From NCBI GenBank assembly GCA_965235115.1, contig OZ249436.1:21330001-21394000 (forward strand): a DNA stretch of 64,000 nt, in the 5' to 3' direction. The stretch is from Laetmonice hystrix. Its lineage: Eukaryota. Of this stretch, positions 1-64,000 are shown in pieces. The notes under the pieces were generated by a model, which did no database searches, was not told the origin of the DNA, and was given only the letters and a program-made list of their open reading frames with translations. The position numbers were made by a program, and so were the translations under genes. How positions within the stretch are numbered: position 1 is the first letter of the stretch; each line of letters opens with the position of its first letter.

Positions 1-1048
1 GACTGGTCGACAGGCCGGGGTTCGTGCTAGGACCGCCTGAGTCTGTATCTCAGTCTGACTGGTCGACAGGCCGGGGTTCGTGCTAGGACCGCCTGAGTCT
101 GTATCTCAGTCTGACTGGTCGACAGGCCGGGGTTCGTGCTATAGGACCGCCTGAGTCTGTATCTCAGTCTGACTGGTCGACAGGCCGGGGTTCGTGCTAG
201 GACCGCCTGAGTCTGTATCTCAGTCTGACTGGTCGACAGGCCGGGGTTCGTGCTAGGACCGCCTGAGTCTGTATCTCAGTCTGACTGGTCGACAGGCCGG
301 TGTTCGTGCTAGGACCGCCTGGGTCTGTATCTCAGTCTGACTGGTCGACAGGCCGGGTTCGTGCTAGGACCGCCTGAGTCTGTATCTCAGTCTGACTGGT
401 CGACAGGCCGGGGTTCGTGCTATAGGACCGCCTGAGTCTGTATCTCAGTCTGACTGGTCGACAGGCCGGGGTTCGTGCTAGGACCGCCCGAGTCTGTATC
501 TCAGTCTGACTGGTCGACAGGCCGGGGTTCGTGCTAGGACCGCCCGAGTCTGTATCTCAGTCTGACTGAACGACAGGCCGGGGTTCGTGCTAGGACCGCC
601 TGAGTCTGTATCTCAGTCTGACTGGTCGACAGGTCGGGGTTCGTGCTAGGACCGCCTGAGTCTGTATCTCAGTCTGTCTGGTCGACAGGCCGGGGTTCGT
701 GCTAGGACCGCCTGAGTCAGTATCTCAGCCTGACTGGTCGACAGGCCGGGGTTCATGCTAGGACCGCCTGAGTCGGTATCTCAGTCTGACTGGTCGACAG
801 GTCGGGGTTCGTGCTAGGACCGCCTGAGTCTGTATCTCAGTCTGACTGGTCGACAGGCCGGTGTTCGTGCTAGGACCGCCTGAGTCTGTATCTCAGTCTG
901 ACTGGTCGACAGGCCGGGGTTCGTGCTAGGACCGCCTGAGTCTGTATCTCAGTCTGACTGGTCGACAGGCCGGGGTTCGTGCTATAGGACCGCCTGAGTC
1001 TGTATCTCAGTCTGACTGGTCGACAGGTCGGGGTTCGTGCTAGGACCG
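1..1048. repeat. 56-bp minisatellite, ~18.5 copies, truncated by left window edge (in the Pax2/5/8 intron downstream of the paired exon)
   Basis: Unit GACTGGTCGACAGGCCGGGGTTCGTGCTAGGACCGCCTGAGTCTGTATCTCAGTCT repeats head-to-tail; occasional +TA variants and point changes; no spacers. Confidence 0.97.
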
Positions 1049-1550
1049 ACCGCCAGGGTGCGTGACTGGGTCCAGGTGAGCAGATCGACTGCTGATAATA
1101 CGTCTATATCCTGTCCTGTTCCCTGTCAGCACCATAGGTGCCACCCATACATCACCAGGGTCCAATCATAGCTAAAACCGTCAGTCTGGCTGGGCCACAA
1201 CTCAGTCATTCCCGGCCGGGGCCTGCATGGGTATATACACGGTCATGGCGTGCACGTTCATGATCCATGCCATGTGCTTGTACGACCCCCACCACCTTAT
1301 CATACTATACATGTAAACATGTAAGTACATGAAGTCTGCCCTCACCACGCTGGTGACATACAAGACCTTCCTGACTATGCTGTACACGGTAACATCCCAC
1401 ACGGACTACATGTTTACACCCCTAGAGTACCAGGTTGGTCTCTGTCCAGCTAATAAAGGACGTTTAAAGGACGGTATCAGTAGGTTATAGTGTATTATGA
1501 ATGAAACGTTATCTGATGTTTTTTTACATGAACCGTACCTGGAGTACCTG

Positions 1551-1659
1551 GACCATGAGCGGACCATGAGCTGACCGTGAGCGGACCATGAGCTGACCGT
1601 GAGCGGACCATGAGCTGACCGTGAGCGGAAAATGAGCGGAACATGAGCGGACTATGAGC
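1551..1659. repeat. 11/22-bp tandem repeat
   Basis: Alternating GACCATGAGCT / GACCGTGAGCG units, degenerating to GAACATGAGCG. Confidence 0.85.
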
Positions 1660-2865
1660 AATATTCGTACGTCCCGTGTGGAGAAGTGTTCTACCGCCGG
1701 GACAGCCGTGTGAGGTCGGGCGGGTGGGCGGGCGGGTGTGTGGGCGGGCGGGCAGAGAGAAAGAGGAGGAGGATTGTTCACACCTCACGAGCCACAACAG
1801 AGGCCCGACATTACATGGCTGTGTGAGCGGCTCGCTGCGCCTCGTAAATCTCACTCCCGAGCACAACTCCATGTAAGTGAGCATAACTCACAACCATACA
1901 TTGTGGCCGGCTGGAGACAGGTCATGGAGTAGCCTGGGTGGGTTGAGGGACACGGGTGTTAGTTCTGGTAGGCCTTCCATACGGACACGCCCTCCCAATG
2001 GGCTCAGTACAGTCTGAATAGTTTACTCTTATCGTACTCAACCCAAACACAGTATCTGAAACACGCACTCGGACTATTATAATAAAACAAAATGTTATTC
2101 AGGCTGTATTCTGGTATTGGGCCAATCGCTTTGGTTTTTATATAATTATGATCGGGAGTAGAAAGGACGGGGGCAGGGATACACATTGGTTAACAAAACC
2201 TACCGTCGAGGACGGCTGGCTGTGGTTGTGGACGGTTAACGGAAGCAGTTCTGTCACCCGTAACACAACCATCAACACCACCTCGACCGATAGAAACACA
2301 ATTATCTGTGTGTTCACAGCCGCCGAGCACTTCCCGAGGTCACGCCATGGATGGCGGCCAAATTGTCTCTCAATGAACATCTACCCATCCACGTCGGTGG
2401 AGGAAACTCGCCGGCCTCTAACAGATTCTACTTCCGCATTCACAAATCTCTCTCATCTTGTTCGTTTCTCAACTTTATCGTTTCAGTGGCTGAAGGGGAA
2501 TGAAAATACTCGCCTGCATGTTAAAACGATAAACGATAATATGTGTAGGGCCGATATGTGGGTATAGTCAATAAACGATAATTATAGGTGTAGGGCCGAT
2601 ATGTGGGTATAACTGCCTATGTATATAGGCCTATGCTAGTCCGTCAGTGGGATCATCTTTGTTCAGGACACGTTTCACGTACCCACCCACCTCTATAGAC
2701 CGTTATACTTCTACATTCCATCGTCTAGAACACTGGCCAAGGCTGGCCTTGCAATTAGTGGCGCTGGCCGCCGTGATGGACAATGAAACTGAAGGTCATG
2801 ATAAATCACTGACAGTCGCTCGTATACGTCCATACACGGCAGCAGTGGTATCCATGGCTTGTCGG

Positions 2866-2924
2866 TGCATGGCCATGGTGCATGGCCATGGTGCATGGCC
2901 TGGTGCATGGCCTGGTGCATGGCC
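2866..2924. repeat. 12-13-bp tandem repeat, ~5 copies
   Basis: GCATGGCC(A)TGGT repeated. Confidence 0.8.
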
Positions 2925-3616
2925 GGGGTGGCGGGCTGGCTGCAGCATGTGGCGAGCCGCTGCCCCAGGCGCCCCAGCCACAATCAACCCTCTCCCCCAG
3001 TCCACCCACGATCCCCGCCCTTTATTTGCCACCATATCGTTGGGTGTAGCTGATAGGGAGCGGTCAGATTTCGGTCGTTGTACTGGCGGCCGTGATGGCA
3101 TCACAGAACCGGTTAGCGGTCGCCCTGGGGCTACGATGGCCGCCGGGTGTCTACATTCCCCTGCCGGCTGCCAGCGCTCACCTCCCGGCGGCCGCGACCT
3201 GCCCCGCCCGCCCGCCGTCCACAGCTGCCCGCCGGCCATCACAGGCCAGAAGGACGGACACAAGTGCCCAACACATATTTCGTCAGGTCGACAGCCACAC
3301 TGGATGAATTAAATTACTTTCGGCTGTGCACTAAGTGCAACATCAAATTCACTTACGAGTGCTGAGAGGCGGCGGGCAGTGAGCAGACATTGTCACGTAT
3401 AATGAATCAGGGTCAGTCGAACAGGCTTTATCCCAATCGGGATCTCACTCAACCGCCATGATATTATACAACCAAAACATTAACCTTTAATCCTTTATGG
3501 AGCGGGTGGTTGCAATATATTGGCAAGATAGTCTTAGAATCGATCTAGTAAAGGCCAATATGATAACACTCCAATGGTGTCTGGCCACTCCGAGAATGCA
3601 TCAACCCAAGCTACAA

Positions 3617-4221
3617 TAACCTTCGGCATCAAACTCCGTCAGCCAGTAACCTTCGGCATCAAACTCCGTCAACCAGTAATCTTCAGCATCAAACTCCGTC
3701 AGCCAGTAACCTTCAGCATCAAACTCCGTCAGCCAGTAATCTTCAGCATCAAACTCCCTCAGCCAGTAACCTTCAGCATCAAACTCCGTCAGCCAGTAAT
3801 CTTCAGCATCAAACTCCCTAAGCCAGTAATCTTCAGCATCAAACTCCCTAAGCCAGTAATCTTCAGCATCAAACTCCCTCAGCCAGTAACCTTCAGCATC
3901 AAACTCCGTCAGCCAGTAACCTTCAGCATCAAACTCCGTCAGCCAGTAATCTTCAGCATCAAACTCCCTCAGCCAGTAATCTTCAGCATCAAACTCCGTC
4001 AGCCAGTAACCTTCAGCATCAAACTCCGTCAGCCAGTAATCTTCAGCATCAAACTCCCTCAGCCAGTAACCTTCAGCATCAAACTCCGTCAGCCAGTAAT
4101 CTTCAGTATCAAACTCCCTAAGCCAGTAATCTTCAGCATCAAACTCCCTCAGCCAGTAACCTTCAGCATCAAACTCCCTCAGCCAGTAACCTTCAGCATC
4201 AAACTCCCTCAGCCAGTAACC
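3617..4221. repeat. 30-bp minisatellite, ~20 copies
   Basis: Unit CTTCAGCATCAAACTCCSTCAGCCAGTAAY; produces the spurious periodic ORFs 3574-4245(+) and 3601-4227(-). Confidence 0.97.
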
Positions 4222-7200
4222 ACACACAGAGTTCGGATTTCCTGAAGGAAGAACTGCATGGGAGAAAAACGGCCTGAAGAAGTCGAACTGAGGAGAGGAA
4301 TATTAACATGATGTGCAATCCCTTCTTTCATTTCATCACGCTAATAATGCTAGTAGGTGCTCCTCGTCTCCGCAGGCAGCGACTCCATCATACGGTTACG
4401 CTTCGCTGCGCTTTGCATTAAATTTGAAATCAACATCAGGATTTCCTGCCTTGTATCTCCATACGGATCTATATTTAATCATCGGGACTCTGTTTTGTAT
4501 TATAAGCGATGGTGATTGTCTAATTAAATTTACATAGTGATACGCAACTGATTAATTCATTGCCGTAGATAAGGCCGAATGAGGTAGAAGCAGAGACAGT
4601 GGGTAATGAGTGGGTGTCCGGCCACAGCCGCTGTGGTCAGCCCTCATCTCAACCAGGCTCACCGCCATGGTGGCCGCTGACAAGTCCGGTAACGAACTAC
4701 ATGCCGGCGACCACGTTCTAGTACATCTTCATCGCGTGCTGGCATAAGAGATTTGAACCTAGGTGGATAAACGCCAGCGGAGGAGATAATCCAGGGTGGT
4801 AGTCAGGGAGGTCTGATCTCAACATCCCGGCTTATCGCTCACGGCCGCGCTATCTGTGTCACACAGCGAACCGACATGTTGCAAGCAACCATCTTCTGTC
4901 TCTGCCCATCTCGAGTGACATGATTTGTCCGTGACTGGCTCGCTCTATGTTACACCAACTCGTCACTCAGAGCGCGGTCTTATCCACAAACATCTCCCGA
5001 CTCGTGTAGAACAGGTGCTTTATCTATATACACTCACAGTCGAGCAGTATTTGCATTTCTCAAACCATAAACGCTATATATCAAGACGCTATATACCCCG
5101 CTCAATGCGGTTTCGCTCAGATAACCATGAATTTAAATAGGTCAGAACTGACACCGAAGAATAGCAGGTAAAGAAATATTACTGCCTAAATATATCATTT
5201 GTAAAGAAGGGGGAAAAAGGTATAAAAATACATGTATGATCTTGTTCGCTCAGCGTACCGAATCAGTTATATTGCAAATTGCAGAGCTAATCATCAACTC
5301 AGTCTAAAGCCCATAACTATGCCGTTTCGGATCATTCTGTAGGTCACACACGTGTATAGGAGACTTCCGAGTGGGTCCAACACAAAGGGATGAGTTGAAG
5401 CCTAATCTTTCCTGCCCGTGGTGCTATTCTTTCCGGCCACCCCTGCCGATTATCACCGTCATACAGCCCCTCTAGCTGCCGGTGGTAACGACCTTATCGG
5501 CTTGTCCCAACACATTATAGCCGGGCTAGTCGGCATGCCACCCGCGCTGTAATAGAATTAATTGTCATTATCTCCACCGCCCCTCGGTGGCCGCATAATG
5601 ACATGTTGTCATCCCGCCATTGTTAGGCTTACAATGTCGAGGGTCTCGTCCCACCTCCGTACTCTTGTTCTAAAGTGGGCCAAGGGCTGCCATCTCTATA
5701 GGATCATGTTTCAAGATCCAGGGTATACATTATATACATTGACCTGACAGTCCATAGTCTGATCAGACTTTACTGTATACACCACTGCTCGCATGTTTTT
5801 CTCCCTATCCAAATATTACAGTTTATTGGTGAATAATTCACGGAGAAGGTCGGCAGATTTCGATGTTCACAGTGTAACGTTTTACTTGTGCTCACGCCAT
5901 ACATTGATGACATGTATAGGATGTATTATTGCTGATATAGAATCACTATTCTCTCTGCATAATACATACGGATGTATGGTGGTGGGGAAACGGCTTATTA
6001 TCTGATACACAAAAAAAATCAACTTCTGCAATCTATATATTCAATTATAGAATGATACGACCTTGAATATTAACATTCAAAATAATTGCCATTATTTTAT
6101 ACTCAATAAACACTGGCGTTTGTTAAGGACATAATTATACGGCAATCCTTACTCGCATCTTTAATGGATCCTGAAGAAACGCTCCTTCTATTAGGTAGGA
6201 ACTATATTATCCTCTCCATGTATTGGACATCAGTAAACCTCATTGGAGATCCCTTCCATCCTGCTCGTACTCTCTGAATGTGTATGATGGTTGCACGGAG
6301 TTCCTACCATTGCGATATTTGGGAGTCGCTCGCTCGCCTACTGCATGTCACACTGAGCTCCTCGTACATGGAGGCTGCACCATGGTGCACACGTCTATTG
6401 TCTCCTCGCCAATTTAATACTAATAGCACCTCTTGACGCGTTCACCACGTCCACTAATTAATTGCATCATTTATAGAACGCCTATTCATAAATAGAAAAT
6501 AATCTAATTACGTATCCAATTGACTGCCCTTGGAGCGGTGTGTACAAACGATCTAATAATGGCCGACAAGTGGAGTGATGTTTGATCACTGGCAACAAAC
6601 ACGTCATATCATTACGGGACAAAACATGTGTTTTGTCATCATGTGCATGGTGCACAGTTTGGGTGGGGTACGGGAGGCCGCTGGTGGCAACTTAATCACA
6701 ATCCCCCAGTTAATTGCCAAGGACGCGCGCACCAGACAGCACGGCCGCTCCTCTCATTAAAAATGAGTTGAAATGTCTCCCCCAGCCTATCCCGATTTGC
6801 CTCCGACTAAAGGGAACCTTTGAACGATTGCTTTAAGTTGACAAAACAGGGTCGTCAGCCTATAAACAGTAGCGACTTCTGAGGCGGGCGGCGGCCGATC
6901 TCATCTCTTTGATGTTCGCCATCTGTGCCACTGGCCTAGATCCATCCTTACACTGAGGAGTTGAGAGACCAGAAGACGGGGTCCCCTGACTGGCTATGTA
7001 TCCCTTCACTGGCCTTGTATCCCTTCATACACTTGTATCCCTTCACTTGCTATAGCCATGGCTTGTGGCACTGATATATAGATATCCCTTGGCTCGCCGT
7101 TTGCCTTTGCCTTCTTTAAGATCAAGTATTACCGTCAAAATTGGCGATTTATTCTCTATCACTTTGTGGACGTTGTCCGCTGTATACACAGGACCTGGAA

Positions 7201-9430
7201 GGTTCGCCATCGATCGATACCAGTGGTGTGAAACAACTTTGAGTAGAGTCATATAATATCTTATTTTATATTCTCTGCATACTGTATAATTGGTGTAGTT
7301 TATATAACGGAGATATTGGCATGGTTCTACACGCCGAAGATCGAGTGTAATGAATACATAATGTGGTATCCTGGACGACTGTGTTTGTAGAGGATCTGCA
7401 TGCATTGGTCGATGGCAGGTCGTTGACCGTCTTCTAACGACTCACCGGTCGCGAGGTCCTTGGTTATATAGAGGACTGGTGTGTATGATCCACGCCGCCC
7501 TGGGTGCTGCTCGACCCGCTCACATTATTCATGACATCGGGGGGACTTGCCCCTCCGTCATTAACATTTATGATTTATCGGTCCTGCCCGGCCCGTGCTC
7601 CGGTGGCCTATAGCTCCGTCTGGGCGGGTTTTCCGGGATGCTGCTGCATGCATGCCAGGCCCGTTGGCCGACATCTTACTTGCTCTACACTAACCCTCGC
7701 CTTCCCAGCTTGGCGTCATCGCACCCGACACTTCATGCTATTTGGCGTGTTAAAAACCGGAGATATTCGGTCTCAGGTGTTAACCACACTGTAACGGATA
7801 TATTGTAGGCACCCCAAAACATGGGAAGTACTGCACATCACCATGGCCTTTTCAGGGTGGGATGTCGTTGTGAGATTGTCACATATTTCTCATATTTCGT
7901 CCATGTTGAATGCATGTTGGGGCAGATGACGTCACGCCTTGTTTTCCGAGGACCGTGTGTCGCGTCATGCAGTCGGCTGTGTTTGACCCGCGGTATCCGC
8001 GGTGGTGAGCGCGGGTAGAATGACGGGGTTGGCCTGCGTTAGTTTCCGTGTTGTTTGCAGGTCATGTCGGGTAGCCGAACTGATTTACGGCATGTTTCAG
8101 ACCTTGAGAAGGGCATACGTTCGTGCTGCCGACCCTGGTTTGGCGTTCTCCCAGATCTATGCCAAGTGACAGCTCTTCTGATGGTGGTCTCTGAGACAGG
8201 AACCCCTGAGACAACCCTCCCCACCTCCCTCCACACCTGCCAACAACCTTCGTGCTGAGATTACTGGGGCATAATTACACTGCACGCCTACGGCCGGACA
8301 TATAGCTTGCATGTTACAACATATATATCAGAATTAAGGCCTAGTATATGCAACTGTCCAATAAAGACACGTACATGTATTCTGTCTGTACTTGAGGTCT
8401 TGTAGATTTGATACAGGTATTGATACCTGATACGTCCTAAGTGACCATGTAACTTTGGTCCAGGATTGGCATGTCTCACACGGGGTCAACCCTTGGTCAT
8501 ATACACAGGCACCTTCCCCAATTGGTCCTTCTCACGACCAAAACCAACGACAACAAGGACACAAGCTGATCAGGAGATGACCCCAAATGCCCCTGTATAG
8601 ATCTTGATAGATGTTGCCCCCTACCCTAACTTCTATGTGTGTGGTGGTGGGATAGGGTGACGAGGTGGGGGGGGGGGGGGGTGTCATGCTCTTTATCACA
8701 AGGTCGCCAATTGAGCTTGTTATATGTAGCTGTTTGAGAGAACAACGTTATCCAGACTCTGAATGCTGACAACTATTCCCATGTCACCCGTGGGGTCTCT
8801 CATATATCTCCTTTCTTATTAACCCCAGTCACGGCTGGCTTTTACTATCGGGGGGGGGGGGGTCTTTGTCTTTGTGCCGCTTTATAAGGGGCGGCTATCA
8901 TTAAATAGGTTTGGTTGCGGGGGTGGGGGTATAAATAATCAACATGGCCAACATTCTAGTGGTATAGTGTATGGTCACTCAGTGTGAATAGAGTCTATAC
9001 CACATACTCCAATACAATAACAACACTTAAAGGTACTAAATACATCTGAGATTACGAAGTTGTGTTAAGGTTCATTGTAACAATACTACCGTACAAGCAA
9101 TTAACAGGAGAGTAAGAATATTCTTCAACAATCTGTGACCTACATGTATTTACAAGTTCTGCCCCTTACCGTGAGGTTTGTGTGATCTAGACAAGGTTAT
9201 GGTAACGTTAGTAAAGAGCTCAACCCATTATTAAATCAATTTAATGTTAGAGAAGCGTCAATATTGTGTTATATTATCATAATTCACTATGAGCACATTA
9301 AGCATAATCAGACCTATCAATAATATACCTTAAACCATCACTAGAGATCTTTAACTGAATTATGTCTGATACATTACTAATATATTTTCATCCAAAGTAT
9401 TATAAGGTAAGGAATAAAGGGAATCTCCTT

Positions 9431-9900
9431 CATACTCTCTACGTGTTGAAAAAATAACGGGATCATTTTGTCCAAACCATACTCTCTACGTGTTGAAAAA
9501 ATAACGGGATCATTTTGTCCAAACCATACTCTCTACGTGTTGAAAAAATAACGGGATAATATTGTCTAAACCATACTCTCTAAGTGTTGAGAAAATAACG
9601 GGATCATTTAGTCCAAACAATACTCTCTACGTGTTGAGAAAATAACGGGATAATTTTGTCCAAACCATACTCTCTACGTGTTGAAAAATAACGGGATAAT
9701 TTTGTCCAAATCGAACTCTCTACGTGTTGAGAAAATAACGGGATAATTTTGTCCAAATAGTACTCTCTACGTGTTGAGAAAATAACGGGATAATTTTGTC
9801 CAAATCGTACTCTCTACGTGTTGAGAAAATAACGGGATAATTGTGTCCAAATCGTACTTTATGTATGTTGAGAAAATAACGGGATCATTTTGTCCAAACC
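9431..9900. repeat. ~47-bp minisatellite, ~10 copies, ~130 bp downstream of the paired-exon donor
   Basis: Unit CATACTCTCTACGTGTTGARAAAATAACGGGATMATTTTGTCCAAAC. Confidence 0.95.
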
Positions 9901-10028
9901 GTAATATTTACATTGGAAATCTGAATTTCGACTTAAAATCTTTAGATGACAATTTCGGGGGGGGGGGGGGGGTTCTTTCACTATTATAAAGGGGTGGGGG
10001 ATAAGATGAAAGCAGGGTGCATGCCTAC

Positions 10029-10194
10029 CTTCCCAGTATCTTAGAGACGCAGCCATGTGAAACCCGGAGTTGTCTGCTGATATCACAAGGCCGCACGCCC
10101 TGGTGAGCGAGCTCGACGATCCTCTGTCGGACGACATCAGGCAGGGGCCGTCCATTGACGAACACTCCACCCAGCTGGTTCACTCCGCCATGAC
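10029..10194 (-). CDS. Pax2/5/8: Pax2/5/8 paired-domain exon (N-terminal half of paired box), 166 bp, phase 1 to phase 2
   Basis: Encodes (G/S)[55 protein letters not shown], matching the PAX2/PAX5 paired domain as I recall it. Acceptor caacag|GT CAT at 10195/10194; donor GGA AG|gtaggc at 10029/10028, splitting the R codon before YYETG as in vertebrate Pax2/5/8. The next exon (YYETGSI..PGVIGGSKP) was not found in 1-10028, so it likely lies left of the window. Confidence 0.98.
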
Positions 10195-12223
10195 CTGTTG
10201 GTGACATCAACATGGTGTCTGCTTAGTGTGAGAACGTGTGCCACGTTCTGCCAGGAGTCTCACTGTTTGGCACATAACTACATCAAGCATCTACAATATT
10301 AGCTCTATTTTATTTTTTTACAAAAATGATTATGTATACCATAATAGATATAGTATAATCTATTCAAATGTATTCTTCAGATGTTAGAAAGCCGTAACTG
10401 ATTCTGACATATATCTCAGTACGTTAGAGTTCAGTTGGGTTCGTCTTGAAGTACTTGGCTGTAACCACTTTTGACATCAATAGCTACAGTTTCTTAAAGC
10501 AAGACACCACTCTTGGTAACACTCGGTGACACCACTCAACATATAAATATCTATTGATCTAAAGTGGTGCCACTCATTCTAATTATAAACCTATTTTGTT
10601 TGTGAGTCTTGTCTATGACCTCCAGTGTCAGGAACCGTGTATGAAAAGCGATAGATAAATCATATTTCATATCGGCTGTTAGAACCAAGCTGTATCAACT
10701 GACAAAGTTTGGAATGTATCTGTTTACAACGAAACGGAATGTGCATACATCTTCAGTGTGAATAGGTGTCGATCCCCAGGGGACACGCCGCCTATATTGG
10801 TGATTTAGTTCCATGTTTAGATTCGGGCCTCCGTGCTGGAAATAGGTGGTTTAAGCGTCACTAGCAACACGATATGGCCCTAACCGTGTCGAGTTTACAA
10901 ACATGGTATGTATGTATGGGCGGCCCCTTCTACCGCCCGTGCCGCGGGCCAGGGGCGGCCGGCCAGCGTTCAGCTATAGTGGGGGTGAACAGGGACGGTC
11001 ACGGATGGTTGACCACACCCCCTCTCGGGGTAGATTCTCACACCCTATTGGCCATTATTGGTCGATCAACGAAACCACATGATGTGTAATCGTAGCAGAC
11101 ATGAATAGTTCAAAGGACAAAGACAAATACACCATGTTCGTTTGATGTGAATTTGTGGGTTCGCCGATCCAGGATAACCTGGAGCTTAAAACATATTGCG
11201 TCATTTAGATACAAATATTTTGCTGATGTCTCCGTTATCAGTGGTGATATCACATAGTCTCGGTATGTACATGAGTTTGCCGATGTTGATAATTGTGCCA
11301 AGTATGTTGAGAGCCGTCGGGACGGTTGGATGATTGATGTATCATCAAGTTGTTAGTGTAGGGAGGTCGAAAGTCGCACCGAAAGTTGTTGTGTTGGAGC
11401 GAGGTTGGAGGAGCAGCGAATAGTAGTGACTTTACAATGCTGAAACCGGCGCAGTGTATGTCAGAGAGCTTCATAGTCTTCCTTTTAGTGACTGTGAAGC
11501 TCTCCCACAGCTACGGCTGCTGTCGACTCTCCCCTGCTCCCCAAGAGCTGGCTGCTGATGCTGGGCTGTGATGGGGATGATGATGATGATGATGTACAGG
11601 CAGTATCGGCTGCACTGACTCCGTGCACTTGACGGCCACTTTGTTGTAGTTGGTGAGTCCGTTATTCGTAGCCTGTTTGAAGACGGGTAGAGTTACCGTA
11701 AATATTCAACCCGCTCTAATGGGGACCGGGCTGAGGCAGTGCAAGGTTCCGCAGCGTACGACTGGCCTACCCGACTACCCAACCGTTGTGTGTGGCTTGC
11801 TGATGATTACAAATTACAGGCTTTAGCACACTTTACACTGTGAAGTCGTTCTACGCTGCAAAGCCCCGCGGCCGATCACAATTATTCCCATCCTTTTTTC
11901 TCAATATTTTTTTCCGTCTTTTTGGAACCATTTCTTGTGTAAACGCCTATCAGACCTAGTTCATCATAACTTCCTTGTCGTTGACCTACACTGACATTAA
12001 TAGTTGTACTATACGACATGGTAGTTGTTTTATCTTGTTGCTGTTCGTACACAAACACCCGTCGCCTTCAGCTTGAGGGTGATTGAGACAGTCCTTGTAG
12101 AGTACGCTGACCTGACGTTTGCTCGTGCACGCCATGTAGAGAATGATGTCCGAGTCAGTGGATCTAACGGGTTCTACAGCCACTAGGCGGAACGTGGCAG
12201 GTCTGCCGGCCAGCGGACCGCCC

Positions 12224-12281
12224 GACCGTCCGACCGTCCGACCGTCCGACCGTCCGACCGACCGACCGTCCGACCGTCCGA
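12224..12281. repeat. (GACCGTCC)n short tandem repeat
   Basis: ~7 imperfect copies of an 8-bp unit. Confidence 0.85.
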
Positions 12282-15200
12282 TCGCCGTGATGACCTGCCG
12301 AGCTCGACCACAACCCCTGACCTATATTGAACCCGGGGGGTGGGTGGGGGGAGTGGCACCGCTCGGGTACCTCTCACACAACATTACCCTACATCCTTGA
12401 ACAAAAAAAAACGTTCTTGTTTCGCCAAAAGAAACTTGCATTAAATTTAAACGATAAAATGAGACGTGACAAAGCTCTGATAAAAAGATAGCGTGGATAT
12501 ATTTATCATTGCCACACCATGTTTATCTATATTGCCGATAAAAAAAGAGTTGCCTTTGTGGCTGACATAGGCGACAGCTATTACAAACCATTCAGTGTAT
12601 ACGCTCTATCATTTCAGTCGGGGCTGAATTCGTATCTTGGCTATTGAATTCATTCATTCTATTGCAAAGCAAGTCCCCGTGTAGTATAGTCTGAATGACT
12701 GGGCTGTGTACTGCCTGTCGCACTATAATAACTAATTGAGTACGAAAGCATGTGTTGTGACTTTTTGCTCTATCATGCAATGTCTGGCTATAGTTGTGTT
12801 GTGTTAAATGTTGCAGGACATGGCGTTCATATTGCCAATCAACTCGCTCGGTCATCGTGAAGTACGTGAAGGGCAAGCAGCGGTAAATCTGTCACTCGGC
12901 TAGGTGTCACACAAAATATCACCGCCAGGTTCTGTCCGGGGGGCGGGGGTCTATAAAACCTCATCTATACCGGAACCTGGGACCCGGAGATAACGAGATG
13001 GGTTCCTTCAATTCTTGTCTAATTTAACTTCTTTATCATGCTAAAAACAAACTCAAACGCCCACTTCGGGTTCTCTCAGTGTCCATATAATATATACCCC
13101 GCCAACCCGCCACCTTCTCTGTTCTATAGAAGACCACCCTCAAGTCTTACATCCAGTCCCGTATGGACGAACCAAGGTCACTTATCGCCGACAATCTAGG
13201 CTAAGATGTATAATCTACGTGCGAGAGGTGACGTTCTCAATATACACCACTTCCGTGGGTAAGAATAAACGACCGGCGTCTCGTTGATATCAGATGTTCA
13301 CAAGTGCCATCAGGAGTCGTTTGTCGAGGGTCTGTCGACAATAGAACCGACCAGCCTCGAGCGATGCTGGCCGACTCCTCAGGCTGAAATGGTCTGGCTG
13401 TACGAGCGGCAGGTGAATTCCTTGTACGGTCAATGAGACTTGGGGTACATTCCGTCTCGGTCGTTCTGATACTCAAACAATACAGGTGTTATTGATGTCC
13501 AACTGGGCAGGTGAAACACCCAAGTATGCCTCTGTCAGAACTTAGAAGTGTACGCTGCCGCAAGGCGTGGTTTGAGGTGTTTTTAAGTCCAGGGTCGAAT
13601 ACCCTAGGGTTACATAGAACCTTTATGTATACAACGTTGAAGAATTGGCACAACATAAAACCTGTTGGTTATAACACTAACACATGCATGACCTTTGGAA
13701 CCATTATTCAGACGTCTTTGACTCGGCAATTATGGATGTCAATGTTATACATAGATGCCACAGTTTCTCAACTGTTTGCAGATACTTCTGTCAGCATAGA
13801 TGTTGTGAAAGGCGAGTCTTGCTGACCAGCAAGCGCCTGCCACTGGCCAATGTTCACCATCAGTAACGAGCAGCATTAACCTGAGGCGACTCAGCGGGGA
13901 GTAAATTCCCAATACTTGTGTATAGTGACCTCTAGAGAACACCAGCCATTGCTCGTGCACACCCCTCACTGCACATTGAGCACACAGTTCTGATCGCATT
14001 GTCGAGGTCCAAAAGTCACGAATTAAGTCGTTAGGAGGTAGGACCACCTCCACTCGCGAGTAAACGTAGCGTGATCTTCGATTAGACAGACCTGTCAAAT
14101 GTCATTTTGTATGAAAGTATAAAGGTATGAACCCCAGATGGTCAGAGCTAAGTTACTAAATTCATGCTTGTGTGCGTCAATATTTCTCCTCAAACGGAGA
14201 ACCCTCAAATATAAAATATAGTTTTATAGATACGCTCAGCAGGAGGCACATTGTAGTTTTGCTTGACTTGGTCTCACACATGTATAGTGTCACACACATG
14301 GATAGAGTCAATAAGAATATAACAGTGGACTGCACGTTCAGCCGCCGCCGACGACGAGACCTTATAATGTGGGTCATTTGATTTCTCCCCCGTTCGCAGT
14401 CAATATGTTTAATGCAGATCGTTACTGATGTGAGGTTGAGATAGTATGACGTCTATAGCAGGCCCCCAAGCCGGGTTGTTCGTTTTGCCGGTACGAAGCT
14501 CCAACCGAGCCCGGCTGCTACTGCTGCTGCTGGTACAGCGGCGGCTGTCGGTGCGACCAGCGCTGCAGGTCATTCAGCCAGCAGCAGCAGCAGCAGCAGC
14601 GCTGCATCTCTGCCAGCATCTCTATCGAGCGCCGCGGCCCCCTCATCGCCGCCCCGCCCGCCTTATCACCCCCGTGCAGGAGGCAGGCTGGGCGGCCTCC
14701 CCCACCGCCTCTCCCAGCACGGGGTCCCGGGTCTGGCCTGCTTGTTGTCCGGCTCAGACTCGCGCTGCCCGTGTACCATCCGACCAGGACACGTGCGGCC
14801 ATATCATTGTCCGTAATCAACAATGCACCTTGTACGATCAGAATTGTCAGCGGGTGAACGCCGGCTCTGTCACAACCCACTGGTCTACTCCCCGTCCTCC
14901 CTCCTCCCTCCGCCGGGAGTGGGTCCGGAGGCTCCCCTCCCGCCCCCTCCCCGCCCGCCGCACGGCCTGATCACGGCTTGTTGTGAAACCCGCGGTAGTC
15001 AAACGACCTGGGACACGGGCGGTGTTTACTCCGGGCAGATAACGGAACCGGGATGTGTTTCTCCTCCGGCCGGGCTGTAAGACCCGACTCGTGGAAGGCC
15101 TATATCACATACCATCCATCTTTAAAACCACTCACCTCTGTCAATATTATCCTCGCCCTCAATCCACCTTGTCCCTATATAAACTGTTGACATTTTTTTT

Positions 15201-18200
15201 ACCTTGCGGTAAACAGAAAACACATATAGAGAGGGGTATTGTGTTTGCTGACCTATGTCGTTCTCTGCGGGCAGGAGTGACTGACGGAAGGGGCAATTGG
15301 CAACCGATTTCTGTTACTAGCACATGTTGACACTCGGCACTCGAGCCACGAGTACGGTGTCACCCGCCAACACTCCATGTACAAAGGCACCGGTTGACAC
15401 ATGACATTTTACCGACAAGCCAAACACACGCCATGTGGGTCTCCGCTACCGGGCTGGCGACGTCCCTGCGACACGAACAACCGGCTGCCACCACGACAAA
15501 CCTCTCTCCAAACACCACCAATTATTGCACTCCAAATCTCCTGAAGCAGCTCCCGTAATTCTATTAACGCGTTGACGAAAACTGGCACTAAATATGGAAT
15601 TTTCAAACAAGGGCTGATCGGATTATATTAATAGCTAATACCGGTTGGGTTTGGCATAATGATGTGTGCAGAGTAATGCGTTCATTCCCTCAGGTGGTAA
15701 ACAATGCAATATGGTCGGAAAGGATAATCAGGGACGAATTAAAATGAAATCAAGCGACGACAAAATAACCGCTCCCCAGTGTAAACGTCAGGGAGAGAGT
15801 GGGAATAATTTAGTCGACGGTTGTTCCATTAGGTCCTATAGTCAGAGTGGCGCTTAGCTTTTGTATTGTCAAATTATGGGGCGCGTCTCCCGTTGGCAGT
15901 GACAGGTATAGAGAGGGTGGGTTGAGGGGACACAGGGGGTGGAGTAGGTGGGTTCCATTAAAGACACGCGATGTTTAGATGGATTGGTACCAAAAGAGAA
16001 GAGGGTGTGGTTTTATTGCGGTCGGGAATGAGGTTTCCGAGGGGGGAGAGCGGACCTTTGGGACTGACCGGGGTGGCGTGGGGTACGGCGGCCGGGGGAG
16101 GGGGAGGGAGGGCCGGGCGACACCCGCATGCTCCCCGCCGATCGCCACGCGGCCTCCCCGCCGCACGGCCCTCCCCCCGCCCGCCGCACGGCCCTCTCCC
16201 ACCCGCCGCACGGCCCTCTCCCACCCGCCGCCGGTAATTGCCCATGTATCGTCCCCAATGCACACCCGTCCCCCACCTGACTGCTAGCTTGGTGTTGGCA
16301 CGAGCACCGGGGTGGATGATATAGTGAAACAGGGTTGTTATTTGGTCGTCCGTTTGGAAACTTAACCCGACCAACCGGGTTTTTATAGCCGGTATAGCCG
16401 GACAAAGACGGCGGCCGTTGTGGCCCGGTTTGTGATGGTCCTGCCCTCCCGTCACAACCTTCAAGTCAACGCCTTCTCTACCGTCAACCGGCTCCCAACA
16501 AACTCCTCCATGGGCAAGGACCATTGACAGGGTTTCAAGTTTACCTGAACTCGCCAGTGGACACCAGCAACATTCTCCCAACACGTTACACTCAATGACA
16601 AGTCAACCACTAGTATTCTCCCAACCCGCTACTATTCGAGCTCCGTTGTTGACAAGCACGGTGGTGGAACCACTCTCTGCAGCCACCTGCTTGGATGAAT
16701 CCTTTGATAGGAGACAATAGTTCTTTTATCTCTGTCATCGAGCGTGTGACAGTATCAACAGTATGGACTTCGCGGCGATATAAGTGCCGTTAGACGTCAA
16801 CTCTAACCCTTCGTTCCCTTCCGCTACACTTACCCCCACCGTTCCACCCCCACCCCCTCTTCTTCTCGTATCAACTCCAACTTTTTTCATTATCATGAAG
16901 TGGTTTAAGTAGACCACTTCAAAAAAAGACAAGCATGAAGTCGAGATGTCCAACACCGTAACGTGAAGATAGAAATTAAGTTATCAATAAGTAGAATTAT
17001 TTGAAAAGGCGGAATATACATAAACGGGTGAATGAGACTAGAATACAAAGTGTGCATGATGTGGTGTATGATGTTGGTAACCCACCTCTGGTGTCGACCG
17101 GGGCGTAGTACCGGTCGGGCGTTACTGTCCACATACTTCCTGGCATATCGCGACCAAACATCGTCTTGGGTTTTATAAAAATATATAATGATCACGCTGA
17201 AGTGGTACTCCTAATGTCCGTATTTATGTACGGCGATGGTTCCGTACAAGACCTCTATGTCCTCGTCAAGATCGCCTACAGAGAAAGGCCGGTGTCACAA
17301 GCGGTATTCCATGGTAGACGGTTAACCCGGCAAACTGTGGTCTATACAAGGTGCAGTAGGCACACAGCCAGCCGTGGGACACTTGGGTAAAGTATACTCC
17401 CCTGATGTCAGAACACTCTGCTACATTGAACCCAACTGAAGCAGACAAGCTGCAGTCAAAGAGGGAAAAGCAGGCGACCAGCTATAGCTAAGGAAGCAAC
17501 CAACATGTTGGGTGTTCACTAGTGTTAGGGCTGCCTATACGGTAGGGCGACTTTCACCGTTGGTTGAGTACGGCCCGACTGTCGGATGGCATGCTATCTG
17601 ACCGCCGAGTATATTGTCTCGTCGGTGGGGCGGTCGGTATAAGAACCGCCAATTAAGTCAAGCACTGATGTGCCCCGGCCTTACCAGTACAGCTCCTAAA
17701 GGACCTATACCGTGCACACATTAGCAGCCCCGGTGAAATCGTCAACCAACCAGGCGGCAGTCAGCAACACGCCCCACGGTTGGCTGCCCCCGCCGGGCAA
17801 GGGTGGCGGGGGGGGGGGGGTGATGAAACCCATCTCGTAACCCCCACAGGTATAGGCTATACCCCCTCCCATCCCTGTACCCCCTACCCCCACCACTCAC
17901 CCAACCCTCTCCTGATTCAGTTGACTGCACTAAAATACACACGATGACGTTTGTAACTGTCGCCTTTAAAGATTGCATGGAAAATGGAGTCCGGGATTGT
18001 GTGACGCGACGTGTCAATTTAAAGTGATACTCTGAGGGTTGGGGTGATTGGGGGAAACGTTCTGAGAACACCCACCTCACCCCACAACACACCCACCCAC
18101 ACACCCACACCCCACAACACACCCACCCACACACCCACACCTCCAGAAGACAGTCAGGCATTCCGTACAGTTAGGGGAAACTCCATAACTTTGCCAGACA

Positions 18201-18614
18201 TAACTCAGAAGACCCAGAGGTTTTCCACGTCGCGCGAAATTCCGTGGAGCGGAACTCAAATTCCGGGCAGCTAAGGGACAACGGGATTTGGTTATCAGTA
18301 AACTCCAGCATATTTTCCGTTTGAAAATAATTAATAACATACACTGCAGATATACAGAGCTCCAATCAGTAGGGCCTCATTAACTCGTTATAATTATATT
18401 GGTCTTCAGTCCCCTGTATCTTTGATATCCTTCAGAGAACAGCTGGAATTCGATAGGCTGGTAAAGGTTAGAGCTATTAGGTGCTGGCACATCTTTTATG
18501 CAAATACGCCAATACCATAGTTATTAACTATAGGCCTACGTCAATTTTGAATTCTGAAAACATAACACGTGTGCATGAAGATGTGATGTCCTTGACGACA
18601 AGAGGTATGTGCAC

Positions 18615-19047
18615 GAAGTTATGGATATGATTTCCTATTATAACATGAAGTTATGGACATGGTTTCCTATATCATAAAATTATGGACATGGTTTCCTATT
18701 ATATCATGAAGTTATAGACATGATTTCCTATTATAACATGAAGTTATGGACATGGTTTCCTATATCATAAAATTATGGACATGGTTTCCTATATCATGAA
18801 ATTACGGACACGGTTTCCTATTATATGATGAAATTATGGACATGGTTTCCTATATCATGAAATTATGGACATGCATGGTTTCCTATTATATCATGAAGTT
18901 ATGGACATGGTTTCCTATTATATCATGAAGTGATGAACATGGTTTCCTATTATATCATGAAGTGATGGACATGATTTCCTATTATATCATGAAGTTATAG
19001 ACATGGTTTCCTATTATATCATAAATTTATGGACATGGTTTCCTATT
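18615..19047. repeat. AT-rich 30-33-bp minisatellite, ~13 copies
   Basis: Unit CATGAARTTATGGACATGGTTTCCTAT(TAT)AT with length variants. Confidence 0.93.
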
Positions 19048-20783
19048 ACGACACGTGACAAAAATATTAAACATCTCTCGAGGGCTGTGCACAATTTTCA
19101 TAGAGCTAATTTCCTAAACACAAGTCTCTAAAAACGATACTTTTAATTGAAGTTATCTATTTGTCTTCAGAAACGAAATAATCAATGAGAGTCCACTATA
19201 CGAGCGGGTCGTCAAGTTGTCCAGAAAGCTGGCCGTTGTCCGGCTTCAGCTTGTGACGGCTATAGCTCTGTATAAGTGGGTCAGAACGAGGCGCCCCGTT
19301 CTATCAGGTGTCAGGCAGTGGGGGGTAGGAGATCCGGCCAAGTCGACCGGCTATAGTCACCGCCCGCCGCCTGACAGCCTCTGTGGGACCGGCACAAAAT
19401 GATAGATACGATTGCGAGGCCGGCACAGGTGAACGTGACCTGGGTGCCGTTATAGCAGCCATGGCCACCCACCCGCCTGCCCGCCCGGTGGGTCGGTATT
19501 CGGCCAGTTGGTCGGCCTCCCGACCACGGCCCCGGACCGTCTCCACCGGCCGGCCGGGTGCTGCAGGCACGCGGCCGCGGCGGTCACTCGGGAGTCGGGC
19601 CGCCGTCCAACTTGGCACCCGACCCTACGAACTGACCAGTGGTCACCACCGCATCCAAGTGTTCAGCTGACGGTCAAACATCTCAGGCCAAAACCCCCGG
19701 GGATATGTTAACCATGGCCATCGTCCATGGAATCTAGCGATGTCATTAAAAACGGCACTGTATATATTGGATTGGGCCAAACACCGCGGCCAGACATTAA
19801 AGGCCTGATTATAGATACACACTGTACGTACCTAGTTTGGCTAGAAAAGCCAAGGCGTGTTGAACCTCGGCCAAGTAGGTGTAACTGATATCATATGCAG
19901 CCATCAGTGTTGTATATCGGAGTATGTGATCTCTATAGGAGGTCTCGGTCCGAGGAGAGAAACAGACGTCTGGGTGGTAACGATTCACAAAGTCTTCACT
20001 CTCGTCTCCTCTCTCAGCTGAGCAACTCTGGCTGAGCAACTCTGCGCGCACTGTGGCTATACGTTGCCAGAAGCTTTGTCCATCTGCAGGCACAACCACA
20101 CTGCCACTGCCTCCTGCGTGTGCAAAACCAACTTAACCAGTGTTTCCACGCCATCTAAATGACTAAAAAGGCCCGGTTCATTTACCTGCAGCTTTCTGCG
20201 GCGCCGTGAACGCGAGCTTCGTTAACAAGTTGGCCGTTCTGCCGGCCCGGCCGCTCGGCCTGCCCGCCGTCCGGTAACGAAATTCGGCCGCATCCGGCAG
20301 ACAGGTAATTGTTTTTGCCCATCTCATATGCAACTCTACAACTCTGGTGCCCGTGGCGAGCCAGGCAATGTCTCTCTACAAAGACGTGGTGGGGAGGGAG
20401 GGGGATCGAATAGGGTGTGTGTGGGGGGGGGGGAGGGTGATATGGTATGTTTACAACCTGCTGTCATTCACCAACGTACATACAGATTCCGGTACTGTGT
20501 CCCCGCCACCCAATTATAAAATTTGAAAAAAATGCACTTCTGTCGGCCTATATGAATGCAATTTGTTATAGGGGCTCAGCCCTACGACAGAGTCTGTGGC
20601 ATATCAATGTGCTTGAACCCATAATGTCAATATGGGTGCCATATTGTTTGGGAGGGGGGAGGGTTGATGCAACATCGTCAGCAACTCTATAGGCCTAATA
20701 CATTATACCTACGCCTAAATGATGTCAAACCGCAAGTGAGTAGGACAGGTGGTGTTGGCCTGCGCGGTGTTAAAGGTACTTAC

Positions 20784-20984
20784 TTTTACAGGAGTGGAAA
20801 TACTCCATCATGGTCCTGTTATGATGGTAGCGGTAGGATGTGGTAAGATCCATGGCCGGGTCAGGATGGACGGATGGCGGGGGCGCAGAACCCCACGGCC
20901 CGGCGGGGCCCGGGTACTGGTGGTGGGCCAGACTCGCCATCATTATACGTTCGTCTCCGACACCTCCTCCAGTACGTGACTCCA
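20784..20984 (-). CDS. Pax2/5/8: Pax2/5/8 N-terminal exon (proximal first exon and/or 201-bp phase 1-1 cassette)
   Basis: Encodes ...MMASLAHHQYPGPAGPWGSAPPPSVHPDPAMDLTTSYRYHHNRTMMEYFHSCK and ends at a consensus donor AAA A|gtaagt (20784/20783). It is phase 1 and joins in frame to the paired exon (CK-S-HGGVNQ). MEYFHSCK parallels vertebrate PAX2 MDMHCK. In-frame ATGs at 20943, 20940 and 20853; pyrimidine-rich acceptor ccttctctaccag|TG at 20985/20984. Confidence 0.85.
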
Positions 20985-21239
20985 CTGGTAGAGAAGGTAA
21001 GGTCCAGGCCGAGCTCTAGCCAGCGCAGTCAGCCTATAGGTGTGTATGGGTGGTCGTTGGTGCACCCAATGTGGCTGGTGTTGTTGATGTTATGTTGGAC
21101 CTGCTGCTGCAGCTGCTGCTGCTGATGATAATGATGGTGGCAGGGATGAAGCTACTGCTCCTGCCGCCGCCGCCGCTTCACGGTGGTTGGACCGTTGACA
21201 CGGGTAGCGGGTGGGGGGCGGTGGGGCGGTCGGCCTGGG

Positions 21240-21820
21240 TGGCGGCTATGGTCGGCTGGTCAGTATATCAGTCTCCGGGACTCTGCCTGATCACTCGCCG
21301 TGCGTGGAGTGCCAAGTCAGCGTGACGTGTGTCTCTCCGAGTCGTGTGTGACTAGCTCTCTCCCGAGGACGTCCCTATACCGTGTACGGTGAGAGTATAT
21401 AGACCGGACCCAGGCCGGCTCTCTCCCGGGGTGATTAGACTGTGAGTGGTGGTTTTGACGGCCACTGCTGGGCCCGCTGAACGGTCAGGCACTGATCATA
21501 CAACCAGCCTCAGTATCAACTGTATACGGCGACGATCGCTTCACTACCAACTGCGCGTCACTGCTCACGCCGTTATCTGGTCGTGCGTCGCGCGCGCGCA
21601 TTCTAATATAATTGGCAGAGCGCGAGCGCGCCCGCCCAAATTGCCGTGCCCCGTGGCGATCGAGCACGGGAAAAGTCACTCCTATTGATCGGGCGTTCCC
21701 GCCTCGCGGGCCTGGCCCACTTGCCGCCCCAACACCGCTGATTGTGCCTTTCAACGGGTCACGTGACCAGTCCAATTTCCAATCTCGTGCCTGCTGGCGT
21801 GACGGGCGACCAGATTAACG
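21240..21820 (-). promoter_or_regulatory. CpG-rich putative promoter of the proximal Pax2/5/8 first exon
   Basis: Dense CG/CGCG; CCAAT boxes (ATTGG 21611-21615, CCAAT ~21772 and ~21779); 12-bp palindromic E-box GGTCACGTGACC at 21757-21768; lies immediately 5' of the 20784-20984 exon. Confidence 0.55.
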
Positions 21821-24017
21821 TTATTAATAGACGACCGAGGATATACGATAATCTCATGTCAGCCCATACCTCCTCACTCACAGCATTTCTTCCTTTTTAT
21901 TTTGTTTTTTATTAGATATTATGATTATCAGCATAATCAACATATTTCTATTCTCTTCCCTCTCCCCTCTCTCCTTCTTAGGTCTGTTTATTGTAAAGAA
22001 GTTATAGTCTCAACACTATTAGAGTTGTATAGAACACACACTGTATATACCAGTCAGCGGAACAACCTTCACTGTATATAGTAGAACTATATATAACTCC
22101 CATTTACTGGTCATCATGCAGGTGTTGAAATTAAGCACCAGAGGATATTGTTGTAGAAGTCGGACAATGTTCCAGCCTCTAGTTTCTTTCAGCAAGAATC
22201 TGTCACGAGTGACAGAGTTGTCCTCAAGTTTTAGTTGTTAAGATCCGTTCTGCAACTTGCCTTGATTGTTACACATACAGCACAATGCCGTGTGATTTTT
22301 ATATGTCACTGGAGGGAAGCTAATCGGTGGTAATATTTCTTTGAACGGATGATTCATGGCGTAGAAGATGTGAGAGTCGACAGTTTTGGACAATAGGAAA
22401 GTATTAAAGTACCCACTCACAATAAACCAACCGACCCATGACGTCAGTACTCGGCATTCACCAGTAACACTGTAATCATACCAGGCATAAATAATGTGCC
22501 GACTTTATTGTTCTGATTAGAAGTTGTATTTCCTGCACAGTGCTGGGTTAACACCTGTGTATTGGTGTGAGAGGAGGGATAGGATATACCCGTGTGAACG
22601 TGAGAACGGTATACGGGTTGGAGGGGTGAGTAGTATATGGCAAGTTACCGTTAAATCAGGCCTTAAACCGTGAAATAATAAGCCCGGTGTGAATGGAGAC
22701 CCAAATATATACAAGCCAGGTTTTTTTCTAATAATGCATGTATAAGAGAGCCCGAGTCAGTCCCCTTCATCACACAAGTGTCGTGACATTTATATTTGGG
22801 TTCGGTGACTGTCACAATGTTCTGTAGATCCAATAGTGAACAGGGTTCCTATAGTCATTGGTGGCTTTAACCACTTTCTGGGCTGAATCTTTGGTGAGAA
22901 ATATTGTCAACTCTAAGTATAGCTTATTTTGTGTAGGTGGGGAAATGGTTGAGTGCGTCAACAGCAATTAGATTCATAGATATACACAACAGTTAAGTCA
23001 GTATATATTGAAAGGTGATACCAATAATTATTATCAAGTATTGCTTTGGTGTCATTATTTGTCCAAGGGAATAATTATTTCTATTTTTGTATAATTCATT
23101 CGCAATTCTGGTGCGCCAAGTCCTGCATGGCCCAATGTGTTATAATAGATTTTTGGAACATGATTGTATATTGGGTCAAACGATGAGTAAACGTGTCTCA
23201 TATCGTTTGAGCATTCATGTTATCAAACAGTTGTTTAACCACATGGGCTGATTGCATAGCTGATGATGTTCGCTACTACACCATCAAATATTGACTAACA
23301 CTTCCAACCAATTAGCCCAAAGTGTCCGAGCCATCGGAAAGTCGGACTGATTTGTCGCCGAGAGGTCATTATTGTAACAACTGCTTGTCGGCACCAAATT
23401 ATACACAGGGATGGTCAAATGGTGTACGGTTTGAGCCGGAAGACAAACAGCGATGTGACTGGTGTTGGAAGTGAGAGGGGTGGGTCGTGCTAATCAGCGT
23501 CACGCTGGGCTGGAGCCGGGCGGGGTACGGCGGGAGGGGTGGGGGTATGGTGGGGGGTACGGCGGGCGGCGGGCCGGTGAATGACAATCGGGCAACGATC
23601 GATAGGTGGCGCTGCATGTCTCGGTCGCCACTTATATGGTTATGGCACGACAGCAATATGGCGCGACCGCCGCCGGCTAAGAAATGACACCAAAATGGAC
23701 GCCAAATTGCACGCCGGTCGTCGTGTATCAATTAAACAAATTAATTTCTATAATTTATTGGTCGTGAATTATTGAGCGAAGCTTGTTGTGCGAGGATCGT
23801 ATACAGAGGAGCGGTGAAACGAGGGTAAGCACGTGTCTATTGTGGTCGGGTCCCGCCCCGGTCAGGTGTAACAGAAACAAGGCACGTCGGCACGGCCCCA
23901 GACGACCGACTCCAGGTGTCACGGGCGGGCGTCGGCCGTGGTAACAACAAAACCTTTGTCACTATACACAGCACAGAGAGACGACAGCGGTCTCCGCCCC
24001 TTCTCGATACAACCACC

Positions 24018-24487
24018 GCCTCCTTCTCCCTCCCACTCCTCCTCCCCCTCCTCCCATTCCTCCTCCCCTCCTCCCTACTCGTCCTCCTACTTCCCCTACT
24101 CCACCTCCTCCTCCCCTCCTATTATACTCCCCCTCCTGCTCCCCCCTCCCCCTCCTCCTCCTCCTACTTCTCCCCCTTCTCCACCTCCTCCTCTACCCCC
24201 TCCTCCACCTCCTCCCCTCCTCCCCTCCTATAGATCTATACTCCCCGTCCACCCCCTCCTCCTCCCCCTCCTTCTCCTCCTCCCCCTCGTTCTACTTCTC
24301 CCCCTCGTTCTTCTTCTCCCTCTCCTCCCCCTCCTCCCCTCGTTCTACTTCTCCCCCTCCTCCCCCTCCTCCTCTCCTCCTCCCCCTCCTCCCACTCACC
24401 CTCCTCCTCCCCCCTCCTCCACCCTTCCCCCCCTCCCCCTCCCCCACCCCTCCTCATCCTCCTCCTCATCATCATCATCCACCTCCT
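24018..24487. repeat. Polypyrimidine (CCT/CCCCT)n low-complexity tract
   Basis: ~470 bp almost exclusively C/T on the + strand; yields spurious Pro/Leu/Ser and Gly/Glu/Arg ORFs. Confidence 0.95.
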
Positions 24488-25825
24488 ACATTATAGTTCT
24501 GACATATGTTTAACTGGGTTGCCACCATTTATCTCCGAGAGAGAAAAAATGGCATGACATCCTTCAATAGCGTTCGTCGCTGACGGTGTAATAGTCTCTG
24601 GCTAATTCATGAACAACGTCAACCGACTCGATCCATCACTGAGCTTCGCTACCGCCGACTCGCAGAAAACCGACCGACCCATATAGATGCTGCGCTCTAA
24701 TGTCTTATTTTGCCCCTAGCCATGTGACGCAAAGCCTAGTACCTTGTCGGGAGCCTATAGCAGCAAAAACGGTCTTTTCTGATTCCTACAAGGTCGATGA
24801 AAAAAAATCAAAGAAAACGACCGAAAATTGTTTTATAGTATTCGTCACGCCGTCACAATTTCATTTCTATGGCGATTGGTGGGAAACGGGTGTGCGGGGC
24901 GGAGATAAATCTAATCAAAGAGGAAGCGACGAGGCCTGGGAATTACCAACGACAGACCGAATCCATCATGCTCCATGAAGGTATTTCTACCGTGTGCCTG
25001 CCGCGTCAACGTCCAAATTACGATTAATTTGCCGCCCTGTCTACATGAGGAATCCACTACTGTGTATACAAGCGATGGGCCAGGATGTTAGACTGATGGT
25101 TGGCACAGTCCTTGAACTCTTAATTCTGATCTCTGAAACACAGAACATCCTGCACCGGGCAGAGAGCCGGGTGTCCTATTGAAACATGAGGTATACATGC
25201 TCTTGCATGCTCCTGCATGCTATACAGCTGTAATTCAGATATTTAGGGACCTATATATCCATGTCAGTGCGGTCACAACCCATGATTTCTATATACCAAG
25301 CACTGCCCCCTGAAATAGCGCCTTGTTTTGGGTTTCTATACGTATACAAGCAGTGTACGCCCCCCGCCCGCGGCGTGCTTACAACGGTTGTCCACAGAGA
25401 ACAAACTGCCATATTCCGCTGCCTCCACGGCCCACAGCTCCTGCGGGAGCCCAGCTCGGTGCTCACACAACCAGGGACCTGCATGATATCGGAGGATGGG
25501 TCTAATACATCATCGGGGGCAGCGGCAGCCGGGGAGCGATAACACGTTGCTCAAAGACCGGCACCAGCTCTATCGGGCAGCGACCAGCGTAAACTGGACC
25601 GCCTTTGACCACCGCCCAGCCCGCGTCCAATGGACGCTCGGGGACTGTACAGGAAGCGCCGAGCGCAAGGCACCCTAGGTCGAGGTGTGTGTCCATTCAG
25701 CCGACCTACCCAGTTCCTTTCTTCTCACCTCTCCGTATCGTTCCCATTGGTATAACACCCACACGGGTCAACCAGCCAGAACCACTATACGGCTTGATTC
25801 ATAACAGTATGGAGGCAATCTCAGC

Positions 25826-26930
25826 AGTCAGTGCCTGCTGGGACTGGGTGGACGTTCCCTGGTACAAACCCACAGTCTGTGCCTGCTGGGACTGGGTGGA
25901 CGTTCCCTGGTACAAACCCACAGTCTGTGCCTGCTGGGACAGGGTGGACGTTCCCTGGTACAAACCCACAGTCTGTGCCTGCTGGGACTGGGTGGACGTT
26001 CCCTGGTACAAACCCACAGTCTGTGCCTGCTGGGACTGGGTGGACGTTCCCTGGTACAAACCCACAGTCTGTGCCTGCTGGGACTGGGTGGACGTTCCCT
26101 GGTACAAACCCACAGTCTGTGCCTGCTGGGACTGGGTGGACGTTCCCTGGTACAAACCCACAGTCAGTGCCTGCTGAGACTGGGTGGACGTTCCCTGGTA
26201 CAAACCCACAGTCAGTGCCTGCTGGGACTGGGTGGACGTCCCCTGGTACAAACCCACAGTCTGTGCCTGCTGGGACAGGGTGGACGTTCCCTGGTACAAA
26301 CCCACAGTCTGTGCCTGCTGGGACTGGGTGGACGTTCCCTGGTACAAACCCACAGTCTGTGCCTGCTGGGACAGGGTGGACGTTCCCTGGTACAAACCCA
26401 CAGTCTGTGCCTGCTGGGACTGGGTGGACGTTCCCTGGTACAAACCCACAGTCTGTGCCTGCTGGGACTGGGTGGACGTTCCCTGGTACAAACCCACAGT
26501 CTGTGCCTGCTGGGACTGGGTGGACGTTCCCTGGTACAAACCCACAGTCTGTGCCTGCTGGGACTGGGTGGACGTTCCCTGGTACAAACCCACAGTCAGT
26601 GCCTGCTGAGACTGGGTGGACGTTCCCTGGTACAAACCCACAGTCTGTGCCTGCTGGAACTGGGTGGACGTTCCCTGGTACAAACCCACAGTCTGTGCCT
26701 GCTGGGACTGGGTGGACGTTCCCTGGTACAAACCCACAGTCTGTGCCTGCTGGGACAGGGTGGACGTTCCCTGGTACAAACCCACAGTCTGTGCCTGCTG
26801 GGACTGGGTGGACGTTCCCTGGTACAAACCCACAGTCTGTGCCTGCTGGGACAGGGTGGACGTTCCCTGGTACAAACCCACAGTCTGTGCCTGCTGGGAC
26901 TGGGTGGACGTTCCCTGGTACAAACCCACA
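25826..26930. repeat. 48-bp minisatellite, ~23 copies
   Basis: Unit GTGCCTGCTGGGACWGGGTGGACGTTCCCTGGTACAAACCCACAGTCW; explains the 376-aa and 408-aa periodic ORFs. Confidence 0.98.
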
Positions 26931-27365
26931 TTTCCCTATACTACTACGACTCCGAGCTGTAGCATGCAGTGCAGTATGTGACGGTCACACTGAGCAGTGG
27001 TCCATGCCGCCCATGTGTGTGTGTCTACACAAACATCTTCTTTATCATTTACACTGATACGTTTTTAATGAAGGCCTTACTCCTCCATGTTCTTTATTGT
27101 TGTTTTAGTAATTAGTTATCATCATTATTATCATTGCCATCATTAGCATTATTACAATTATGCATACAATTATCATCATAGCCACCCGTCGCTATCATCA
27201 TAAATCACTCATCAACATACATTATGTCGTTGAGTGAAAACATGCCGACAATGGGCGATGGTGGAGCGGGTCCCTTGGCCGGCATCAAACGAGTTGTGCA
27301 GGCGGCAGTAATACCATGAAACACAGCCTCTGTGATCTCCGCGCAGTTATTTTACGCCTCCCTGC

Positions 27366-27482
27366 CCTATCAAAGACGGCAGATTGTGTCGGTCACAAAA
27401 CAACCTATCAAAGACGGCAGATTGTGTCGGTCACAAAACAACCTATCAAAGACGGCAAATTGTGTCGGTCACAAAACAACTA
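27366..27482. repeat. 38-bp tandem repeat, 3 copies
   Basis: CCTATCAAAGACGGCARATTGTGTCGGTCACAAAACAA x3. Confidence 0.92.
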
Positions 27483-28969
27483 CTCATCAAGGAGGGTCCT
27501 TGGTTGGAGCTGAATTCATGTGGTTAGGGTAAAATAGAATGCACGGCTGTTGGCTGTTTATAAGGATGCTCTCATGCTGCCGCGAAAAGATGAGGAATTA
27601 TACTCAGATTATAAACACTTGACTGACTCTATACTAAACATGTGTGCCCTACCTCCCCTCTGATATTATTAATATACACTCTATTACCGCTAGGCCATCG
27701 ATGTTTCAAGCTATTTTGACATCGACAAAGAACACCCACACATCAACACGCCCATGAAATACACGTTGAAATGCATGCGCGCGTGCGTGAGGGTCTGGTC
27801 TAAGTGCACGCGCGTGTACTCATGCCACAACCATTCACTGCATGGTATAAAAATACCGTCCCGATATAAATCTATCCCCACTGAGATTGACCGGGAGACC
27901 TGCCCACTATAATAATGTTACCCAGCAGGAACATTTATTATGTATGTGTGTGCGTCAACTACCGTTTACCCGCGCGCACTGCGTAAAGACAAAGAAAGAT
28001 ACAAAGAAAGACAAGCATTATACATAATTCCCCCTGTCTGTTATGTCATAAGGTTATGAGAACGCTGTGAGCACGTGTAAAGAGCAACACGTGAGGAGTA
28101 GGAACGCCTCTTCCAGCCTAGAAATGGCTCATGTACCCTGGTCCCTGTGTGTAACCGTCACTGGTGTTTCCAATCAGTTCAATGAGCGGGCCGGGGGTGT
28201 CATCGGGGGCCAGGGTCCAACAACGGGCCGGCCACGCCCGCCGCCCCGCCAGACACTGCCGCCCGCCAGACCGCCAGACCGCTGAGGCGTGGCCAACCGA
28301 AAACCAACGGTAAAAAACTAATTTACCAAGGTGGAAATACTCAGGCAAAATATGTGGGTTATTCGGTGTTACATGATTCCGCCTGAGTCAACCCAGACCT
28401 GCGTCTTTTTCTGTCTTATATTATTTCTTCTTCATTCATTTTTTCCGTTGTTTTACTTCTCAATTTCTTTCTCTATTTCTTACTCTGCGCCTCTCTTTTT
28501 CTCTCAGTCTTCCACAGATTCATCATGGTTAACGTGACTTTCATCGCCAGCGTTTGCTCTAAAGGGGCGTTGCGGTTTGGAGTGATTCCCATAATACTAT
28601 CATGCGATTAAAATAACATTTGGTGTATACGCTGCCAAGATTTATTTCTATTTTTATGTGTCTGGTGCATGTTTCACATGCAGGTCCATTCGATTGACAA
28701 GGCCTTCCCGTTCTCAACACATTTCACAGTATAGTGGCCTATCGCCAGACGCCCACATGTTTGCCTGTCAACGTTTATCTGCCTGGTCCCCGTTCCCACC
28801 CTGGTCCCTTGGCGCGGGCACGCCTTTGTCGACCACGCCCGTCCGCCGTCCCCCGGCCGCCCGGCCAGCCGTCGGCCTACAGGCGGCGGCCGCCCGTCGT
28901 CATCAGGACCGATACCATGGCCCGTACACAATGTACGACTACATGATAATCTCGGGCATCTCCGTCAAG

Positions 28970-29003
<34 letters not shown>

Positions 29004-32000
29004 TCCTCCTCCTCTTCCCCCCTATATAGTGACGGTGTGAAGCCAAGCGTACGACGACGACGTCCCCCATGCCCTTCGCAATCATGTGCTCTGTGACGTT
29101 GTCGGAGTGTCTCTATAGACCACCTGGGAGAGCCAGCGGCGGCCGGCGTGCGTGGCCACTCGGAACGTGTCGGAGCGGCCTCCCCCGGGACCCGCGGCCG
29201 GCCGAGGCGGCAACGGCGCTGTTGGGAACGGTCGCAACCCGTGTACAGAAAACAGCCATATGCATCATCCACGCTCCGGTCGCCGTTACATAAGGACCGA
29301 CAACAAAACATGCATATTTCATACGGCGCTATCATGCAGTATACAGCTGGGTGTGTTATGGCGGCGTCTTATCACCCTCTTGCCATCCTTTCTACTGCCT
29401 GCTCGAGCCATTCTCTCCTGTCTCAGCCACCCTCCCCCTCCACCCCCTGGGGAGCCTCCGCCATATTCCCGCTGCATACATTTATGTATAACCATAGCCA
29501 TTCTCATTCATAGCCCATTGTGGCAGCGTCTGCATGACTTGTATTGGTGGGCCACAGGTCCTGACCGCTAGGTCCACTGACCACACGGACCTGTGCTGGG
29601 GTGGCCGGCTTGGGTTGGCTCTCGGGTTACCAATAGTACATTTGTAATGAGGTGTTATACCTATTCTCACAGAGATAGGCTTACAGGCAGTATCCCGGTC
29701 ACCACGGGGCTATATAGGCCCATACACGCTCATAACATACGGCTCTACGTGGTAGACATTCAGAATATCATACATGGGGATGTAGGAAAGGAAATTTTAT
29801 TCGGATAAATGTAGGATTTGAAAGAGAATGGCATGGAGATCGTCACCTCAGCAGATGGGAAATAATGGTGTAATGTGTCAGCCAGGACTGTTCCATGAAG
29901 GCCCCTACAATCAGTCTCCTACTGGAGGATAGGGAGGCCGATATTATACCGAGGTGTTGGCCGCCTGCCACCAGCTGTACAGAGTTAATATATCTCCTGA
30001 TTGCTCACGTCAGTTCGCTGAGTTCCAACACCCTCATCCCACCGTTAATTGGGTGTCTTATCATCATGCTTATGGCGTTCCAACACGCTCGCACGCCTTG
30101 ACCTTCGCCTGGTCGGGAGGCGGGTATCATCCTCGGTTCTCGCCCGGTCTCACATTGCCGACACTCACCGCTCGACGCGCCCCCTGTCGGCCATCCCTGC
30201 CCCTAACACCCATACCAACATTCCGATCTCAACCGCTGGAGTCGGGGCTGGCGGTAATCAGAATTAATGACACAAGTCAGTCCAAGTAGAATGGTTGCAC
30301 AAATAAACATTTTCATTGGCCTGGACATTGTTGTTACGAATACTATTCACAGTAACGTATTCCACAAAACATTATATCTTATTTGCTGTCGCCTGTGAAA
30401 TGACTCGGTTGAAATGAAGAGGCAGCGAGACATTTCTGTGGTAAACGTCAAATAAAGTGTCAGATTTCAGAATGACGGTCTTTGAGACTCTTTATGACGA
30501 TGGTTTACCTGGCCTTCATAAACATTCCTTGAAGATCTCTCCAGCCATATAGGCACCAAAGGAATTCGGCCAACACCATGGGATAAACAAAACCTGACGT
30601 AATGCTGACATCTGAGTCAGAGGTAAACCATAGAAGAAGTAAATATATATTTCTATATGTTAATCAAAATGATGATTCAAAGTTTATAACAGAAGAAAAG
30701 GGGGGTCAGTCTGTGACATGCCAGCTGGGATCAACGTCTAGCTCCGTTACTGAGAACTTACTTCAGAATGCTATTTGCAGAGGAAGAAGTGAACTAAAGT
30801 ACCAAGCTGTACGTCTCTATAATAGTTGTTACAGAGTCTGAAAGGTAAGCATGTAATTTGGCTTCAAAAGAGAAAAAAGTGCCAGTTCAATGCCTGTTGC
30901 AGTGATATAAATATGGGCATACACAACATATCATGAAGAATACAACACTCGACGCCACATCAAAGAGCCGAAGTGCCGACGTGTATATAGTAAGGTGGCA
31001 TGTCTGTGTAATATGGCTAGGTTCCAGGCAGTGCGACCCCTACCAACCCACCAAAGCGACTATTTTTGCATGTTTTCCTCTATTAATCACATACCAGTAC
31101 GCACCAATGGCCAAGGGTGGCGGGTCCCAGATAGCAATCGCCTGTGCTACCTGGGCTTTGCCATTGGTATGTAACCCCGGTCTCCCTAAAACGTTGCCGC
31201 TGTACCAATTAAAACTGTTTAAGATGTCACCATGCTTGTTTCTGATGGCTATAATAGTCAGGTCCCGGAGTCCTATATGACATAGTAATTTTGTGGAACA
31301 AAAGGCACAGTTTGCCAGTCATCCAATGGGTCATTACTGTCATTATACGAGCATCTTGTATACATAGTGTGGTTTTAATGTGCGGTGTGGGGGTCAGGGC
31401 AGTACGCCCGAGCTGGGGTTCGGGGACGGCCCCAAGGGGTAACGTGGTGGGAGGGAAGAGGTCACGCCCCCTGGTGTCAAATACGGTAAGGACGACATTA
31501 AGCTGGAGTTTGACTGTATGAAGACAACCCTGTCATTAACTATACTATATTATATTAGCTCCTGCCTACACTAAATTCTTCAGATTTGGTAATTTTATAC
31601 TTATTAGGGCTTAGCCTGAAGCTTTTGTAGAATAGGCTCTGTTTCATGGAAAGATAGAACCACTGTATATAGTGACTGCAGTTGTGACGGACGAATCCAC
31701 TACTATTTTCTATAGGAGCTGAAAGGTACAATGATGCATCCATGGAAATTATCTCATGGAAGATTTATACATGAATACATGTGTCGGCGTACGATACCAG
31801 GTGACATACACATGAATACATTGTATATCTATATTTTAATAATACCGGTATCAATCTGACCTGCTATTGGATACATTTTTATAGGTTAATATATTAGATG
31901 GGAAAGTTAATCACATAGGCAAAGGATGTAGGCTTATGTCCTTGTCCCATGGTATATCGACCCAATAAACATGAACAGTCAATTTGAAAACTGAAACATG

Positions 32001-33171
32001 TTTTGTCGGATCTATACATAGTGAGGATATCAAATCCTGCTCTTTCAGTACTGGTTTTAAAATTTCCCTCTCAATAGTACGGCCGTTTTAACTTATCAAC
32101 AAAATCTTCCGACGGATAACGACATGCTATACATCAGTTATATGCATATTTTATCAGATTCAACCATCAGAAACGTTATGAAAGTGAAATTCTCTAAACG
32201 TAGCTAAACTGTATAGATAAACTGACAAAATGTAGTATCAGTGCCTAGTTCAGGAAGCGGAGAAATGGGGGTAAATGGTATTAAACTCATTATAGCGGCC
32301 CATTGACAGTGGAGAGCACCGTTATGGTTGGCTTGAGGATACGGATAACTCCTTATCTTTAGTTCCGATTCACTTAGTGGTCGGCAAGTTTTATCTGGCC
32401 GACCATGGCTTTCCGAACCCTGGGCATATTGTACCAATTGGCCGGGTAATGTGACTGGAGGCACGGCGCCGGGGATCGCGCTAGGCGTGGCCGAGGGAAC
32501 AGCGGGGTTCTGGCAGGGCTTTATCCGAGCCTGGCGGGGGGACGGGGGACCCCTGGCCGGCGGCCCGTACGGCACTCCGACAGGCCGTGTCCGGGGCCCG
32601 GCGGGGGACGGCCAGAGGGGACGACCGCAGGCTTTATCGCCGTCAACAGGCGGCGGAGCCGGGCGTACTGTCGGCGGGAAACATAGCCCGATATACGCCG
32701 ACCACTCTCTCTATACATCACGCCCGGATCACAGCGCCTGATCCGGAACATGGCCCAGACCCGCGGCTATACTCTGTAACATATGGGACTCGACATTCCC
32801 GCTTCACTCGCATTTACATGCAGTTTAAAAGAAATGGTGTAGCCCTAGATTCTTTTTAGATATTTAGATAGGGGCCATTGACCTTTGATATTGACACGCC
32901 TAAAGTGACTTTGCATGCACGCCTAAAGTGACTTTGCATACAAGAAGAATATAGTTGTTTCTGTTTTTTGTTTAAAAATAAATCACCTCGCTCCTCATCA
33001 TTCAAAATATTGTATCAGCCTATGCATGTCAGATCTAGATAAGGACAAGGGCATGTCTATAAGTCTCCCAATACGTATAGACACGTATAGACATATTCAT
33101 CCATAGTTCCTCAACTTTTATAGCTCGGATTGTAAAGCAATCAGTTGTGTAATGGGACCCAGTTTTCGTAC

Positions 33172-33475
33172 CTTTGGCTCGGCCGGTTTTCCCGCGTCCA
33201 TAAGGATCCATCCTCGCTAACGGCCCCAGACTGTCATAGTCGAAGGCGTGCGGACCCATGGCGAAGTTGACGGCCTGGTCGTAAGAACAAGGAGACCGGG
33301 TCGGGTATTCCACCTTATGGGGATGATAGTGTTCCTGGGCGCACTTGGCGGCGTAGGCAGCGGCGGCCGACTGGTAGTGGTCGGCCGGGTGGTGCGGAGC
33401 GTAGCCGGGGCCGGCGTGGTGGCCGTGTGCCCCGTACGGGCTCGAGTAGGCGTCCGGTAGATACATCATGTCCAT
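33172..33475 (-). CDS. Pax2/5/8: Probable distal alternative first coding exon of Pax2/5/8 (His/Tyr/Ala/Pro-rich, 101 codons + 1 nt)
   Basis: ATG at 33475; MDMMYLPDAYSSPYGAHGHHAGPGYAPHHPADHYQSAAAAYAAKCAQEHYHPHKVEYPTRSPCSYDQAVNFAMGPHAFDYDSLGPLARMDPYGRGKTGRAK has strong GC3 bias and transcription-factor-like composition. Composition drops to AT-rich exactly at donor AAA G|gtacga (33172/33171). Phase 1 fits the paired exon (K-G-HGGVNQ) or the 20984 acceptor. I found no other DNA-binding-domain exon in between. Coding status is fairly secure; assignment to Pax2/5/8 is inferred. Confidence 0.7.
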
Positions 33476-33589
33476 TGCCGGTCAAACACACAAACACCAA
33501 AACACCAGCTCCTCGTACTTAACAAGAAACAACTCCTGGTTTCACGTGGCGTCACTCATTTAAAAAAATAAATTAATTAAACGCTAGAT

Positions 33590-33650
33590 ATCCCGGCTAG
33601 CTTTTCCCCGGCTTGCATAGATGACATTTATATAGTGGCATTGGCCTGCT
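33590..33650 (-). promoter_or_regulatory. Candidate TATA promoter for the distal exon
   Basis: TATATAAA on the minus strand at 33634-33627, CCAAT at 33644-33640, ~150 bp upstream of ATG 33475. Confidence 0.35.
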
Positions 33651-36600
33651 GGTCGTCTTACACACTTAGAACAAGATGGGAGTCTCCCTGTGCTGTGCCA
33701 GGTGTATAGGTGTGCAGTCTTCCCAGAAAAGTTACAAGGATGGAGCCAGAATGGCGTGGAGTTCTCAATGTGACCCGGGCTGTCGCTTGCCCGCCCCTCC
33801 ACTTTCCCGTTACGTTCAGTGATCACGCAGCCGACCCTACAGAGTGGAGACGGCCACTGATGTTTAGGCCCGAAGACAATCAGTCAGCGAGCCAATAGAC
33901 GACTGGGACACAGCCCGCCGACGATCTGTTCCAATCTTCCACGCGGTGGCGTATCAGGCGCGAGGTCGCAATCCTGCTGCATGCTTTTTCATACCGCTTA
34001 ATGGTGCCTGTTGCTTTTGTCCACGCAAACTTACACGCATCACTCGAGTGAGCACACCTATAGGCACGGCTATAGCAGGCCCTCTCCCGCGGCACCAGTG
34101 TGGGGATGGGCTAGAGTTTGAGGCTCGTTGAATAGGCAATAGGCATGAATAGTGGCCAATCTGCATGCATCTCCATACACAATGAGCCGCAGCGTTGAGC
34201 AGTGATCATGTAAATGGTGTAAGTGATACGGTTAACATGCACACGGCCGCATGCTTGCTGACTGGACGGCTGGTTGGTTCCTACCACTTGTGTTGCCGCC
34301 GTAAGGGGAGAGCTTTGCGATGACCCGCCAGCGACAAGTGCAACAAGCTGCCCTCCCTCCCCTCAAACCAGCATCCACCAAACCAGCATCTATCGCTGCC
34401 GCAATCTGCTCCACCGCCCACCCTCCCGCCCGCCTATAGCCTGTGCCGCACCCCCGCCTCCTCCACCTCCTCCTCCTCCACCTCCTCCTTCTCCTCCTCC
34501 TCTCCTCTCGTTGGTCGGTTAGCGAGGTGATGCGAACCCCAAAGTGCTGTCAAAAGGCGAGTGATTAAATAGCTTCTACAGAACCATTCGTCGGCGCGGT
34601 GCTCTTTGGGGCCGCGCGGCCTTTTCCGTCAACCGATCGCTTTTCCACACCAACTTGATGTGGTCTCCCTGTAACTCGATTCCCAAACAGTGTGCCACGC
34701 GATACGCTTACTTACAGCTTCCAAAAAAGGTGGATAATAAAAAATGGACCGTGAGCGTGGCAAAGGACGGTAACGGAGTGGGAGGGCCGCTGGCGGTTGG
34801 GGCACCCCCTCCCCTAGCTCCCCCTCCCTCCCCTATACCTGTAACGGAACGTGGCCCAGACAATGACTAGCTTACAGAGCATGAGAATGACCCACTCCGT
34901 CCCTGGCCAATGGTCGGCCTATAGGTCTACTGTGGGACCGTTTTTGCCCCAGCAGACACTCAGGGGTTGGTTGGCGGGGAGTCGGATAGAGATATCAATG
35001 GTACACGAGTTTATTGTTGTTGTGGACGCGCTGATCGCCTCAGAATGGACGCATGATGTGGAAGACTAGCCTTCACTTGACACAACTTACAACCAGCTTG
35101 TCCCTATTGGTTGCATGGGTAGACAGTTGGGAGGCGAGGGCGCACGCTTATAGAGGTGGGCCGTACGCACAAACCAAGGTGTGGCCAACCCCCGGCGTTG
35201 GGGCGGGGACTGGCGGCTAGGCTCGGCCGGCCACGACATCGGCATCAGTCGAGGCTCGCCACACCTCATGAACCCTGATAAAACATTACCTGTTCCTCCA
35301 CAATACCCGCCACCTTACATCGCCCGCCAGCAGCAGCAGAGTTAGGGCGTTGTCATGGCAACAACGCGTGCCTACCCAAGCTGCGTGCCTGGGATGCGCA
35401 GTGGAAACCGCACAGTGTTGGCACTGCGCAGCTCCACAGTTACCGCGGATGGTAGCCTAACCATCATCATCTAAATGTATTGTATTATAGATAGGCCTAA
35501 ATAGTCATAAATCATATATACATTTACTTTTATTTCATCATCTTTTCCATCACCGTCTTTTCTCCCTCCTTCTTATCCTTCTATTGTGGATTCATTGGGG
35601 GTAATTCTGAATTTCACATTAAACCAGAAGTTTCCTATTAGCTATACAGTACTACAAGAAGCCCATGCGTGCTGAGAAACGACCAGGGTACACCCTACAA
35701 CAGTAAGTACCGTTTTGACCAGTAAACACTTGACACTCCAACATGCTATCAGTGACTTGTGGCCAACCGATCATGAGTCAAATCTACCAGACAAACTCCA
35801 GAGACTGAGGTTATGCCATCACGCTGTGAAAGTATGCGGGGGTGATGGGTGGGGGCGGGGACCCCCTGCCCGCGCGGCACACCGACACTGGCCACTTATC
35901 TTAATTTTACTAATTATCCCCGTGGTTTAATGAGAGTCTGTCGGCTCACGGTTTGATGTCAGCTCAAGTTGCACTTGCTCCGCGGCATCTGTCGCGGCGC
36001 TTTATTCCATCACTGCATCATACGAGACGAACAGTCACAAACACACTCACCACTTTAATGAGTATTTTAGTGTTTGCATATGCAACGATTAGCAAAGCCT
36101 CCGCCGACAAAAAGACGACATGGACTTCAAGGAGAAGCGCACTCTGCTGTAGGAAATCAGAATTTACATTCCTGCAATCATAGGCCGATATATTTCACAT
36201 GGCGGCATCTTGGGAGACAATTCTCTTGGCGGTACTGCCTATAGCTGTCGGTGGAAACGGATTACCAACATGAAACAGGCATCATCAAAGGGGCCCAGAA
36301 CCATGACCTTGCAAACTAATGTAAAACTTGTTTCGGTTATCCGGATAGCGCGCGCTTTTTTTTCATCCAATCCCCTTGCCGCCGTCATTGTGAGAGAGAC
36401 GCGGGACCTCTCTCATGAGAGAGATTAAATCCGCGCTGGCTGTCTGGCTCGTCAGTGCAGCGTCTCAGAAATGAATGACAAGAACCGAACAGGGCTCTAG
36501 GTCTGCGGCAAGCTACATACTCAATAGCGCTATCCACTCTCGCTTAACACTTTGTGAAAAGCAAGAATAAAGCATTTTAATTGCGTTGGAATATGAATTA

Positions 36601-38509
36601 AAGTTTTCATCCATCAGTGCAATTAGCATAGAAAACTGGCTAATGAAGTTGGGCCCGGCTAATTACGTCTCTTGTGCCGTGTGAGCGATGGGGCCATTCA
36701 AGGCGCGCGTGTGGCTCAATGGAATCACGTCTTCATATTTCAACTTGATAAACTTTAGTGACAGCCCACTGAGCTGCGAAATTACATTATTTGCTTCCAC
36801 CAGTTGGTCGGGCAAAACTTTTAGTGGGCCAGATTTCGTTCGAAATAACTCATTTTTCCGAGAGAGTGCGGAACTAACGTGGCGTTGAGAGTGGTGTAGT
36901 ATTGGGTAGAGGGCCCCAACACCTTGCTTGTAGCATATCGCCTCCTGTCAGGATCCCGAGGGTGGGGGTGGGGCGCGGCCCCAGGCCCCGTACCGCACCC
37001 ACCCCCACCCCAACCCATCGACGGGCTCGATCAGCGTCCACGCTTACAGCTCGGCGCTCATACAGCGACTCGGTATCCGCCACCGACCGCAGCGCCACCA
37101 CGTGTGGAGGTGTCGAACGGCAACACTAACATACCCTGTCAGTGTGTTCACCTGACTTACCCCACACCCCCACCCCCAACCCCACCCCCACCCCCGCATG
37201 GTCAGCCTTATCACCGGCCAGGGACTGCTGCCTCCGGTTCAACCCAACTGGGCAATAGACGATGGGATTGGGAGTTCGGTTTGGGGGTAATCACAGGCAG
37301 GGTGACTGTTGGCTGTTTGTTACCCCCTCCCCCACCTCCCGGCCCGGCCGAGCTATAGATCCACGGTTTATAACATGCTCATCACGCCCCAATCTTCACG
37401 AGTCGGCAGCTGACTAAAAGTCCGACCTGAGGGTAAGCAACATTAGTCCCGCCCCTTGGCCACGGCTACCATAACACACCTATACACCAGTCGATGGTGG
37501 AGGCGCGTTTTTCTCCACCTGATGGATGGTGACAGAATTGCCATTTCAATAAAATAAACTACACTTTAACACCCTGCAAAGTCTAGACATCTCTGAACTT
37601 TGTACAAGGATGTGGCGGGCATTTTAAATACATGGGCGACACAAGCGGTAGTGTTATCAAAAACTATAACCGTATAGCAAAGCAATTAATCACAGATCAA
37701 GATACAGGGCCAAAACGACACGTTTCCAACCCAGGAATGATGTACACACACAGGCTACAACATCTGTCAACTCTGAGCGTGCTGCGACCATCCCGTACGC
37801 GCTCCTCTGAACCAGGAACGAGATGAAATCGACGGTTCACTTTGGGGCGTAGTCACCGGCAGGCGGCCCATTCGAAGGCGCCACCTTGTGGTATGACGAC
37901 GAACTAGATTCGTTCGGTAGTTGCCCGTTCAGTCGTCCTGCGCGCTCCAAGTCTCGTGGCTGAGCTAACCGCCATCCAAGAATTTTATATTGCACTAAAC
38001 ATAAATTATTATACTTGTGCAAATTATATGAAAAAGAACGCGATGAAAAAGATGGTAGGGCCTAGTTTATAAGGTAGGGTGTAATTTGGACAGTGCTGTA
38101 TTTTATGTAAATATTTAGCGACAGAGAGACCGGGCACGACATAGACTCCGTCTACGTCTTATTTCATGTCTCAAACTCAGGATAGGCCTACTTTTTCAAA
38201 ATTTCTTTTAAAAAATGTACAGGTCACTTCCTTATTACAATTCACATTTGAAATATTAAACAGCTCCCCCCCTCCAAAATATGGATAATAACAATGATAA
38301 TAATGACTTTATTCCAGAGGTAAAATGGAACAGCTAAAGATAAAGATAAAAAAAAGTTAAAGATAAAAACGCTATATTATCGCCAATAATAGCATTTAGG
38401 CTATATTATCGACAGGGGGATACATGCGCTCCCAGCTCCCCCCCCCCCCTCACTCCCATCTCCCAAAATCCTGGACACACCCCTCATCTAGCAAAGAGGA
38501 TGACAAAGT

Positions 38510-38995
38510 GATGACGTCACACAGAGCGGAAGTGTTTACTACGGCGCCCCCTGGCGCCCTATCCCCGAACTAGTCTCCCCGTTTGAAACCCTGCGCTTCC
38601 TGCTGATGTTACGGCGTGACGTCATTCGATTACGTCATCATCATTCAGGTAGCGAACACGCACTTTATATCCTATTTTGGCCAGACTACTTTTGGACTAT
38701 TTATAATAGTGCTGAGTTGTGTGTGGCTCCGTGAACAGTCAGGATAGACTCCATCCTATATAATTTGCGTGTGTTTGTGCGTGTCGGGATACAACAACTG
38801 ACAGAGGACTTCAATCATGTCGTGCCGTTCTCTCGGTGCAGATTTTATGACACACGAGCAGCGTTCTGATGATTGACCTTACTTTTTTTAACTTCACAGG
38901 CCAAGCATATTAAGCACCTGGGTTGGTAACATGCAGGGCATCAGACAGGGTGAGGGTAACTTTGTGACCTCCCGTTGAAGAGCCACTAGGGGGTC
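38510..38995. promoter_or_regulatory. Motif-dense element: CRE, ETS and two CTCF-like sites
   Basis: TGACGTCA 38512-38519 and 38617-38624, TTACGTCA 38630-38637, CGGAAGT 38527-38533, CTCF-like GGCGCCCCCTGGCGCCC 38543-38559 (reverse) and CCACTAGGGGGTC 38983-38995 (forward). Confidence 0.4.
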
Positions 38996-39679
38996 AACCT
39001 AAATAACGACCGCAGGTCATCGGACTTGCAAGCCACCGACCCCCACCCCTACCCCCTACCTCAACCCCCGCCCGACAGCGGCCAGGGTGTCCCACTGAGC
39101 CCCCTTTTATCCAAACCCTCACCTGAGAAGCACACCTATAAATACGATAGTTGGACGAGCGTCCAGTCGGCAGTAACATCCCGGTCCAATAATAATTGCC
39201 CGCTCCATTGGTAGCGTCTTGTGTTTCGCTTGGATTTCAATCTACCCTTTCAATGGCGCAGGCGTCCCCCTCAACAGGCCGCGTTGGTCATGGCTGCCGG
39301 CGCACTTGTTCACGCAGCGGGCCTGACTGTACCTGCCACTCTGCCCCTACCTTTAATAATTAATTGTTACCCTCCTTCAGTGTCGGAGTAACCCTCACAG
39401 TCTCACCCTCCGCAAGCATATGGGGTGCGAGTTTCCACCCTGTCTCTATGCTACCCTCCCGTTCTTAACGTCTGGCCCCCCTCTTTCAGCACCTGATAGG
39501 TCATGCCCCAAGCGTCGCCCTCTTTCGATGGAATGCAGACGCCAAGTGCACTTTGTTCCTCATATTTTCTTTTCTTCTTTCAGTCGTAAAGGTTTTAGCA
39601 GAGCTCCACAGTCCTCTTTCTGCAATCGTTTCGATCTGTCTCGAGCTTGACAACGAGACACATACCCTTCCCTGGCGGA

Positions 39680-40140
39680 TGGCGTCAGACGTCATATGCC
39701 AGGTCGATACGATTGGCGTCAGACGTCATATGCCAGGTCGATCCTGACAATTGGCGTCAGACGTCATATGCCAGGTCGATCCTGACGATTGGCGTCAGAC
39801 GTCATATGGCAGGATCCTGAAGATTGGTGTCAGACGTCATATGGCAGGATCCTGACGATTGGCGTCAGACGTCATATGGCAGGATCCTGACGATTGGCGT
39901 CAGACGTCGTATGCCAGATCGATCCTGACGATTGGCGTCAGACGTCATATGCCAGGTCGATCCTGACGATTGGCGTCAGACGTCATATTATGCCAGGTCG
40001 ATCCTGACGATTGGCGTCAGACGTCATATGCCAGGTCGATCCTGACGATTGGCGTCAGACGTCATATACCAGGTCGATCCTGACGATTGGCGTCAGACGT
40101 CATATACCAGGTCGATCCTGACGATTGGCGTCAGACGTCA
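39680..40140. repeat. 38-bp minisatellite, ~12 copies
   Basis: Unit TGGCGTCAGACGTCATATGCCAGGTCGATCCTGACGAT with internal deletion variants. Confidence 0.95.
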
Positions 40141-40902
40141 CATCCCCATGCAAGGCTGGCAAACTTGCCCGGCCTATATCCTCCCTCCCCTGTGATAAAG
40201 TCACCTGTGTCAGGCCCACATTTTAGTGATCAGTTAATATGTCTTATCAACTTCACCTCTCTCTCTCTCTTGGCCTGACGCTCCATTTGCTGCTCCAAAG
40301 TTATAAGAGAGATTACACCAGTGGTGTAGATCACGACGATCTCCCTGGGTGAGGATAAAAATATACAGCCTTACTTTCAAATAAACTTACTTATCTATAC
40401 CTAACGCTATAGTTGCGATGGCTTGCCCTCCTTAATGCCGTTTTTAGAAACCAGAATGGTGCTTTCAGCCGTTCCCACATCAAAAGGCCTGGTGGCCGCC
40501 CACGTATTTTTACCCGTAATAGTGCTGCGTCATTCCGTCAACAACCAGACTAGGATCTTCCTGGTTAAAGTGTCCCTTTCTTGAGGAAAATATCCAGAAG
40601 CTCGTGCGTGCACTGGGTGTTTTTCCACGAATAAGTAATGTACTTGTGTTAAAACTTTTCCGAAGGCGTACCTGGTTACTCCACTATAATATGAAAAGAA
40701 ACAGCACTGGAAATGATCTCCGGAACATTATAAGAATGCATCTTTAACTCTTACAATGGCTGACAGAAAGAAGAAGAAAACAGACAATGGAAAGACTTCG
40801 TTGGTCATGACGTTTTGGAATCCTGCAATAGGATGGAGAGTTACTGTTTACCGTGATCAGAATCTCTAAAACGTCTCCAACATAACATGCCGAAACCCAA
40901 CT

Positions 40903-41249
40903 CACTGTACACCTGGACAGGAGGGGAGCCGCACATTGCTATCAGCCAGCTCACACTCTATACCTGGACAGGAGGGGAGCCGCACATTGCTATCAGCCAG
41001 CTCACACTGTATACCTGGACAGGAGGGGAGCCGCACATTGCTATCAGCCAGCTCACACTCTATAGCTGGACAGGAGGGGAGTCGCACATTGCTATCAGCC
41101 AGCTCACACTGTATACCTGGACAGGAGGGGAGCCGCACATTGCTATCAGCTAGCTCACACTGTATACCTGGACAGAAGGGGAGCCGCACATTGCTGTCAG
41201 TTAGCTCACACTCTATACCTGGACAGGAGGGGAGCCGCACATTGCTATC
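40903..41249. repeat. 51-bp minisatellite, ~7 copies
   Basis: Unit TATACCTGGACAGGAGGGGAGCCGCACATTGCTATCAGCCAGCTCACACTS. Confidence 0.95.
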
Positions 41250-44200
41250 CCGCCCGCAGTGACACTGTCCCACAGGCGTCCACATTCCGCGCCCCTAATT
41301 ACGTCGCCGTTCACTCTGTCGCATGTTGTGTGCAGGGCAATAGCAGTTGGCAGGGCAAATCTGTCTACCTCGCCAACGGCAAAGGGGCTTCAAGAGGACA
41401 ACGACCGGATCGTCTCTACTTTTACAGTGCCCGTAAATCCGTAAACCTTCGCAGAGCGAGAACATCAAAAAGTTTGCTCTGCGGGCAGGTCCCCTTATCA
41501 GACATCGCTCCGTGCACGCCCCCGGCACAGCCGACCAGTCATATTTCAGAGAGCCTTTCTACTGGGGCGTTGTGGCTTTTCTCCTGCGGCACGTCGGCTA
41601 CTTTTAAAGGACACTGACTAAGGCCAGAGCCGAGGAGAAGGAAGCCGCGGAAGGCAATGAGCGAGGTCGGCCGTGTTTATAGGTACCGGCATAACGTATC
41701 TCGGGGCTACAAGACACAACCGGTCGGATACTATTATAAAGACGCGCGTATGTTTATCGTTGTCGGCGTTATGACACTGGTCTCAATTACAACCTGCGTC
41801 AGGAACCTCCCCCAATGACCTGCTGAGGGGGAGGGTGGCGGGAGGGTGTGGTCCCACACCCGAGGGCCAACCTGCCCCACTACCTGCCAGCCATTACCCA
41901 AGAATGCCATGGGTCGGGCAGGTAGAAGGGCACGTCCCACGCCCCCTGAACTGTTCCCGGAGGTCCCCGTGGGTAGGAGCCGGGCGGGCCCTGGGGTCGT
42001 ACACCGGCCACCAACACCAACTCTTGGGTCTGGGTCTGCCAATCGATTGTTCTCTTTTCTTTGGGTGGCCGGAAGGCCGCGACTTTCCTTAGTAAGAAGT
42101 CCTACACAATTGCGACGAGTTTTGTTTTTTACCAGTGTAATTTCTGGATGTAGGGGGCCTACTTTAAAACTTTAAATCTTTGTTACGCTGCAGGAATGGT
42201 ATGTTTGAATGTCATCAGAAGGGACGCTCCATATCCTCAATCAGCCAAATCAACTCCGCCTGAACCTCCTGGACCGACGCTCTTCGATCTGCGCCAGCTC
42301 GTACATGAACAGAAACACTTACAGCTGACTGAAGATGATAATAGGCCCGGCTTGATTAGTGAACACGAAACAATCATTCCCTGAGTGTAACGTTAGACAC
42401 CAGACATTCTACCACGCTCATTTCATCTATGGGTTGGTTGGCAGGTTACTCATAAAAGTCTATACATGGTCGAAATATCATTCAACACCTTACAAATATA
42501 CATATAAAAATACTTGAGGCAGTTTACAGATCTGAAAAATACTTTATATCCTATTACACCTGCCCTCAAAACACTATGGGCTACGTCTCGACGGAGGAAA
42601 AAAAGTCATCTATCATTTTTCTTTGCTACTCACGTCACATAAGATACAGGTGAAAATTGAGTCAAATTACTTATGACACCAAGTGTACACGAATTGTGGT
42701 CGAGTTGACATTGTGGAATCTCCACTATACCTTGGGCATGACGGTCGCAAAAAAGCTGCCTGCGGAGCCGACAGTACCTATACGCTGACTGCTATATGGC
42801 CGAGGGTTGTTCATATTGTGTTGGCTTGCAGAAAGCCGAACATCAATGAATCATGACCATTGTTAGTTGGTCGTGACCTACATAGTCCCGCGTCTTCTCG
42901 TCTACCTGGACCCATGCACTACGGTTGGGACACGAGTCTCGAAATTTACTAGAAATAAGGACCTGGCTCTGACCCGGTCGGTATATAGGACTCACTGGGC
43001 TCTAAGTTTAATGAGAAACAGTTCTATCGTAGTACCTTGGGAGGCAGTGATGTCTCAGTTATGATACGGAAGTTCCAACTGGTTCGTGCTGTGTGAGCAG
43101 CAGGGAAACTGGTCAAAGTATAGGAGAGATCATAGAAAACTTTGGTATTAAGTGGACATTTTCTCAGTCCCTTTACAAAGGTTACGACGGTATAGACTTT
43201 CCCCGTCCCTTAACGTAATAATGAGTCAGCTTCGGGATATACAGCCCACATTATTATCATACTTTATGCTTCGATAATTTTCTCTTATTCATATCACTGT
43301 ATAAGAAGGCGTCTTGTGTATTAAACTTTCATATTCAGACGGTCTATATTTTAGGAGTAGCTCATACATTTGTAAATGCACAAACGAATGAAACAATTAG
43401 GAGTAGATAAATGGAGCTGTGACCGAGTTTGTCTAACCCAATTATGACACCAAGCCTGGCTGAATTCGCTAACTACCAGAATACCCAAATGGGATTATCC
43501 AACCCTTTCATGCGTGCCTCTGGTCCGTAATGCATTCCAACACAGACGTGCTCTTTCAAATACACATTTTGTGGTGTGGCGACTGATAGGGGCTCAGGCG
43601 ATCGCATTGTTTATTGGGCCGTTCCTTTGATGGTGAACAGGCAGTAGCTGGATAGCTTGTATAATTGCGATGTGTATTCAGCCGTGTCTGAATACACAAT
43701 CAGAGCGTGAATGCATCGCGCATCCAGCTCTGGCTCCATCTTTCTGCTAACTGTTAAAGCAATCGAAGGGGGTGTTAATTTGGCAAGCTGTTCGCTGTTT
43801 TCTATCATCACCTGAAGTTATATCATTCATACCCTCACTTTCACATTAAATGAGAATTTGTTATATATACAGTTGATATTATCATATGTAGATGAAGCAT
43901 TGCGTGTCGGGTTAGAGGAACTATGCTTCTGACTAATGCTTCTTTTCAGAATATGCAAAATATGCTAAACATGATTGCTAAGTTAGCAGCTGCACTGACT
44001 AGTGTTCCCTTGAACACCTGTAAAAATCTGTGCTCTGTTTGTAAGACACACAATGTCCCGACTCAAACTAGGTCAGTGGATTTGCGGTAGATTACACATT
44101 TCATTCGCCACGCACGGAACACGTGTATTTGACAAACAATCCAGTTCATACGAAACGACCATAAATCGCTAACTTCTAGCCCACGCCATGTCGCCTGCAG

Positions 44201-47200
44201 CCTACATCCTTTCCCCCCGTTGGATGTTTGCAAACTCAACCCCTAGAAAAATTCCTGGAAGACCCCTAGCCTGCTCACCTGGCCGGATAGGGCGGGTGAA
44301 CGGCTGCCTTGGCCGACCTGGTCCAGGTTGAGCGATATTACAGGCAGTTTGCTGAGCTGGTCTAGGCAGCCCGATTTCCCGCCATTTATAGCGAACTCGC
44401 AGCTCCTTTATGTTGGTCGCGCAGGGCACGTGGGCCACCCAGAGGCTGGCGTCAGGCCAGGTGTTCCACGCCGCCTCTCGTACAGTCATCATGATCTTTG
44501 TCCCTGATCTTCATCACCAGCTCACACATTAATAAATACAATGTGGAATATAACTATGTGATAACAATTACTGTCCCTCTGTGGAGTTGTGTGTTTACCC
44601 CCCTTGACATGCCTGGTTCATCTGGTGTTTGGGAGTGTGTCAAAGAGAGGGTTTGGGGAAGGCAGCGTGCTGATACACCTGCACAGTTGTGGGCAGCACA
44701 TCCACCTGTTGTTGTTATGGCCGTTCCGGTCGGTGGCTGGAGTCAGGGACGGCTGACTGGTTTCACGGTCTCTGCCTACCTACCACATGTCACCAGCTGA
44801 CGGTGGCGGCAGCCTCCTGTCTGTCGCCATGGGCGAACAGATACCTGCCCATCCTCCCCCCTCCTCCTCCGGGAGCCCTATACCTGTTCTCAAAATACAC
44901 CTCCGCGATTACAATCGAGATTGGTACTCTACTATTAGCCCGCACCTACCCCGATTTAAATATAGATACGCCAAACGATGACCGATATATGTACCATGAA
45001 ATCTCAGCACTTAGCGGGGTGGTGTGTATTCCACCGTCTGTTAACGCCATTGTGTCTGGTTTTGACTGACTTGAGCCATACCAGTGGTTTATTTCGCTGT
45101 CTTTTCAACCCTATCTTATGTCCATGATGTTCCAATCTATAAGGAAGCCACTTCAAACGACAACCATTATATAGCGGGGTTGGAATAGGGTCTCCTGTGA
45201 CTATCTATAGATAGCAGTTCATCGAGGCTACATAATGAATGCTTGCACAAGTCTCCCAAGAACTTACATTAATTTGTGGTACCAAAATGACCGAATGGTC
45301 GGCTCTTGTGGTATGATACATATTAGACAAGATATCTGTTGGCCATCTTGAGGATACCTTGTCCTGGGACAATGTCACTTCAAAGATGGTCACATCAAAC
45401 ACGGAACTATGCGAACTACTGGGAACTCCGGCTTCTGTGCGTTGTGTGCTAGGTGTCTGAACATTCCATCATCTATTTGAAGTCGGGTTTGTGCTGGATG
45501 GATGGGTAAGATAAGACACAGTGAAGACCATCCCTGGTGTCGGCTGAGTACGTCTTTAGTAAAAGCGACCCGTATATCCTTGGTGTCGATAACCACGACA
45601 AAGTTGGCAGCTGCAAACGTGCATCGAAATGTCAGCTGGCTTCAGGTGGGAAGATGTCGTCGTATCGGTGGCCGCTGGCTAGTACCAGTGTCGGGTCCGT
45701 CGATCTATCATGAAGATAACTTGGACACTGTCACCCAACAGTGTCCTGTCCTTCGGTTCCACATGTGTGCCTTGGACCCACAACAAAACCATAGAGCCCA
45801 ACAGCGTGGCCACTGAAGGTGGACTCATGGCGGCCATTCGAACCAATTCTCCGTGTATTCACTCACCGAAGCCATTCTCAACTAACCTCTCAAGTTTTGT
45901 ACGAAACGTGTCTGCCCTCGCTGGGCTCCGCGTGACGATCAACGTAATACTAAGAACATGTGACCCAATCCCAAACTTGTCGGTGGTGAAGGCAGGCTGT
46001 GGTCGACGGACGTGTGCTGTTAAATATGGCAAGTTTCTACATTCAATGCGTAACTGATGTGTTGAAAAACACCTACCTTTGCCCAGCTTAGTGGAGTGAG
46101 ACATGTTCGGCTTGACTGGTTCCATGCCGCAACTACTCGTCCAGTACCTCTGTACACACTGCTCGTATAGGTAGACGCGAGGCCTGTCCGTGTGGCTACC
46201 CAACCGGCACAAAACTCCTCGTCTATAGCCGCTCTCTGCGATTGTCCAACGCTTCAACCACGTTCACAGTCAAAACTGAGTTAACTGCCGGAGTTAGGCA
46301 GTCCCAACTCGACATAGCATTACGTGAGCTGCGGGAGGCTTAATGTAGCTGGATTATATTTTTGGTGCTAAGTTGGGCGCCAAGTGCTCCGTTCAGTCCG
46401 AGGGCACACTTGGCTAGGCGCGTTATGGCCCACCTGAGACTGAGACAGCCCACTGCACACGCTCTACCTTAGAGCCCGACAACTGGGACACGTCGCTCGA
46501 CCATGGCCACCTCAGGTGCTCAGTCTATCTGGCTGGCTCCAATTTTGCACGATTCTTCTAACCAGTGTCTAGATGAGTTTGGATACTGTCTGTGCACTTG
46601 TTGAAGGCATTCCTGGACTTAAGAATGGTATATATTTCTGCATACTTTTGGGGCTTCCTACATACATATTAAGCGCAGGTACACCTGGTCATGATTGGCT
46701 GACTTCGTTTTGACGCCTATTATCATGCAGAGTAGGCATGGCCTACTTGGCACGCTCGGCCTGCCTGGACGTCGCAGAGGCTACACAGGGGTGCTTTGCA
46801 CAATTTGCACTTGGGCTGGGGGACACCCTCCGCCATACTTGGGGAGTCCTCGACACGACACAGTTGTAGCCACGAGTACGCATCACTGCCTTCAGTAGAT
46901 CAATAAATGACACAAGGCGGCCAAAGTTATGACTTAGTGATGAAGCTATGACCGAGAAGTTAACCATGTGCGCTAGATCCCACAGCTCTCAGCGTGTCTG
47001 GTAACAAACATCATGATTGGAGTTGGTGTGTGACACAAGATGACTGTGGTGGCCTAACCTCAGACAGATATATCTCTAGCAGAGCCATACATCTTCAGAT
47101 GTTAACTATACTTGTGTATTTCGCTCTACTCCCATTTGATCGACTCTGTCTAGAAAAAAGGGGTTTAACCCCCCCTCTCCCACCCCACCCCGCTTTAAAA

Positions 47201-48652
47201 AAGAATTGCACTGACACGGCAGTGTTTGAAAGGAGATGAAGCAAGCATGCGTCGAGTCTAGTTTATGATACAAGTATCACGTGGTTGGAGAGGGGGCTCT
47301 GGAAAGATGCCAAATTTTACAATAGCAATGTACTGCATTAAGAAGGCTTTCACGGTTTCAAGTCAACTGTAGAGTTGAATATATGAAGAAAAAACGTGCC
47401 CGAGTTGGAATCAGACTCCCGTATGTTTACAATATTGCGCTTGACCAATCAAGGATGGCCAGAGTTGAGGTCAGTCCTGATGTCAATGGTTTAGTGTTGA
47501 TATTTTGACCGCTAAGGTCACCGATCAGTCCAATGGCGTAAACATAGACGCGTTCGGTCGTCTGCTGTGCCCTGGGTGCTCAATTTTGGCGCGAAAATTG
47601 CATTGAAAGCCTGTTTATTAAACAGAAGATGAACAATTGTAAGGTAAACTTCATCAACGTAATAACTACATAAGAATTGGCCACAGCAATTGATACTGGT
47701 TCAAAAGGGCATTGGTGTCGTGTCCCTCTCAATCTTGGACCATTGGTTATAAATCATCGACGCCACGCATTCATGGACTTGCTCTGATGATCTCACAATC
47801 AATCAATTGGTCTGACCCAATCAAAGATCCAATTCTGGATGACCCATCATATCCTCTACGGTATGCCTATATAGAAAACTGTAGAATCCTATGTTGCTGG
47901 TTCTTCAGATCCTAATATCCCACTCATGGTGTGTGTAGTTTATACATTTTGGTTTTAATGAGTGCGGATTTTTGGAGGGAGAAGGGGCCACAATGGCTGA
48001 GTTAGAAGCGCCAAGGTTTGCGCCTTAGGTGACGCCAGTGGAAGGTGACCTTTTTGGGGGTGACGTCGTCCTCGATATGTCTCCCAGTGGGTAAATGTTC
48101 TACCCCAGTGTAACAGTGAAGACAGGTCGGGGGTATAGTAATGTATTTCCCCCTCGCCAGACAGATAGAAACGGGCAGTATATCACAGTGTTTAAACTGC
48201 TGGCAGCTAAACTGCGCATACAGTCCCCTTCTAACGTTATCTCGTTTTCTTCCCTCACAACAGCATCTTTTTCCCCCCACTTTTTCTGTTTGCCTTTGAG
48301 AATACGTTGTATTCTTCATTAAGTACAGAGCGATCTACTGTGAGATAAATGCACCGCATGTACTAATAAGGAAAATATGTTATCGTAACAGTGTACTCAC
48401 CCAAATACATCATTGAGAAATTACTTAGGGCGTAGTTTCAGTAATGAACATCAATATTGAGGTTCTTTGGTTAAAGGCTCGGTGACATGGCCATTGGCAA
48501 GCTATCTAAATGATGGAAAGTCACCCGCCAATGATTTAACAGTTTTAAATCATTCTGTATAGTATGAGTTAAAGACCCGCTATACACACACATAAAGGTC
48601 CATGATGATGATCATGTATATGCAACACGGCACATGATTCAAGCCGTGGCAT

Positions 48653-49465
48653 GGAATAGGTCTGCTCAGACAATGGAGTGTAGGAATAGGTCTGCTCAGA
48701 CAGTGGAGTGTAGGAATAGGTCTGCTCAGACAGTGGAGTGTAGGAATAGGTCTGCTCAGACAATGGAGTGCAGGAATAGGTCTGCTCAGACAGTGGAGTG
48801 CAGGAATAGGTCTGCTCAGACAGTGGAGTGCAGGAATAGGTCTGCTCAGACAGTGGAGTGTAGGAATAGGTCTGCTCAGACAGTGGAGTGCAGGAATAGG
48901 TCTGCTCAGACAGTGGAGTGTAGGAATAGGTCTGCTCAGACAGTGGAGTGTAGGAATAGGTCTGCTCAGACAGTGGAGTGCAGGAATAGGTCTGCTCAGA
49001 CAGTGGAGTGTAGGAATAGGTCTGCTCAGACAGTGGAGTGTAGGAATAGCTAGGTCTGCTCAGACAGTGGAGTGCAGGAATAGGTCTGCTCAGACAATGG
49101 AGTGTAGGAATAGGTCTGCTCAGACAGTGGAGTGTAGGAATAGGTCTGCTCAGACAGTGGAGTGTAGGAATAGGTCTGCTCAGACAGTGGAGTGCAGGAA
49201 TAGGTCTGCTCAGACAGTGGAGTGTAGGAATAGGTCTGCTCAGACAGTGGAGTGTAGGAATAGGTCTGCTCAGACAGTGGAGTGCAGGAATAGGTCTGCT
49301 CAGACAGTGGAGTGTAGGAATAGGTCTGCTCAGACAGTGGAGTGCAGGAATAGGTCTGCTCAGACAGTGGAGTGTAGGAATAGGTCTGCTCAGACAGTGG
49401 AGTGCAGGAATAGGTCTGCTCAGACAGTGGAGTGTAGGAATAGGTCTGCTCAGACAATGGAGTGT
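48653..49465. repeat. 30-bp minisatellite, ~27 copies
   Basis: Unit GGAATAGGTCTGCTCAGACARTGGAGTGYA; single 4-bp insertion at ~49049 shifts register. Confidence 0.98.
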
Positions 49466-51215
49466 TTTAATCAATGATGATGTGTCTCTGACAAAACCCT
49501 TTAAAACATAGGCCGACCGAAAAAGGAGTGAGAGCCTCCTTATACGAGAAACAAATGTGCCAAAAAAAACCACCACAATTTAACATTTATGACTGACCTG
49601 AGGGCTATATGTGATACGGGTGTCGTGATATATATGCATAATGTAATAAAACAAGGATGTACGTGGTTCTTATCGGGATGTTGCTATGTATGTACGTACG
49701 TTGATTTATGTATACGTACCGTACATCAAAGTATGCATGCTGCACAATCATATAGACACTGGTATCTACATAAAAGTGTGTGCCTGTACGTGTGTATATG
49801 TTTACGTTGGTTTGTGAAGGAAGAAATCCAACTTCAGCCAGACCTGAGCAGGTTTTCACGTTGTTTCGACCTGCCCCGCCCTTAGACTTAACCCGCATAG
49901 TTTCCGAGATGGAAATCTCGGAGCTGGATCCAACTCGGATACCATGTGTGTAGTGGTGGGTACATGACGTCGCCATCATGCACCTTTTCGGCGCCTTAGT
50001 CACGTGTTCAGATCCCACACCGGTGTATGAAGGGGGCGTGGTCGACATTTTGGGAGCCACCAGACCCAAATTGCCACGGGCATGTCGTGGGCTTTGCAGG
50101 GGTGACGGCCGAAGAAAGGCATGGCGGGCGACGGTTAACATATCAACCGGTGTCGGGTGTATAGGATTGCCCTGCTTGCTACATATCGGAGACCTCCGCC
50201 ACTCTATACCTGAGTACCTGGCTGGCGCATACCTTTACCTACCCACCTGACCGCTATATGTCTCACCTGATTACCACCCCCACCCCCAAACCGACCCCAG
50301 CTTGCCCCCAACTTCATCCTGGGGTCAGCAGCGTGCACCCCACCCTCCCGAAATGGCCTAACATACCCTTGCCACGGAGGTAATTAATCAACTGAACCTT
50401 TTGTTGTCCCCTCGTCCCGACAGACAATCTAGAATTAACAGACCAACAGGGGGCAGTGGGATGGGGGTGGTGGGGTAGGGGGTGTATAGGACAGGGGAGT
50501 ACATAGGACTCCACCCCCTCCACCCTTCCACCCCAACCGTCCTTTACCATCCATCGGCCCAGGCGTAAACCGTCATTATTGGGTCCGGCCTGCAAACTTC
50601 CTCCGTAATTTACGTGTATACCTTCAGACTTGGGTGTGCCGCTCCACAGTTAGTTTACGACTGGCGACCGGCCCGACCAGCCACCAGTCTCCGGGCGGGT
50701 CGGGTCGGGAGGGGCCGGTCGGGAGGGCCGGCGGCGGCGGGGGCCGGGGTCGAGGGACAAGTGGCGCATAATGAGACCTGATCGGCTTCGTCTGCGAGAA
50801 AATACTTGCTCGCTAGTAATTAACAAGGTAGACATTACTGTGTGAGTTCTAATACTCCCGACGTTTCACTGAATCTTCAGAGAAAACAGTTCTGGCCTCC
50901 TTTTGAAGTGGTCCGATTAATCGCCAGAGGCAAGACCGAGTCGTGTGTGTGTGTATGTGCACTTTTAGAGACCTCTATAATGCACACGTTGGGCCACCGC
51001 TTGAACGTGTTTTCATCTCCATATTAAAACAGGAATGTTAATCAGTATACTTATTTTTTTGTAGGTATCAATTAAATAATGCAATTCCCTCTAATGTATT
51101 ACGGTGGCCGCACTAGGTCACTGGTTGTGAACGACTTGATGAGGAAAAAGTAAAACACGTGCCGCGTGTTTGTCATTCAGGCGCGCTAACATGTGAAAGA
51201 TTTGTCGGTTATACT

Positions 51216-53310
51216 TACCCACTCCACCCACCCACCCTCCACACCACGCACCCCCTCTCTCCACCCTCTCCACTCCCTGCCCCCCTCCACCACCCTCTCC
51301 ATCCACTCACCCCCTCCACTCACCCCCTCCACTCACCCCCTCCACACCCTACACCCCCTCTCTCCACCCTCTCCACTCCCCGTCCCCCTCCATCACCCTC
51401 TCCATCCACTCACCCCCTCCACTCACCCCCTCCACTCACCCCCTCCACACCCTACACCCCCTCTCTCCACCCTCTCCACTCCCCGTCCCCCTCCATCACC
51501 CTCTCCATCCACTCACCCCCTCCACTCACCCCCTCCACTCACCCCCTCCACACCCTACACCCCCTCTCTCCACCCTCTCCACTCCCCGTCCCCCTCCATC
51601 ACCCTCTCCATCCACTCACCCCCTCCACTCACCCCCTCCACTCACCCCCTCCACACCCTACACCCCCTCTCTCCACCCTCTCCACTCCCCGTCACTCACC
51701 CCCTCCACTCACCCCCTCCACTCACCCCTTCCACTCACCCACTCCACCCACCCGCCCTCCACACCACGCACCCCCTCTCTCCACCCTCTCCACTCCCCGT
51801 CCCCCTCCATCACCCTCCTCATCCACTCACCCCCTCCACTCACCCCCTCCACTCACCCCCTCCACTCACCCCCTCCACTCACCCCCTCCACTCACCCCCT
51901 CCACTCACCCCCTCCACTCACCCCCTCCACTCACCCCCTACACTCACCCCCTCCACTCACCCCCTCCACTCACCCCCTCCACTCACCCCTCCACTCACCC
52001 CCTCCACTCACCCTCTCCACTCACCCCTCCACTCACCCCCTCCACTCACCCCCTCCACTCACCCCCTCCACTCACCCCCTCCACTCACCCCCTCCACTCA
52101 CCCCCTCCACTCACCCCTTCCACTCACCCACTCCACCCACCCGCCCTCCACACCACGCACCCCCTCTCTCCACCCTCTCCACTCCCCGTCCCCCTCCATC
52201 ACCCTCCTCATCCACTCACCCCCTCCACTCACCCCCTCCACTCACCCCCTCCACTCACCCCCTCCACTCACCCCCTCCACTCACCCCCTCCACTCACCCC
52301 CTCCATTCACCCCCTCCACTCACCCCCTCCACTCACCCCCTCCACTCACCCCCTCCACTCACCCCCTCCACTCACCCCCTCCATTCACCCCCTCCACTCA
52401 CCCCCTCCACTCACCCCCTCCACTCACCCCCTCCACTCACCCCCTCCACTCACCCCCTCCACTCACCCCCTCCACTCACCCCTCCACTCACCCCATCCAC
52501 TCACCCCCTCCACTTACCCCCTCCACACCCTACACCTCCTATCTCCACCCCCCCCACTCCCCGTCCCCCTCCATAACCCTACCCATCCACTCACCCCCTC
52601 CACTCACCCCCTCCATTCACCCCTCCACTCTCCCTCCACTCACCCCCTCCACTCACCCCCTCCACTCACCCCCTCCACTCACCCCTCCACTCACCCCCCC
52701 CCACCCCACTCCCCGCCTCCTCCATCACCCTCCCCATCCACCCCCTCCATTCACCCCCTTCACTCACCCCCTCCACTCACCCCTCCACTCACCCCCTCCA
52801 CTCACCCCCTCCACTCACCCCCTCCACTCACCCCCTCCACTCACCCCCTCCACTCACCCCTCCACTCACCCCCTCCACTCACCCCCTTCACTCACCCCCT
52901 CCACTCACCCCCTCCACTCACCCCCTACACTCACCCCCTCCACTCACCCCCTCCACTCACCCCCTCCACTCACCCCTCCACTCACCCCCTCCACTCACCC
53001 CCTCCACTCACCCCCTACACTCACCCCCTCCACTCACCCCCTACACTCACCCCCTCCACTCACCCCCTCCACTCACCCCTCCACTCACCCCCTCCACTCA
53101 CCCCCTTCACTCACCCCCTCCACTCACCCCCTTCACTCACCCCCTCCACTCACCCCCTACACTCACCCCCTCCACTCACCCCCTCCACTCACCCCTCCAC
53201 TCACCCCCTACACTCACCCCCTCCACTCACCCCTCCACCCCTCCCTCCACCCCTCCCCTCCCCGTCTCCTCCTCCCCTTCACTCCCCCTACACTCTCCCC
53301 ACTTCCCCTG
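51216..53310. repeat. C-rich ~13-bp satellite (CCCCCTCCACTCA)n with longer higher-order blocks, ~2.1 kb
   Basis: Nearly G-free on the + strand; source of the 735/722-aa Pro/His/Thr/Ser ORFs. Confidence 0.97.
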
Positions 53311-54125
53311 TCCATGCTCACGGTGTCAACGGGAGAATATGGGCCTACCAAAATGTATTAATGTAAACATGTATTAGTCCAATATTCAGCATCAACCGTA
53401 TCAAGGGACAACACAGAAAACTATATAGTGAAGATGGAAATATCCAAGCCATTTCACTACCTGTAGACCTGATTGGCCGCCGAAGCCAAATATTATAACA
53501 TAAAACTATATTTGATCACCAATATGGAAAAGCATGTCGTTATGTAGAGTTTAGATACCGTATCAAACAAGATCAAGATAACATCAAGTAGACAATTTAT
53601 CTAAGCAGGTAGCAGGAGGCAGTGTCCCAGGTATCAAATGTATCTAATGTCTTATACAAATGTATACCTATTTGAACTTTACATCCGGGTTGAGATAAAA
53701 TCGAGCATCCCGCTAGGTGTCCAGTTCGACCACTTGGCTAAACCCCCCACTGGGCTGAATCGGACCCCCTCGCTCTTTCAAAGTGAGACCCACTCAGTCA
53801 ACTGTATACGACTCTATTATAATGTCACATCTTAACAATACCATAAATCCTTATAGTTTGTCAAAACTATCACCATAATATATTCATGGTAAAATCTTCT
53901 ATTTTTCTTAAAGGAGTGTAGGCTTTATTTATATGTGCATGCGACAAAAAATATCGTTTTCCAAAATTAAGTGGTGCCTTACTTTACTTTTGCCAGTCAA
54001 CTGTTGGGGTTGAAGAAGAAACGGTGTGGCTTGACGTTTAGTGTCGTATCGTCAAACAGTTGCTGCCATGGGTAACAGTGCATGCCTGTGATTTATAGTG
54101 GATTCTACTATAGCTTTAGGAAGGC

Positions 54126-57100
54126 TTAAACACTCATAATAACGTCACGGGCCCGGATGGACCAATCACAGAGAACCGCTGCCGGCTGCTGCTGCCACAC
54201 CACGGAGGTCCTGCCACACTGGGTGGATGGCAGGGCATTCAACGCAACAATACGTGGTACATTTGCCATATGTACCTATACAAAAGAAAAGTCTTCTTTT
54301 TACCAATTTTTGTTTCAATGAAAGGGGGCGTGCGCCCCCAACGGCCCCCCCCCCCCACCCAATCCGCCCCCAAACCAGCAGATCTGTGGAATGTCGGCAG
54401 TCGGCACATGTCACGTGTTCCATCGTGACGTCAGCGTGAACCCACTCCTAAAGAAAACGTAATATCAACAAAACAGTTCGACCCCGTTTCAGTCAATCGA
54501 AAATGAATTGAAAATTCTAATAATCTTTACGAAGGCTTGTGATGCAAACTGCGACGTACCATAGTTTCTATGTGCTCGTAGTTCAAATACCTGAACCACC
54601 TCTATAATACCGAAAGCACTGTGTCTGGTACATTGCTTTGCCCCCCCCCCCCCCCTCAGATATTACCTTTTCCGGGATAAGAAACATGATTGGCTGAACA
54701 AAATCACGTGAGAGTTCTGACGTCAACCTGAAACCTCCTACGACGACAAAACCTGCGGGGTTTCCGCTAGGGGTCGGAGCAGTCGAAGCTCTGATCTGAG
54801 GCAAAAATTTACCAAAACGTTAACGCCCAAAGTTATCTCTATTTGAATCGCCAGATGCCGCAAGCCGGTCCTTTTTCAAAAGACAATACACCGGATGACT
54901 TCACTCGTAGGCATGTGGTGATAAAGAAGGTGTTTTAAAAATGGAAAGTTATACTTGTATCGTATGATTGTGTCAGGTGTTGGCTTTTGTTGGCATGACG
55001 TCCATGTTGGACGATGACGAGTGATGACATGACATTGGGTTCGCTAGCCTCATAACCACCCGATAGGTACCAGCGATACGTTTTGGCGTTAGATGGCGCC
55101 AGCCGGACCTTTCAACGTGACGTCACATTCTTTCACGTGATCGTATTAATAGCCAACCATCTTTAAAACAATGTAGGCCTAGGGGCTTGCCTTCTTTTGT
55201 GAACCTAGGACGCTGGTTGTGACTTGTATCTTGCACTGATTATCTGCGTGAAGTTTTTTCAGGCAAAGCAAACCACCACTTACTGCTGTAGGCCTATAGG
55301 CCTACTTATAAGTGTTTTTGTCCCCTACCTAGTGCACTGCCCCAAGGCCTAACATGACGTCATGTGTTTTTGTGTGAGAAACCTCAAACGGGTGACACAG
55401 CAGAAGAACATTTCCGGGGAAAGTGGGCCTAAAGCTGGCACGTTACCGTTTGTTATGATCCTCACATGATGCCCACATTCTATACTTCCCGGACTGAGGG
55501 GAAAGAGATGCACGAGGCGACACCGCCGGAGTAAACACCTCAGTTTGTCACACACACACCCTCCCTCCCTCCCTCCAACACGCACACACACAAAAACACA
55601 TATTATCCTTACCTGACTCAATCAGGTTCTTGGAAGGTTAAAATGATCGCATCCAGATTCCCATTGACTTCCGCCAGAGGTCGCTTTTGCTGAAACCAAC
55701 CTCTTCTGGTTGTGTATTGTGGAATAGCCCGGGACTGCTGTCAGTGTCAAGACTGACACCTCCGAGCAGTTAACTACTCTCCCAAAATGATTATAATCAA
55801 ACATTACTTACATTATCAGAGGTTGTTTGTCACTTCATTTCATTTTTCTTAAAGATTTAAATGTATCTAATTTGACTTGAAACAGTTCAAATGCAAACTA
55901 CTTTACTGGACTATTTTTTACCTCTTCCCTGCATTTCGATCTCTTCAGTACGCCCTTTGGCCGCCCTGTATGCAGATACGATTGTACCAGTGCATTGTTG
56001 GAAGTCGATTTCACTTCCCACAATCCCTAACCGCCAGGGTTGTAGTCTCCAGAGTACGAGAATGCGCAGTTTGTAGGGTCTAAAGCCCGCCGTACACTGT
56101 CACGACTTTGCCCAACTCCCGACTCCCGACTCCCGACTGACCACCGTACACTCTCCCGATTATCTGCCCCCGACCCATGCAGTGTGGACGGCCATAGATC
56201 GGCACCGTAGTTGGGAGGTCATCCAGTTCAACCCCCACTTGAACGCCCAGAAAGTGTTATTATAATCTTTCTAGCCTAGGTGATAATAGTGTGAAGACTA
56301 ACTGATCGACCTGTTTAGCTTTCATTGTCACTTGTGACATCATAATTAGTTAACTACGTATTTTGATACATAATATTACAATATTTCACTGACAAAAAGC
56401 TGTGGCGTCATAAAGAGGACGTGCGGCAAAGCCGTGAAGAGAAGGCTTAGATCTAACGTAGACTGCACTATTTTACTGTCTAGCTCTCGTTTTATAAAAG
56501 GATGGATTAAAATACTACAGAAGCAGAGACTTCGAAGGTCAGTAAATATTCACAGAAAATTATAGCATTATAATACCTCTGTAAACATCACTGTAGGCCC
56601 CTGATCCAACACACAGCTTCGATTGGAGCCTGGCTGTCTATTGTGATATTTAACGTCATTATCAAAGTTTTTGGAACTTTTAAATTTCCAAACAAAGCTC
56701 GCTGTATTCATAACTAAAAGGAGTCTCGCTAAAAGAAAGACATCTATGGAAACCTTACGATGTGGGAAAGAATTCTGGGTACTTTTTTGTATAGGTCGTC
56801 GCGACAGATTTTGCATGGCAAGACCTGCAAGGTAGAGAAGTCACACGTTTTCAGTTTTTTTTATACTTTTTTGATGATTTTCGAATGGCCGTATGAAAAA
56901 GAATCCTTAAATCTATTTATTAAATTTTATACTGGACAAAAGCCACATATCTCTAGTTTCCTTTGCAATAATTTCCATCTGAATTGATTCATTGTTATTA
57001 CCACCGCGAGCGTGTTTTGAAGAACCCAAGGTTGGAAAAGCTAAGCTTAGTCGGCCGTAATCGGGAACCACGCTTGGCTCCCGATTCGTTTTTCGAATCG

Positions 57101-57481
57101 GCTACGATTTGCTCCAACTGCAGTCGGGAGCTGTCGGGAGCAGTCGGGAACCATGGTTACCGACTCGAGTTGGGCAAAATCGGGAAAGTGTACGGCGGGC
57201 TTTATCTGATAAACTTCTCCACCATCAGGACAACCACATGACAACCACCACTTACTAAATCTTATTCCCTTTTCTATCTTCCGGTTAGTTACACAGTTTT
57301 CCACTATACATTCTACTTCTCTGGTAATGCTGAACGTATCTTCCTGCTTATTTCTGTTTTCATAAAGTAGCTCATTCTTTTGAAAAAGTGTGTAATTAAC
57401 TGCAGACTCAGGTAGGCCTATACTGGTATTCAGATTGGTGTCGAAAGCGATAGAAACGGGGCTCTCTTCGTCATTTATCAT
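54126..57481 (-). pseudogene. Candidate decayed multi-exon gene (or spliced lncRNA) of unknown identity, interrupted by a TIR element
   Basis: Chain of exon-like segments with phase-compatible splice sites: 57481-57203 [element] 56080-55922, 55847-55812, 55689-55613, 55493-55447, 55243-55191, 54795-54667, 54275-54126. Three in-frame stops. Protein not recognised; splice sites chosen by eye. Confidence 0.3.
56081..57204. mobile_element. Non-autonomous DNA transposon (MITE-like), ~1.12 kb, 38-bp terminal inverted repeats
   Basis: Left end TAAAGCCCGCCGTACACTGTCACGACTTTGCCCAACTC (56081-56118) vs reverse complement of right end TAAAGCCCGCCGTACACTTTCCCGATTTTGCCCAACTC (57167-57204): 3 mismatches. 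Subterminal TCCCGAC repeats on the left and GTCGGGA on the right. No transposase ORF. Confidence 0.85.
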
Positions 57482-60400
57482 GGGTGTTTCCTGCTCTCTG
57501 TTATATTTTCTATTTTTTTCACATGGGTTAAGTTCTGAGTGAGGTAACCTGTACCTGGTGCTGCTTGGATGCACTACCTTTGAACACCCTGCCCCCTGCC
57601 GACCACAACCCCATATGGCCCCGGAGATATTCGGTCAGGTGGAACTCGACCCCCTCCCCCCTTCCCTCTCCCCTTCCCTGGCCTCTTCAAACATTCGCCC
57701 CAGGCATGGCAATGCCCCCGAGAACATGTAACCCTCATTAACCAAAACTTGGTGACCATTCTCTTATTACCCTCTGCCTGATCTTCTCCCGAGACCCCAC
57801 GCTGGAGTTCACCTTCTATATACGTGGTCACCCCTTGAAGGCTCTTCTTCCGATGGTTCTCTGGGTTCGAGCCTTAACAACAAGAATCTCGCTTGGTATT
57901 AAACATTTGCATTCTTCCCCAACAATACGGGGCTGTCCCGCTGGTCGAACGGTTGTAGGCACTATCACCCTGCCGCTGGTGTACGGTTCCCCATTGTCGG
58001 CTATATGCATGTCTGTGTGCATTCCGAAGCTCGACCGAGAACAGGGCTAATTTTCGCAGTTCTGTGACTACGGATGCAGAATAATGGGGGATTTTGATAG
58101 TTGACCAGACACGGACAGAGGATGTGCTGTAAACGGGGGTGAGACTGTTTATATGAGGAGAATTTGGACCTTCGTGCCTGCCACTCCAGAATGACGCCCG
58201 CCTTGCCCTTAACTGTTCCCGGTCCTTCATGCCTCCAAACACGTCCTTTGATGTTTCGCTTTTTTCGATGGCGTACGAACGTCTTTTCCCAAGTGCTGTC
58301 GTGAAATGATTGTGCTGACAAAGACGTCGACGGTCGGTACAGAGAAACCGGGGAATGTGCCACGGGTGAAGTTGTCTGCGAACTGGCAACCACCGAGTTG
58401 TCGCAGTATCCGGGGCAGCTTTCTAACTCGCTATAGAAACGTTATTAGCAGGATCGAGTGGGACGAAGCCGCAATACTTTGCGAGTTTGGGGAGTGAAGG
58501 GGGGGGGGTCATTACCGTCAAGACGGCCCCATCCCTTTGCGCCTGAAAGGCATTGGGCTTGCGCTGTTGGTGGATGGCATTCTGCCAAACTTGGGATTCT
58601 TCTGGAAGGAGAGCGAGAGACAAGTGTGCACCGTCATGCTGGTAGTGGGAGGGGGCCGGGCAACTTGACTCATGCGGCGAGCACAGCGTGCTTTACCGTT
58701 TATAAACACGAGAACTGCAGCAACCGCCCCGTGTCTCCAAAAAGTACGGACTGCGTGCGGCGATCTTACTGGAGACAGCTATGCGCCCTCTTTTTTCTTA
58801 GACTTTACTTTTTTTAAATATTGCAAATAATAATATATCATCGTTGTAACCATGCACTGTACTTATAATCACTCAACTGTAAGGGTGTAGATCTAAACAT
58901 AGCTCTAAGCATTTGAAAATGCAAATATAGGCCCTATAGAATCTTTGAATATGTGCTCTTTGTTGATACAAAGCAGCTCGTCTGCAGTATAAAGAATGTG
59001 TTTGTCATACCAACTCGTTGGTCATACTTAAACATTATATTGACGAAGACCAACTTCAGTATAAGACTTCAAGAAACTGCATGGAATAAATCCGTCAAAC
59101 TTATCAAGAAAAGTTGAATTCTGTGAGTTCTGTGTATCCTATACCAACTTCATCCGATTTATATATTATTCATTCAATTATTCATGCCATTTTTATACTT
59201 TTATGTATATATAGTCAAAGCCACACTCGAGTTTAGGCTGTTGCTTAACCAGCTACATCAGGCTGAGGTGTGTTTTTTAGGCAACAGTTTCTCTGAATGC
59301 ATGCATGAAGGGAGTGATGTTGTGCCCCTGTCATGGCGAGGTCAGTGGACCGTATCCGATCCTGGTAGCGGGGTTAATACCAGGTCGGCCAATTACGGAC
59401 TTAATGTATTGAAACCAGGCTGTGGGCGGAGATTGTCACATTACGGGACACGTTACTCTCCTGTACCTCCAGGGATGGGCGAATGTTATCCCAAAACATA
59501 CTATAATTAGATTTGCGTTCATGTTTTAATTAATCAACCCGTTCCTTATGGTTAGCGAATCGGCTTGCTAATTTTGTATCAGTTATAGCCAACACCAGTA
59601 TCCGTAAACAGACTCTATAGGCTAAATATACTCATGGGAACTCTACCAAACTGATTTGTATAGTACATAAGTAAATTTATATGCGAATTCATATAATAAT
59701 GTAGGCCGCATGCGTCTATACGTTGTAATCAAAGTTTATTATTCAAAATTGGGTTCTTATTTAGCTAAAGCTTCTCATCTAATTTAAGCGAACCTACAAA
59801 TTTCCAAATTCCTAAGATTCTCAAACTTGTAGCGTGCACATTTAACTGCCGAGTTCCTTCTGTAGTCCACCTTTCAAAGGTCGCTATCATTTACACGTGG
59901 TCTCAGCACGCAACTGACCCCTTTCAGGTAAGATCAAAACATCCACAGTCCGCCTTCTCACTGCTCATAAACCCATATAAATCTGACTGGAAGAATAGGC
60001 CTGCTGTCACCTGGATCTTACCGTGTTGAGGGCCAATATTAGCTGGGACACCCCAGACCGACTTATACACAAGGTGCCCGTCTTGGGTCAGCCTCACGGG
60101 GACGGCCAATATAGAGATGGGGTTTTAATGGCCCTTCCCGACAGCCGGGGTTGGCGCTGCCCAAAAAGGTCAGCTTGGCCTCATAGAAAAACGGCCGACC
60201 ACGTTAACTGTGTGCCCGAGGGGTACGATGGCCTCACCATACGTTCCCAGGCAAGGCAATGTGTGTCCTTTTGAATGCCTTTATACGGGGATGCCCCCTC
60301 TGTTTTTGGAGCTAAGCTGTCTGTTTGAAGGTTGTATAGAAGAAAGATCCTTCCCCTACTTTTACCCCTTCTTTTCTCGCCCCACCCTTACCACCCGTGG

Positions 60401-63400
60401 TCCGCTGCCTCCAATGTCGGTCTTCACTGCATACATATATCATGGAATTCTAGTGTACCCTTCACAATACAAGCACATTACAATTGCCGTTTTTACATTT
60501 ACAGTATAACCTGACGGCCCACAAAGACATCTGAACACAATGGAAAGGTATCAACAGCAAGGTGGGAAAATATTTTCGGCATCAGGGAGTGTATTTACCA
60601 TGAACATCAACTCAAGCGTAAGAGAACTGTGACAAGAAATCATTGTCATGACGCTCCGCTTCATATGGAGATGAGCAGAGACAAAGATAATATGTTCGAT
60701 GTTTGACAATACTTAGTTGAATTCAAAGAGAAGTCATGGGAAAAGGTAATGTTACTTATTGACTTTGCCGAATGTGGGGTAAATCAAAAGGCTCGAGTAC
60801 ATCCGGCTGGCCTATAAGGCCTATATTTATAAACTTATAGAAATGAAACGTTTAAGCTTCGTTTACTTCGCAATAGACTTTAAATTGTACTCTGTATATT
60901 TCTATAGAAGTTTGATTTTTACACATGACTATCACACAAATCTGTTTACTTTCAGTTTGATTGTGTGCATATATTCCCATGTAACCGCCTGCGACGCCCT
61001 TTGGCGGGTAATTATGTAATTATTTGTCCTGCATGATCCAGGACATTAAACTCGACAATTCGATCCTGCAAGGGAACCAAGTGACTTCGATCTCCTCTTG
61101 GTAAATCGGGATGTCCCACCAAAATCAGTTTGATCTAACAGAATCTGATCAATATGTTGGCCCTTCTCAATCAGTTCAGCCAGTTATTCAAGTACGACAC
61201 TTCAGCCCAGTTTCAAACATACCATGCACTGGAAAGGTCAGTGCAGGGGTCATCGTATATCACGGGACCCTATAATGTCCTACACCCTACACCGCCATGC
61301 GGGCCGTTTTAAAGATTTATTAACCTATTCATAAAACTGCTCCACATGCACCATTTAATCCTTTCCCATATCTCATCAACCTCTGCCGCGGCTTTGGCCA
61401 AATTTGCCGGACGAAATTCGAGTTATTTTTGACACTTTTGCAGGAAGTCACGAGGGGGATTTTCTTTGTATTCTGCACGCCCGATTGCATCGTGATGAGC
61501 ATCGTGAATGGTGGCACAATTCACAACATAAGGATTGTGTTCTCGAAAGATTTCCTCGAGTTCAATTGGACTAAAAGGGTTTGATCTCAACAGATTTATC
61601 TGTCATGAAACGCCGTGAGAAAACACATTGCAACACCTTTAATTGTGGCTCAGGGGGAGGAAACCTCAAAGGATCCCGATGCAGAAAGTCGATACATGTA
61701 ATCAAAGGATAGCGTTTCCTAAACGACAACAATGCAGGATTTCGCCTGGGTGTCAGCCTTATCAGCCGTGGAGGTTGAGGCACTCATCATGATCAAATGG
61801 TTCCTCACTCTAAGCTGGCATCTGGTTTCCCCGTCGGCCTCACAATTTATCTGTAGAGCTCTCGGCGTGCTAGTAAACAATCGCTCCTTTGTTCGCTTTT
61901 TGTTGTCTTTTTTAATGGATGTATAAACTGGGTTTGTTACGGTGTGTGTGGACGGCTCGGCGGGAGGAGGAGGAGCTGTAGTATATATCGGCACTATGGT
62001 GTGTCGCTCACGGTGGGCGGATATGCTTGGTCAGTAGCGGTCATCGGCACGAGCGGCCGCGTGGAGAGACCGACGACGTCGCCACGGCCCACCGGTCAAG
62101 CCTGGCGGACGGAGAACAGATCGAGCGCCGGGCGGCGGGCGGACGGCCAATGCTACCACACGCTCACCCCGCTTGCCACATTAAAGGCCGCCACCTTTTT
62201 TTTATACAGTAACATTATGGAGGAATTCGAAGCCGCCGCCCCTTTCACCCCCTGAGCCGCATAATGTCCCAGTATATCTCCCCTTTCCTAACCGGACTAT
62301 GGACGCTCGGGGTGAACACCGTTACCTTCATGCTGTCCCCATCTACCTGTCACACAGGGCATTGTGCCGCCGCGCCCCGCTATAATAGCAACCCGTGAGA
62401 AAGTTCATACGAAACTTAAATATTCCTGTGAAGCCAACTGAGTAGAACCGGACCCACCCCGGCTCGGGGCCAAATGAGATACCGACAGGGTCACCGTGTC
62501 ATCCTCGTTTCATGGCTCAGTGCCCCACGCCCTGCTCCCCCCACCCCCACCCCACCCCCACCCCCACTCCAGCGGTCGACACCCCCTGCCCGACACGTTG
62601 CGTGATGGCCAGGTATATATAGCGTCACCACATACATTATATGTCCCCAGGCGGACGCCAACCAAAGTCTACTGTCATGTTTTTGCAGAAAGCACCAGTG
62701 ACGTTGCAGCGGACTTGAGTTTAATATACGCCCATCAATATAGCGCCCTGATACCTGCACATCGTTCAAGATCGTCTTCAGTCAGTAATCCATGTGTCCG
62801 TATAGTGCGTATTGCGTCATCAAAACAATGAAAACACGCATTACGCACTACACATATGGAATCCCTCCAACTTGCTTTTATTGATTTTGATCAATACGCA
62901 TTACGCAGTACGCATCACGCCCACACTATACGTACACATGGATTCCTTGCTTTAAACGTGAAGAACTGTAGGCCTAAACGTGTTTCAGTTGGTACAAAAT
63001 TTACCTTAAGTTGTGCAGCAAGTATAGCAATGAACTATATTATGTACTATACATGTATAGACCTATAGGCCTACCAAGAGACCGTATGCTATATATAAAC
63101 ATTCGGCATTCGTCCCCTTACAGCACAAAAACGGTCGCACAAATACATTTTGTAGATCATAAACAATAACAAGTGAAAGGCTTTCCTGGCGGTGTTAGAG
63201 CTCCAGCTTTCTCAACATTCCAGAACGGAGACGTAAAAAACATTTGGCATATAGAAGACGTTTATCGGACGTTCCCTTAATTCACTGCTACAGTATAGTT
63301 TATCATTAGGCTGTCCGAACGCTTCACTTTATCCGACCCGATATATAATTAAATCAGGTTTTTCTAGTTTGTTCCTGTGGCGGTTTTTCAACTTACTCCT

Positions 63401-64000
63401 AGGATGCCTATATCCACGTGTTTGTTGTGGTAGACAGCGTCTTGGTGGAGAAAAATCGGGACACAGCAGCGGTAGACTTTATCTACCTTGATCGCCGCAG
63501 ATCGCCGCAGATTAATTTATATATTTTCTATCATTATTATGGTTGCTATTTTTAAAAATCCTTATATTTTATTTATTCTATTTTCATATTCTGAATAAGA
63601 TTCCATCGTTTTAAACGGTTTGCCGCTGAGGTTCTCCAGTAGAGGGCCCAGCTGTTGATGCCTTTTACCACGTTGTAAAATGATGGTGTTGTGGTTTGCT
63701 TCAAGCCGGGCGAGACGGGAGCCACCGGGCCGCGTCCCCCAGCTGGCCCGGTCCGTAGGCCGGCGCGTGCCGCCATGCTCGGCCGGCCCAACCATGGCCG
63801 CCCGCCCGCCACCTACCACCGTCACCGCCGCCCTCAGACTGCGCTCGGCCGACATTCACCACCATGACCAAACCTTCGACCGTTACGTCCCAACCCACCG
63901 AGCTAGCGACACATCAAAACAACGAGCTCCACTGAATATATAGGAATATAGGCCTACTATTGTGTTCAGGTAACTGATGCAGCAAGGTGGGCGGCTGGGT

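Follow-up and report, generated by a model that had tools for sequence, protein, structure and literature searches.

The window analysed here is a stretch of 64,000 nt of Laetmonice hystrix DNA (contig OZ249436.1, forward-strand positions 21,330,001 to 21,394,000), and it appears to contain the 5' part of a Pax2/5/8 gene on its minus strand (Table 1). The exon at 10194-10029 matches the Pfam PAX family with an E-value of 3.7e-31, and its translation is identified by sequence similarity as the N-terminal half of a Pax2/5/8-type paired domain: its peptide shows 100% identity over 54 aa in 99 of 120 relatives among the matches listed, and the named relatives among these are mostly PAX2, PAX5, and invertebrate Pax2/5/8. 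As in PAX5, the residues H-G-G form the beginning of this exon. The remainder of the gene is located beyond the low end of the window, and the RED subdomain, the octapeptide, and the K/R-rich region do not fall inside it.

Table 1. Predicted 5' exons and associated features of the Pax2/5/8 locus, in window coordinates
Feature	Position	Strand	Basis or description
Distal first coding exon, phase-1 donor	33172..33475	-	Open reading frame, GC3, four relatives, donor phase
TATA-like box, 159 nt upstream of the distal ATG	33628..33634	-	Weak promoter evidence
CpG-rich stretch, likely proximal promoter region	21444..21943	-	CpG observed/expected 1.28
ATG-free stretch, read as a long 5' UTR of the proximal exon	20944..21498	-	ATG-gap statistics
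Internal acceptor (20984) and 13 codons specific to the putative cassette	20944..20984	-	Acceptor features, third-position composition
Proximal first coding exon, phase-1 donor; conserved start 20853, 30-codon upstream extension	20784..20943	-	Tick, P0087, leech, Sepia, and Idiosepius matches
Third phase-1 5' exon (probable), 24 codons ending L-A-K-L	19832..19904	-	Likeness to the pre-paired segment of tick P0055
Shared exon, N-terminal half of the paired domain; phase-1 acceptor	10029..10194	-	166 nt

A first-pass annotation of this DNA had proposed that a distal and a proximal exon feed the single paired exon. When recomputed, its coordinates, phases, and junction residues for the three exons were all as claimed, and the in silico joins are open for each of the three proposed forms, with 102 (distal-paired), 54 (proximal-paired), or 169 (distal-proximal-paired) residues before HGG. 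There are thus at least two ATG-bearing exons that end in the phase of the shared exon. The emphasis that had been placed on all of these exons being phase 1 is not warranted, because the phase-1 acceptor of the paired exon forces it: any coding exon joining at 10194 must be phase 1. For the distal and paired exons, phase agreement carries a prior of 1 in 3. The list of 5' exons was correct in naming the distal and proximal exons but omitted the probable third, at 19904-19832.

Sequence comparison shows that the proximal exon belongs to a conserved type of first exon with which Pax2/5/8 proteins begin in other animals, and it places a leader of Pax2/5/8 type upstream of the paired box. It had been described as having its own ATGs, and this is borne out by five ATGs (20943, 20940, 20853, 20811, and 20808), of which the one at 20853, in the context gccATGg, starts the conserved segment MDLTT...HSCK. 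From this ATG onward, the last 23 codons match the N-termini of P0055 from the tick Hyalomma asiaticum (16 of 22 residues identical to the proximal peptide), of the unnamed P0087, and of leech, Sepia (cuttlefish), and Idiosepius (squid) proteins. Comparison by eye with the 22 rows of the PMC5333810 supplement located the proximal-type motif in the three Pax2/5/8 sequences from leech, Sepia, and Idiosepius. Leech Hau-Pax2/5/8 has an exact E-Y-F-H-S-C-K-S in common with the window's exon and also carries a short M-M extension upstream. In P0087, the proximal-type leader is joined straight to HGG.

The first proximal ATG is directly preceded by 556 ATG-free bases. No other gap among the 1072 non-repeat ATG gaps of the minus strand is as long, ATG being absent where 5.2 are expected and the most depleted of the 64 trinucleotides. 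On the plus strand, however, 608 nt without ATG (21248-21856) overlap this stretch, and the depletion may partly mirror local sequence character. At the far end of the minus-strand stretch, the CpG observed/expected ratio reaches 1.28; across 127 bins, the 90th percentile is 1.06. A CpG promoter had been assigned to the proximal exon and the CpG richness is indeed present, but it is only relative, as the whole window already stands at 0.76. These features suggest that the proximal exon has a long 5' UTR starting from a promoter near 21.5 kb.

We also note that sequence reads reveal a second haplotype in 31 substitution rows, which are too few to test constraint. One change lies in the proximal exon, at 20904 (Ala to Thr), within the non-conserved extension; there are none in the conserved proximal part, the 20984 acceptor, or the third exon. 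The three read runs have even depth over introns and no joints (19100-23900), and on this ground they behave as DNA of one sample.

The third exon, with the donor TAG/gtacgt, resembles the leader end of tick P0055 (Y-x-Y-L-x-[DE]-V ... L-A-K-L-G), whose LAKL segment follows the MDLTT segment, the same order as the proximal and third exons of the window. In an end-anchored comparison with the pre-paired segment of P0055, it ranked first among 1242 candidate donors with a raw score of 24, in a trial of 12 leaders that was made after the likeness had been spotted by eye among 120 proteins. The identification depends on one tick gene model and a low score. On balance, 19904-19832 is probably a real exon. 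Its role as a first exon is less secure, and we place only a little short of even odds on the alternatives that the likeness is due to chance or that the segment is an internal cassette that the proximal donor would join through an upstream acceptor. BLASTP gives no alignment to P0055, GC3 is 0.50, there is no ATG depletion upstream of the exon, the open frame in the window reaches back 100 codons from the 19832 donor, and in P0055 itself a spacer of 31 residues connects the MDLTT and LAKL segments within a single chain. Set against this are the first rank among the candidate donors, with a Met at nearly equal distance, the good donor, and the order relative to the MDLTT exon that is the same as in the tick; moreover, the in-frame AGs available upstream as acceptors have weak pyrimidine tracts (0.50-0.56).

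The distal exon spans 304 nt: it starts with an ATG and has 101 open codons and one further nucleotide before the donor AAG/gtacga. Of 32 phase-1 candidates that run from an ATG to a donor within the 54 kb upstream of the paired acceptor, it is the longest (donors were scored with approximate frequencies). Its GC3 is 0.75; tandem repeats dominate the null for this value, which did not serve as a test. Run with HMMER against all 1.84 billion representatives, the distal peptide yielded four relatives (P0121-P0124, all unnamed) at E-values from 3.9e-28 to 2.1e-4 and with 61-85% identity to the window peptide. All four begin M-Y-L and have 26 invariant columns in common with it, and the conserved motifs are M-Y-L, K-C, R-x-x-C-x-Y-D, F-x-Y-D, and R-M-D-P-Y-x-R-x-K-x-G-R. 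Each of the four is alike as far as the window's donor and unrelated directly after G-R-[AV]-[KQ]-G, as expected from read-through into an intron, and in all four the residues after the donor point fit a phase-1 G/GT[AG] donor and none of three other placements tested. As far as conservation in sequence can show it, the distal exon is real coding sequence whose donor and phase are conserved.

The distal leader thus represents a conserved family of 70-120 residues with invariant motifs and without annotation, and none of its peptides has a Pfam match. The conserved parts form a chain of short motifs with a basic end, and the intervening His/Ala-rich middle is variable and largely missing from two of the four relatives (P0123 and P0124). 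AlphaFold2, run on the five-sequence alignment, gave no confident fold (mean pLDDT 50, pTM 0.21), and P0124 had no usable match in the ESM Atlas. A leader of ~100 aa rich in His, Tyr, and Ala had been regarded as unlike the short vertebrate ones; while it is longer than the 15-16 residues of PAX5, invertebrate Pax2/5/8 proteins commonly have long and varied leaders (in the PMC5333810 supplement, about 30 to 100 residues), and the His/Ala part is precisely the variable one. Two apparent matches were discarded: the single metagenome locus, L001 (37% over 41 aa), looks like a chance match in an unrelated frame, and P0035, despite a distal-like appearance, matches a Pinctada leader of another type. 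Upstream of the distal exon there is a short ATG at 33559, and TATA-like words such as the one listed in Table 1 are common, with 53 on the window's minus strand.

The first-pass annotation also envisaged that the proximal exon doubles as a 201-nt symmetric cassette (20984-20784), such that transcripts from the distal promoter would also use the 20984 acceptor and a leader of ~170 aa would be a regular product. Such a form is compatible with separate promoters. With the acceptor ...ttctctaccag and the donor AAA/gtaagt, the segment is open after phase-1 entry, and the distal-proximal-paired join is open in silico. The acceptor has a CTGAC upstream, 27 nt without AG, and a pyrimidine fraction of 0.75, and it looks better than the paired exon's own (0.56). 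Within 23 kb, just three phase-1 candidates are symmetric and have strong sites, the cassette among them, and since comparable acceptors occur at 1.43 per kb on the minus strand, we estimate a chance of a few percent that one would fall in frame in the open stretch of ~70 bases preceding the ATG. In addition, small inserts ahead of the paired box are present in leech, Sepia, Idiosepius, and Mytilus sequences, and no strong donor of a non-coding upstream exon was detected in 21800-21030, where a single one scored 4.8. The acceptor is good and the join open, but the 13 codons that only the cassette would translate are without coding bias, as 3 of the 13 have G/C in the third position and 39 of the 53 codons downstream of the ATG do (Fisher p 0.0012), and no homologue displays the cassette: distal-type sequence is found in front of none of the four informative proximal-type proteins (leech, Sepia, tick P0055, and P0087). 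The ATG depletion also extends 515 nt upstream of the 20984 acceptor, as expected of a continuous 5' UTR, and weak in-frame AGs are easily found, there being nine upstream of the third exon. The 20984 acceptor may be used, yet on this evidence a regular ~170-aa product seems rather unlikely, and a cassette form, if there is one, would probably be recent or minor.

Very probably, the distal exon belongs to the Pax2/5/8 gene, as it lies on the same strand as the paired exon and in the right phase for it; no relative of the distal peptide runs on into a paired box, so that the link is an inference. Among the sequences searched, there was no protein or transcript with a distal-to-paired junction. 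A distal leader combined with a paired box was found in none of 134 candidate proteins of 178-2000 aa by a word-indexed search, a type of search that is weak here because it likewise returned nothing for the proximal peptide and thereby missed P0055, and in none of the 22 sequences with HGGVNQ in the PMC5333810 supplement. The 12 kb from the distal donor to the proximal exon contain no other recognisable coding exon or relevant Pfam domain: a scan of 116 minus-strand open frames of at least 32 aa returned Pfam hits in three tandem-repeat frames only and recovered the paired exon as a positive control. There is likewise no homeodomain motif in the six frames of the window.

A further lead, though not a result, is a likeness between P0124 and the vertebrate PAX2 leader, which have K-x-D-P-[YF]-x-A-M-H-P in common. 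For the best pair, 1 of 100000 shuffles was as good and for three related leaders 19-88 of 100000 were, with 504 pairs tested; the distal-family profile detects no leader at an E-value below 0.77. That the distal exon instead opens a different gene or transcript, such as that of a transcription factor with short, unrecognised, or out-of-window exons, would agree with there being no sequence that connects it to the paired box, and with its nearest language-model cluster in the ESM Atlas, which is named Homeobox A1 (0.92, with recognition below threshold) and fits a generic transcription-factor N-terminus, but this is improbable given the paired exon's strand and phase, the clean 12-kb interval, the missing homeodomain motif, and, as a lead only, the PAX2-like motif of P0124.

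The arrangement that we favor, with a probability of about 0.7, is one Pax2/5/8 gene in which separate promoters each serve a first coding exon of their own, and every such exon is spliced to the shared paired exon. According to this model, the promoters would transcribe the single gene from a distal first exon at 33.4 kb, a proximal one at 20.9 kb, and probably a third at 19.9 kb. Splicing of each to the shared exon at 10194 would be possible because every first exon stops one base into a codon, and the choice of promoter, most likely according to tissue or stage, would determine the N-terminal leader. The distal leader might act as a mostly unstructured tail in which the conserved aromatic and acidic motifs recruit a cofactor, and its basic end, which would adjoin the paired domain, could help in DNA contact or nuclear import.

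Pax2/5/8 patterns the brain, sensory organs, and excretory organs throughout animals. If its transcripts do carry separate leaders according to promoter, probes directed against the paired box would pool several of them, and gene models that start at one exon would miss the others. The design of alternative leaders is itself not new, because PAX5 first exons are known and two leaders are visible in Mytilus transcripts; through Mytilus, the modular N-termini of invertebrate Pax2/5/8 are already visible in the published record, and the familiarity of the design from PAX5 limits the surprise. What the window adds to that known design is a conserved, undescribed long distal leader and a probable third start. 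We found no description of the distal leader family or of a conserved first-exon array in the freely available literature or annotated proteins searched, a literature search for five leader motifs returned unrelated papers only, and the distal and proximal motifs queried were absent from the supplements of PMC6065069, PMC13591056, PMC12046283, and PMC4488758. The invariant motifs of the distal leader are directly testable.

A more far-reaching and unlikely scenario is that an ordered array of alternative Pax2/5/8 first exons was present in the protostome or bilaterian ancestor, with ticks and an annelid-like animal having retained the order of the MDLTT and LAKL exons, and with the distal exon a conserved cofactor-binding module ancestral to the leader of vertebrate PAX2/PAX5-1B (K-x-D-P-F-x-A-M-H). 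Should this be true, a single gene would unite three or more leaders, and the choice of promoter and splice site would do part of what vertebrates did by duplication into Pax2, Pax5, and Pax8.

To place the locus among known systems, we compared it with Pax2/5/8 genes of other animals. In comparisons among invertebrates, the alignments mostly cover the paired domain and the octapeptide, and 5' exons are not treated in the accessible part of that study (PMC4625944). The single amphioxus Pax2/5/8 gene undergoes extensive alternative splicing; the accessible text is concerned with the paired domain and the C-terminal exons and contains neither 'promoter' nor 'exon 1' (PMC4488758). Closer to the window are six Pax2/5/8 transcripts of Mytilus, in which two unrelated leaders are found on the same downstream sequence and two transcripts have 8 extra residues before HGG; as far as the available text goes, the exons of these leaders are not mapped, and the authors consider that the two groups possibly reflect two genes plus splicing (PMC5333810). 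The distal and third leaders occur in none of the 22 rows of that paper's supplement. Pax2/5/8 of leech, Sepia, and Idiosepius starts with the motif of the proximal exon, but in the leech and cephalopod sequences HSCK and HGG are 19-20 residues further apart, and no exon corresponding to these additional residues was recognised in the window. P0087 corresponds directly to the window's proximal-paired form. Tick P0055, a hypothetical protein, starts with MDLTT and has a leader ending in L-A-K-L-G; it chains counterparts of the window's proximal exon and, behind it, the third exon, which matches their order here, and is without distal-type sequence.

The alternative first exons of vertebrate PAX5, which had been cited as a precedent, provide a valid one: in the accessible text of PMC2504290, exon 1A of the human gene has an upstream promoter that contains a TATA box, exon 1B has a downstream one that lacks it, and the two exons are both spliced to exon 2. 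End-anchored comparisons did not identify the individual exons as orthologues, as the distal exon ranked 52-279 of 1242 against five 1A-type leaders and the proximal exon ranked 129-186 of 1242 against 1B and PAX2 leaders. Unlike the 15-16-residue leaders of PAX5, those predicted in the window comprise 102 (distal), 24-54 (proximal), and 25 (third) residues. The overall layout is nevertheless reminiscent of PAX5, with a TATA-like distal start followed by a CpG-rich proximal one.

At the proximal exon, a second, weaker GT donor precedes the AAA|gtaagt site (see the table), and its use would place a Cys at the junction; a Cys also precedes HGG in P0087, an unnamed protein in which a proximal-type leader is joined directly to the paired domain. 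Between the probable third exon (19904-19832) and the paired exon lie two candidate cassettes that overlap each other, both of them symmetric, in phase 1 and flanked by strong sites, and no resemblance to the leech and cephalopod inserts was found when they were compared by eye. Around the third exon itself, the ~750 bases of 19491-20239, a region chosen post hoc, contain none of the listed substitutions or indels between the two haplotypes, although the average of the stretch predicts ~5 substitutions for a region of this size.

Additional features of the Pax2/5/8 locus (window coordinates)
Feature	Position	Strand	Remarks
Upstream reading frame	33559-33542	minus	5 codons; in frame with the distal ATG
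Gap without ATG	21248-21856	plus	608 bases
Weaker GT donor	20790	minus	CCT|gtaaaa; 6 bases upstream of the proximal donor
Cassette candidate	15280-15203	minus	donor score ≤11.1
Cassette candidate	15264-15136	minus	donor score ≤11.1
Tandem arrays, first part	1-1048, 3617-4221, 9431-9900, 18615-19048, 25825-26930		
Tandem arrays, remaining part	39680-40143, 40903-41249, 48653-49465, 51280-53300		

Upstream of the distal exon, the short reading frame overlaps what we take to be CRE-like and E-box-like words, and the core promoter may lie here instead of at the TATA-like word (33634). The promoter and 5' UTR of the proximal exon are overlapped by the plus-strand gap, in which ~10 ATGs would be expected; it is the longest non-repeat gap of its kind on that strand of the window, and possibly reflects either an antisense transcript or a property of the CpG-rich region.

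Many young tandem arrays, with units of 26-61 nt and matches of 82-97%, fill the introns and the upstream region, and their open frames give rise to spurious Pfam matches. Inspection of 34100-64000 by eye revealed no obvious additional gene, but this part of the window may still contain more 5' exons.

When P0035, a protein whose leader is like one from Pinctada, and P0098 were used as tBLASTn queries, neither had a clear counterpart within the 64-kb window. Together with the Pax2/5/8 rows in the supplement of PMC5333810, these two proteins indicate at least three additional leader types on invertebrate Pax2/5/8: two from bivalves (M-Y-Y-M-P and M-Q-N-T-W) and a long, Thr/Val/Gln-rich one that ends in K-G.
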